From the NCBI GenBank assembly GCA_047967505.1, contig CM106538.1: DNA of 64,000 nucleotides. One strand, 5' to 3'. Below, piece after piece: positions 1 through 64,000 of this stretch. The stretch's first letter is position 1. Every line of letters begins with the position of its first letter. Made by a program: the position numbers and the translations under genes. The DNA is from Dipteris shenzhenensis (lineage: Eukaryota). Below the pieces are notes generated by a model. The model saw only the letters and a program-made list of their open reading frames with translations, ran no database searches and was not told the origin of the DNA.

Positions 1-855
1 AACTATCCATCCGCAGGTAGCTCCGTTCTTCTTCCGTTGGATGGTCCAACCTATTACAAAGCTGCGGAAGTGATGGTTTGCGGAGGGGCGCAGCTGGGCG
101 CGTTCAAGCAATCGAGTAAGCAGTTCCCATGTTCACAAACTTGTGGCAGAATGGTGGTGACTTCTGCAACAGCAAATTGGTCTATGGAGACAATGCCGTT
201 GCGCCGATGCATGGGAGACATGATCCTGCTCCCGTCGCGCGATGTTCTTATCATCAATGGTGCACAGAATGGATCTCAGGGCTGGGGCGAAGCAACGAAT
301 CCTGCTCTCAGTCCAGTGATATACCGCCCCGGCTTCACTTCTGCGACGCGATTCCTTGTCCAACCCGCCGGCACCATCCCTCGAATGTATCATTCCACTG
401 CCAACCTACTTCCCGACGGCCGAGTTCTGCTTGCAGGCAGCAATACACATCAATTCTACACTTTCACGGGTGACTTCCCCACCGAGCTCCGAGTCGAGTC
501 GTGGTCTCCACCGTATTTACAGCCAGCTAACACTCCGAGAAGACCAATTATCGTAGCTGCTCCAACTCAACTGACTTATGCTTTGGTTTTCACCGTTACC
601 TTTGCTTGCCAGCGGGCACCAGGTTCAGTTGAGATTAATTTGATAAGTGCACCTTACAGCACACATTCTTATTCGCAGGGGCAGCGCTTAGTGCGTATGA
701 AGGTTCTGTCACGGGTAGCACTAGGCAGCAATCTCTACACCGTCACCGTGGTTGCCCCCCCGAACGCCAATATAGCTCCTCCTGCCTACTATATGATGTT
801 TCCAGTGCAGTCGGGTATGCCTGGCAGCTCGATTTGGGTCCAAGTCACAGGTTGA
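1..855 (+). CDS. GLOX: Glyoxal oxidase / galactose oxidase-like aldehyde oxidase (copper radical oxidase), 5'-truncated by the window edge
   Basis: The frame is open from base 1 (NYPSAGSSVLLPL). It contains the plant GLOX motifs EVMVCGGA, RRCMGDMILLP, IINGAQNGSQGWG, IPRMYHSTANLLPDGRVLLAGSN, PTELRVE and STHSYSQGQR, plus a C-terminal Ig-like (DUF1929-type) end APPAYYMMF. No internal stops; ends at TGA 853-855. Confidence 0.95.
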   Translation, partial: NYPSAGSSVLLPLDGPTYYKAAEVMVCGGAQLGAFKQSSKQFPCSQTCGRMVVTSATANWSMETMPLRRCMGDMILLPSRDVLIINGAQNGSQGWGEATNPALSPVIYRPGFTSATRFLVQPAGTIPRMYHSTANLLPDGRVLLAGSNTHQFYTFTGDFPTELRVESWSPPYLQPANTPRRPIIVAAPTQLTYALVFTVTFACQRAPGSVEINLISAPYSTHSYSQGQRLVRMKVLSRVALGSNLYTVTVVAPPNANIAPPAYYMMFPVQSGMPGSSIWVQVTG

Positions 856-1570
856 TGACATTGTTCTCAATATAATTAATTAGGGTCTGCAATAGATCAT
901 TCTTTCAGATATCGCATCCTCATAAAACTCCAGATTCCTGCACGCGGGACTGGTTCTTCTGTGGGTATTGCTGAAGATGGCAAAAGACCTTGAGCAGTTC
1001 CCACGGACGAATTGTACGACTGAAAAAAGGGCAAGAGTTCCGAGCTTTAAGCTTTTCATCACGATGCTTTGTATTCGAAGTATGGAACATCTACCAAAAA
1101 TCAGAAGTGATTGTCACCCAATATGCATGCTTTGTATTCGGAGTATGTATTCGGGAACCCGCTCTTAGGCTGTTCTCCTCGCTGTTTTGTATTCGGAGTA
1201 AGGTTTCTGAGCAAGGTTCATTACCCAAGTTCGGAAGTAATCCTCTCATTTGCATCGCGTCTGTGTTTTCAGTCATGAGAGCTTGAATTCCAAGGGTGAA
1301 ATGACCCGCTAGAAGACAGTATAAACAGTCAGGACTGAGAAGTAAGAGCAGGTGCTGAACAAAGCTTGCTCAGAGCTTTTTTCACTTACCTCCAATGCCT
1401 CCAGGCCTCATGCCAGGCACTCACGGCACCTAGAACCACACCCAAGAAAGGCACCCAAACTACTGAGCGGCATCTCCGGTCGCCAGGGGGTGCCCCTTGC
1501 CACCCCCTAGAAAGGAGCTTCTTCTCCGGTGGTGCCTCTCCACAGAATTCGACGATCCTGGCTTTCGAGC

Positions 1571-1620
1571 GATATGCTGGTCCATGGGGACCTATGGGAT
1601 ATGCTGGTCCATGGGGACCT
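1571..1620 (+). repeat. 23-bp direct repeat, period 27
   Basis: GATATGCTGGTCCATGGGGACCT at 1571-1593 and 1598-1620. Confidence 0.9.
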
Positions 1621-2651
1621 GCTCTTAGGCACTTATATATTCAAAGACTGCTGTGATCCAGTCATTAATAGGAAGTACTCATTACTAGGAAATACGAATA
1701 CGGTTTGGTGTTGCACATGGGTAGCCTTAGCAAAGACGTGAATTTGGAAAGCTAAAAATCACTATTTTTTGAATTAAAAAATTCCTATATTTTGATTGGT
1801 TGATATGAATGAACTACCACGTCTTTATTGTTTGATGGATAACCCTCCACGTGGCGTTTCACAATGTTAAGTGATAGTTAGCTGGCAGATGGAATGCTAA
1901 TTGAGAGTTAGCTTAGTTAAATGGGTTGCTTCAATGTTGTATGGCCTTGGTCCATGCATTGCGGGATTTCTACTGCATAGATGGGTGGGCTCCGCCGACG
2001 GGAGGGCTCCACAACCCGAACGTGAATTTACTGCAGAGAAGGAGGGGTGGAGTCTTCGGCACTGGCGGTGTCATTTGATGGCGATGGTAGCGAGAATTTG
2101 TCTATTTTATTACATTCTTTGTGCAGTGTATCTGGGGAGGATTCGCCATCGCCAGTCTCCATGATGGGCTTATCAAAAAGTTCTCGTGAGCTTAGTTTCT
2201 CTCCTACCTATTTAATAAGTGGATGCTTAGAGAGTCTTCCTCAGTCTGTTGTCTGTCCAAGACCGCTTAGTTTTGTTTTGATGGCTGGTATTGAAGGAAG
2301 CAGCGACTACATGGACACTGATAGTGAAGCATTTGAGCGAGGTTCCACTAAAGCTAACTTTTCTTCCATTTCTTCTCTTCCTTCATTCTTTCTTTGATTT
2401 TAACTTCATGCTTTTCTTCCGTAGAGCTTTGTGTTTGCTGGTTCGGTGTAAGCATTATCTCTTCTAACTGTTTATCTTGTGCATGCAGGTCCTGTGAAGG
2501 TTTGCCCTGACATATGTCAATCACCTGCCACTCCTATAGCTACAAAGGTTGTTTTGGAGAACAAGGTTAGCATGGCTAATGAAAACATGGGAGACAACTC
2601 TAGAGAGAAAAGTATCGACCTACTCTTTCATTATAAACTAACTTTTAGTTT

Positions 2652-3266
2652 ATTCTGATTCGTTAATAGATTCTAAGTTCAAAGAGAATGGACGGCTTTC
2701 GTTTGTTTTTCTTTATAGCAAGAGGATTGTTACAAACAACAGTATTGACGTATCTCAGATCTCGTCATTTCTAACGAAGTTGTTTGGTATGCTGTGACTC
2801 TGAGTTTTGAAGAGATTCGACAGCTTTCCATTTTGCATGTCTTGCTAAATTTTTACAATTCATCTTGCCTACCCTACGTAATACTGCTTCGAGCATGGAG
2901 TCCATCCTAAGGAAGTCGTGAAGATCCATCTTGATTGATTTACTGCTTCAGTATTCATTCTGATTCGTTAATAGATTCTAAGTTCAAAGAGAATGGATGG
3001 CTTTCGTTTGTTTTTCTTTATAGCAAGAGGATTGCTACAAACAACAGTATTGACGTATCTCAGATCTCGTCATTTCTAACGAAGTTGTTTGGTATGCTGT
3101 GACTCTGAGTTTTGAAGAGATTCGACAGCTTTCCATTTTGCGTGTTTTGCTAAATTTTTACAATTCATCTTGCCTACCCTATGTAATACTACTTCGAGCA
3201 TGGAGTCCATCCTAAGGAAGTCGTGAAGATCCATCTTGATTGATTTACTGCTTCAGTATTCATTCT
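2652..3266 (+). repeat. 305-bp tandem duplication
   Basis: 2652-2956 and 2957-3261 are near-identical, with ATTCT microhomology at the junctions. Confidence 0.92.
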
Positions 3267-5110
3267 TTTGTAAAACATTGGCGACTAGGTAAAGCTATTG
3301 ACGTAGGTTCTTAACTTGTGCATAAGCCCATGTGTCTTTGGCGTACATGTTTCCTAGTCAAAGTTATAACTATTTGCTAAGCATATCGTAGCCTTTCAAA
3401 TGATTGGCAAGCAGATGCGATTGTGACTTTGCATCATGACCTTTAGTTGTAGATAGAGCATGTTTGTTTTGGCTTGCCGTTTTGAAAGCAAGACGAATTT
3501 GTTCTGGAGATGGACTTGAGACAGTTTAGATTTCACTATTTAGAATTCATTGTTTTCTATATTCGTAAACTTTGAAACAGCAGCTCACCTTCTTTACGAA
3601 CCCATGATATGTTTGAAAATGCGTTTTAATTATTAAAGCATGTCACGTAGGTGCGTCTGCCCATTTTGCATGTTCTTATATGGACAATAGGCCCTTCGCT
3701 CATAGTTTGTAGTCATCTCCAATTGCAATTGTGTCCCTAACAAGACTTCCAAAGGAAAATTTGCTCAAGAGTTCTGCTATAAAAAAGACTACTTCTAGGC
3801 GTTCCTTGAGAGGTTCGTTCTAGGAAGTCGCACAAGAGGCTTATACCCAAGGTAGTTACATTGCAATTTTTAAATTTATTTGATTTGTTGTTTTTTTGTT
3901 ATTTGTTTGATGTGTTTTCTATTAGTGAAGGAGCTCATAAAGAAAAATCCGGAGTATGTTGATTTTAGATGTAAAGTTAGCGCACGAGTGGTTCATTCAA
4001 GTGTTAAGGATCATGCCAAGCATGCAAAAATATGCACTTCCCCTACTGACAGTGGTGTGATTGACATCATTTATATAGAGTCGGATTGATAGAGTCACTT
4101 ATTGTTGTTTTTTATGTGATGGACTTGAGACTCAAGTAGAAGTTATTACTTTGATCTATTATAATATGGAATAATTTTGCAAATGTGCTTGTGTTATTAA
4201 TGAGTATATTGTTATCATGCTACAAAAAGTCATCTTGACTATATTATAGTTAGATGTTTTTTGGTTTTTATTGATCTAAAGCTGTTTTTTGCAAATTTCA
4301 TAATTCTTGTTTTAATGGTAAATAAAAAAATTTCATGACAATAAATTATATGAATTAAGACATAAAATACAAAAGCAAAACTCTCATTGTTTTATTTTTC
4401 TATTTGTAGCTAGCAAGCATGTCTCCAAACAAAATGATGATGAAGTGAATTCCTATAATGGACCTAATGACAATAACAATTCAAAACCACCACCCCATTA
4501 CCTTTTATCCAATGCTAAAGCTATTGTCCCTAGCAAAGAGAATTTTGTTGGTGGTGGAAATTCATTAGTCTCCTTGGCCATTACCCAACTATTCGAATGT
4601 GTACCTCATAGGTTTGTATTTGAAGGCAAGCTCCTTGCTAAGTATGGTACTTATAAAGTGCCAAATCCCAAATATGCTGGCTTTTTAAAGGCTGATTTGA
4701 TAGATAAGCTTTCACTACTACACATGGATCCTATTGCGATGCTTAAATACCGATATTTAGCATGCGTGGGGCGCTAATCGTCGGTATTGGAAGTGGGGTT
4801 CGCTAAGGATCGCTATATAGTGACTGTAGTCAAACGTCGCTATATAGCGACATTTGCTAAAGTCGCTATATGGCGACTTTTATTAGATTGGTAATAGTCG
4901 TTATATAGCGACACTGAGATAGTTTTTTATAGCAATGTTTTATAGATCAATTTTTTTTTCCATACAGACCTTAAAAGATAGTTTTTTCCAATGATAATTT
5001 TTTTTAAATTTTCATACATGCTTGATCTTTTGAGAGAATAAAAGTACGAGAGCATGTACATCAAGCCTTTGAAGCTCATACATTCATGTCCAAGTTTGAG
5101 ATGAAAAAAA

Positions 5111-8100
5111 TCAATAAAGAGCATTTACATCAACGGTTTCATCCTGAACCAAGTCTAACGCACCAAACAAGTCTATCTCTAACTCTATACCGAGTTGATC
5201 TCCTATATCATCATTGTACTCTAGCATCGTACATTCACCTAAGAGTACTTGATCATCTTCTTCAATAAAGTGTGGTGATTCTTGATGATCGTCATCTTCC
5301 ACAAGATCTGGCTCTTCTCCCCATTCACATGTCACTTGATTGGCTACAATTGGCTCTTTGTCTTACAAATCCCTTCAAAGTTTTCATAAATTGCTCGAGA
5401 AAAAAACATCCACCGACTATGAACGGTACCTGTAATGGCCACCTCATCAACTATGTGCACAAGCAAGTGCACTTTGAGTTGTCATAATGCTCAAGGGAAA
5501 GTGCTTCTCAAGCAAGAATATCGCTTTGATGGATTCCACCCTAGCCTTCTTGATGCTCGATATGGAGATCTCTTTTTGAGATATCCACCTATTTCACATG
5601 CTCATGTAAGATATATTCATAATCAATCTATAGATTATTCAGCTTAAATTGAAGAAAATGCAATCAATGCGATTTGATAGTAAGCATACCTCACAATACC
5701 ACTGATCTTGAATATAGCATTTCTAACATCTTCTTGTAAGCACCCTTTTATTGTAATTGGGAGGATGAACTATCAAAGAAACAAAGAAGTCATGTCAACA
5801 ATATAACATAATAATAATTATGCTTACGCATCGCGATTATCGGTACACTAATCCTACAGCTTAGAATACGTGTAAGACCTTGTGCCAATCATGGGACTTG
5901 AGCCCACTAAGCTTATTGTCCTTTGAAAATGCTCCTTTCAAGCAACGCATGTAGCTTGTGGGTGTTTGAAAAGAGGCAATATCTGCCTTGACCACTGCCT
6001 CCTCTCCCGTAGAGAGGATCCATGTTGCTTTCAGGAGGATAACTTTTCTCGAAGCATGCACTTGGGGCGACAAACGAGACATCCTATTCATAGCACGCAA
6101 GTCTTCTTGCACTCCTCTTGAGTCTTTGGAACCAACCAAGTGTACCCAAATAGTAGCCCCCACATTCTTAAAGATATGCATGGGATCCAAGAGATGATTG
6201 ATTTGTAACTAACCCTAATAAAGAATCTCGTGAAAGATCAATAGCCTCTTCATACTAGGAGGAAGTTCCTCTCCATTCATCCTCCAAGCCTGAATTCAGT
6301 CACTTGCCTTCAAATATGGTGGTGGTGGATCAAGCTGACCTCCACGCATGAGATGGTCCAGCGGAAGGTATCGAGCATGACCTTCATAAACATTTTTCCT
6401 CATATGTTTGGAATACCATGCAAGCGATCTCAAACCCGGTCCACAAATAGTAGGACAAGCATGGTACCCACTTGTAACAAGTCCTGCACGCATGCATGAA
6501 TGTATTAGTATAAGACATGCGTGCAAAAGAGAGTCATAAAAGCATAATTCTATATTATACATGTAAAGACACAACCACATACCTGTGCACTCTCCATATC
6601 TTAGGTAGTTATGCATGGTCCACATCAAGATACCCCTGACCAAAATATCATTGGTATGTCTAAGAGCTCTAGAAATATCAACTCCTCTCCATAAGATGTA
6701 TAACTCCTCTATCAAAGGTGCCATGTACACGTCCATTATTTTGGCCTTGTACTTCCCTGGCACAAGTAGAGCAAGCATGAGGTGTCCCTTCTTTATTGTT
6801 AGCCATGGTGGGATATTGTAATTCACCAAGACTATGGGCCATGTCGACCAAGATGTCGAGCGTAACTGGAAAGGTTTCACTCCATTCATGGCGAGCCCAA
6901 GATGTAAGTTGCGTGGCTCTCTCGCAAAGTCCGGCCACTGATTGTCTATGTGCTTCCAAGCTGCACAATCTACAGGAATCCTCAATGTGTCATCAGTGGA
7001 CCGATGAGATGCATGCCATGTCATCAACTCCACTATGGATTTGGATCAGAACATGTGCTGTATTCTTGCAATGATGGGAAAGTGTCTCAAGAACTTTATT
7101 GGTATCTGCTTACCCTACAAATCATCTCTATATCATTGTTCCCCACACTTCGGACAACTAGCCAAATCTCCATGCTCACGACGAAAGAGAATACAATCAT
7201 TACGGCAAGCATGGATGGTATCATAATCCATACCCACCATTGTTAGCATCTTCTTCACTTTATCTCTTGATGCGGGCATGGTATTTGGTGCAGGCAACAT
7301 CTTCTAGAGCAACCTATCACAATTCAAACATACATAGGCTTTGAATAATGATGATTCGGTACACTTATCCTATAGCTTAGAATCCTTGTAAGATATTGAG
7401 CAAGCTTAGAATCTTATAACCTAACATTGAGCAAACATTTACAGACTCCTGCATTCTTTGAATTAGAGCGACAAAAGTATATATCTCTTTGCTCAATAGT
7501 AGGTTATTGAAGCTTCATGTGGGAGAAAAGAGAGGAGGAAAGAGAGGGGAAAAGAGAGAAGAAAAAGGAGGAGAAAGAGGAGATAAGAGAGAAAAAGAGA
7601 GGAGATAAGAGAGAAAAAGAGAGAAAGTAAAAAGAGAAAAAGTGGGGATAAAAGAGAGAAAAAGTGGGGATACAAAGGCTTCGAATAATGATGATTCTCA
7701 AAACAAACAATATCCAAATAATGAGTCAAATTAATGCAGGAGCTAACCTCATTAAGGCCGAGACACTTGTATCCGACCACCCATACTTTGCTTGCAGATT
7801 CAAGATTGAGAGACAAGCCCATAGTTTAGACATCCTAGCACCCTTGTACAACTGTGTTGATTGTAACTCTCGCATTTTGACCTCAGACTCTGACATCACA
7901 TGTACATGTGATGTAGTGCCCCTAAAAATAGAATCCATCATGTCCACCATACCCTCATCATCATTTGGGAGAGTATAGTCTTGCTCAAAGTGTGAAGGTA
8001 TATGTGCACCCTCGTCACCCTTCTCATCCTATTTCAAGATTTCATGTAAATATAAGATCTTGTCTCAAGGTTTCATGTCATAATGGTATCCAATATTAAC

Positions 8101-8340
8101 CATGAACTCAAATAGCATTGACTTACCAATAATCCATCACCATGTGCAACACCAACGGTGGGTACTGCTTCGGGCTTCTCCCCATACATCCACAAGTGGC
8201 GCATGATAATACGACATTGATGTCATACTTCTCGTTTGCAATGAGTGCAATGACAATACAACCTCTCTGTAAGCCACTCTGTGCTCCGGGGCATTGGCGC
8301 ATCATCTGACGAGCTTCCACTCGTCCCTTGCATCTGCACA
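5111..8340 (-). pseudogene. CACTA TnpD-like transposase (Transposase_21-type), intron-containing and degraded
   Basis: Motifs AWKHID..WPDFAREPRNLHLGL, STWPIVLVNYNIPPW, MDVYMAPLIEEL, GYHACP, DPMHIFKNV and GLKSHDWH. Confidence 0.9.
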
Positions 8341-9199
8341 CTTCCAAAATCACAACATAAGCTGCAAGGAAATCTATTAAGATCCAAAAAATAGCCACCC
8401 ATGAGCTTCTTTTCTCTCTTCTAACAGTAAGTGCCCTCAACTGTCTCTATATAGCGACTTTTTGCTTTGTTTCGTCGCTATATAGCGACGTTTTGCCATG
8501 TTTCGGCATCGCTATATAGTGATGCTTTTTGGATATAAGCGTTGCTATATAGCGACGCTGGGGACTTAAACCCGAAACCTCGTGTGACGCTTTCTTTAGC
8601 ATCTCTATTGCAGGAAAAGCAAAAATCTCTCCTCCCACCTTATATTCGATGACCTCGCTTTCCTCGTCTCCATTCTCCACTCCACCACTACTCAGCCCCT
8701 CTCCTAACACGTGCTCCCTCTCCACCCTTCTCCCTCTTTGCTTGTGTGAAAAGAAGTTTTTCAAGAAGATGAGTCTCTTTAAGCAATGTAGGTTCGTTTT
8801 TTGTGAGATTTCATTTTGTGAGTGTTAAACATGTTTCTCCTTGTATTGCCAAGGCTATGTGCTAGTTTTCATACTTGATTCTCAAGGGTTAAAGACAAAA
8901 AACGAGATTTTGTGAAAGAAAGAAGACTCACCTCTTCTCTTTTTGGTATTTCTCTTTCTCCTCTTTCTCCTTGTTTTTAGGCTTATGCTTGTCTCCTTAA
9001 TCTAATCCCTTTGAGAAGTTGCTTCTCTAAGCTCCTCCTTTCTCTAACTAGTTATTTGAAAAATGGTATGTTTCTTCTCTTTTGTAGGGCCATCGAGCGG
9101 GACTATTCCAGGTAAGAAAGTCCTTCCTATTTTTTCCTTTTGTTATTTTTGTTATTTACATTGGCCTACAGCTAGCACCTTAAGCACTAGCTGCAGTGA

Positions 9200-11500
9200 T
9201 GGATGTAGGAACCCTCTCTTCCCCTCTCTTCCCCTCTCTTCCCCTATTCCCTTTTCTTTCCCTCTCTTCCTCTCTTCCTCTCTTCCTTTTCCCTCTTCTT
9301 TATCCCCTCTTTCAATCTTTTTTTTCCCTCTTTCTTCTTTCCTTCTCTTCCTTTTTTCCTCTTTCAATCTCTTTTCCCCTCTTCCTTCTCTTATGTTTAT
9401 GCTCTTTTTCCCTCTTTCATCCCCTCTTTCAATCTCTTTTCCTCTCTCTTTCCCCTCTAACTAGTTATTTGAAAAATGGTATGTTTCCTCTCTTTTGTAG
9501 GGCCAATCCACAAAACACCGACCTCTTTTTTCCTTTTGTTATTTTTATTATTTACATTGGCCTGCAGCTAGCGCCTTAAGTGCTAGCTACAGTGTGGGCA
9601 TAGGAGCCCTCTCTTCCCCTCTCTTGCCCTATTCCCTCTTCTTTCCCTCTCTTCCTCTCTTACTTTTCCCTCTTCTTTATCCCCTCTTTCAATCTCTTTT
9701 CCTCCTCTTCCTCCTTTCCTTCTCTTCTTTTTCCCCTCTTTCAATCTCTTTTCCCCTCTTCCTTCTCTTATGTTTATGCTATTTTTCCCTCTTTCATCCC
9801 CTCTTTCAATCTCTTTTTCTCTCTCTTTCCCCTCTCTCAATCTCTTTTCATAAGCATATGTATTTGCCTATGCTTAAGCTTTCTCTCTTTTTCTTTTATG
9901 CTCATATGCTCATGCATAAGAATAAGCATATCCTTTCTTTCCTTTTCTCTTATGCTTATGCTCTTTTTCCCTCTTCCTTCTCTTATGCTTATGCTTATGC
10001 ATGAGCATATGTCTCCTTCTCCTCTTTTCCTCTTTTCCTCTGTCTTTCTCCCCCTCTTTCCTCTCTTTCGATCTCTTTTCATAAGCATATGTATTTGCCT
10101 ATGCTTAAGCTTCCTCTCTTTTTCTTTTATGCTCATGTATAAGCATAAGCATATGCTTTCTTTCAGTATCTCTTATGCTTATGCTTTTTTTTCCCTCTTC
10201 CTTCTTTTATGCTAATGCTTATGCATGAGCATATGTCTCCTCCTCATTCCTCTCTCTTTCTCTCCCTCTTTCCCCTCTTTTGATCTCTTTCCATAAGCAT
10301 ATGTATTTGCCTATGCTTAAGCTTTCTCTCTTTTTCTTTTATGCTCATATGCTCATGCATAAGCATAAGCATAAGAATATGCTTTCTTTCCGTATCTCTT
10401 ATGCTTATGCTCTTTTTCCCTCTTCCTTCTCTTATGCTTATGCTTATGCATGAGCATATGTCTCCTTCTCATCTTTTCCTCTCTCTTTCTCCCCCTCTTT
10501 CCCCTCTTTTGATCTCTTTTCATAAGCATATGTATTTGCCTATGCTTAAGCTTTCTCTCTTTTTCTTTTATGCTCATATGCTCATGCATAAGCATAAGCA
10601 TATGCTTTCTTTCTGTATCTCTTATGCCTATGGTCTTTTTCCCTCTTCCTTCTCTTATGCTTATGCTTATGCATGAACATATGTCTCCTTCTCCTCTTTT
10701 CCTCTCTCTTTCTTTTCCTCTTTCCCCTCTTTCGATCTCTTTTCATGAGCATATGTATTTGCCTATGCTTAAGATTTATCTCTTTTTCTTTTATGTTCAT
10801 ATGCTCATGCATAAGCATAAGCATATGCTTTCTTTCTGTATCTCTAGACTCTTTTTCCCTCTTCCTTCTCTTATGCTTATGCTTATGCATGAGCATATGT
10901 CTCCTTCTCTTTCTCCTTCTCCTCTTTTTCTCTTTTCCTTTCTCTTTCTCCCTCCTTTCTCCCCCGCTTTCCCCTCTTTCGATCTCTTTTCATAAGCATA
11001 TGTATTTGCCTATGCTTAAGCTTTCTCTCTTTTTTTTTAATGCTCATATGCTCATGCTCAAGCATAAGCATATGCTTTCTTTCTATATCTCTTATGCTTA
11101 TGCACTTTTTTCCCTCTTCTTTCTCTTATGCTTATGATTATGCATGAGCATATGTCTCCTTCTATTATGCCTATGCATGTCCTTCTCCTTCTCCTTCTCC
11201 TTTCCTTCTTTTCTTTTTTCCTCACTTTTTCTCTTCTTTTCATAAGCATATGCCTATGCCTATGCATATCCTTCTCCTTTCTTTCTCTTCTTTTTTCCTC
11301 TCTTTTTTTCTTCTTTTCATAAGCATATGCCTATGCCTATGCATGTCCTTCTCCTTCTCCTTTCTTTCTCTTCTTTTTTCCTCTCTTTTTCTCTTCTTTT
11401 CATAAGCCTATACCTATGCCTATGCCTATGCCTATGCCTATGCTTATGCTTATGCTTATGCATGAGCATATGCTCATATGCTTATGCATAAGCATAAGCA
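9200..11500 (+). repeat. Pyrimidine-rich and (TATGCT/AGCATA)n degenerate tandem array inside CACTA copy 1
   Basis: Repeated blocks such as CATAAGCATATGTATTTGCCTATGCTTAAGCTTTCTC recur roughly every 0.2-0.25 kb. They produce the spurious low-complexity ORFs in this interval. Confidence 0.9.
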
Positions 11501-11639
11501 TATGCTTTCTCAATGTATTCTCTTATGCTTTGTCAATGTATTCTCATATGTTTTGTCAATGTATTCTTATATGCTTTGTCAATATATTTTCTTATTTTTT
11601 GTTTTTTATTTTCGTGTTTGTGCCTACGTTAGACATTGG

Positions 11640-13110
11640 ATCATGTCGCACATCCCACGAGTATGAAAACCTTTATAGGAGGAGACATCATGATCTCTAT
11701 TCTCTAGAGGACTTTGATTCCCCTCAGGTGACATCTCAGGGGCCTATCCCTGCGACTACCCCTAGCCCGACTCCTCTCGGACGCAGCACTACGACTACCC
11801 CTCGGGGAACTCCTTTGCTAGCAGCCCATGGCTTTGTCGGGAGTCCCGACGAGTTTGTGGCACAGATGACCAATGAGGAGGCAACGAGATTCTTCTCTTT
11901 GCTGTCCCAGAGGACCTCATCAATTCCCTCTCCTACACTCACGGCTGGATCTATTGCCCAACTGTCCCCTCATGCCCCTTCGACTGAGGGGTCATCACCT
12001 GGGCGTGCCCATCGTAAGGGAAGGAAGAGTAGGAGGGGTGGCTTATGTTGTGCTGACTCGAGAGATATAGACGAGTTAGCACACTCACATCTCTACAAGT
12101 CTCCACTTGGTTCCAAGACCTAGTACCAGTCAGGTCCCTTGCCCTCTCCTACTCCCACTGCTACTCCTCGCTCTGAAAGCTCTCGCACAAACACCACTCA
12201 CTCTGACTCTGCCACTACCATGAGTCCTCCTTACCCAGTCGAGGACCTGTTCTATCAAATCACAACTGCTGGAGAGATAATAGAAGATAGAAAGGGCAAA
12301 GAAGTGATAGCCACTAGGAGGCGCTTGATGAGACACCACTTTAAGAGCGGCATTGCTACTGATTGGCAGTATCAAGATGACCAAAAGAAGCAGGCAGTCA
12401 TCGATGAATTGAAAGCATAATACCTTAACCCCCCAAATTGGGAGTTCAATGAGAACTGCATGTGAGAGCACATGGGTTTGGTCTTGAAGCATCGTAGATC
12501 AACCTTGCGTACTTCCATCACAAAGGGGAGGGCTAAACCCAACTGGGCAAACAAAGCTGATTGGAAGTTTTTTAAGAAGTAGAGCAGGGACCATCCCGAA
12601 ATGTTCGAGGGTCAGAGGAGACCTGCAAGGAGACGACTGGACGCTGTAGATACTTCACATTTTGGTGCAGGCAGACGGTTGGCATTCGAGGCAACTGTGG
12701 TAAGTCTACTTCTTCTCATTTAATGTATTGTTCTATTTGTTTTACTACATATTACATGCACTTTATCTCACTCTCATAAATTGGGTCCACAGCAAGCTGT
12801 GATGGGTCGCCTTCCTATAAATGTAGAGACGCGCTGTGGTTTATTGAGCAGGAGGCAATGGGAGTGATGGTCGATTGGGCTGAGGTGGCTGCTTGCACAG
12901 TATAAGTCTACTCCTACTTGTAATCTCACTTTTTAAATTGTTTTATTCTTTAAGTTCCAATCTAATTTCCAACTAATATGGTTTCACATTAGAGTTAAAG
13001 CTCGAGTGTCCTATCATTGGAGGTGAGTGGTGACAAGGGCTAGGGATCAAGCGCAGCTCACGAGGGCCAAGGATCAGGCCAGCAAGACGAGGACGAGGAC
13101 GATTCGAATG
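11640..13110 (+). pseudogene. Second (TnpA-like accessory) ORF of CACTA copy 1
   Basis: A Ser/Pro-rich N-terminus is followed by GEIIEDRKGKEVIATRRRLMRHHFK...QAVIDELK. A homologous segment (GREIVDNKKGMQVITAMRWLMSHHFK) sits at the same position in CACTA copy 2. Confidence 0.6.
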
Positions 13111-14979
13111 AGTAGTAGTAGTAGTTTGCATATACTTTGCCATGTATATCCTTTTGTATATCGGCTCGTTTGAGCAATTTTGTATCACCCTTTTCGAAAG
13201 GGTAATTTTGTAACAAACAATGTTGTATATCTTCGACATGTATATGCTTCTGTCATTCAATCGGTTCATTTGAGCGATTTTATATCACCCTTTTTACAAG
13301 GGAAATTTTGTTATAAAAAACTTTTTTTTGTAATTACTAAAAAAAAAACATTAGTGGGGCAAAACAGGGCTTGCTGTGGCCCTGTTTAGCCCCACTAATG
13401 TTTTTTTAAAAATTATGTTAATTGTCACTATATAGTGACATTTACCAATGTTGCTATATAGCCACGTTTATTAGTGTCGCTATATACCGATGTTTATTAC
13501 CATCGCTATATAGCGACGCTTATATAGCAACCGTTCTTTTTCGACGCTTATAAGGACGTAAATAATGACCTTTGCGCTCGTCAAAAAAAAAATTGAGTGT
13601 AAAAAACGTTGGTATTTTCGTCAAAAAATGGCCTATGCCTTGTAGTGTTTGTTCCCATACTATCACATTGCTTGTACCCTCCACCTACATTCACCAATTC
13701 GTTAACTTCTTGCAAGTTGGTCAATTTTATAGAATTAAGGGTGCTATTGTTGTTCCAAAAAGAACAAGTGAGGGTGGAACCTCAAAATTGTCTCTACTTG
13801 TTGATGCAACTACGTGCATTATTAGAGGAGAGCCTTTTGATGGCAATCTTCTTTTGGAACTCGATCATTCTCTATGCACCCATGTACCTTGGGCTGCAAA
13901 AATGTTAAACCTTCGCAAATGGAATGTTTCAAATGTTGTGGGAACCATTGCAATAGTGATCATTAAGGTTACTAGTGAGGATGGGATGATTGATCAAATC
14001 ATTGTTGCGGACAGGCCTACGGACCAAGATCGAGCAACTATAAGTAATTTTTTCTTGTGATATCATAGGTTTATACAAAATGTTTCAACAAATTATATCT
14101 CTATTGTTGTGTTTGATTTTTTATGGTGGAAGCTTGCATTTGTCAAAGAGTGCAAATCCACACTTACACAACTCATACAAGAGTTCAATGAAGATAGCGT
14201 GGTTATGTATGTGCTTAAGAATGTTTCATTCTTAAAAGCAAAGGGAACAATTTGTGTGTTTGACTTCACCATACCAGCAGAGCTTGCGGATGGTCCAACA
14301 AAGGATGGATTAAAGGAAGAATTTGTGGCCCAAGTCTCTCACTTGGGTTATGGTACAAAGATAACTCTTAAAACATATCTCTGCTTCTTCAATGTAAATG
14401 CATCCATAACACACTTTGCTTTTTCTAGGTATTTGGTATCTTGCACCTTACAAATGTGAATGCCAATTTGATCGAGCATCGAGTGCAAGAGTTGTGGAGG
14501 CCTTCATGTTAGTAGGGATCCACTTCGACCTTATTGCTATTCTTGCAAAAGTGCCCAAAGTATTGTCCAAGTTCCTTCTTTGACAGGTGACATACTACGG
14601 CGTGGTGGTGAGCATGTGCCTGTTCAAATCCAAGGACCATATGTGGATCTTGTACTTCATTTATGTGTTCCTTTTATTGACATGTATGACCAAGATATAA
14701 TGCTAGCATGTGGCAAACTTAAGTCAACAAAACCTACTGGCAGTTTCACTATCAATCTCTGTGAATGATATATTGACTATTGATATGGTTCAAAACTTAC
14801 TTTTGAATTCATCAAGTTCTCGTGCAATAGTTGTAGAAATTCTTAACTACTTCCACAAGACTTTTGGAACAACATTTACTTTGCTTTGCTTCAATGGCAA
14901 GAATCTAAAAAATAAAGCAACTATAGGACCAACAAAACATTCTATTGCTCATACTCTATTGTTAGATGAGTCCAAGTCA

Positions 14980-17050
14980 ATTTGCACAATCATGACACTA
15001 GTCCGATTGAATATAAAGCACACAGAGCTCAACAAGTGCTGCCAATAGCACTTGCAATTAAACACAAGCTCGCATATAAGCATAGCTACATGAGTGGCAT
15101 AGTGTGGCCAATAACCACAATGCTAGCACTATCAGAACTATTGGAATCCCCACTATACAAACAATATAAAGTAAAAATGAACACATTGTGGGAGAATCAT
15201 ATAAAATGTTATCAAATGAAAGAAAAAGAACATGAACAAAATGAAGAATAAAACATTGAAGACCATGAGAATGACTTCTTGGATACAGATACTTTGGTCC
15301 ATGGAATATATACTAGCCAACAAGTTGTTGACTTTGAAGATAAAACTATTGTGGTGGCTCCTTCAGAGGGATTTGCTCCATTGAGCATTTTCAAAGACAA
15401 ATTTTGTGAGGAGCTTGCATACCCAAAACTATTCTATGGTAATGCAGAACGTAACCACAGCATTCCAACGTGTACTTCATACCAAGACATTGTAATCCTC
15501 AACACCCAACACTTATTGGAAGGAAAATGTCTTGCTATATGAACTACTTATATCAATGAGACAAAGAAACAAAATCTTCATTGACCTACTAAACAGAATT
15601 AGAATAGGTCAACACACAAAAGAAGATATTGAATATATAAACAACCATTACTTGCGACAACCACTCAATAAAGAAAACATTCCTAATTTGTTTTACACTA
15701 ATTTTTTAAAAGATATTCATTAACAAAGAAGTTTTCGAGCACTTGAAAGAACCTCCACATATTTTGCAAGCAATTAAAACAAGACACAAGACTTGCAGTG
15801 AAACAATAAGTATCCCAACAAACCCAAAGAGCACAACAGGTTTACACCAAACATTGCATTTAAAGCTAGGCATGATAGTAGAAATTTGTTTAGGAAACTT
15901 GGACATTTCAAATGGACTAGTTAATGGTTCTGATGGAATATTCAAGAGCTCGAACCAAGCAATAAAGCCAAATGTTGTTTGGATTCATTTTAACAAGAAC
16001 ATAGGAAAAAAGGCAAGAATGAATAATGCACACCTTTATTTTGACCATATCCTTCACTCTTGGACTCCTGTGCTTGCAATCACAAGATAATTTCAAATAG
16101 GTAACAATTTCCTCAAAACAATTTCTCGCCATCAATTTCCAATTCAACCAGCAGCTGCTAGAACTATACATAGATCACAAGGATTGACAATGGATTCCCT
16201 GGCCTTCGACCCCTCTTCCATAAAGCCCCATGGACTCACATACATAGCACTATCTCGTATTCGAGATCCTGATCACAACCTTTTCCTTATCAAACCTCTT
16301 ATGCAACAACACATCAAAGTTGACATTCAAGTGCTTCGAGAACTTGAAAGGTTGCGCAACGATAAAAAATGGATTCCTAATAGCTTAACTTCTTTGCTAG
16401 CACCAACAAAATTGAAACAGTACAGTCCCTTAATACAAGCTCTCTTGCCTCACATTTGCAAGACATCCTTGCAGACAATAGCATTCTCTCTCCTATAATT
16501 CTATGCCTCCAAGAAATTCATCTACAAGACTTAAGACCATTGCAACTACCACAATTCTATGCAAATTTTGCAAAAATTCAGGTGTTGGACTAGCAACTTG
16601 CTACAAAGCACATGTGCAACTAATCCACGAGAAATACATTTTCTAACAATAATGTCAATGCTTGCTCACAATGTTTGATCAAAGCAACGGGCAAAAATAT
16701 GCCATTATCAATGTTTACAAGTCACCTTTAGCATCAACAACTACACTTCTAACTCTACTTTAGCAACTCCTACATGATATACCAACAACAACACCAACAA
16801 CAATCATAGGTGATTCAATATAGACTACTCATTATCAAATGGTAACAAAAACAAACTTAATACATCCATGAAGTATTACAATATGACACAAACAATCAAT
16901 GAATCAACGACCATACATGGATCGACTCTTAACCACATTTGGACAAACAAACCACAATATCACAAATTATTTGGAACAAATTATATTTATTGGTATGACC
17001 ACTCTCTTCTTTACACAAATTTCATTATCCCTTCAGGGCACGCCCTTTGA
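14980..17050 (+). mobile_element. Helentron/Helitron2-type Rep-helicase-endonuclease remnant
   Basis: Pre-Rep motifs KHKLAYKHSYMSGIV and VAPSEGFAPLSIFKDKFCEELAYPKLFYG. PIF1 helicase motifs ELLISMRQ, LLNRIRIG, NLDISNGLVNGSDG, QFPIQPAAARTIHRSQGLT and TYIALSR. C-terminal EEP/AP-endonuclease-like motifs (LCLQE, INVYKSP, IIGD, STLNHIW, YDH). Confidence 0.85.
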
Positions 17051-17099
17051 ATGAAATTCACCTTGTTTAATTATTGAAGGTGGTTTACTCTTATATTAC

Positions 17100-18831
17100 T
17101 TTTAAATTGCCCCAAAGGACATTTCATACAAACCGCATATTGCAGATGGCCTCTAATAGCCTCATCAAGCCAACAAGCTACCAACCAACCAATCTGCGTG
17201 GCAATCTCCAAAACCACCTTTGACCAAGACAGCTCAAAAACATTAGGACTTTTAACTGAGGCCTCGTAATGGGCAACCCAAATCTTGTGCAGTGTTGCAT
17301 ATCTGATTATGTCTCAAAGAACATACTTATCTGAACCAAGATCCCCGTCCGCCGCTCCGAAGATGGCAGCACCTTTGCAGATGTATTCCAACCCCAGGCT
17401 TTTTGCACACTTCAGCCTAATGAGACCCCACACATTTTGGACCCATGGACAACCCTAGAATAGATAGGTGAGGGTCTCTACAATAGCTTTGCATATTTTG
17501 CATTGATCATCAACATGTAGCCATGACACATGGCTGCCTATAGGAAAAAGCCCAGCACCTACTCTCCAGAGGAAGAAATTTACCTTGCTGTAGGGTGTGG
17601 CTTTCCATACCCGAGTGAACCTACCCCTCCATGTGAATTCCAAGTCGTCCCTCAACCACCTCTCATTAAGTTTCTAATGACAGTCCTCCTTGTAGGCCAG
17701 AAGCTTATCTAGTAGCTTCACGCTCAGCTTATTCAGTGGGAAGTCATCTCACCACTCCCATTCCTTTGCCACTAAGCCATGATAGGGGTGCGTATTGGTT
17801 GGCCAATCGTGTGGGATTCTTTGAGCAATTTCCTCCATGAAGAGCGTTTCATCATAGGCCAGCCAAAATTTTGCCACAATCTGAGGCATGGATAGCCACT
17901 CATTCGAGTATGGGTCCTAAATGTCCTCCCAAGTGTAAAATCCCTTCACATCTATTCTCCCTGCAAGGACCTCATTCCCAACAGCCAAAAAACCTTCTCG
18001 TGTCCAAGCAGCTTGCCACCATATCAACAGCCTCAGAGAGAAGTTTGAATCAGCTGCTGCAGGTCTACCTTTCCATCCTCCTAGCATAACAAGTCCTTCC
18101 TTCCATGCAGCCACCAGCCTGTTCAAGAAGCTAGATTTTAAAGAGAGAGGGGCTACTGAGAAAACTTTGGTCCACATATCTAATCCTGGGAAGTGCCTAA
18201 TAGTAGCTTTACGGATTGCATCATTGGACTCAAGAAATTGAACCTAGATTTTCATAAGGAAGGAAATGGAGCATCTCTTTATTAGGACCGGGATTCCAAA
18301 ACCCCTTAATTTCTTAGGGGAACAAAGAATTGACCATGAGAGCCACTTCCATTTGGTTTTCTTCCAAATAAATTCCCTCAATTCCTTTTCTATCATTAGC
18401 AAGTGTGTCTTGAAGAAAACACAGAGTGAGAGAATGTAGAAGGAGGTTGGAGCTAGGATGTGTTTCACCACATTACATCTACCTAGTATATTCAGCGGGA
18501 CCTTGGACCAAGCTTCGATTTTAGACTTAAACTTGGACCACCACCATATGAGCCTCTGATGAATGGAGATCCCAACTCCAATGGGGACCCCAAGGTGCTT
18601 GATTATCTGTCCTCTTGGTACCCAATGTAGGCCTGTGTCTTTCATCCAGTCAAGTGGGCCATTCCTAGATACAAACAATGCCTTTGATTTCTTCAACTGA
18701 ATCTTGGAGTCCGAGGCTTCACAATGTAGTTCTAACAGAACTAGGACTAGCTTTAGCTGCTCAGGATCTGCTTTGCAGATATGTAGAAGAGATTCATCAT
18801 GGCACAAAGAGAGAGAGCTCAAGTGAGGCAA
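17100..18831 (-). mobile_element. L1-type LINE 3' fragment (post-RT region and zf-RVT)
   Basis: KHLGVPIG, WLSWSILCSPKKLRGFGIP and KVNFFLWR..CKIC...ET..YLF. Confidence 0.85.
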
Positions 18832-18837
18832 AATCCA

Positions 18838-19310
18838 TGTATTAGAATGAAGGAATGTCCTCCATTATATAGAAAGAGAGGATGGTGTAGGCACCTCCCC
18901 TATATCAGTGGCAATCAGCCCCTACATCAGTGGGACTAGCCTAAATCAAAAGAACCTCCCATGTGGGGGCCTTTGGCTTACATCATCACTTAGGTCACAC
19001 ACTAGACACCTCATAGCACTAGATATGCTTCTACAACACACACACACACACACACACACACATGTGACTCCCCTATATGCACACATGCACCTTAGAGCAA
19101 GCCCTTGATCACACTTATCCCAACATACCCCCCCTCAAGGGTTTGCCTCTTACTATGTCAAGGATACATCTAGTCACATAGTTTCTCATGCCATCTCATG
19201 GTGGTCACACATGCCATCTCATGGTGGTCAAGCATAAATCTATGGCTAGGATCTCATGCTAGCAAAGGGGCCCAAGGGTCAAGGTTTACAAAAATGGGAT
19301 AGATCCAACA
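18838..19310 (-). mobile_element. LTR fragments of additional retroelement(s) between the LINE and Copia A
   Basis: An AACA end at 19125 adjoins a polypurine tract on the minus strand (plus-strand TACCCCCCCTCAAG). A second AACA end lies at 19310, and a (CA)n run at ~19037-19061. Confidence 0.45.
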
Positions 19311-22300
19311 CTACTCAAATGCCTTCTCCTCATATGGGGGGCTTACAGGTTCTTGCGTAGTTACATGAGAGTGGAGCGTTGATATTTAACAGCCCCCCTC
19401 AATGTACCCGCAAGTGAACTTAATTTTTTGGTCTAATGCCAAGTCGATGAAGATGCCTCTCCAGCAAGTCTCTTTCAAGAGCCTTTGTGAAGATGTCCGC
19501 AGCATTCTCTGTAGTCGAACAATACACCAAGTTGACCTCTCCATCCATGATGAGCTCACATACAAAGTGATATTGAATCTCAATGTGTTTTGTGCGAGCA
19601 TGGAACATAGGGTTCTTTGCAATCGCCATGAAACTTTGATTGTCACATGATAACTACATAGGCTTGTTCTGCACTGCACCCATGTCCCCCAGAATCCTCC
19701 TCAACCACACTGCCTCGCAAGAAGCAAAGCATGCTGATTTTTTTTACTCAGCCTCGGTAGAAGAAAGAGCAACTGTGGATTGCTTCTTGCTGACCCATGA
19801 CACAGCTCCAGATCCAAGTGAAACAGTGACCTGTCACTGATCTCCTGCTGTCCACGTCTCCTGCCCAATCCGAGTCACAGGATCCAGTCAAGATGTTGCC
19901 CTTGGTATAGGTGATGCCATAATCAAGTGTGCCTTTGATGTATTTCAGCACCCACATCCCTGCCCTCCAATGGTTCTCCCGAGGCGTATTGAAAAACCTG
20001 CTTAGTACACCAGTCGCAAAGCTGATGTTCGACTGTGTGTTGCACAAGTAAATCGAACTACCCACAAGTCTTCTGTACTTCGCTTCATCCACCAGTGGTG
20101 ATGAATCCTCGGTTGAGAGCTTCACGTCAACCTCCATAGGGGTACCAATTGTCTTGCACTCAGCCATGCCAAATGCCTTTAGTATCTCTCCAACATACTT
20201 CAGTTGTGAAATGAAGATCTGTTTCGGCTCTTGCCAAACTTCAATCTCCAAACAGAAATGCATCAGTCCGAGGTCTGTCATTTTAAACTCTCTTCCTAGC
20301 AAATGCTTTGTCTGCAAGATCTTCTCTTCATGGTTCCCTATTATGACAAGGTCATCCACATAAAGGACCACGATCATACACCTGCCTCCTTCTCTGAAGA
20401 TATACAAATTTGCATCTGATGGGCTCCTCCTGAACTCGTTTTGTAGAAAGAAGGCATCAATTCATTAGTACCATGCTCGTGGGGCATGTTTCAGCTCGTA
20501 AAGTACCTTCTTTAGTTTATAGACTTTACCTTTTGAACTGGGGATCACAAAACTTGGTGGTTGTTCCACATATACCTCCTCCTTGAGATCCCCATTCAGA
20601 AAGGCGGATTTTACATCCATCTGAAACACGGGCCAACTTCCCTGGGTAGCTAAAGCCAAAACACTATGAATTGTGGTTAGTTGAGCTGTGGGAGCAAAAG
20701 TATCCTGATAATCAAAACCATGTACTTGTGCAAATCCTTTTGCCACGAGCTGAGCCTTGTACTTATCCAACGTGCCATCGGACTTGTACTTGGTCTTGTA
20801 CACCCACTTGGTGCCAATTACCTTGCGTTTTGGTGTACGATCCACAAGGTCCCAAGTGTTGTTCTTCATTATGGAGCCATACTCTGACTGCATAGCCTCC
20901 ATCCACCTATCATCACCTTGTGCCTCTTCAAGACACTTGGGTTCATCACTTCTGTCATCAAAGCATAGTTGACCAAGTCTTCGTGCGCTCTTCTTTGCTC
21001 CTCTAATCTCTTGGACTGGCGGTGTTCGGATGGTTCCTCCTCAATGGCTGGAGGTTCTCTGCCATTCAAAAGCTGCTTTACCCACTTCGGGAATGGCTTT
21101 TGCAGTTGTGGTTCTGTAGGCTCTTCTTCATCTTCTTTATCTTGAATCCTTCCAAGCACCGTTGGGGGAGTTCGGTCTGTTGGTGGTGGTGGTACTGGAT
21201 GGATATCCTAGTCCTAGTTGTCTAGGAAGGAAGCATCCTCCTTCAATTGATGCGGCTGTTCTAAGAAGACCACATCGCAACTTACTATTACCTTCTTGGT
21301 AACAGGGTTATAGAGATGGTAACCCTTCACCTCTTCACTGTAGCCCAAGAAAATACACTTTCGGCTCTTTCGGTTCCCATTTGGTCATGTTAGCATCAGG
21401 GACATGCACAAAATAGTCACATCCAAAAACTTTGAAATGTGCAACTGAAGGTTTCTTACTAGAAAAGGCCTATAGTGGAGTCATCCCATTCACAGCTTTC
21501 GTATAGCTACAATTTAGAATGTAAACTGTACTGTTATATGCTTCAGCCCAGAAAGTCTTTGGCAAATCTTTCCCTTTCATCATACTCCTGCCCATTTCAC
21601 AGATGACGCGCATCTTGCATTCTGCTACTCCATTTTGCTGTGATGTATGTGGCGGGGGTTTCTGCCTCTTAATCCCATGACTTTTGCAGTAACTCTCGAA
21701 TTCAGTTGATGTGAACTCTCCACCTCTGTCTGATCTCAATTTCTTCACCTTCTTCCCCGTTTCTTTCTCGACCATTACATGCCATTCCTTGAACTTACTA
21801 AAAGCCTGGTCTTTAGTCTTTAGGAAGTATATCGATATCCTTCTACTGTAGTCATCGATCATCATCATGAAGTAGTAGGAACCACCCAAAGCTTCCGTCT
21901 CCATCTGTTTGCAGAGGTTCATGTGAACGAGCTCTAGAGGAGCCTTTGCCCTGTTGGCCTCTTTAGGAAAGGGCTGTCAATGCTGCTTGCCCATCATGCA
22001 AGCTTCACATACATCGGGCAGATCTGAAATTTTTGGTAGGTTTGCAATCATTCTACTTTTATGCATCTCCTTCAAAGAACTAAGGTTTAGATGACCAAAC
22101 CTCTCATGCCACAGCTTCTTGTTCCTTCACATCGGCTCGAGCACTGAAAGCTGAGAGTTCGTAGATGTTGTTGTGCCATGTACCTTTACCAATGACCTTT
22201 CCTTGAAGATCCAAGATCTGTGCAACATTCTTATAGAATTGAACTTTGAGGTCCCGATCCGTGATCACAGAAATGGACAACAAGTTCCTCTTGATATCTG

Positions 22301-25122
22301 GCACATAAAGAACATCGCACAACTATTTTACAACTCCATCTGACTTGAGAGCAATCGTACCTTTTCCTTTTGCTGGACATTTTGCATCATTGCCGACTGC
22401 TACCAGGATGTCATTCCCTACCGGCTGTAGAGAGGTATACCAATCCTTCCGATTGGTCATCTGGCATGATGCACCACTGTCAATGATCCAAGGTTCATCC
22501 GCAGGTACATGAACTGCCTCCGTGCAAATCTCCTCAATTGCTACGAACATCTCTATTGGTGCTGCCTGCGTGCTATTGCTGGACTCTTTCTTTACTCTGT
22601 TCTTCTCATCTGCAATCTTCTTTCGGCACTCATTCTGCTTGTGCCCTGACTTGTTGCAATAGAATCACTTTATCTTCTTCTTTCTCTTTTTATCTTCAGA
22701 AGAAGATGGGTTACCAGAGTCCTTATCCTTACCTTTCTTTGATCCAACGTAGAAAGCCAAATCTTCTCCAGTCCTCATCTTTTGACGCATCTCCTCCTCT
22801 AGAAGCATCGCTCTAAAATCCTCAAAGTTGAGGGGCGGATTTCTATTCTGTGTATTCAGCGTCGTAAGAAGACCGTCGTACTTTGGTGGGAGAATCCGTA
22901 TACACCTTCGTGCTAGATTCTCGCTGGTGATGGTGATGCCAATCGCAGTCATCTAATCGCGCAGATTCTTCACCTTGGTGATGAACTTCTTTGCCACTTC
23001 AGACTCAAACAATTTCTCGTTTGTGAGTTGAGTCTCCAGATTCTGAATCCGCGTTTGATTCGTGGTCTCATACTGATTTTTCAAGACCGTCCATGCCTCC
23101 TCCACTATGGTGACATGTTGAATTAATGCCATGATAGAATCACTTACACTGCAGACAATAGAACACAGTGCATCTGCATTTCTTCTTGTCCATGCAAGAA
23201 TCTCATCTACAGTTGGTACTATCTATTGTCCTGCATTGGCTGGATCCAGTCTCGCAACCGGCCTCACGTCCACCCTATTAGCAGTGTCTCAAAAATACCT
23301 ATTTCATTAATTTTAGACTTTTTCTGTTGTTTTTGGACAAAGACCAAAAATCCTTCCCAAATGAAAAGTTTACTTTGTGAAAATATCCTTTCCAAATCAA
23401 AATTTTACTTTCTGAAAATATTCTTCCCAAATCAAAAGCTCACTTTGTGGCACTATCATATTCACATAAAAATCTTGTTTTTTCAATCTATACTTTTGCA
23501 CCAACAGGTTGTAAGGAGAGTCTGTGAGGAGATTCGAAACAGGTTGTGAGGAGAGTTTGTGAGGAGATTTGCGATGCTAGCCCTAGTTACGCATGGCCTG
23601 CAAGTTTAAAGTCTGCTTGTTTTCATGAAGCCAATGCCATAGTAGGCACTTTCAAGGACATATGCTCTCTCTAATGACTTAATAGTTAAGTGATGGAAAT
23701 TTAATTCCATAGAGACTTATGTGTTTTCTAAAGTAACTGTAATAGACAAGAAATGAAACTACAGTTCCACAAAGACTTTTTGGCTCTCTAATGTAAAGTT
23801 GTAATAGACAAGAGAGACAAAGATGAGATCTTCTAGGCTGAGCTAATGGAAGGTGTTTTTTAACACCATATGGCTTTGAACTATATGATCTACTTCTTGT
23901 ACAAATGTGTCATGCTTTTTTTTAAATGTACTCTAGCTTTAATAACATGTCACGCTATTTTTTCTGATTTGATTTTTTAAAATCTTACTTTTTGTCTCTT
24001 TTAACAATGTGATGTCCTCTTTTTTTAATGTACTCTAGTTTTAATAACATGTCACGTCATTTTTTCTAATTTGATTTTTTAAAATCTTACTTTTGTCTCA
24101 AAGTTTTGTTTTATAAGAGCCTCTTTTTTTAAAATGCTTTATCCAAAATTATCTCACAAAATGAATTTGGACAGTGCACCACTCCAAAATTAATGAAATA
24201 GGTGTTCAAAGCTCATATGTGCTTAGGATGGTCTTCATCTTAAACTTCCAGAGTGGATAGTTAGAGCCGTCTAACTTTTCGCTTTCGTCGAACGGTGGGA
24301 TTTGCAGTCTTGCAGGCTGGGCCATCTCTCACAATCTACTTGCAAATAGAAATACACTACCAAATCTTCTTGCTAGAGTCCAAGCTCTAATACCATGTTA
24401 GAAAATACCTAACAGAGGGTACGCATAGTGGAAGACTTATAGTAATGCCCAGGAGCTCACACAGTGTGCAGTGTGGGATGTGGAATCACAAACTTCTTTA
24501 CTTAATGTGCGTCACATAGATGTGCAGACTCATCAATAGACAATGAACCAGCCAGATAGAGAAACCACCAAAATATATATTTTCATCCACAACTATGGAC
24601 ACGATACAACGTCTATGCTCAACAGATAATAGGATCTCATATGTAAGAGAGAAAACAGATACTATGGAGGATCAAAAATTTGATTACTGTAGAACTGATA
24701 CAATAGATGGCGCTGCCTCCCAACCGTGCGCTCCTATGAAAGAAGCTTCGATGGCGAGCTGAAAACAGTAGAGTGTGAAGATAGTGGGAGAGAAGGAAGG
24801 AGTCTCACTTGCGGCTTTCTCACATACACAATGGGGGAATACACACAAAGGTGGCTGAAAATAGTTTTCCTCTTCTTAGTTCTGAAAGCCAAAAGAGCTC
24901 TAGTACAAAGAAATAGAAGAACCCTATATGTGGGTCTCAAACCAAACTCACCTAACTAAGGTGGCATATTAACTGAGCCACGAACTAGAGTACATAAGGA
25001 TAGCTGTCATCCAGCTATTATTCATGGGCGGTGAACCAACCGCATCTGCAGCTAACAAGTCGGTGACATAAATGCACAACAGTCACCTTGGCATATCACG
25101 AGTGGAGCTCAATATCTCAACA
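19311..25122 (-). mobile_element. Ty1/Copia LTR retrotransposon family A, copy 1 (degraded gag-PR-IN-RT-RH)
   Basis: WIIDSGAS protease; LRSDRGGEF and QQNGVAE integrase; QMDVKSAFL and LYVDDL RT; DSDWAG and HARTKHI RNase H. PBS TGGTATTAGAGC (tRNA-iMet-like) at 24384-24395, PPT next to 19391, and a 3' LTR remnant at 19311-19391. Confidence 0.93.
24396..25122 (-). repeat. LTR shared between Copia A (as its 5' LTR) and Copia B (as its 3' LTR)
   Basis: Bounded by TG...CA, with the PBS immediately to the left and the PPT (plus-strand CTCCCCCTCGAG) immediately to the right. 24605-24770 is homologous to the Copia A LTR at 61349-61520. Confidence 0.85.
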
Positions 25123-26126
25123 CTCCCCCTCGAGCTCAGTCCCAATTCCTGCACACCAAGTAGGTCTCTGAACTTGCACAGCTTCTTTGCGCCCAATGCC
25201 TTCATGAATATGTCAGCTACCTAATCCTCTGTGTTGACATAAACTAGATCAATAAGACCTAGTAAGACCTTCTCCTGCACATAGTGATAATGCACCTCAA
25301 TGTGCTTTGTTCTAGCATGATAGACCGGGTTATTTGCCAAGTGTATACTGCTCATGTTGTCATAATAAATGACAACTGGCCCATCTGTAGACTGATGCAT
25401 ATCATAAAGTATCTTATGCAATCAAGCTACCTCACATGCAGCCATTGCTGCACCCCTGTACTAAGCCTCTGTGCTCGACAAGGCAATTGTAGGCTATTTC
25501 TTGCTGCTCCAAGTGACTGCAACACTCCCAAAAGAGAACACATATCCACTGGTAGATTGTCTATCAAAAATACTACCAGCCCAATCAGCATCAGTGTATC
25601 CATGCAACTGTATCTGAACCCGAGCCTCATAAAATAGTCCATACTACAATGTGGACTTCACATACCTGAGTATGCGTCTAGCCACATCCAAATGCGGTTT
25701 CCTTGGAGCCTGCATAAACTGACTTACCAATCCAACAGCATAGCTCAAATCTGGCCTGGTAATAGTCATATAAATCAAACTTCCTACTATGTGTCTGTAC
25801 ATAGTAGGGTCTTCCAGAAGCTTACTTGCATCTATGCTCAGCTTCACATTCTGCTCCAAAGGAACTGAAATAGGCTTACAGCCTGTCATCCCATATTTGG
25901 ACAGCATGTCCAATCCAAACTACCTCTGCAAGAGCTATATCCCACTTGATGTTCTAATCACCTCAATGCCCAAGAAATATCACAGCTCTCCCAAATCCTT
26001 CATCTCAAACTTCTACTTCAATAGCATTTTCACATGAAGGATATCTTCATCACTATCACCTGTGATGATCAAATCATCAACATAGATGACAAGCAGCATA
26101 ATACCTTTCTTTGTTTTTCTTACACA
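25123..26126 (-). mobile_element. Ty1/Copia family B, RT-RNase H fragment
   Basis: IYVDDLIITG, GSLIYMTITRPDLSYAVGLVSQFM and HARTKHIEVHYH. The protein sequence is clearly distinct from family A, and the fragment is truncated against CACTA copy 2. Confidence 0.9.
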
Positions 26127-27525
26127 ACCCCCACATTCTTGAAGATATGCATGGGATCCAAGAGATGATTGATTTGTAATTGACCCAAACAAGGAAGCTC
26201 GTGAAAGAGGATAGCCTCTTCATACCAAGAGGAGGCTCCTCTCCATTCTCCCTCCAAGCCTTAATCCAGTCACTTGCCTTCAAAGATGGTGGTGGTGGAT
26301 CAAGCTGGTCTTCACGTGCAAGATGGTCCAACAAAAGGTATCGAGCATGACCTTCATAAACCATTTTCCTCATTTGTTTGGAGTGTCATATATGCAAGCA
26401 CACTCAGACCCTTCCCACAAACATGATAAGCATGGTACCAACTTATTGCAAGTTTTGCATGCATGCATGAATGTGTTAGTATAAGACATATGCTAGAAAG
26501 AGAGTCATAAAAGTATCATTATACATGTAAAGATACAACCACGTACCTATGCACTCTCAATATCCTAGGTAGTCATGCATGGTCCACATTAAGATTCCCC
26601 TGACCAAAATGTCATTTGGTATGTCTAGGAGCTCTGGAAATATCAAAGACCCGTATGTCTCTCCATAAGATCTGTAACTCCTCTATCAAAGGTGCCACGT
26701 ACACATCCATATTTTTGGCCTTGTACTTCCCTAACACAAGTAGTGCAAGCATGAGGTGTCCCTTATTTATTGTTATCCATGGTGGGATATTGTAATTCAC
26801 GAAGACTATAGGCCATATCGACCAAGATGTCAAGCGTAACCCGAAAGGGTTCACAACGTCCATGGCAAGCCCAAGATGTAAGTTGCGTGGCTCCCTCGCA
26901 AAGTTTGTCCACACTAATTATTTATGTGCTTCCAAGCAACACAATCTGCAAGAATCCTCAATGTGTCATAAGTGGACCAATGTGTAGCATGCACCAAGTC
27001 ATCAACTCTGCTATGGATTCACATCAGAACATGTGATACATTCTAGCAATGATGGAAAAGTGTCTCAAGGTCTTTACTGGGATCTGATCACCTTGCAAGT
27101 CATCTCTATATCGTTGTTTCCCACACTACGGACAACTAACCAAATCTGCACGCTCACGACGAAAGAGAATACAATCATTATGACAAGGCATGGATGGTAT
27201 CATAATCCACACCCATCGTTGTCAGCATCTTCTTCTCTTCATCTCTTGATGCAAGCATGGTATTTGGTGTAGGCAACATCTTCTGGAGCAACTCATTACA
27301 ATTCAAACATACATATGCTTCCAATAATGAGAAACTATGATGATTCTCAAAACAATCAAGATCCAAATTGAGATAAATTATGTGCTAATTTCATTAAGGC
27401 CAAGACACTTGTATCGAACCACCCATACTTTGTTTATAGATTTAAGATTGAGAGACAAGCCCATAGTTTTGACATCCCAGCACCCTCATATAACCGTGTT
27501 GATTGCAACTCTCGCACTTAGTGCC

Positions 27526-27779
27526 CTCGGGGGGTGCACTACTAAGAAACCCTAAGTATCACATGCGTTCAAATGGTATTAAAAAAACCCCTCAAGTAAA
27601 ATTTCTCCCACAATAAAAATACTCCTCTTTACTTATGACCTAAGTGATTTTTTTCAAAAATCGAATTAAAAAGCCCCTCTTGTTATTGTAATCCTATTAC
27701 ATTTTTTCAAAAAGTTTGATTAAAATAACCCTCCTTTTGAATGCATGTGGTACATAATTTTTTTAGGTGAACTCCCGAG
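27526..27779. mobile_element. MITE with 8-bp TSD inserted in the CACTA-2 transposase
   Basis: Ends CTCGGGGGGTGCAC / GTGAACTCCCGAG, TSD TTAGTGCC / TTAATGCC. Absent from the homologous site in CACTA copy 1. Confidence 0.75.
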
Positions 27780-28999
27780 TTAATGCCCCTAAAAATAGAA
27801 TCCATCATGTCCACCATACCCTATCCGAGAGACTACTCTCTTGCTCAAAGTGTGAAGGTATACGCACGCTCTGCCATGCTCCTCAACTTGCCTCAAGGTT
27901 TTGTGTAAAAAATGCATGCAATATTAGTCATGAACTTAAATAGCGTTGACTTACCGATAATCCATCACCACCACCAATGGCTGATACTGGTGTGGGCTGC
28001 TTCCCATCCAGCCACAAGTGGTGCATGAAAATACAGCGTTGATGTCATACTTCTCACTTGCAATGAGTGCAAGGACAATACAACCTCTCGATAAGCCACT
28101 CCACACTCTCGAGCTTTGGCATACCATCTGACGAGCTTCCCCTTCCATCTATACACCTCTAAAATCACAACACAAAATGATTACAATCCAGTCAAGATAC
28201 AAAAGATAGCTTATTGTTAGTTTTTATGCTCTATTCGTCAGTATATACCAACTTTCAAGGATACATAGAGTCAGTATATATTGATTGTTTGGAAACAATA
28301 CAGTGTCGGTATATATCGACACTGTAGCGCTAAAATGCCAAGATCCACATGGCCACCTCTCACAAATCTTTCGCAAAAAAACCCAAAGCCTTTCCTCCTT
28401 CCTCACCTTCGACAACCTCACCTTCCTCCAACCTCTTTCCCACAGTCCTCACCCCTACCCAGCCCCTCTCCTAACACTTGTGCTCCCTCTCCACCCTTCT
28501 ACCTCTCCTCATGTGAAAGGTCCTTTTCCAAGAAAGTGTGTCTATTTAAACAATGTAGGTTTTTTCCTTCCCCATTTTGTTTTATGAGTGTTAAAGCATG
28601 TTTCTCCTTGCATTGCTAAGACCATGCACTCATTTTCATGCTTTTTTTTCAGAGTTGAAGGACAAAAAACGAGATTTTGTGAAGGAAAGAAGGCTCACCT
28701 CATTTTTTTGGGTATTTCTCATGCTTTTCCTTGCTTTGCTTGCTTCGGGTGTTGTTTTGCGTCTCCTTTGCTTCTCCTTGTCTATCCTTTGTTCTCACGG
28801 AATGGTTTATTGCCCTCTTCTCCTCTTCCCTTGGTTTTGCATGACTAAAAGGAAACCGGCCAACCCTCAACCCTAAACTTTCAAGTAAGTCATATCACCC
28901 CTTTTGTTTGTATTTTTTAATTTTGTTTTTCCACGGAATTCTCTGTGAGGCATTTGGGGTTGCAAGTACCATCTAATTACTCTTAAGCATTTTCCCTCT

Positions 29000-30560
29000 T
29001 TCCCTATTTTACTCACGTTGCCCTCTGATTCCCATATACCTATCACATTCATAAGCATATGCATATTCAAATGCTTATTATGCATATACTTATGCATATG
29101 CCTGATGCCTTTGCCTTACCTTGCCTTGCCCTCTTCCCCTATCCTATCACTCATAAGCTTGCCCTTGCCTAAGCATATGCTTGCCTTGCTTTCTTCCCCT
29201 ATCCTATCACTCCTAAGCATTTTTCCTCTTTGCATTTCTGATGCCCTCTTTCCCTTGCTTATGCCCTGAATTCCCCTACCCTCTTACACTCATAAGCATA
29301 TGCATTTGTAAATTCAAATTTTTATGCTTATGCATGAGCATATGCTCATATGCTCATGCATATGCATATAAGCTCACTCATAAGCTCTCTTCCCCTATCC
29401 TATCACTCCTAAGCATTTTCTTATGCCCTCTTTCCTTGCTTATGCCCTCTTCCCTAATTCCCCTACCCTCTCACACTCATAAGCATATGCATTTGCGTAT
29501 GCAAATGCTTAATATTCTTATGCATGAGCATATGCTCATCACGAGGGATTCACGAGTAGTAATAAGGAGACGTCACCTACGTGCAATAAATATATGAAAA
29601 TTCCCCTTATCGACCTCTATTTATAGGACCTTACCTTATAAAATGTACCTTCCTTCCCTTATATAACCCCCCTCCCTTACACTCACGTGGTACCATACAA
29701 TAAACCCTAGTGGACCCCTTGGGATGCTCATATGCTCATGCATATGCATATAAGCATAAGGATAATCATATGCTTTCCCTCTCCCCTATTTCACTCATAA
29801 GCTCTCTTCCCCGATCCTATCACTCCTAAGCATTTGCATTGCCCTCTTTGCCTTGCTTATGCTCGTATGATCATGCATATGCATATAAGCATAAGCATAA
29901 TCATATGCTTTCACCCATAAGCCCTCTCCCCCTATCCTATGACTCCTAAGCATATGCCTTCTCCCCTATTTGCCCTCTTGCCTTCTCTTATGCCCTTTTC
30001 TCTAATTCCCCTATCCTATCACTTATAAGCTTTGCATATGCATATGCGAATGCTTACTATGCATATGTCCTTACATATGCATGATGCATATTCCCTTGCA
30101 TTTGCATGATGCATTTGCAAGATGCATATGCCTTGCCCTCTTTCCTTCCCTTATGCCGTCTTCCCTTATTCCCCTATCCTATCACTTATAAGCTTGCTCT
30201 TGCCTAAGCATATGCATATGCAAATGCTTATTATGCATAAGCATATGCATATGCATGATGCATACGCCCTTGCATTTGCATGATGCATATGCCTTGCCCT
30301 CTTTCCTTCCCTTATGCCATCTTCCCTAATCCCCCTATCCTATCACTTATAAGCTTGCCCTTTCCTAAGCATATGCATATGCAAATGCTTATTATGCATA
30401 AGCATATACATATGCCTTTGCATTTGCATGATGCATTTGCAAGATGCATATGCCTTGCTCTCTTGCCTTCCCTTATGCTCTCTTCCTCTAATTCCCATAC
30501 CAATCACACTCATGATGCATGTGCTTCATATACTCGTATCCATATGCATTTACATATGGT
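29000..30560 (+). repeat. ATGC/CT-rich degenerate tandem array in CACTA copy 2
   Basis: Recurrent CCCCTATCCTATCACT and GCATATGCAT blocks. Confidence 0.85.
29540..29723. mobile_element. MITE with 8-bp TSD
   Basis: Ends CACGAGGGATTCAC / GTGGACCCCTTGGG, perfect TSD ATGCTCAT (29532-29539 / 29724-29731). Confidence 0.8.
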
Positions 30561-33129
30561 CGTCTTCCCCTTTATCTCATACCCCTATCACCCCTCCCTT
30601 TCATGTACAAATGCCATACAAGCAGCTCTTATTTGTGGTTGTGGTAGGGTTCCTCCTTCTAGCCATAGTCCTATCATGCGTGTGTGGAAAGTTGTTACGG
30701 TTGGCTATTAGGAGAGGCACAAGCAGTGTCTATGTGAAGATGGGTGAGGTTCGATTGACACGACACACCACCCACACCTCATCGCGGGGAGATCCGCATG
30801 ATTGTCTTTCATCAGAGCGAGCTCCACGTGCGGCACTGAGACATCTCCATTGATGATGCTATTGCCATGTTCTCCTTTGCTTGTACGTTTGTAGATTTGA
30901 ACCGAGAGCAACTAACACCGTATATAACGTAAACTATTTTTTGACAGTTATTATGGACAATGTACAAATTAAACCTTGTTTTTTGGGACAATGTATCTTA
31001 ATTATGTGAATGCATATTGTCCTCTTGCTTGCATGGATGCATAATTTGATATGTTTTTTATTTATTCATGTGCATGTAATTGGTATTAACTTGTTTAATC
31101 ATACTAATTTTATTTGTGTTTACCCATCCCAACTGCAGACCATGTCCTCTTCACGTAGCTCCTCCCCTTCCAGGGCATCCGAACCACTCATGAGTCCTAA
31201 GGACTTCATGAATTCGATGAGTGCACCTGACCTTGAGACATTTTGAGGTCTCATCGAGTCTCGAATAGCCTCCTATTGTCCCTCTCCTTTAGGAGGGCTC
31301 CCCTCCGGAGGAGCGTCTGGGTTCACGACCACACAAGCATTGCCTGCATACTCTTCTCCTGATCATCGACAGAGGCATTCCAAGAAGGGTGGCAAGGGAT
31401 CCTATTTGGGACTAGGTGTAGCAGCAGATGTGGTTGAGCCCACCCACTTTGATCCCTACCCTTCACATAGGGTATGACAACAACCTCCTAGGAAGAGCGC
31501 AAAAGGCTCTAGCTCCTGTTGTGGTCTGGGTTGACATATAGGAGATGCACATGAGCCCATGGAGGAGGTTGTTCATGACCTTCCCCGCTACGATGCGGTA
31601 TCGATCGCCACACTATTCTACAAATGATGCCCATCACTCCATGCACCACCGACACCACCGCTTCCACCCCTACCTCCACCCCATCTGCTACTCCCACGCC
31701 TAGCCTTAGGGAGGATCAGATCATCTCCCACCCGAGGACCTTTACTATGAGGTCACTATGGGTCGAGAGATCGTAGACAATAAAAAGGGGATGCAAGTGA
31801 TTACCGCCATGAGGTGGTTGATGAGCCACCATTTCAAGAAGAGCATATTCCTTGACTCGTGGCACCAAGATAACAACAAGGAGGCAGTCTTGGAGGAATT
31901 GAAAAGAAAATTCCCTAACCCCCCCAAATATGAGTTTGATGAGGACTACATGCTCTCGTGCATGTGTGTTGCTTGAAGTGTCACAGGTCATAGCTGCGAG
32001 ATGCCATCCTGGGCGAGGAAGCCTAAACACAGCCGGGTGGATAAAGGTGACTAAAAGCAAGTGAAGAAGGAGCTGAGGGACATGCTCACAAAGTTTTACA
32101 ATCAGAAGAAAGCTGCAAGAAGACGACTGGACACCGTAGGTGCTTCGCACCTTGGCAGTGGTGAATAGGTCGAGGGCTGGAGGCATGGGTGGTAAGTATA
32201 CTTCTCATTTAATTTATTGTTCTATTTGTTTTATTCTATATTGCATGCACTTTATCTAACTCTCGTAATTTGGGTCCATAGGAATTTGTGATTGGTCACC
32301 TTCCCATGGACAAAGAGCACAAATCCACATTCCACATAGGAGCGAGGGCATGGTTCTCTAAGATGGAGGCACAAGGATGATTGGGCTGCGGTGGTTGCTC
32401 ATGGGGTATAAGTCTACTCTACTTGTAATCTCACTTTTTAAATTGTTTTATTCTTTAAGCTCCAATCTAAGGGTGCAATATCAAACATCCGATCAGTGGA
32501 GGCGAGCGGTGGCAGATCTCAGGGGATTTGGCATAGACATCGATGAGGGACAGGGTTCAAGCAGAGGTCACGAGGGCCAGGGATTATACACTTGTATACA
32601 AGGAGGGCAAGGATGATGATGACAATGATGACGATGACGACGAGTCAGATGAGCAGTAGTAGTAGTAGTAATATAAGTAGTAGTTTGTATATACTTCAGC
32701 ATGTATATGCTTTTGTCTGCTGGCTAGTTAGAGCAATTTTGTATCACCCTTTTTGAAAGGTAAATTTGGTAACAAAAAAGGTTTGAGAGTTTTTATCTTG
32801 CATGTTTGATTGTAAACATTCTTTTGTAATGCAAAAAAAAACCATTAGTGGGGAAAAATGGGGCTACGACAAGCCCTTTTTACCCCACAAAATTTTGTGT
32901 GTGTTCTGTTAAAGGTCGATATATACCGACTGTTATTTGCTTACAAATTCGGTATATACTAACCTTTATTAACACTACCAGAGTCAGTATATACTGATGA
33001 ATTTATACTGACACACATTTTCGACCCTAATCTCGATGTAATTACCAACTTTTTTACCCTTTAATTAAAATTTTATTAATGTAAAAAAGGTCGGTCTTTG
33101 TGTCAAAAAATGGCCTACAACTTGTAGTG

Positions 33130-33436
33130 ATGTTGATCACGAAAATACTGCACGGTAAACCTCAACACCGTGTGGTACTTTGCTTGGCATACTGCATGGT
33201 ATAGGCTCATACCATGCGGTATCTAGCATGCCGCATGGTACCGTGCTATACCGCATAGTATATCCTAGGTTGCCACGTGTCATAACCAGGACCATCAAAT
33301 TTTTTAGGGCAATAATTCAAGGCCATTGAGCTACCATGCAGTAGCTCGACATACCACACGATAGTTTTACGATAGGTTTTAAAAAGGTCGCTTCTTGCAT
33401 TTTCTTTGTAAAAACACTATTTGAGTTGTCATTTTC
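33130..33436. repeat. Array of TACCGCATGGTA-like palindromes, probably the subterminal region of another DNA transposon
   Basis: Repeated (T)ACCATGCGGTA / CCGCATGGTA motifs. No partner end was identified. Confidence 0.4.
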
Positions 33437-33582
33437 ACAGAGTCAAGATTTTGGATTTTCACTTCTTCTTTTGATGAGTTTTTTATTTTTACAAGCTCTT
33501 TTGGTGTCTATTAGTTGGGCCAGGTGATGGCCCGCCTTGGTTGGTCGGAATCACCTTGCCCTGGCTGACTGTAGGATGTGTA

Positions 33583-33619
33583 AGAGAGAGAGAGAGAGAG
33601 AGACAGAGAGACAGAGAGA
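33583..33619 (+). repeat. (GA)n microsatellite
   Basis: Direct reading of the sequence. Confidence 0.9.
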
Positions 33620-34349
33620 TCTTTGTGTGTCCGCTAGAGGCCAAGAGATGACCCACTTTGACCAGTCAAAATGTATTCTTGCATAATAAAGATCGCATTT
33701 ACCAGTCGGTTCCCCCTACTTCAATCTACTTATATATAATATTCATTTATGTATTATTTATATACATAAGTGTAAATCGAGCCAAATTTTATCTAGATGA
33801 TGGATTACTTTTTACCGGTCAGTTCATCCCGATAACAACCTTTCCCAACTAGATGTGTGATAAGCAAAGCTAATCGAGATCATCTTGGTTATGCATGGGG
33901 AGGTGCATGCTTATCAACCTCCTTATGTAGTTTATGACCTTCCTCCCTTGATTATCCTCTAAAACTTTCCCAATGCATTCATGAGGTAGTAGTGGTCCTC
34001 GAGCAAAACATAATCTCAAGGATGTGTGGTGGAGAGAGTAGCGGAGCCAGAGCACAGAGTGGGAGTAGTAGAGGTAGAGTGAGGGGTGTATGGGGTGCTG
34101 TAGCGAGATGGGCCCTAAACTAGCCGAGTGGTTGAAATTGTGACCGTGTCCCAAACCAGCCCGGTTATTGATATTGTGACTATCCTAAACCAAGGCGATG
34201 GTTGAAATTGTTTTGTTTCGCTAGTACCTTATTATATATGATTGTATTAAACTAGCTCGGGGGTTGAAATTGTTTTGTTTTCCCATAGGTTGATTAGTTT
34301 AATTAGACCATGATTTTGCACATAGTGTATTTTGTTTTGTTTTCCTCAT

Positions 34350-35937
34350 AGTAGTGCAAAAAGGGGACCTACATGTTGGGTCAGCATGGATTTTATCTCA
34401 ATTTTATGGATTAGAATCCTGACATTTAAATTGGGCACACAAGCTTTAAGCATTGGAAGCCTTGGTACATCAAAAAACTCAAAGACATGAATTTTTGTTG
34501 TTGCCAATTTTCCACACACACATAGGCTTTGACCTTTGTAGGCAAGCTTTGAATGACTTGAGATCTGGTCGTATTGGAGCATTGCTCCCTGGGGATCAAT
34601 GTCAATGTCTCCCCGATGAATGTGCAATCTATAGGCCACCTGGATCCTCATCATGTGTCCCAAACAACCACTGCGCTTGTTTCAAGCTGATAACAATTCT
34701 TGTGCATATCAAATACAATCATTTGCTTGATTCGTCTACAATTGATGCCAATCTATTTGTATATCTGACTCACAAGAGTCTAGGTCAGTGCAACGGACAT
34801 ACCATTTCTACATTTCAGATGATGATAGGGAACATGACACTTAATTTGTGCAGCATGCTTTTCTACTGCATTGGGAATGGATGGAAAAAGAAAATCCCCA
34901 TGCAAAAATATAAAACATTGGGTGTGGTGAGATGGTGCTGCCTCTCAATTTAAGTCAGCCCATGTTCTACTTTGTTTGAATCCCTGAACAATCTAGACAT
35001 GATGTGGAATTTCTTTGGGTCTAGCCATGGCAAGGGTGAACATGATGGATGTGGTGCAATTATTAAGCAAGCTCTATTTAAACACCAATTAACATGCCCT
35101 CAAGAAAAGCTCAATGATGCCCATGATGCTTTATGGCTTACAACCAACCTCTCCATAGGTGTGCATTCAACATACAATAAACAAAACCCTTAAGAATAGT
35201 GTAGTATGCAAAGTGTTCCATGAAGTGAAAGTGGATGAAGTGCAAAGGAGAAGCCGACATGATTTGCAAGAAAATTAAAGGAGCTCATGGTTTGCATAGC
35301 ATATGGGTCTTTTCAAACAATCACCTGATCAAAACAACCATATGGGTCTTTCAAACAACCACCCAATCAAAACAAGAAAACTTTCTTGTTTTTGCAGTGC
35401 ATGCATCATAGGGGATCATGAAAATTGTGAGAACATTGCAACTGTGAAGACATGGGAGCGAGTTCAAGTTCTCCTTCTACGTTCAAATGGAGTGAAAAAG
35501 AATGGAGAGACAAACAACGACTCTCTATAGTTTGGGGAGAGTCTTGATGACCTCACTAACTATCTAGAAGAGAGGGATAACTTTGCAGTTGCTATTGCCT
35601 TTGGGGAGAACAAGGAAGATGCCCATACTTTGTGTTGTATTGCACAAAATCTAAGCACAAGGTTGAGGAAGCATTTAAGGATGATTAGGGAACAACCTAG
35701 AAGTGGGATGTAGTAGTTTAAGCCTTTTGGTACAAAAAAGCATCCAAAAGAGGGCACAATTACGATCTATTACATTAAAGTCCTGAAACTTTTGTTTACT
35801 CTCATTTAGTAAGAGCTATTAAGTTCTAGATGCATCCTATTCCACAAGGAAAGAAGGGCAAGAGTGTCTTAAAATTGGATTTAGACACACATGAGCACAT
35901 CTTGGGGTGTCTTGGAGTAGTGGACAAGGATGACTAA
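34350..35937 (+). pseudogene. Sola2-like DDD transposase remnant
   Basis: Across frameshifts: YHFYISDDDREHDT*FVQHAF, HWVW*DGAASQFKS, WNFFGSSHGKGEHDGCGA and RKLSCFCSAC. The DGAASQFK...HGKG..DG pattern is what I recognise as Sola2-type. Confidence 0.7.
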
Positions 35938-37099
35938 GATAGTACTAAGAAAATGTAGTCTCATTGTTGCAAGGAAAAAATATTACACTTATACTAGAAA
36001 ATGGAAAATGTATTTGAGACAACACTTCTTTTAATAAATCCCAAACTAACAACCACGCTTGCTTTTGTATATCCCAAATGATAAATCCCATGCTTGTTTT
36101 TAGTATATCCCAAACAACAACCGTGCTTGTTTTATTAAATCCCATAACCAATCCACAAATCCTAAACAAATGAATTCTATGCTCAGATGTGAATAACAAT
36201 CAAAGACTTTTAAGTATTAACATGAAATTAGGTTAACACAAAATCAGGTATTACAACCACCATGCTATTATCCTCCCTCTTCTCCAGGTTTGGTTCTCTG
36301 CAGAGGTCATCCAACAGTGTTCTCAAATAGAAGATGAGCATTCCCAATTCTTTTGGGTATGCGATAGATTTGCAGTAGGTGGGTCAGTCTACAGAGTTTT
36401 GGGGCTAGATTTCAAAATGGGATCTTAGTTGTGTTTACATTGCACTTAAATGGGAAGAGAATTCATTGAGCTTGGCCCTCTCATTCTTCTTTCATACAAC
36501 CTGACATGTCCCTTTTGCCTAGGTGGGTAGTCTTCTATGTTAGTGTGTTGAAACTCTAGAATCACAAATGCATGGGGTGATGTCCAAACTTTAGAATCAC
36601 AAATACATGGAGTGATGTCACAAGAATCTATGTGAACTCCTAAGCAAATGTAGTGTAAACGAATCCTAAATCATTAGGGGAGAATTGGGGTCTCCAAAGG
36701 GCCCCCAATTAGTGTTTCCTAATTTCAAGGGATTAGTGAGGTATTTGAGGTGTACCAATGGGAGTGCCCCTTTTTGTGGGGCAATGCCATGTTGAGGTGG
36801 AGGGTGGGTAGACAGCCCCTATTGGCTACTCCTCTCACACCGGGGACCACTCAAACCACCCCCCCCCCCCTCAACCCATGCTTGACCCTTCTCCCATATG
36901 CACCTCCCCCAAACAAACCTACAAGTCATTCAAGAGGCAATGGGCCCTTTTGGGCAAAATTTTCCCCCCTCCCAGCTTGTTACAGGCCTGCCTCCTCCTC
37001 TTCTCTGATTCTCCCTCCATTTTTCAAATGTGGGAATGCATTTGGCATCTTCTCTGCCCCCTCCTACTCTGGTCCACTGTGTTTCTCCCTCTCCAGCAC

Positions 37100-37330
37100 C
37101 TCCCATAGCAGCTGCTCATTCTCTCTCCACTCCTAGCTACAACACCTCCTACAGCAGCTGCTCATCCCCCTCTGCTCTTTCTTCCTCCATTCCTAGCCAC
37201 AGTACCTCTTGTAGTGGTTGCTCATCCCTCTCTGCTCTTTCTCCCTCCATTCCTAGCTACAACACCTCATGGAGTAGTTGCTCATCCCCCTCTACTCTTT
37301 CTCCCACATTCCTAGCTATAGCACCTCTTG
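37100..37330 (+). repeat. ~60-bp minisatellite (about 4 copies)
   Basis: Period-60 units ACCTC..AGC/TTGCTCATCCC.CTCTGCTCTTTCT.CCTCCATTCCTAGC. Confidence 0.8.
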
Positions 37331-37456
37331 GAGCTTCTCTCAAGCTTCAATTGCACCCTCTATACCTTCTCCCTCTCTCTCCCTCTATCAGAGCTACTCT
37401 CTCCCTCCAAGCTGCACTTTCTAGTCCACTATTGTTGTTGTGACCTTTGTACAAGC

Positions 37457-39603
37457 ATGGTGAGGAGACCATACATGTACTGTGTGTCCCACAGGAGCAA
37501 AAATGCACTGGGTGAATGGGTGCCTTGCACCTACAACTTGAATGATTGGATAGTCATGAGAGGATCTACTAAGGGTCCACATAAGCTTCCCAAGAGCAAA
37601 AGAGGTCATCTTTTGCATGAATGGAAGGGCCGCATCATGAAGTTCAAGCTTGGGAAGAAAGGATTGCTTACAAAGGTGCAACACATCTACATGGGGAAGG
37701 GCATGCACTTTCCTCCATCAAGCAATCAATCGACAATACCATTGCATTGTAAGTCTACATATTGTGTAATATTTTGAAGTGTAATGAGTCAACTTGAAAT
37801 TGTATTTTGAAATAGAACCAGTGTAATGAGTCAGTCTGAAATTGTATTTTGAAATAGCACTTGTGCATAGCAAATGTATTTCCTTCAGACTTTGAGGAGT
37901 GGAAACCAGTCGAGTGCTTCTTAGGTAAGTGTACTACCATTCATGAGGATTTAGGAAGGCAAATGCATGCTGGAGAGAAGTCCTCTACTTTGAAATAGAG
38001 AAATATCTATTGGTATAATGCCAAGTACATTACTCCAAGGACGGCATCAGGCTATGGCCATCTTCAATGCATTGCAACACCACAACTTGAAGACATGGAT
38101 TGCAGCATGGTGGACACAAGAACAATGCAATCATACAAGGAAAAGATTGCAAAGGATGTGGGCATGGCCATGAAGTTTACATTTGGCTCTAAATGGGTAA
38201 GGCACGTGGGTAGGATAAGGTTGCCATGTGGCACAAATTTGGCCAACCAAACCCAACCCAAGTAAACTTTAATGTACCAACGTACTGGAGGCGGCCAATG
38301 GTCTAGGTGTAGACTGTCGACATACTCTCATTTGTCCTGAAGCACAAGAATGGTCTCCATTCGGTATTTCCATGTACCATAATTGGAATTGTCTAACTTA
38401 GCAGATGCCTCCAGATTGAGGTTGCTAGTTGACATGGTGCAAAAAATGTACTCAAAAAGTGTCCTGAAAATATCTGTATGAATCAACTGCAAATACACTG
38501 AAGATGCCAAGTGAAATCTCTATACCGTCAGTGAAGATAGAACTGCAGTATATAAAATCTGATCTGTGTTACAAGGCTTGTGGCAATGATGCTGGGAATA
38601 GCCAAGAGGCTTTACAAGGCTGAGATGATGTGCACGATGCCATGAGATAGCCAAATAGGCTTTACAATAGTGGCATGTGTGTGTGAAATCAAGTGCTATC
38701 TACCCACTGAATCAATCTGCAATGCCTCTAAACTCTGAAGTCTGCTCACTGAACTGATGAACATAAGATTTTAGGTAATGTAATGATGTAAAATCAGATG
38801 TGAGCATATGGACTGACTCCGAGTAGGTACTAGTCGAGAATTTCGGGCATGGCTTAGATTGGCAACTTGGGAAAATTCAAAGCGTCCCCTCTATGGCAAT
38901 CTAGTCTACTCTGATCTAGATCTAAACCAACCGTTGATCGATGAAAAAACAACAAATAATTCCTTTTCTCTTGTTCTTTGTAAGTGTTGGGTCAGATGCA
39001 TCAATGTAGAGGCAAATGTGCATGAAGGAAGTGGTTTTGTTGGTGAGGCTCAAATTTGAGTGTAACTTGCACCAAAATGTGCATATGACCTCTACACATT
39101 TTTGCTTCTTGTTTTCATAATATCCAGATGCACAGAACAAAAACCATGTGGTCATGCAAGTGCCTACATGGGAATTCCCTTGAGGAATTGCTTGGGGTGA
39201 ATTGGGGAAGCAGGTTAGGTGAACAAAAGGGTGATCTGTTTCAATGCCATGTATGTAAGGACAATGTGGTTGTCAAGTACCACATCTCTCGCCAAATGTT
39301 ATATTTTGCTTTCCAATATGGTGCTGGAAGAAAATACGTAACAATTGGCTCCCCCTTGACTCTAATGATGATGATAATACAAGGGTAAGTTTATGTATTG
39401 GTTCTCATTTAGGAGATGTTAAGAATGTGACTATCACATCACATTGGACTCTCAGGGACATGCAAGAACACCTATTGGTCATGGAGGATGGCATGTCTGA
39501 GTCCTTTCACTTTACCTTAAATGGTGAAAAGGTAGGAAAGTGTGCAGAGAAGCTCGTGCATAGTGCCACTTTTATCCCTCCTGCAATATTGAAGATTGTC
39601 TAG
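37457..39603 (+). pseudogene. Transposon cargo gene with an N-terminal BAH-like domain and a possible C-terminal ubiquitin-like fold
   Basis: ATG at 37457. A GT..AG intron at 37749-37870 keeps the frame: TYNLNDWIVMRG..WKGRIMKF..VQHIY..VFPSDFEEWKPVECFLGKCTTIH..IYWYNAKY. The last exon (39413-39603) reads VKNVTITSHWTLRDMQEHL..FHFTLNGEKV. The gene is interrupted by a Copia fragment. Confidence 0.55.
38290..38435 (-). mobile_element. Copia gag N-terminal fragment inserted in the cargo gene
   Basis: KLDNSNYGTWKYRMETIL (DUF4219-type Copia gag start). Insertion boundaries are not resolved. Confidence 0.7.
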
Positions 39604-39834
39604 AAAATGTGGGGTGGAACAATTGTGGACTTTGACATTTTCCAATTAATAGTGGTGCAATTAATTTTGATGTTTTGAATGGTTTTGTTTCATGTCAATG
39701 TCAAGTTTTTCCCAAAAATTTTATAATTCTTTTTATTTTTTATATTTAGAACATTTGGGTATATATAGGTTATAAAGTTACTTTATTTCAAAGTTTCACT
39801 ATTATAGCCATGATCTCCTAGCTACCAAACTACC

Positions 39835-41242
39835 ATGGATTTTGTCAGGTCTACCTTCCACGATTTCATCTCCCATACTCCATTAATTGATAGAGAGGAG
39901 GAGTTATTTCCAGTATTTGATAAGAGCATAGATGTCCTAGGCACCTACTTGGGAGCCCGAGATGATTTTGAAGACCTCATCAAGTACATGCAAGACTACA
40001 TCACGAGTTTCGCATATCAGGTTGATGAGTCTACAAAAAGATGGGTCCCAATTGATTATTTGAAGTACTTGTTCAATCAAGAACCCAGGTTCGTGAAGCG
40101 TTTAGATTGCTTTCGAGCCCAGCTCACACCCCTAGGGTCTAGGGAGGTGGACACTGATGACCTCCTAGCATGTGGCATCATCAAAAACACTGGAAATAGG
40201 TTCCTATCCTGGGAAATGACCTTTATTTTCCTTCTCCAGGAGGGACAAATGGAAGAGGAGGCCTCAACCTCAAGCCCTGACCCTGCCCCTACCCTTTCCG
40301 ATCCTCTTATTTCTGAAGCTGCATTGGCCTTGGAAGTGCTCTAGCGACCTCCTGAACCCCATTCTACTTCTCAAATTCCATCCACCTTGGGCACCACCTC
40401 TGTTGACCCCGCAACAATGATATGGTTTCTTGCTCCCCTTCTTGTCGATGGAGAACAATACCTCTTTCTCCATGACATAGAGGTTATGTTTGGTCTTTGG
40501 GAGGATGAAGCTCTTGGTATCCTGTGTGGATACGAGGTGGACACGACTATGCAAGAACCTAGGTTTTTGGGAGAAAATGATTCAATAGAAGAGGTTCTTG
40601 CTTTAACACTGGCCCAAATCAAAGATGCAGAGACATCAAACTACTCTGACCTACCTGATGTTCCAAAAGAAGCCTCCACATCTCACTCCAGACAGTAGGA
40701 GGCCTCTCGATCCATCCTCATTGACAAAGAGGAAGGGATTGAGCATGATGACTCCATAGTGGTAAGAAACTATGAGCTTTGAATTTCTTCCCTCTTGGTA
40801 TACTTTTGCTTTAATGGAATTCTAATGTAATGTTGGACTATTGCAGGAGGCATTTGAGGTCGACCTATTCTCATCTCGGCAACGCCTTGTTCATGGTAGC
40901 TTCAGCCGAGATCACTCACTGGCACATTACGTTGGCCAAGCAGAAGGGCGCTTTGTGGTCATCCACAAAAATTTTTCTCCACATGGCACTGATGACCTCC
41001 TGAAGCGCAAGTCCTTGTCAAGAGTGATTGGTCATGCTGACATCAATCGCAATGCTGACAAGGTCATTTTGGTGAACCACATGGCTACCCTCAATGCCTT
41101 TGGAACCAACTTTCAAGGTATGGCATTGACGGCAGTAGCCATGTCCCTAGCCAGCAATGACAATAGCAATGACTCTCTATCGACTAGGTTTAGAGCTAGG
41201 AGTGAATTTGGAATTCAAAGCCCAATGTTCTTAGTGTTTTAG
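39835..41242 (+). pseudogene. Unknown transposon cargo gene (one intron)
   Basis: ORFs 39835-40344 and 40387-40698 are in the same frame, separated only by TAG stops. A GT..AG intron at ~40762-40846 leads into the 40847-41242 exon. No family recognised. Confidence 0.55.
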
Positions 41243-41758
41243 AGAAGAGAGAAAGGCTCTGAAGCCTTATTGTATAGAAATTTTATTTTATATGAATACA
41301 ACTATACTTTTTATACAGTGCCCCATTTTGTGCTCTTTTACAAAATTTATTTTATACTATCATTGTATTTTGTAACTTTAATTGTTGTTGGCATTAATAT
41401 TTTCATTCACTATTCTGTTCAAAAGCATGCGGTCAGATAAATATTTGTGCTATAATGGTCATTTCTGAGCAATCCAGTAAGAATCTGATCGCGTGCGGCA
41501 GAAGCAAAATGTGTTTGATGCCATTTTTGGGCTCCCCGCGCGATGCCAAACACGTTTGCCTTTTGCCGCACGGTGAAAAAACATCATTTGACCACTCAAA
41601 TTCACACTAAACTTGCATAAACTAATGGAAAGCATCACATAACAAGTATAATAACATGGGAACAGTAATAAAACATAAAAATAGCTTTTATTCATTGGCA
41701 TCAAAGGGCAAAGATTTACAAAATGATTCAGGTTACACCAAATGAAGCTAAACAACAT

Positions 41759-42877
41759 CTAGGGCCTAAGGGAGGGATCGGAGTGGATGCACTTGGTGAC
41801 TGCAAGGTCCTTGTCCATCACTGTTACTCTTTTGGCATGGATAGCACATAAGTTTGCATCTTCAAAAAGACCTACTGTCATTTGCTCCGTTGCCTCCTGA
41901 ATTGCTCCCATAGTGCCTGAAGTGAAACACACATCACTCTTGTAATGTTGTGCTATTTCACATACAACACGTTGGAAGGGTGCACGGGGAATGAGATTGT
42001 CCACAGTGGTTTGGAACTTGCGGATCTCCTGAAGTGCCTTCACTCCTGATTTTTTGTGCCTCTTAATCTTTGGGGGACCCTACACTCGCCTTTGGACATG
42101 GCTCCATGGCCGCTTGTCCACTTTTAACTTCTTTCGCCTCTCCTCCCTTGCAACCACCTCTTCAGCCTCCTCTTCCTATGTCTGCTGGGTCATTCGAGGT
42201 GGCCTCTCGTGCCTAGGGGTCTGCTTTGTCCTTGGTCTCTTTTCCTTTTCACGAGGCTGTGAGACAGCAAGCTGAGGCTCTTGCTCAGCTCATACTAGAG
42301 GCTCCTCATATCTAATCATCTCAAGTCACAAAGGGTTGATGGTGCTCTTCTGTGCGGTCTGCTTGTTGGTTGGAGGATTGGGGCCAAGGTTCATTATATC
42401 TCCGAGCCTGCTAAATACTTCCTCTTGTTGTGTCCCCTGTAATCTCTCCATCTCCTCTCTTTGCCTTTCTTGCTCCCCTTGTTGGTCTAGATGCTCCACG
42501 CTAGGACCCCACGGAGGAGGGAGGGGCAGTTGATCAGGATTGACTGGACTATTTTTCCCCTCTCGGGAGACCTCTCTACTTCCACGATTAGTTGTGTGGA
42601 AGGACTAAGAGGACCCCTCATCATGCTTGGATCCTTCATTGTGCTAGGATTCCTCATGGTGTTGAGATACCTAGGATCCCCCATGAGAGTCGAATGGTGG
42701 GGACTTATGTTGCTTGCGCTCTTGATGATGAGAACCGCCTTGAGATCCTTGGTGATCATAGCCCTCTTGGCCACTGGGGCTTGTACTGTGTTCAGAGGCC
42801 ATGGCATTATGAAGAGGACAACGGGTAGCATCTAAATAGTGTCTAGTGGGTCTAGTATTTTGTTTAACTCGTGCCAT
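41759..42877 (-). pseudogene. Divergent histone H3-like gene with a ~280-aa N-terminal extension
   Basis: A single frame runs from ATG 42877 (MARVKQNTR) to the stop at 41759, with 7 premature TAG/TGA codons and no frameshift. It ends in the histone fold [79 protein letters not shown]. Confidence 0.9.
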
Positions 42878-42889
42878 AGAAATGAGGGA

Positions 42890-42942
42890 TTTTAGGGTTT
42901 TGAAGTGCTTTATATAGTCTTTTTTAAAGCACTTTAGGGTTT
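42890..42942 (-). promoter_or_regulatory. Putative core promoter of the H3-like gene (TATA box and telo-boxes)
   Basis: On the minus strand, CTATATAAAG at ~42908-42917 and two AAACCCTA telo-box motifs (~42893-42900 and ~42935-42942) lie just upstream of the ATG. Confidence 0.45.
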
Positions 42943-43324
42943 TTCTTTTAAATTAGGGTCTTTTGAGTGCACCTCCTCCCCCCCTAGCCTTTTGTCCCCA
43001 GTTCGGTAATACTTAATCTTCACCATCCTCCCTCTCAACCCACTCTGCCCTCTTCCCTGCCATGTCACACATGCAATTCTGCAATTTCCAAACAAATTTG
43101 TGAATTTTGGAATCTATAATTGACTCAAAATAGTGTTAACTTTATTCATCAAACATTTTACATTTGGGGCTCTCTTAGGACCCAACGCCTCCCCTGTCTG
43201 ACTCTACATTGCAACCAAGTGCAACCCCTTGGCTCCCTATTGAGGACTTCCAAGCAGCACATCTCCTTGTCTTCTTGACATGTTGAACCACTTTTGCGAG
43301 ACTTGAGACCTCTACCTTATTGCG

Positions 43325-46300
43325 CTTGAGAGATGATCGACGACTCGCCACTCTGGGAGCCATTGAGGATTTGCCCATCACTGTCAATGGGTTGACCACC
43401 ACTGTCAATTTCTATGTAGTGGACATTGAAGATACACGCAGGAGTTACCTAGCCATACTCGGGAAACCATGGCTGAGAAAGAGTGATGCAGTCAACTATT
43501 GGAAGACAGGACACATGTCTTTTGGTGCTTCTAAGGACAAGATCCCGGTGCAACCTAGTGCCATGGAACTAGAAGAAGAAGAGGAGGAAGACAGTGATAC
43601 TCTCTCATCCTTGGTGTCTGAATCAATGGAAGAATTAGACGGGGGGGAGGAATTCTCAGAGGAGGAAGTTTACATGATGGACATGTCTCCGACCCCACCA
43701 CCTACAGAAAAGGTAACAGCTAGTCCTCAACAGCTTGAATCTATGCTTTCCCCATACCTCACTCCAAGTGAGAAAGACAAGTTCCTAGAAATGTTCAAAG
43801 ATTTCCCTGACCTCTTTGCAACTAGCTACCACCACCTTCGCCATGTGACTGCCATAGAGCACAAGATAGAGCTGAAGCCTGATGCGAAGCCTGTGGCTCA
43901 AAAGTATCAGAGATTAGGGCCCCTATAGACCGATGCTTTGCACTCGGAGTTACAAAAGCTTGTAGAGGCTGGGTTTATTATTCCGGTTCACAATACTGAA
44001 TGGGCTTTCACCAGTGGTAGTCACCCCAAAGAAAAACAACAAGTGGTGTGTCTGCATCGACTATAAGAAACTCAATGCAGCCACTAAGAGGGATCATCAT
44101 CCTCTGCCCTTTCAAGACCTCATTCTTGAGAAGGTAAGTAGTCATGAGATGTATACTTTCTGTGATGGTTACTCTAGGTTTTATCAAATCAGAATTGCCG
44201 AAGAAGATGTGCTTAAAACCACATTTGCCACACCCTGGGGGACATTTGCATTCAAACAATGCCATTTGGCCTCACCAATGCTCCTACTACCTTTCAAAAT
44301 TCATGCAGACAGTGTTTGCTCCTTATTTGGGGGATTTCTTGGAGGTGTTTTTAGATGATTTTTGTATATTCTCATCGTGTAAGGAGCATGTCATGAAGGT
44401 TAGATTGGCCTTCCAAAGGGTCAATGATGCAAATGGCAGTCTCAACCATGAGAAATGCACCATTAGAGCCAATCAAGGGAGGTTACTGGGACATATTGTC
44501 TCATCCAAGGGCATCAAGCCTGACCTCGAGAAGGTAGAAGCCATCCTCAAGCTCTCCCCGCCTACAACCAAATGTCAGATACGTTTATTTGTTAATCTAG
44601 CAGGATACTATCGCCGCTTCATTGATCAATATGCTGCTTTGACACGACCCATGACTATGCTATTAAAAGATGGGGTTGATTTCTCTTGGGATGAGGATTG
44701 TGATCATGGGTTTGCACAAATTTCAGAACCCATTCTACGCAATCCAGATTGGTCAAAGACTTTCTATATCAATCCTGGGTTTGGTGAGCACACTCTGGCA
44801 GGTATTCTTCTCCAATAAGGGGAGGATCGGTTCATGTATCCTGTTCGATTTGCTTCTCGACAATTGCTCGACACTGAGCGATGCTATTCAGAGGCTGACA
44901 AGCATGCCTTGTCTTTGGTGTTTTGCATTGAGAAATTTAATCATTATGTGGCTGGAAAGTCCTTCATTATACTCACTAGCACTGGTCTTGCAAAGCAAGT
45001 TCTTCAATCACCAAATCCCATGGGCTAGTTCGCCAAATGGTTGGCAGTTCTACAAGAATATGATTTTTCTTTCAAAATTGTAAAAGGGGGTTGTTCCAAA
45101 TTGAAGAATGCTTTGATTGATTTAGAGGAGTGCCTTGATGTAACCCTTGTAGTAGCCATAAGAGTTGGGGATCCATGGTATGGTGGTATCTACAAGTTTC
45201 TGACTGCTTTCTCCTTTCCTTCAGAAAGTACTACCTATGAGAGAAATAAGATTTGCAGAGATAGTAGGTGCTACACCCTCCTTGATGGGGTGTTGTACCG
45301 TCAAGGCATGGAAGGGGTAATAAGATAGGCCATTGATGTAGATGAAGTGCCTAAGGTATTGAAGCATTATCATGATGGATTTTGTGGAGGCCACTATGCC
45401 AGTGACTATACAGCTAAGAAGATTTTACATGCTGGATACTATTGGCCGACCTTGTTCAAGGATGTCACTTTGTATTGCAAAACCTGTGAACCATGCCAAT
45501 TCTTTAGTAGGAAGGATTTGCGTCTTGGGCAACATCACCCAGTGATGTCCATCCATCCGTTTTAGAAGTGGGGAATAGATTTTGTCGGGCCCTTGCCCAT
45601 GACTGCCTGCAAAAAGAAGTATCTTTTGGTAGCCACTCAGTATGTCACTAAGTGGGCTGAAGCTATCGCCCTCCCCACTGCAAATGGTAAGGTAGTTTCA
45701 AATTTCATATTTGAACGTATCTGCACAAGGTTTGGGACACCCATGGAGATTGTCTCTGACCATACTAGTCCATTCTTAAATGAAGCAGTGGAGTTACTCA
45801 TGGACCGCATGGGTATCAATCATCACACTTCTAGCATCTATTATCCGACATCCATGGGGCAAATAGAGCGGACCAATGGCCTCCTTTGTAAAACCATGGG
45901 AAAAATGGCCACAGGGAACAGGAGCCAAGGGGATTAGGAGGTCACTGAAGCCATGTGGGCTTACAACATCACTCATAAAACATCTATAGGTCACACTCCT
46001 TTTGAGTTGGTATATGGTACTCAGGTCGTTTTACCACTAGAGATAGAGATTCCAGCTTTGAGATTGGCACAAGAACAGAGGATGACAGAAGATGAACATG
46101 TAGAGGCCAGTTTGGTGCAACTTGAGAAGTTAGATGAAACTCGAGGCCTTGCACTACACCAAATAGAGGTCCAAAAGAATCGACAAAAGGCCCGCTTGGA
46201 TGCTAAGATTCACAAGGGATGGGAAAGACACTTTGCTGAGGGGGATGTTGTGCTATGCTTTGATAACAAATTGGACCCGAGGGATTCACAAGAGGAAACT

Positions 46301-47846
46301 TATGATATCACGTGAGAGTACAATAGGGGGGTTTTTTTTTAATGAGGCATAAGCTTATACATTAGGGGTGTGGAGCCTTTTATTTTTTCCCAATATTGAA
46401 TTTAAGTTAGGGGGGCCATGCCATATTTAAGAGGGGGGGACATAGTATAGGCTACCTTGGGTGACTAGTCCAAACAAGTTTGGTTTTGTGTATGGTTTTA
46501 AATCGTCATAGGGAAAGTAATCTAAATTTCCTTATTGTGTGATCTAAATGCTTGAGAAAGAACGCAGATTTAAGGAAAGGGGGGACATAATAGAATTTTG
46601 GTGGTATCTTATAAGCTTAAATAGGGGTGTTTTATCATCCTACATGGATCTTAAATAGGGGGTTTTCTTGAAGTTCATGCACGCAGGTGACGTCCCCTTT
46701 TCATGAAGAGTGAATCCCCCGGGAAATTGGACCACCAAATGGATAAGAAGTTTCTGCCACTGTGGACTAGTCCATACAAAGTCTTCAAGGAACATAGCAA
46801 TGGGTCTATACAAGTTCAGGAGCTGCATGAACCATATGGCAAGAAGGTGATCAACAAATGTTACCTCAAGCCTTTCTTTGTGCGTGATGGACCCAGGCAT
46901 GGAAATGCTATGCATTCCTTGCCTGGGGGGGGAACTGTCATGGATAAAATTGTTTAAGGAAAAAGGCATTAATATGTGTGTGTGTTTGTATATGTGGCAA
47001 TAGTATAATAAAATATGGTGTGCATAGGGCCCAGGGTTGAGGTGGTAGGGCATGACCATGTGCCACCCTTCCATGTAAGAGGACCCATAAGGTGTGTTGT
47101 ACATAATCTGTGATAGTAATATTATAAAATGTAAGGTGGCATGGCTCCTCCATGTGCCACCCCTCCACCTAGGCTGCATTTAGTAAGATATGACTCAAAG
47201 TCCATGGGAGAAGTAATATAAAATAGGTGGAGATGGATATTATATTGAGTTATTCCCTCCATATGGGATAGGCCCATGTGGGGGAGGTATAGAAGGTCCA
47301 AGAGAGCAAGTTAAATAATGGGGAAAGTAGGATGAGGTGGCAAGATTCCTTGTGCCAACCCTCCACTTGTCCTCCTAGAGGTTTGAACATATTATAAAAT
47401 TGGGAAGAGACCAAGGGAGTATCATAGACTTGAGATATGGAGCTTGATTTATGTGGAAAATTGAGGCAAAGGGTGTGGCACACAATTGAGAGTGCGTAAC
47501 CGCCTAGCCCACATGGGAGACTTTTCCACACACCGACACGCTCATTCTTGTAAAGCCACCTAGCTAGTACTTTGATATTTCCCTCTCATCCTTTCTTTCA
47601 AATAAAGTATGGTCCTCTTCCCATGATGTCTCCATCTTTACATTCCTCCTCCTATCATGTACGTGCTTCTCTTCCCCCTCTCCCTTTCCCCTTGTGTCAT
47701 AGTCTCCCTCTTCATTCCCTCCCCTTCTAATTCATTTTCCCCTCCCATGATAACGGTTCGCCCTCACGATCTCCTTTCCCCTATGGCCCTCGAGCATCGC
47801 CATGCTTAGCCTCTAGCCTCTGGTCTTGATTTCTTTTCCGGCTAAT
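43325..47846 (+). mobile_element. Ty3/Gypsy (non-chromovirus, Athila/Tat-like) pol plus 3' LTR, 5' part deleted
   Basis: ILGKPWL protease end; CIDYKKLN, FCDGYS and FLDDF RT; RNase H; H..CGGH..YYWP..CKTCEPC and WGIDFVGP integrase. The PPT (GGGGGGGGAAC) is followed by an LTR starting TGTCATGG at 46936. Confidence 0.92.
46276..46723. mobile_element. MITE with 8-bp TSD inserted in the Gypsy integrase
   Basis: Ends CCCGAGGGATTCAC / GTGAATCCCCCGGG, perfect TSD AAATTGGA (46268-46275 / 46724-46731). Removal restores FDNKLD-HQMDKKFLPLWTSPY. Confidence 0.88.
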
Positions 47847-47847
47847 A

Positions 47848-49730
47848 GTACCCGCTCCAATGGAATTTGTAGAATGGGGTCCCACTTAGGGTCCTTTTTG
47901 TGATGATCAGGGGCTGCACTTTGGTTGCAAGAAAGGATGCCATTTTGCCACTATAGGCTTCCCTTTTGCATCTTCTGAGAGTGGGTGCAATACAAGCATG
48001 TCCATTTTGCATCTGCACCTATATCACAACCATACAAGCACTTGAGGGTCTTTAAATCACCAGTTAGATGCCATTCAACTTGAAACGTTCCATGCCCATC
48101 CACAATTAATGTTTGCCCTACCTCTTGTCTTTGAATAATCGACAGGATGCCGGTTCTCTCCAAAACCCACTTCAATGTCTCGTGGCACTCCAAAGGCTAC
48201 AAGCCACCATATGTCCTCAGATTAGACTGAGAAACCCTACTCAAGTTCCTCATCCCCTTGAGAAAAATGCAAGGCATCATTCATAATACAAATGCTCACC
48301 CTCTCTAGCTTGTGCTCTTTTGCCAACTGAGCTTCATCCATTTTTATAACAAATACTAGCTTGCCATCTGTACAATGAATGAGAAATTCAGTAAGGATAT
48401 AGAAATCAGAAGAAATAAAGTTGAATATGAAGAGGGAATTTCTCTTACCTTCTTCTCTCATCCCATATAATTTGACCATGGCTCTCTGCAAATTCTCTAC
48501 ATCTACATAAACATTATTGAAAGCATTCATCTCAAACATTTGGATGCCAGATTTCGTTTTACTCTTCCAAGTCATTGTGCCACTTACACAATGTTATCTT
48601 CCAAGCTTTTCTCTAGCACATTGGTTTGTTTCTTGATGTGCAAGCCTTATAGACCATGTTGTTGGCAATGGCATTGTAGATATCTTATACTTTTCCTCCA
48701 TAGCAAACTTGAAAATTTTAAAAACAGAGTTGTAAGCTTCATGACTTACACCAGCAGCATCATAAGCTCCAAGCACCTCCTTTGCTTGGACGAGGCCCTT
48801 GAAATGCTTCATTACCTCTCTAGCAACTTGTTTACATAGCCCTTTTTGTCTAGGATCCTTCAACACTTCCATGACATCACTTGGCTTTATTAAACTTCTT
48901 AGAACATATGAAGGATCACTATCATCCATTTCCATTGTTCCTGTCACATCCTCCATGAAATTCCTAAAGTAGAGTACAAATGAGTCTTAGTGGAAATAAT
49001 GCTACACCACAAATATTTTGGGGTAAGAAATTTCATTGAAAATTTAGGGAACTAACCTTGTAGCCCATATTCTCCTCTTTCGAGCACCACTATTGGTTGA
49101 CAATGCATCCATAGATTGCAATTGTCTTTTCCTCTCCTTCAATCCCAAAGGTGTTCCCTTCAACTTTTGTACTCGTTCAATCGACTTCTCTCGTTCCTTC
49201 TCCACAGCACGTTGTACTTGGCCATAGATAGACCTTTCCAAATCTTGTTTGCTTTTCGCAAGCTTCTGGATTGATTCATGTCGCTCCAAGTCCAGTGCAG
49301 GTGCTTTGTCACTGAGTTCTTTGTTTTGCAATTGGACATCCTGCATACTATTATGCATTGCCACAATAGTAATATTTCCCAAATGTGCAAGTTCTTCTAC
49401 TTGGGCTCTCTGCACCTTGCTTGCTTGCATAGCCAATGTCTGAGAATGGTTCAATCGATTGCAATAACCAAGCAATCTAGCATGTCCCTTGCCAACAAAT
49501 CGAACAACATCATGCACTGTATGAAAAGGAGGACTCTTTTGGGTGGCAAGGTCTAAAGGATACAAGTTTCCATCCACCCAAAGGTCAAGATGCTTCTTCC
49601 CTTGCAATCGAAGACTATGGAGCACACTTTGATGAGTTCCACTATATCCCAAAGAACGTGTGCTTGCATATTCTACCCCCAGTTGTAGGTTCACATGGTA
49701 CTTGTTGGATATTTCCTCGAATGGTGCCAT
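47848..49730 (-). pseudogene. DDE-type transposase of the 36672-50400 element (three exons seen; rest interrupted or deleted)
   Basis: A coiled-coil N-terminus, then FVIKMDEAQL (first D), VEWHLTGDLKTLKCLYG..AKWTCLYC (DxK plus CxxC) and WDPILQIPLERV, where it is cut by the Gypsy LTR. GT-AG introns near 49058-48964 and 48448-48368. A possible C-terminus lies at 43175-43325. Confidence 0.72.
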
Positions 49731-49799
49731 GAGTACGTAAAGAGAGGTATCAGTGATGTAGGCTAAAATGTAGGGGAGATCTGGCAAAGATGGAGCAGT

Positions 49800-50195
49800 G
49801 AGAGGGAGAGAGTAGCAAGGAACAGGGAGGAGGAGAAGCAGATGAGGGCAAGAGGAAGAGGAGGAGAAGAGTAGGGCGACAGGTGTAGAAGGGAGGGGAG
49901 AGATGCTACAAGAGGGAGGATGAGGGGAGAGATTTTGCAGGAGGGAGGAGCAGAGGAGAGGGATCCTAGGTGGCTAGAGAAGGAGGGGAGAGGAAGGAGG
50001 AGGAGGAGCCAAAAGGAGGAGGAGGGGAGAGGGAGGAGGGAGGAGGAGGAGCAAGACAGAGGAGGGGAAAGGAGGAGGGAGGGGGAGGGAGGGAGAGGGA
50101 GAGGGAGAGGGAGAGGGAGGAGGAGGAGGGAGGGAGGTAGGGAGGGAGGGAGGGAGAGGGAGGGAGGGAGGGAGAGAGAGAGGGAGGGAGGGAGA
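49800..50195 (+). repeat. GA-rich low-complexity tract upstream of the transposase
   Basis: (GGA/GAG/GGGA)n purine tract. Confidence 0.9.
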
Positions 50196-50400
50196 TTCGA
50201 AATTTGAAATTCAAATTTCAAAAAGTGGCCCCCTCCCCTCATTCATGGTGGGAGAGGTGGGCTCAAATGTGGGCTTAACCCACCTAGGTTGGGCTGGTTA
50301 GGCCTCTTTGGGACCCTGCAAGCCCCTTGCATTAGCCCACTAAGCATTCCCTAATCCATTCCTTATGAGGCCCTTTTGAGACCCCTATTCTCCTCTAATG

Positions 50401-51860
50401 CCTAAACAAATGAATTGCATGACATTCATATTGTAATAATAGAAGCAAACCACCACGATGGTGGAAGTTAATATCCTAGTGTGCAACCAACCACCTACTG
50501 GCAATCACTTATCCTATATTAGAGGGGTCGTTAGCCCCTAAAAAAGACTCAATTAATATATATCTAGGATTACTCTTATACATTTGAATTGGTTTCACTC
50601 AGAATGAAAAAGTGGTTCTGAAGTAGAAGTCGAAAGGAAAAAAGACGGGTGAAAATAAAAAAAAAGAGTAGCCAAAGCTCTAAGAGATCAAGTGTGCCAT
50701 CTCTAAATAACTTTATATTCACACAAGGATTTTAGGATAGTGGCATGACATAGACCACATTGGGAGCCTTCAACAATGTACTTCATAAACTATGGGTCCT
50801 TATAATATTCAAGGCCTTCCCACAATTCCTCCTAGAATCGATCCATCTTTCGAATGACAATCTTGAGTTGATGTTGTGGAACAATAAGTTCCTCCTTAAA
50901 TTGATCAATCTCATGTATGACAATCTCAGGTTGCCGAGGGAAATGGTTTCATCTTCCGTAGGACAATAGGTTGAAGAAATGTTGTTGCTACCATGGCTTT
51001 CCATCTCTGTTCCATTATTGTTCCTTCATTGGTTTGTATTGAAGAGCGTGCAACTTTTAGCAATCTTTCTACATCATTGCTTCAATCACTTTGGAAATAT
51101 TTATAATATTGGATCACTTAAATCACTTTAGAGCTTTGTACAAATCACTTCGTCTATAATATTGGATATATACAGACATATAGATATATGTAGATATTCT
51201 CTACAGTTGTCTTGACACTATCTAGACTCAGAGCATTCTCCTAACATACTAAGTGCTACCATCATCATAGTGACATCTCTTCCTCTCTCATTAGCATTAT
51301 CCAACCACTTTATTTCAAATCTTCAACTCAGTTTAATTGAAATCTTTTGTTTTACATTATGGTCCTTGGCTTGTCAAGGGACACTATCTAGTCACATAGC
51401 TGAGAAAACATCACTTCAATCACCTTGGAAATATTTTAATATTGCATATACATACATGCATACCTACATGTATTTTAACAACTGTACTTACATTGAGAAA
51501 TATGAAATCCCATAACTAATCGACAAATTCACAAATCCTAAACGAAGGAATTATATACCATTCATTTGGTAATAGTAATAATAGAATCAAACCACCATGC
51601 TGGTGGCAGTTAATATCCAACCACAGTGTTGGCGGCCACTTATCTTGCTATCCTACACTATCGTCATGCTATCTTAAACCCTTTAGGCTGGTTCTCTTTA
51701 TTTATTGTCATATTTCATCCATTGGGCTGGTGACCACAAATCCTAAATGAATGAATTGTATGCCATTCATCTTGTAATAATAGAAGCAAACCACTGCATT
51801 AGTGACACTTAATATCCAAGTGTGCAACCAACCTCTGAGCTGCAACCAACCAGTGCTATA
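50401..51860 (+). repeat. Dispersed ~100-bp direct repeats (target of the TIR element)
   Basis: CCTAAA.(G/A)AATGAATT..CATTCAT..GTAATAATAGAA.CAAACCAC at ~50401, ~51537 and ~51742, with a partial copy at ~36161. Confidence 0.75.
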
Positions 51861-51999
51861 CTAAAACGAATCGCATTGCTACAAAGTGTTATCCTAAAAT
51901 AGATAAATTGCTCAAGTAAACTTTGGAGAACTTTAATAATTCAATAGATTACATACTGATAACATAGACTACATCTCAAAGACTCCTTTCCTTTAGTAG

Positions 52000-54200
52000 G
52001 TTGGTTCCACATTGCTTTGAGCAGATTGCCTTTTTGAGCTCCCTGATTGTAGACTCAGCCCTCCTTGCTCCTTTCCTTGTTACTTTTTGGAAGGGGGCTG
52101 GTTCCTCCCTTTAGGGGCTCGGCCCCTCCATGTCGCTTCCTCTTTCCTTGCTTTGAGCTCCCTAGTTGCAGGATCGGCCCTTCTTGCTCCTTTCCTGGAG
52201 GGGGCTAGTTTCTCCCTTCAAGCTCCTTTTCTTTGCAGTCAGGCTTTTCTTGGCCTTCTTCAATTCAAGCTCCTTCTCTTTTGCAATTTTTGCCCAAATG
52301 GAAAATTGAGCTGTAGCATCTACTTTCTTGTCGTAGATAACTATAGCAGGTAGGCACATTTGATCTATCCATGACCTACACAATGGCACATTACTTACTC
52401 TATATACCAAGCTTGCATGCACAAACACCCCAAAGCAAAAAACATGCACAGGGTGGTAGCACGCAGGCCATCGGATCATACAGTCATCTATGATTGGGGG
52501 TATGGTAGACCATGCATTTCAAAGGTCCTACTGCATAACATGATAGGCATCTAATTTAACTATTGCAGTCGTCAATACCATAGTTTGACTCTATACACGC
52601 AGAAGTTGCCTCTTTATTCCTTCCTCCCTCATCCTAAGATTGCGGATGTTCTCCTTCATCTCCACCACTCTTTGCTCACTCCATGCAACAACTTCATTTG
52701 ATTCCCTCATAATCTCTTGAAGGTGCTTAAATTGCTCAATAGCATCAACATGGGCCATTTCCAAGACTTCCACTCTAGTTTGGAAATCTCTTATGATGAC
52801 GGACTACTTTTCAAAACTTTCAAAAGCCACTCCAAGCTCGTGCATAACCCTATCATTATCATGTTGCAGGGTCTTGTAGCTTAATCTTTGAACTTGTAAA
52901 AGTGCTTCTAGATAAAAACCCCCCATGTGGTTGTTGCAACTTGCTCCATCGTGGCTGCTCTCTGCATCCTCCTTGGCCTAGAGAGCTACCTCATTGTCTT
53001 ATCCACCGTGGCTTCTCTCTGCCCCATCCTTCTTGGCCTTGAAGCTCTCTTACAACTATTGCATCGCCACTCTGGTTTCTACATTCTCCCTATTCAGCTC
53101 CATCATCTAGTTTTTCAATGTTCAATGTGTTCTACATGTTGCAGAGCCGTTTGTAAAGAGCCTCCTTTTTGGCTCTCTATTCTTCAAGATTCTTTCACAT
53201 CGTTCCTAGCTCTTTCTCCGTGATGTCCCCATCCTTTATGACATCTTCAAGCCTATCCCAAAGCTCCTTGATGCACTTCTCTGCTTCTTCTCTTCTATGC
53301 CTTTCCATGTCCACCATTTTTGCAGTGGCCTTAGCTTTCTCTCGTGCGTGCATGTCCCTGACTTTTGCCTCCTCTACCTTGGCTTCTGCACCCTCCCTTA
53401 TACTTTTCTCATATTGTGCTGTCTTTGCTACATCGGTGTCCTTATCTTGTAGAAGAGTCACCTTCTGAGACATCTTCTTATCATGTTGCTCAAAAATCCC
53501 TTTGAGGGTAGATGTCATTAGGTGCATTGCAACTCTAGTGGATTGAGCTGCCAATTTGGATTTTCCATCCATGCAATTCTTCAAGTTGGTTATCATGCTC
53601 TTGGAGATCACCCTTGAGAAAGAGACATTGCATCCTTTTACTTGCTCTACTGCTGCTTTTAAACCTGCTAGAACTTAAAGGTTTCTCTTGTATTAGGAAA
53701 GAAGTTAACTATCTTCTATAGCACATCCTGGAAGTGTGTTGCAAGCTAGAAATCTTGACTCCACCATCTTTACTAATCTAAGCATTGGGGTATACATTTA
53801 GAATATCCTATCTCTTCCACTGCTTCTCCAAGAAGTGTGCTTGCAAATTGCCTCTAGGAATGCCTAGCGCATTTTCAATCATGCTGTGAGTGATGGCAAT
53901 CTTCTGACCTTGATAGACTATTTGTCCCTCCATGTTCACTTCCTGTACCAACTTGGTGAAGTTGTTGAGAGCATCCAAATTGGACTTTTAAAGAGCGAGT
54001 GAAGATATATGTCACGATTTCAAGATCAAGGGAGGAGAGTCTCTCACACTATGCTACAAAGGGGGAGCTCTCGGATTGTGCAAAGGGGGAGGAAAGAATA
54101 TGTGAGGAGTTCCCATGCAGGGGATGAGGAAATATTATGTGAGGAGCTTTCAAACTATGCAGACATGTTTTGAAGCTCAGTATGTCCAAGTGGATCCATT
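52000..54200 (-). pseudogene. Degraded coiled-coil protein with a putative RING-H2 finger, probably TE-borne
   Basis: Long E/K/R-rich coiled-coil fragments, then CLSC...PACYHPVHVFC...PLCR across frameshifts. Confidence 0.45.
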
Positions 54201-54680
54201 ATGAGAGGGAATAGAAGTTGCAGGAAGAGTTCAAGGGAGAAAGAAATAGCTGAGAGAGGGATAGAAGATGAAACAGAGAAGGAAATGGAATAGTGGAGGC
54301 TTAGGTTTGCAGTTTGAGTGCAAGGGAGAAAGAAATGGTCATGAGGGATAGAAGATGAAATAGTGAAGGGAATGGAATAGTGGAGGCTTAAGTTTATAGC
54401 CCGATTGCAAGGGAGAAAGAAATGATCGAGACGAAACAATGAAGGGAACAGAATTGTCAAGGTGAGAGCCACCGCGATGGTTGGCCCAAATTTTGATTAA
54501 TTCAAGGTAGCAATTGCACCTTACATGGTAATGAGTGTCAGATTATGCTTCATGATTTACATTAGTGATAATTTTTGCCACCTTCTATCAGTGGTGGTGG
54601 CGGCTAACATTCCATCGAGGTGGTGTCTAAGATTGGCACCATGTCTGTGGTGGTGGATAAGATTCCATTGGGCTGGTAGT

Positions 54681-55670
54681 TTTAGCCGGAAAAGTAATTG
54701 AGACCAGATGCTAGAGGCTAAGTATGGCGACGCTCAAAGGCCATAGAGAAAAGGAGATCATGAGGGCGAAGGGATGTCATAGGGGTGAAAAAGGAATTAG
54801 AAGTGGAGGGAAGGAAAAGGGAGACTATGACACAAGGGGAAAGGGAGAGGGGGAAGAGAAGCATGTACATGATAGGAGGAGGAATCTTGAGATGTAGACA
54901 TCAAGGGAAGAGAACCATACTTTATTTGAAAGAAGGGATGAGAGGGAAATATCAAAATACTAGCTAGGTGGCTTTACAAGAATGAGCGTGTCTCATCAAG
55001 GAATAGCCCCTTCCTTTTATAGCCAAAAGAGGGGGTCTCTCCACATTAATGTATCCTCCCACATGCATGGTGTGTGTGGAAAAGTCTCCCATGTGGGCTA
55101 GGTGGTTACGCACTCTCAATTGTGTGCAACAACCCTTTGCCTCAATTTTCCACATAAATCAAGCCCCATATCTCAAGTCTATGATACTCCCTTGGTCTCT
55201 TTCCAATTTTATAATATGTTCAAACCTCTAGGAGGACAAGTGGAGGGTTGGCACAAGGAATCTTGCCACCTCATCCTACTTTCCCCATTATTTAACTAGC
55301 TCTCTTGGTCCTTCTATACTTATCCCACATGGGCCTATCCCATATGGAGGGAATAACTCAATATAATATCTATCTCCACCTATTTTATATTGCTTCTCCC
55401 ATGGACTTTGAGCCATATCTCACTAAATGCAGCCTAGGTGGAGGGGTGGCACATGGAGGAGCCATGCCACCTTGCATTTTATAATATTACTATCATGGAT
55501 TATGTACAACACATCTTATGGGTCCTCTTACATGGAAGGGTGGCACATGGTCATGCCCTACCACCTCAACCTTGGGCCCTACGCACACCATAGTTTATTA
55601 TACTATTGCCACATATACAAACACACATACATATTAATGCCTTTTTCCTTAGACAATTTTATCCATAACA
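54681..55670 (-). mobile_element. Solo LTR of the same Gypsy family as 46936-47846
   Basis: Inverted homology to 46936-47846. 5-bp TSD GTAGT (54676-54680 / 55671-55675); starts TGTTATGG on the minus strand. Confidence 0.88.
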
Positions 55671-56700
55671 GTAGTTAATTACCAACCATCGCAATGGTCC
55701 ACAATTACTCACCTACTAGTTACCACCACCATCGGGCTTGCATGATCAGTAGAGTGTAGTTAATTACCAGCCAGCAGGATTGCATGCTCAATAGAGTGAA
55801 TGGTAATGGGCTTGCATGATCAGCCTAGTGCAATTAGTTACCAGTCATCGGGCTTGCATGCTCAATAGAGTGCATGGTAATGAGTGATTGGAGGTGATTA
55901 GACTTCATGCTTAATGTTTGTGGTAACTATTGCCACCTTCCACTGGTGGTTGCGACGGTCGATGGTAGTGGCTCCAAGGTGGCATCTATGATTACCAGCC
56001 ATGTCTGTGGTGGTGCCTAAGATTCCACGGAGCTACCCATTAATTACCAGCCACCGTAGTGGCCTACAATTACTCACCTTCCAATTACCATCACCAGGCT
56101 TACATAATTAGTAGAGTGATGTTAATTACAAGTCACTGGGCTTGCATGCTCAGTAGAGTAATTACCATAGTTTATTGCTAGTTAATTACCAGGACAATCG
56201 CATCTCCTTCATGATTACCATCCGTGTTGTAGCTGATTGCCACTACCTTCGGTGGTGAGGTCGCATCTAAGATTCCTTCGAGCTGGTAGTTAATTACCAA
56301 CCACACCACAGTGGCTTCTAATTAAAATGTCTCATGATTAAATTTGAATGGCACCCTCCTTGGATTTCGATTAATTAAGGTGGTGGTTTAAAATAGTTCA
56401 TGATTATTTAGATAGCACACCGGGTCTCTAGGTGAAAAGGGAGAAGAAGAAGATCCCTGTCGATGGCTTGAACTTTAATTAATATATGGTCTATGGCATT
56501 TGGCATTTGGCTACTTTGGTTTAAAATGGCTCATGATTATTTGGATGGCAACCTCCTTGGGATTTTGATTAATTAAGGAGGTGGCTTAAAATGTCTCATG
56601 ATTATTTGGATGGCACACTGAGCCTCGAGGTCCAAAGAGAGAAGAAGGTGATGATCCCCAGTAGCTCCACTCAGCACGGTGGCTCGAACTTTCTAATATA
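55671..56700 (+). repeat. Degenerate tandem repeats (TAATTACCA / GGGCTTGCATG / CATGATTATTTGGATGGCA motifs)
   Basis: Recurring motifs that continue the sequence at 54500-54680 across the solo LTR. Confidence 0.7.
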
Positions 56701-57936
56701 TGAGGTCCGTGGCATTAGGCGTTTGGCCACTTTGCTCTCATCTACCCTTGCTCTACTACTTTTCCCCATGCAACCTCCTCCAGCTCTCTTCCACCCTTGC
56801 TCTATTTTGCTCCACTCATCTCGTCCCCTGCTCATTCACTCCATTACTCACCCACTCTTTTCGCCATGCCTGTTACTACTATCGCCCTCGATGCAACATG
56901 ATCCCAATCTTTTTTGCCTTCTCACATATAAGGTCATTGTCATGCACTTGTTAGGACTTGAAATGCTCGCTCATGTGGAATCTCTTCGTTCCCTTAGTCG
57001 ATCCCTTTCCCCCCACATCTGCATGTCACCACCTTCGATGGCATGCACACCTCTAGCCTCTACATGGTTGTGTTGTATGGATTCCCGGGAGATGCTAATG
57101 AAGGGATAAGGATTTTCATAGTAGAGTACTCTTGTCTTGTTGGGGGTACTATAATTTGAGAGGAGCATTTGTGCAATGTGCACGGTCTCTTCGGCCTCTC
57201 CACCGTCTCTCCATCGGGTCCTCAAAAAAATTGAATGCAACAAGCTGGTCTGGCGGCAATGTTGAGTTGTACAAATATCCTCTTGCTATCAACAATCGGC
57301 AACACTAAGTTGTACAAATATTATCTTACTCAATGAGGCTCATAACCACTTAGCAATGGATGTAATGTTTTGGCCTTTAAGGCTCTCAGTGATCTTTTGG
57401 ATCACTGGATGTAATCTTTTGGTCTCTAAGGCTCTCAGCAATTGCTGAGCTTTTACAAATGTAATCTCTTTGTTTAATTTGAGGCTCTTAGTATAAACTA
57501 TTGTTAATTTTTATATAAATCACTCAGTAATGGCTGAGTGGTTATCTTGCTAGATGTAATCTTTTGGCCTTTAAGGCTCACAGCAATTGCTAAGTTTTTA
57601 TAAATGTAAGATCTTTTGTTCAATTTTTGATCTTAGTATAAATTATTGTTAATTTTATGTAACATGTTATTGGATGTAAATGTAATCTCTTTTTCTCAAA
57701 TTTTACTTGATGAATTGTAGTTGATTATTTGGATGGCACCACTAGGCCTCTAGTCACTCTAGTGGCTTGGAATAATTTTGCCCTCATTTAGGAGTTATTA
57801 CAATAAGGACTAAAGTACCAGTAAAGTAGGACTACATTTTCCTTAGTTGAGGACCAAAATAACGCTAAAATAGCTCTAACAACCCATTGTGGCGGTTGCA
57901 TGGAGATACATCTATAAAAATACAATCAAACTTTTA

Positions 57937-58104
57937 GAAAATGCAATTGATGATATGGCCCTTGAGGGGTCCCCTCTAGGGACAAGGGCCATATCGACAT
58001 GGATTATACAATATCTAGGATGCCACTGGACAGATATGGCATTTTGATATGGCCATTGTCCCTAGAGGGGACCCCTCAAGGACCATATCGACAATTGCAT
58101 TTTC
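57937..58104. repeat. MITE-like inverted repeat (~60-bp arms)
   Basis: GAAAATGCAATTGATGATATGGCCCTTGAGGGGTCCCCTCTAGGGACAAGGGCCATATC and its near-perfect reverse complement ending at 58104. No TSD found. Confidence 0.75.
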
Positions 58105-58899
58105 CTTGGTTGCACAAGAATATACATTTTCCTTGGTTCACTAATATATAACTCCAAGAACCAGCACGGTGGTTGTCATAGATCTCCTTTTGATTGCTAG
58201 CACAATGGTCGTCCTTCTGTAATAAGTAAAATAGGTAACTCCATAACTCCAAGAACAAGCACAATGGTCGCTCCAAGCCAACCTTGAATATTTTTGATTT
58301 TGCATGAGCGCACTGCTCGGTGAAAGGTGGAAAAGTTATTACAAAAGGCTAGGTGCAATGGCAGGTGGTCAGGCAAGAGAGTATGCTACATGAAACAGGG
58401 CAAGGCTACCATGTGTTAAGCTTTGCAGTGTTTAGAATGATAGACTGCGTCTCATCATTTTGCCAAGAACCAACGCGGTGGTCACTCCAAGATAACCTTG
58501 AATTTTCATGATCTGCATGGACACGCTGCTCGGTGATAAACTTGCAGCAAAAGGCAACATAATGGCAAGTGGTCAGGCCACTGCGCTGTGCAAAGCAATG
58601 CAGATATGCACGATGTAGTTGTGCTAGAGACTGCATTGCACAAATTAGGCCAGAGGTGACCATGTGTCAAGTTCTATGGTGTTCATAATAAATAGATTTC
58701 ATCTCATTATTATGTCAGTGCAGCATCACAACGTCGAGAAAATTTTCGGCATGAGAATGGGTCCGTCCCAAATTCAAAATCTCACACAGGAGTGCATCGC
58801 GTCATAGCCCAAAAAATAGTTCTACAATTGGCTACACCAAAGCAAACGTTGACCCTAGACTAATCCTGCAATGTGGATGAAAGGTATTCCTAGTATAAT

Positions 58900-60400
58900 T
58901 TCATAGCCATCTGGCTGGTCATGGAAATCCATTAACAGAAACTAGACTCGATAGGTTAGATCAAAGGTACTCTTGATGTTGATGTCCTTAGCACTCCTAC
59001 CGATTGAGCTATGGTCCATCAACTAATTTGACATGAGCTTTGTACTCTTCATTTTAGGTCATCCCCACTTGTCCCAACATTGTTTAGTGATGATACTTAT
59101 ACCAGCTCCTCCATGATTGTTGTAGCATCCTCCATCCAGCTCCTCCATCCTCCATCCATGATTGTTATAGCATCCTTAGTATGGGAAGTACTGTGTTAGT
59201 GTCATTACACTCAAAGTACTAGCCCATCTTGTTAATGGATATCTTAAGGAGGTTTTGATCCTGAACCGCTGCATTCTACTACCTTAGAGGACACATTTTC
59301 TTGGGTCACCATTTTCTTGTTCATTATCTTGTCTCAAGGTTTCAATGGGAATTTCGACCTTAGTGGTGGATAGGAAGGCACTTGGTCCAAACACATCCTG
59401 AGGTTGTGTGATTAGCTTCTAGCCCACCGATTGTGGTTTTCCAATCCAATAAAAGGATGTATTATTCTCTTCTTTTTCTTGGTGCCATGCAAGGTCCTCC
59501 TCCAACATCTTATGCCTTAGGAGTGAACGTCCTATTGATGAACCTTGCGATCCTTTCTCATCCACTCTTTCCATTATAGGGGAGTCTTTAGGGGCTCTAT
59601 GAGTAGTTTGATAGTTAAAATGAATAGTGTTTAGCACCTTGATGGACTTGAGCCATATCTCAAATCTTTATTAGAAGTCATGCACCAATTGTTGTGCCTT
59701 GGTAAGGTGTTTCTTCTCAATGACAAGGTGTAGGTAATCACCCTGACCTTTGGGGTCATATGTTTCCTATGAGTCAACACTCCCCAAGTATCATCCCTTC
59801 CTTTAGGTGATAGATTAAATTGGTTATCGACCAAGGGAGTATGCCACTAGAAGAGACTGAGGTGAACAAGGTGGTTGTGTCCTCATAGGAGCAATTTTGA
59901 ATAATCACCTTGTTCGAACCTTTCCCTACTTTAACTGCACCTTTACCATTTACCTCTCTGGGTTGGGATGTCTAGCTTTATATTTGGTGTGCTTGCATTG
60001 TTTTTTACTAAAGGCTCAAAAGCCAAGTCCTTGGTTATTGCATTTAAAGATATCAAACATACTTGGCCTCTTTCTACACTTAGCAAGTTAATGATGGCCT
60101 TAGGTTCTGTGGTAGTTTTAGGAGTCCTTCGCATTGAAAGATGATGCATTCCACAACCATAGAATAATGGTGCACCTGCATTGGTGGTGGTTTCCATTGG
60201 CATGGTTTGTTCATCCTCATATGGACAATACTTTAAGAATTGAGGTCTTTGGCCGTTGTAGCATGACACCTGCTGATTGGTTATCTTATATGGACACTCA
60301 CTAGCCCTATGGGAACCTTGACATGTGTAACATTGCATCGGGGGTCTTTGGGTCAAGGTCTTCATATCCCTGGACTTTTGGGAGATAGATAGACTAGCAT
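58900..60400 (-). mobile_element. Highly degraded Gypsy gag-protease remnant
   Basis: CCHC knuckle CYTCQGSHRASEC and a protease-like DGGAGISII motif near 59085-59115. Confidence 0.65.
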
Positions 60401-61345
60401 ATACTGATTTTCATGCATAACATAGTGACTTATATAGCCAGGTATCGGTTTGTAGGGGGGTGGCCTAAGCATTGGGGAAACAGGGTCGAGCCAAGATAAA
60501 ATTAGGAGCCATGGAGGCTCCAAGATTTCAATCTTCACCCATCTCTCTGTCAAAACTAATGGAGTCTTTTGAGCTAGAGATATCCACTTGGGATCATCCT
60601 TTTAAGCTAGGCACTTGGCTGGATAGGATGTTGATAATATTGAAAGCATTATGTTCCAATTTAGGATCAGATGCACACAACCGTCTAGATCTCAGGTGCT
60701 TGTAGGTGGATTAGTGTTGATGGACACCTAGGAAAGCCCTAACAATCAGGTCAACTATTGTCAACTAACAATGACCGGCTAATTCAACATGTACCGGGTT
60801 ACTTTCTTGGTGTGTGTTGGGACATTAACTCAGAGTGTGCTGGGTTATGGTTCATTTAGTATGGTGTCTTTTTTGAGAAGATTCAAGGTCCAAATAATAA
60901 TTTCTAGTGCTTGTGACCTATTTGGGCATTGTCTAGATTATCAAAAGACTTCAAGAGTGCTAAATTTTATGATCCTCCCTTTTAGTTCAATCAATTACAA
61001 AATTCACCCATTTTATCAATATTTGAGTTTTAGTTTAGTGGTTGTGGTGGATGGTTGATCACTTAATGATCAAAATGATGAATTTCAACTCAAAATTAAA
61101 CCCTTGCAGTGATGACTAACGGATTTAGCATTTGCGAATTAGACTTAATTCAGCATGTGCATGCACTCAGTTGGATAATTCAACATGTGTTGGGTTAGGG
61201 GTCGTCGACTCTTATTTTGGATTCGATTTTATGCATTTAATGTGCCAACTAGAAGACCTTGTTAGATGTCAAAGTGTCAGACTGTGTGAGGTAGTTAAAG
61301 CTAATTCAATGGTCCTGAAATAATGCAACATGCGTTTGTAAGAAA

Positions 61346-64000
61346 ACAATACAACGTCTATGCTCAACAGATAACAGGATCTCGTATGCAAGAGAGAAAA
61401 GCAGATAGTATGGAGAATCAAAAATTTGATTACTGTAAAACTGATACAATAGATGGCGCTACCTCCCAGCCGTGCGCTCCTGTGTGAGAAGCTTCGGTGG
61501 CATGCTGGAAACAGTAGAGGACGGAGGCTGGATGCTAAGGAATCAGGGTTGCTGCTAGCCAGTGATGATGATGGGCTTCACAGGCTTGCTCTTATATAGC
61601 CACCAATTGTAGTCGGTTAGACCCAATTGGGAGACCGACCCAGTCAGCCCAAAACAACCGATTGGAGATCGGTCCCAAAATAGGCCACCGACCACACGTT
61701 AGAACCGTGGCGCAACCGTGGCGCAAAATAGAGCAACTGACCTACGAACACCGTTCGGCCCAGAGCCATCCGAGATCATTTGGGGCTCCAAATGAGCCTC
61801 GCAACTCGAGAGTGGGCTGCCTCGAAAAATGCTCCGTCTACCCTTAGTGCGTTCAGTCATGGGATGCCTTCCCACACTTGCATGTAGCCTAGTTGGCAGT
61901 GTGCCAACTCTATCTGAAGCCGTCCAGCCATCAGGCCACACATGGCCCCCATCTGGTGTCCAAACCAGGATCTACCAAATAACCTAGTTACTCAAATGCC
62001 TTCTCCTCATATGGGGGGCTCACAAGTAGAGCTAGCTGGTTCCCGCGTAGTTATAGGATAGTGGAGCATTGATATCTAACACCCCCCCTTAATGTCCACC
62101 TGCAAGTGAACTTACTTTTTCGGCCCAATGCCAAGTCGATGAAGATGCCTCTCTAGGAAGTCTCTTCCAAGAGCCTTCGTAAAGATGTCCGCAGCATTCT
62201 CTATAGTCGGACAGTACACCAAGTCGACCTCTCCATCCATAATGAGCTCGTGTACAAAGTGATATTGAATCTCAATGTGTTTTGTGCGAGCATGGTACAT
62301 AGGGTTCTTTGCAATTGCCATGCAACTCTGATTGTCACATGATAACTGCGTAGGCTTGTTCTGCACTACACCCATGTCCCCTAAAATCCTCCTCAACCAC
62401 ACTTCCTCACAAGAAGCAAAACATGCTGATTTTTTGTACTCAGCCTCGGTAGAAGAAAGCGCAACTGTAGGTTGCTTCTTGCTGACCCATGACACAGCTC
62501 CAGATCCAAGTGAGAAACAGTAACCTGTCACTGATCTCCTGCTGTCCATGTCTCCTGCCCAATTCGAGTCATAGAATCCGGTCAAGATGTTGCCCTTAGT
62601 ATAGGTGATGCCATAATCAAGTGTGCCTTTGATGTATTTCAGCACCCGCATCCTTGCCCTCCAATGGTTCTCCCGGGGCTTATTGGAAAACCTACTTAGT
62701 ACACCAGTCGCAAAGCTGATATCCGGCCACATGTTGCATAAGTAAATCAAACTGCCCACAAGCCTTTTGTACACTTCGGTTCGTCCACCAGTGGTGATGA
62801 ATCCTCGTTTGAGAGCTTCACATCAACCTCCATAGGGGTGCCAACTGTCTTGCACTCAGCCATGCCAAATGCCTTCAGTATCTCTCCAGCATACTTCAGC
62901 TATGAGATGAAGATCTGTTTTGGCTCTTGCCAAACTTCAATCCCCAAACAGAAATGCATCAGTCTGAGGTCTGTCATTTCAAACTCTCTTCCTAGCAAAT
63001 GCTTTGTCTGCAAAATCTTCTCTTCATGATTCCCTGTTATGACAAGGTCGTCCACATAAAGGACCACGATCATACACCTGCCTCTAGATATACAAATTTG
63101 CATCAAATGGGCTCCTCCTCCTGGACCCGTTTTGCAGAAAGTAGGCACCAATCCGCTGGTACCATGCTCGTGGGGCCTGTTTCAGCCCGTAAAGTGCCTT
63201 CTTTAGTTTACAGACTTTACCTTCTGAACCGGGGATCACAAAACCTGGTGGTTGTTCCACGTATACCTCCTCCTTGAGATCTCAATTCAGAAAGGCGGAT
63301 TTTACATCCATCTGAAACACGGGCCAACTTTCATGTGCTATTAAGGCCAAAACACTGCGAATTGTGGTTAGTCAAGCTATGGGAGCAAAAGTATATTGAT
63401 AATCAAAACCATGTACCTGTGCGAATCCTTTTGCCATGAGCCGAGCCTTGTACTTATCCAACGTGCCGTCGGACTTATACTTGGTCTTGTACACCCACTT
63501 GGTGCCAATTACCTTGCGTTTTGGTGGTCAATCCACAAGGTCCCAAGGTTGTTCTTCATTATGGAGCCATATTCCGACTGCATAGCCTCCATCCACCTAT
63601 CATCACCCTGTGCCTCTTCAAGACACTTGGGTTCTTCAGCACGGATCACCTCTGTCGTCAAAGCGTAGTTGACCGAGTGTTCCTGTGCCCTTCTTTGCTC
63701 CTCTAATCTCTTGGACCAGCGGTGTTCGGATGATTCCTCCTTAATTGCTGGAGGTTTTCTACCGTCCAAAAGCTGCTTTACCCACTTCGAGAATGGCCGT
63801 TGCCGTTGAGGTTCTGCAGGCTCTTCTTCCTCTTCTTTATGTTGAATCCTCCCAAGCACTATTGGGGGAGTTCGGTCTATTGTTGGTGGTTGTACTAGAT
63901 GGATATCTTGGTCCTGGTTGTCTGGGAAGGAAGCATCCTCCTCCAATTTATGCGACTGTTCTGAGAAGACCACATCGTGACTTACTATTACCTTCTTGGT
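61346..64000 (-). mobile_element. Ty1/Copia family A, copy 2 (RT-RNase H plus partial 3' LTR), extends past the window end
   Basis: High nucleotide similarity to 19311-21300. The LTR ends AACA at 62081, next to the PPT; motifs LYVDDL and HARTKHI. Confidence 0.93.

Follow-up and report, generated by a model that had tools for sequence, protein, structure and literature searches.

Introduction

Arabidopsis H3.15/HTR15 and sperm H3.10/MGH3 are lineage-restricted variants of histone H3, whose proposed effect comes from a missing K27 methylation context. The centromeric variant, CENH3 or CENP-A, is marked by a loop 1 longer than that of H3 and by a divergent CATD region, and bracovirus H4 is an example of a virus-encoded histone with an extended tail. 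Histone mimics in non-histone proteins include, in the accessible parts of the sources, SETDB1 auto-methylation motifs and viral mimicry motifs (bioRxiv 10.1101/2025.01.21.634156; PMC11738798). Transposons are described as capturing mainly reader domains (Chromo, PHD), SNF2 and SET, and the accessible part of the same paper contains no transposon-borne H3 (bioRxiv 10.1101/2021.11.30.470311). A full-text literature search, from which supplementary tables of histone variants were outside reach, turned up no plant H3 described as repeating its N-tail modules. The locus described here is probably a pseudogenised, intronless copy of a lineage-specific, multi-copy H3 variant gene of this kind, lying in a transposon-rich, plant-like genome.

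Results

The window, that is, the whole 64-kb stretch of DNA analysed, contains a single long-tailed H3-like frame by tblastn. Read straight through on the minus strand from 42877 to 41759, it comprises 372 codons and a terminal TAG, and is interrupted by seven internal stops, five of them TAG (codons 69, 78, 91, 234 and 266) and two TGA (codons 184 and 196). The initial annotation had described a frame of about 372 aa with seven premature stops, which was exact, and had remarked that the ORF track splits the gene, as is indeed seen in the ORF list, where the frame is cut into pieces of 68, 57 and 94 aa; what it took for a gene whose stops must be read through is a decayed pseudogene. The motif at the ATG, two internal motifs and the histone fold all lie in one frame of 1,116 nt, free of frameshifts. 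The 266 codons of the tail hold 7 stops in frame 0, against 8 and 24 in frames 1 and 2, and such counts by themselves give no mark of coding; the case for a coding tail is built on the motifs, the continuity of the frame and the relatives. Pfam returned nothing for the tail alone, nor for two overlapping ORFs of 114 aa (42491-42835, plus strand; 42487-42831, minus strand).

The C-terminal part (aa 256-372; 41759-42112, minus strand) is a complete, bona fide H3-type histone fold, with alpha-N, alpha1, alpha2, alpha3 and a family-specific C-terminus, SDPSLRP. That the gene joins an H3-type fold to a very long tail preceding it, as first proposed, is upheld by a PF00125 match to aa 256-362 (E 2.3e-24; 86.4 bits, cut-off 26.4). 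The fold is identical to canonical H3 at 51 of 97 positions (53%), residues 271-360 align ungapped to H3 41-130 of PDB chains, and loop 1 carries no insertion, alpha1-L1-alpha2 being gap-free against H3 chains; the three printed PDB alignments are ungapped or have a single one-residue gap, ahead of alpha-N. The best 60 PDB matches are all H3 chains of the H3.1, H3.2 or H3.3 type (E ~1e-25 to 1e-27), and CENP-A is absent among these 60. The CENP-T histone fold gives a weak, sub-threshold match (17.3 bits; cut-off 28.1). A low-confidence structure model places the helices of the fold at 277-295, 301-311, 320-350 and 355-366, in H3 order. Inside the fold lies the stop at codon 266, together with conserved Arg positions that now read Cys or His.

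For comparison we used relatives that are unnamed proteins on short public contigs; the close ones are called group B here, and P0396 is more distant. Directly after the ATG comes MARVKQNTR (42851-42877, minus strand), which matches ARTKQTAR at 5/8 positions (ARVKQNTR) and has Pro at the K9 position, as does P0396 (MARTKQTARPS). The first internal motif, KQTAQKST (motif 2; aa 172-179, 42341-42364, minus strand), matches H3 residues 4-11 at 7/8 positions and has counterparts in P0126 (KQTARKS) and P0397 (KQTTRKS). The second, RTKQTPR (motif 3; aa 216-222, 42212-42232, minus strand), matches H3 residues 2-8 at 6/7 and reads [RK]TKTTP in all four group-B sequences that cover it (RTKTTP in P0126, P0397 and P0263; KTKTTP in P0245). 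K4-, K9- and S10-type positions occur together only in motif 2, motif 3 being without a K9-type lysine, so that the K9 part of the K4/K9 mimic originally proposed narrows to motif 2. No ARKS motif of the K27 type occurs anywhere in the 372-codon frame, as had been claimed.

Chance was assessed by ungapped identity to ARTKQTARKST in 5000 shuffles of the tail. A match of at least 6/7 arose in 2 of the 5000, whereas the actual tail contains two, at distinct places; none of the 5000 contained even a pair of non-overlapping 5/7 matches. Across the 127,996 six-frame residues of the window there are two 6/7 sites, and both are these internal motifs. A gapped local-alignment shuffle test (null mean 27.4 vs observed 34, 29 and 24) was uninformative and was replaced by the ungapped identity test. 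The two internal H3 N-tail look-alikes are thus far beyond chance; the initial annotation placed all three look-alikes at exact coordinates, and the N-terminal one is the weaker (5/8).

The best-kept element of the tail is not a KQT motif but a charged helix followed by RPW, EVVAREERRKKLKVDKRPW (aa 240-258; 42104-42160, minus strand), identical to six group-B relatives at 12-15 of 19 positions and coinciding with a helix predicted at 236-252 in a low-confidence model; RPW/PPW is present in P0396 too. Helices are predicted in the tail at aa 127-162 and 236-252 (mean pLDDT 53, low confidence). An 18-nt tandem repeat of His/Glu/Gly/Ser-rich xHxEGS units (42610-42661, minus strand; period 18, 2.9 copies, 73% matches) contains the TAG stops of codons 78 and 91 or has them at its edge. 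The SxHxEGS-type repeats and charged helical segments said to separate the motifs are present, the repeats as a short array of only 2.9 copies and the helices as a low-confidence prediction.

The relatives bear directly on whether the tail is coding. P0126 (188 aa) has an open frame that aligns to aa 154-338 and spans stop positions 184, 196, 234 and 266, and P0245, P0263 and P0397 likewise read the tail as an open frame over those positions. From residue 155 on, group-B relatives keep the tail open with its elements in the same order (aa 155-275). P0396 is an intact ORF of 335 aa, running from MARTKQTARPS through a continuous 235-aa tail to the fold (PF00125 113.7 bits; 56-114 bits across the relatives). 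It had been considered that intact copies might start near the fold and that the long tail might be non-coding; instead, P0396 starts at its H3-like N-terminus, and the four group-B proteins just named translate across the tail. The tail is coding, or once was. For residues 1-154 no close relative was found, the 11-residue N-terminus of P0396 being the one counterpart, and for this initial 40% of the tail the evidence of coding consists of frame continuity, a single paralogous contig (42327-42668) and composition.

Measured against the close relatives, the frame is unevenly conserved. Identity is 7/9 and 5/9 for motif 2, 4-6/10 for motif 3, 15-17/21 for alpha-N, and 42-47/71 for the fold in five full-length rows (25/42 in the truncated P0126); for the linker 181-213 it is 5-6 of 21-31, and for other linkers 0-4 of 2-14. 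Because the motifs, the helix with RPW and the fold are kept better than the linkers, the pattern argues for past selection at the protein level. The check suggested at the outset, motifs against linkers, thus came out in favour of the internal motifs among close relatives and against them in P0396, where neither is kept (1/10 and 0/9). Since the tail of P0396 resembles this one little beyond its ends, a long tail may have evolved on two occasions.

A tree was built from 32 fold sequences, among them 11 canonical H3 rows and no verified plant CENH3. In it, this copy and seven group-B sequences make up a clade (98/92) whose sister is P0396 (93/83), and the 11 canonical H3 rows stand apart. P0080, an Adiantum protein that is alike by eye, falls outside the clade and was not retained as a family member. 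Group B numbers 28 distinct sequences, which fall into 8 clusters when grouped at 90% identity and come from contigs of 550-2175 bp; their gene calls start at an internal Met or at alternative starts, and 2 of 16 inspected by eye have frame-shifted ends (P0260 and P0392). Because about 570 nt of the 1138-nt contig remain upstream of the 564-nt ORF of P0126, close-clade copies, too, have an upstream stop, frameshift or start, and among the relatives found there was no intact full-length member of the close clade. Contigs of DNA run X1 (total 1.95 Mb) cover 41574-42743 at a word depth of 7-18, copy number by contig depth being only suggestive. The family looks multi-copy and largely decaying. 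JGI metagenome scans with a profile of the tail and with P0396 gave no relatives; in the ESM Atlas, P0126 yielded only leads below 0.9, in small unnamed streptophyte clusters, and P0396 no usable match; and our searches found no named NCBI or UniRef protein with this tail.

The stops themselves bear the marks of decay. Four of them (codons 184, 196, 234 and 266) are sense codons in relatives, and a 95%-identical X1 contig reads CAG in place of the codon-91 TAG; a further 10 listed differences from this contig comprise 8 non-synonymous and 2 synonymous changes, to which an in-frame 3-nt indel is added. Since relatives code across four stops and the paralogue has CAG at a fifth, introns and readthrough were both rejected as accounts of the stops. 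Cys or His replaces an Arg common to group B and canonical H3 in VVCEI, DVCF and KCIH, and the observed/expected CpG ratio is 0.32 in this copy, 0.37 in the window and 0.83 in the glyoxal-oxidase gene of the same window. The mutations are of the type typical of methylated DNA, from CAG/CGA to TAG/TGA and from CGN to TGN/CAN. This copy is dead and cannot yield the protein.

Upstream of the ATG, on the strand of the gene, lie a putative TATA box, TATATAAA (42909-42916; 32-39 nt upstream), and two AAACCCTAA motifs (42892-42900 and 42934-42942), which we take to be telo-box-like; the 64-kb window has 3 matches to this motif where 0.70 would be expected, and two of the three lie here. Downstream, 67 nt past the stop codon, an AATAAA hexamer (41687-41692, minus strand) may act as a polyadenylation signal, and no A-tract follows it. 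A processed (retroposed) pseudogene is disfavoured by the TATA-like box and two AAACCCTAA motifs directly upstream and the lack of an A-tract 3' of AATAAA.

Discussion

We infer that the parent gene type had its own TATA/telo-box promoter and poly(A) signal and encoded a product of about 335-370 aa. From N- to C-terminus, the protein would have begun with an H3-like start (MAR.KQ..RP), continued into a long, mostly disordered, charged extension, which in this sub-lineage would hold two more copies of the H3 N-terminal module, KQTA[RQ]KS and RTK.TP, and then passed through a conserved charged helix ending in RPW into a complete H3 histone fold.

An alternative that agrees in part with this reading as to what the sequence is, and differs on the reason for the multi-copy state, is that the gene is the passenger of a mobile element, where a transposon or repeat unit carries or amplifies it and benefits from the tail modules, which might, for instance, mark or shield the chromatin of the element. 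We consider this unlikely, though it is the most serious of the competing explanations. The many diverged, partly broken copies (28 sequences in 8 clusters), the word depth over the gene in a run whose contigs add up to so little sequence, and a CpG depletion on par with the transposon-rich window would all fit such a passenger, as would a Ty3/gypsy pol (RT, RNase H, integrase) that starts about 450 nt upstream on the other strand and an intervening stretch, 43000-43288, that is also repeated in X1. However, the gypsy piece is 5'-truncated, and upstream of 43331 the sequence of other gypsy copies departs from that of this locus, so that it looks like a separate insertion. No LTRs or terminal inverted repeats bracketing the gene were found, the search for a direct or inverted repeat pair around 41.7-43.0 kb within 30-56 kb being a weak test on one genomic copy. 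Pfam found no transposon domain fused to a family protein, the gene comes with a TATA box and a poly(A) signal of its own, and X1 cover is absent over 40638-41573 and 42744-42977, though such a gap proves nothing. In the plus-strand frames of 36.0-41.8 kb Pfam returned no match.

It is far less probable that the locus is an ordinary H3 pseudogene in which the "tail" is non-coding filler, either inserted DNA or a former intron separating exon 1 from the fold, and the motifs are debris of partial H3 gene fragments. The stop counts of frames 0 and 1 are not separable, a GT after the first TAG could pass as a splice donor, and aa 1-154 are without a close relative, all of which such an origin could accommodate. 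Against it, aa 155-275 form a single open frame in relatives, where the elements keep their order, the X1 paralogue differs by an in-frame indel and has CAG for TAG, the three motifs share one frame with the fold, P0396 has a continuous tail, and conservation is patterned rather than uniform.

A paralogue or pseudogene of CENH3 is more doubtful still. Long, divergent, fast-evolving N-terminal tails are typical of CENH3, a fold just 53% identical to canonical H3 leaves room for it, and there is the sub-threshold CENP-T match. However, the loop-1 insertion is absent in the alignment through alpha1, loop 1 and alpha2, H3-type sequence blocks are kept in the fold, canonical H3 N-tail modules are present in the tail, the family has multiple copies and no introns, and the best 60 PDB matches are of H3.1, H3.2 or H3.3 type with no CENP-A. 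Finally, it is scarcely credible that the gene is live and its stops are translated, whether through a reassigned genetic code or by programmed readthrough, for while all seven internal stops are TAG or TGA and none TAA, the frame itself ends at TAG, the standard code leaves neighbouring ORFs open (glyoxal oxidase, 284 aa; transposon ORFs, 200-250 aa), relatives and the paralogue have sense codons at five of the stops, and the Arg-to-Cys/His changes and CpG depletion point to C-to-T decay.

If the locus is a dead copy of a multi-copy H3 variant gene, what might intact members have done? Tentatively, they would use the H3 fold to pair with H4 and would become part of nucleosomes, where the over-long tail would display extra K4-type sites and one extra K9-type site outside any K27 (ARKS) context, and such nucleosomes may be read and written unlike those of normal H3; this outline is less likely than not to be broadly right. 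The multivalent K4/K9 decoy or titration function put forward in the initial annotation is conjecture. In its fullest form, which we regard as improbable, intact members would be nucleosomal H3 variants amplified with, or as, repeat DNA, whose tails would serve as K27-less, multi-module H3K4/K9 decoys or platforms that divert or concentrate host writers and readers, for example at transposon-rich or germline chromatin; were this so, the family would be a histone with "histone mimics" built into it. Should intact members be expressed, they would represent an unusual H3 design, a single fold that bears the most heavily regulated part of H3 as many as three times (R2/K4, once K9/S10) and has no K27 context. 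They would also offer a natural experiment on whether it matters to writers and readers how many tail modules a nucleosome has and where these sit. This locus alone, being a pseudogene, is a modest result. It shows, too, that large plant genomes can harbour multi-copy histone variants which escape annotation, since most of the copies are no longer intact.

Compared with canonical and replacement H3 (H3.1/H3.3), the family shares a complete fold (51/97 identical), a loop 1 without insertion and an N-terminus of MAR.KQ, and this copy has a polyadenylation signal and no introns. The tail, however, is about 270 aa here vs about 40, the N-terminal module occurs three times, the true N-terminus has Pro for K9, the K27 (ARKS) and K36 (GGVKKP) contexts are absent, and the C-terminus reads SDP(A/S)LR(H/P) vs GERA; the family is a separate clade, and this copy is broken. 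With CENH3/CENP-A it has in common an H3-derived fold with a long, fast-evolving N-terminal tail, but it lacks the loop-1 insertion, retains H3 N-tail modules and, where CENH3 is an essential, low-copy gene, is multi-copy and decaying. H3.15/HTR15 and H3.10/MGH3 are similar in being lineage-restricted H3 variants with the K27 context missing; they are single genes with tails of normal length, whereas the tail here is about 7 times longer and reiterates the K4/K9 module.

In line with histone mimics, as far as the available parts of the sources describe them, the tail has short ARTK/ARKS-like motifs that lie away from the usual H3 N-terminus and might be recognised by writers and readers; those mimics reside in enzymes or viral proteins, whereas the motifs here are in cis on a histone-fold protein and possibly nucleosomal. 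Bracovirus H4 and the chromatin domains captured by transposons provide a parallel for an amplified or parasite-borne chromatin protein, which is relevant to the passenger alternative. Unlike the captured domains, in the portion of that work accessible to us, this H3-like gene was not seen to lie within a transposon structure.

A family of long-tailed H3-fold proteins

We show that the H3-like frame on the minus strand at 42877-41759 belongs to a family of H3-fold proteins with a long tail that forms a clade of its own, and that in the close clade this tail repeats the N-terminal module of H3. The locus is a single frame of 372 codons followed by a terminal TAG, present once in the window. A histone fold (PF00125 at 86.4 bits, where the cut-off is 26.4) takes up its last ~115 codons (aa 256-372); the best 60 solved-structure matches shown were all H3 chains (E ~1e-25 to 1e-27), the first alignment printed pairs residues 271-360 with H3 41-130 gap-free, and 51 of 97 fold positions are identical to the canonical H3 returned by our searches. 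Seven internal stops interrupt the frame (TAG at codons 69, 78, 91, 234 and 266; TGA at codons 184 and 196), and, as the initial annotation had it, the ORF track splits the gene, which appears in the ORF list as pieces of 68, 57 and 94 aa. On the gene strand, a TATA-box-like TATATAAA is read 32-39 nt 5' of the ATG, two AAACCCTAA motifs lie less than 70 nt 5' of it (two of the three copies in the window, where 0.70 would be expected), and AATAAA follows 67 nt 3' of the stop codon.

The three tail motifs resembling the H3 N-terminus lie exactly where they had been placed: MARVKQNTR, the first residues of the frame (motif 1, 42851-42877), KQTAQKST (motif 2, aa 172-179, 42341-42364) and RTKQTPR (motif 3, aa 216-222, 42212-42232). 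Scored by ungapped identity to ARTKQTARKST from the canonical H3 returned by searches, a match of at least 6/7 arose in 2 of 5000 tail shuffles; the tail itself contains two such matches at separate places, KQTAQKS(T) and RTKQTPR. No shuffle (0/5000) held at least two non-overlapping 5/7 matches, and the six-frame translation of the whole 64-kb window (127,996 residues) holds no 6/7 site besides these two. Motif 1 is weaker (5/8) and stands directly after the ATG, downstream of the TATA box. A gapped local-alignment shuffle test gave no information, since K, R, Q and T are abundant in both sequences. Over 266 tail codons, frames 0, 1 and 2 hold 7, 8 and 24 stops, respectively, and the tail frame is not singled out by stop count.

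Among proteins of 204-651 aa in a collection of 5.8 billion, nothing matched beyond the fold, with query coverage of 22-39% (best 120 of 274). Close relatives, here called group B, emerged among shorter proteins (P0122, P0123, P0126, P0135 and P0139), and a profile search, cluster look-ups and a representative search added P0263, P0397, P0392 and cluster members. The group numbers 28 distinct sequences, which fall into 8 clusters at 90% identity; none has a name, and the ENA contigs that carry them are 550-2175 bp long. P0126, of 188 aa, is a single open frame that aligns with locus aa 154-338 and keeps the order of elements found there, namely F..LGDI..LG, KQTARKS, RRTKTTP, REERRKKFKNDKRPW, PPKVKRRRKPG and the fold; parts of this order are confirmed in P0245, P0263 and P0397, and the positions of the stops at locus codons 184, 196, 234 and 266 are open frame in all four. 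An exhaustive profile search gave 15,331 matches, of which the best 150 were screened and the 14 reaching the tail part of the profile retrieved; three of these fall in the family, and one, P0396, is new in kind. It is an intact ORF of 335 aa on a 1,417-bp Logan contig (PF00125, 113.7 bits) that starts with MARTKQTARPS and continues into a tail that is long and acidic; an ERPPW element precedes the fold, which carries signatures common to the locus family.

A maximum-likelihood tree of 32 fold sequences, built without verified CENH3 and with support values that are rough as the bootstrap was not fully converged, groups the locus with seven group-B sequences (support 98/92), with P0396 as the sister of this clade (93/83). 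All 11 canonical H3 rows and 10 of 11 other long-tailed H3 proteins are placed elsewhere; the remaining long-tailed protein, P0008, groups beside the family clade. An Adiantum protein, P0080, looked alike by eye, yet it falls outside the clade and was rejected as a member.

Conservation of the tail

Identity between the locus and group B is uneven. It is 15-17/21 in alpha-N, 42-47/71 in the fold of five full-length group-B rows (25/42 in the truncated P0126) and 12-15/19 in the charged helix with RPW at aa 240-258, which, rather than a KQT motif, is the most conserved tail element. Motifs 2 (7/9 and 5/9) and 3 (4-6/10) are kept better than the linkers at aa 181-213 (5-6 of 21-31) and 224-239 (0-4 of 2-14), which answers the test set in the initial annotation; nor does translation start at the fold in the relatives, an arrangement it had named as one that would leave the tail non-coding. 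Such unevenness is the pattern that protein-level selection would leave. P0396 has neither internal motif (identities of 1/10 and 0/9), and its tail resembles the locus only at the N-terminal MAR.KQ..RP (7/11). Locus aa 1-154 are covered only by the first 11 residues of P0396 and one paralogous contig; the group-B gene calls begin internally, with contig sequence remaining upstream, and none of them represents a close-clade member that is both complete and intact. No Pfam domain was found in the locus tail. A low-confidence AlphaFold2 model (mean pLDDT 53) has helices at 127-162 and 236-252 ahead of the four that belong to the H3 fold, with all three motifs in disordered stretches.

Decay and genomic surroundings

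The locus itself is a dead, decayed copy. All seven stops are one C-to-T step from CAG or CGA. At three positions where both group B and canonical H3 have Arg, the locus has Cys (VVCEI, DVCF, KCIH), and a fourth Arg is now His. The gene has a CpG observed/expected ratio of 0.32, compared with 0.37 window-wide and 0.83 for the glyoxal-oxidase gene at the start of the window. Deamination of methylated cytosine is an established cause of such C-to-T change and CpG loss, and we infer that it acted here. X1, a small DNA sequencing run with contigs totalling 1.95 Mb, contains a 346-bp contig ~95% identical to 42327-42668 that has CAG at the codon-91 TAG and an in-frame 3-nt indel adjoining motif 2; the ten other listed differences (8 non-synonymous, 2 synonymous) are close to neutral. 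Group B is decaying as well: 2 of 16 sequences examined by eye have frame-shifted ends, and several show Arg-to-Cys, Arg-to-Trp or Arg-to-Gln changes, also by eye.

Other identities were rejected. The loop-1 insertion is a criterion for CENH3; the locus is without it, keeps H3-type blocks and H3 N-tail modules, and belongs to a multi-copy family. A classical processed pseudogene disagrees with the promoter-like elements and the absent A-tract. Recoding or readthrough fails, as TAG also closes the frame, the ORFs nearby are read in the standard code and the interrupted positions carry sense codons in relatives.

The window is plant-like and transposon-rich (~42% GC), with a glyoxal-oxidase-type gene fragment and copia- and gypsy-type ORFs. 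X1 contigs cover 41574-42743 at a word depth of 7-18, and the adjoining gypsy pol at 30-70; a depth of 7-18 from 1.95 Mb suggests a repeated histone family. The pol (~43300-46000, plus strand) is degenerate and 5'-truncated; it has domains for RT, RNase H and integrase (zinc-binding and core) and is broken by stops and frame changes. Upstream of 43331, further gypsy copies in X1 part from the locus sequence, which marks this piece as a truncated neighbour and not evidently as one unit with the histone gene. Within 30-56 kb, the histone gene is not bracketed by any pair of LTRs or inverted repeats.

Elsewhere, 1-855 (plus strand) encodes the C-terminal part of a glyoxal/galactose-oxidase-type protein running off the window start (PF09118, 84.6 bits, and the end of PF07250), which is probably live because of its CpG ratio, unlike the rest of the window. 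The region 39346-40637 (plus strand) holds a ~330-aa frame with two stops. A 169-aa ORF within it (39835-40344), located 1.4 kb 3' of the histone pseudogene, recurs in X1 contigs at ~93-95% identity; it has no Pfam match and is an unclassified repeat-borne coding sequence. A large inverted repeat at 46934-47855 and 54672-55672, whose 541-nt (96%) and 321-nt (89%) arms enclose ~7 kb, could represent DNA-transposon termini or an inverted pair of LTR fragments. A satellite-like, GCATATGC-rich tandem array lies at 30034-30507 (161-nt period, ~3 copies, 80-95% identical). The stretches 8000-12000 and 28000-30000, with GC skew of ~-0.4, AT skew to -0.46 and low-complexity ORFs in which L, S, F and C are frequent, are probably pyrimidine-rich simple sequence, and minus-strand ORFs at 19748-21922 and 62112-64000 resemble, by eye only, Ty1/copia reverse transcriptase and integrase.

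Possible function and relation to known H3 variants

In intact members, the fold would pair with H4 and enter nucleosomes. Their tail would offer K4-type lysines in all three modules and a K9/S10-type site in motif 2 only (the K9 position at the true N-terminus is Pro in both the locus and P0396), and would be without the K27 ARKS and K36 GGVKKP contexts. With this module content, nucleosomes carrying such a protein would present extra K4/K9 substrates or binding sites and escape K27 methylation. As a reading of sequence, this picture is tentative, and we think it somewhat unlikely to be broadly right; the bolder proposal, in which intact members act as a decoy or are repeat-amplified, strikes us as improbable.

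Full-text literature searches, supplementary tables aside, revealed no plant H3 variant in which N-tail modules are reiterated, nor did passages of a preprint on transposon-captured chromatin proteins (bioRxiv 10.1101/2021.11.30.470311). Among the matches listed in protein searches, the locus tail occurred in no named protein from NCBI or UniRef. Being a pseudogene with only a predicted role, the locus itself is of moderate interest.
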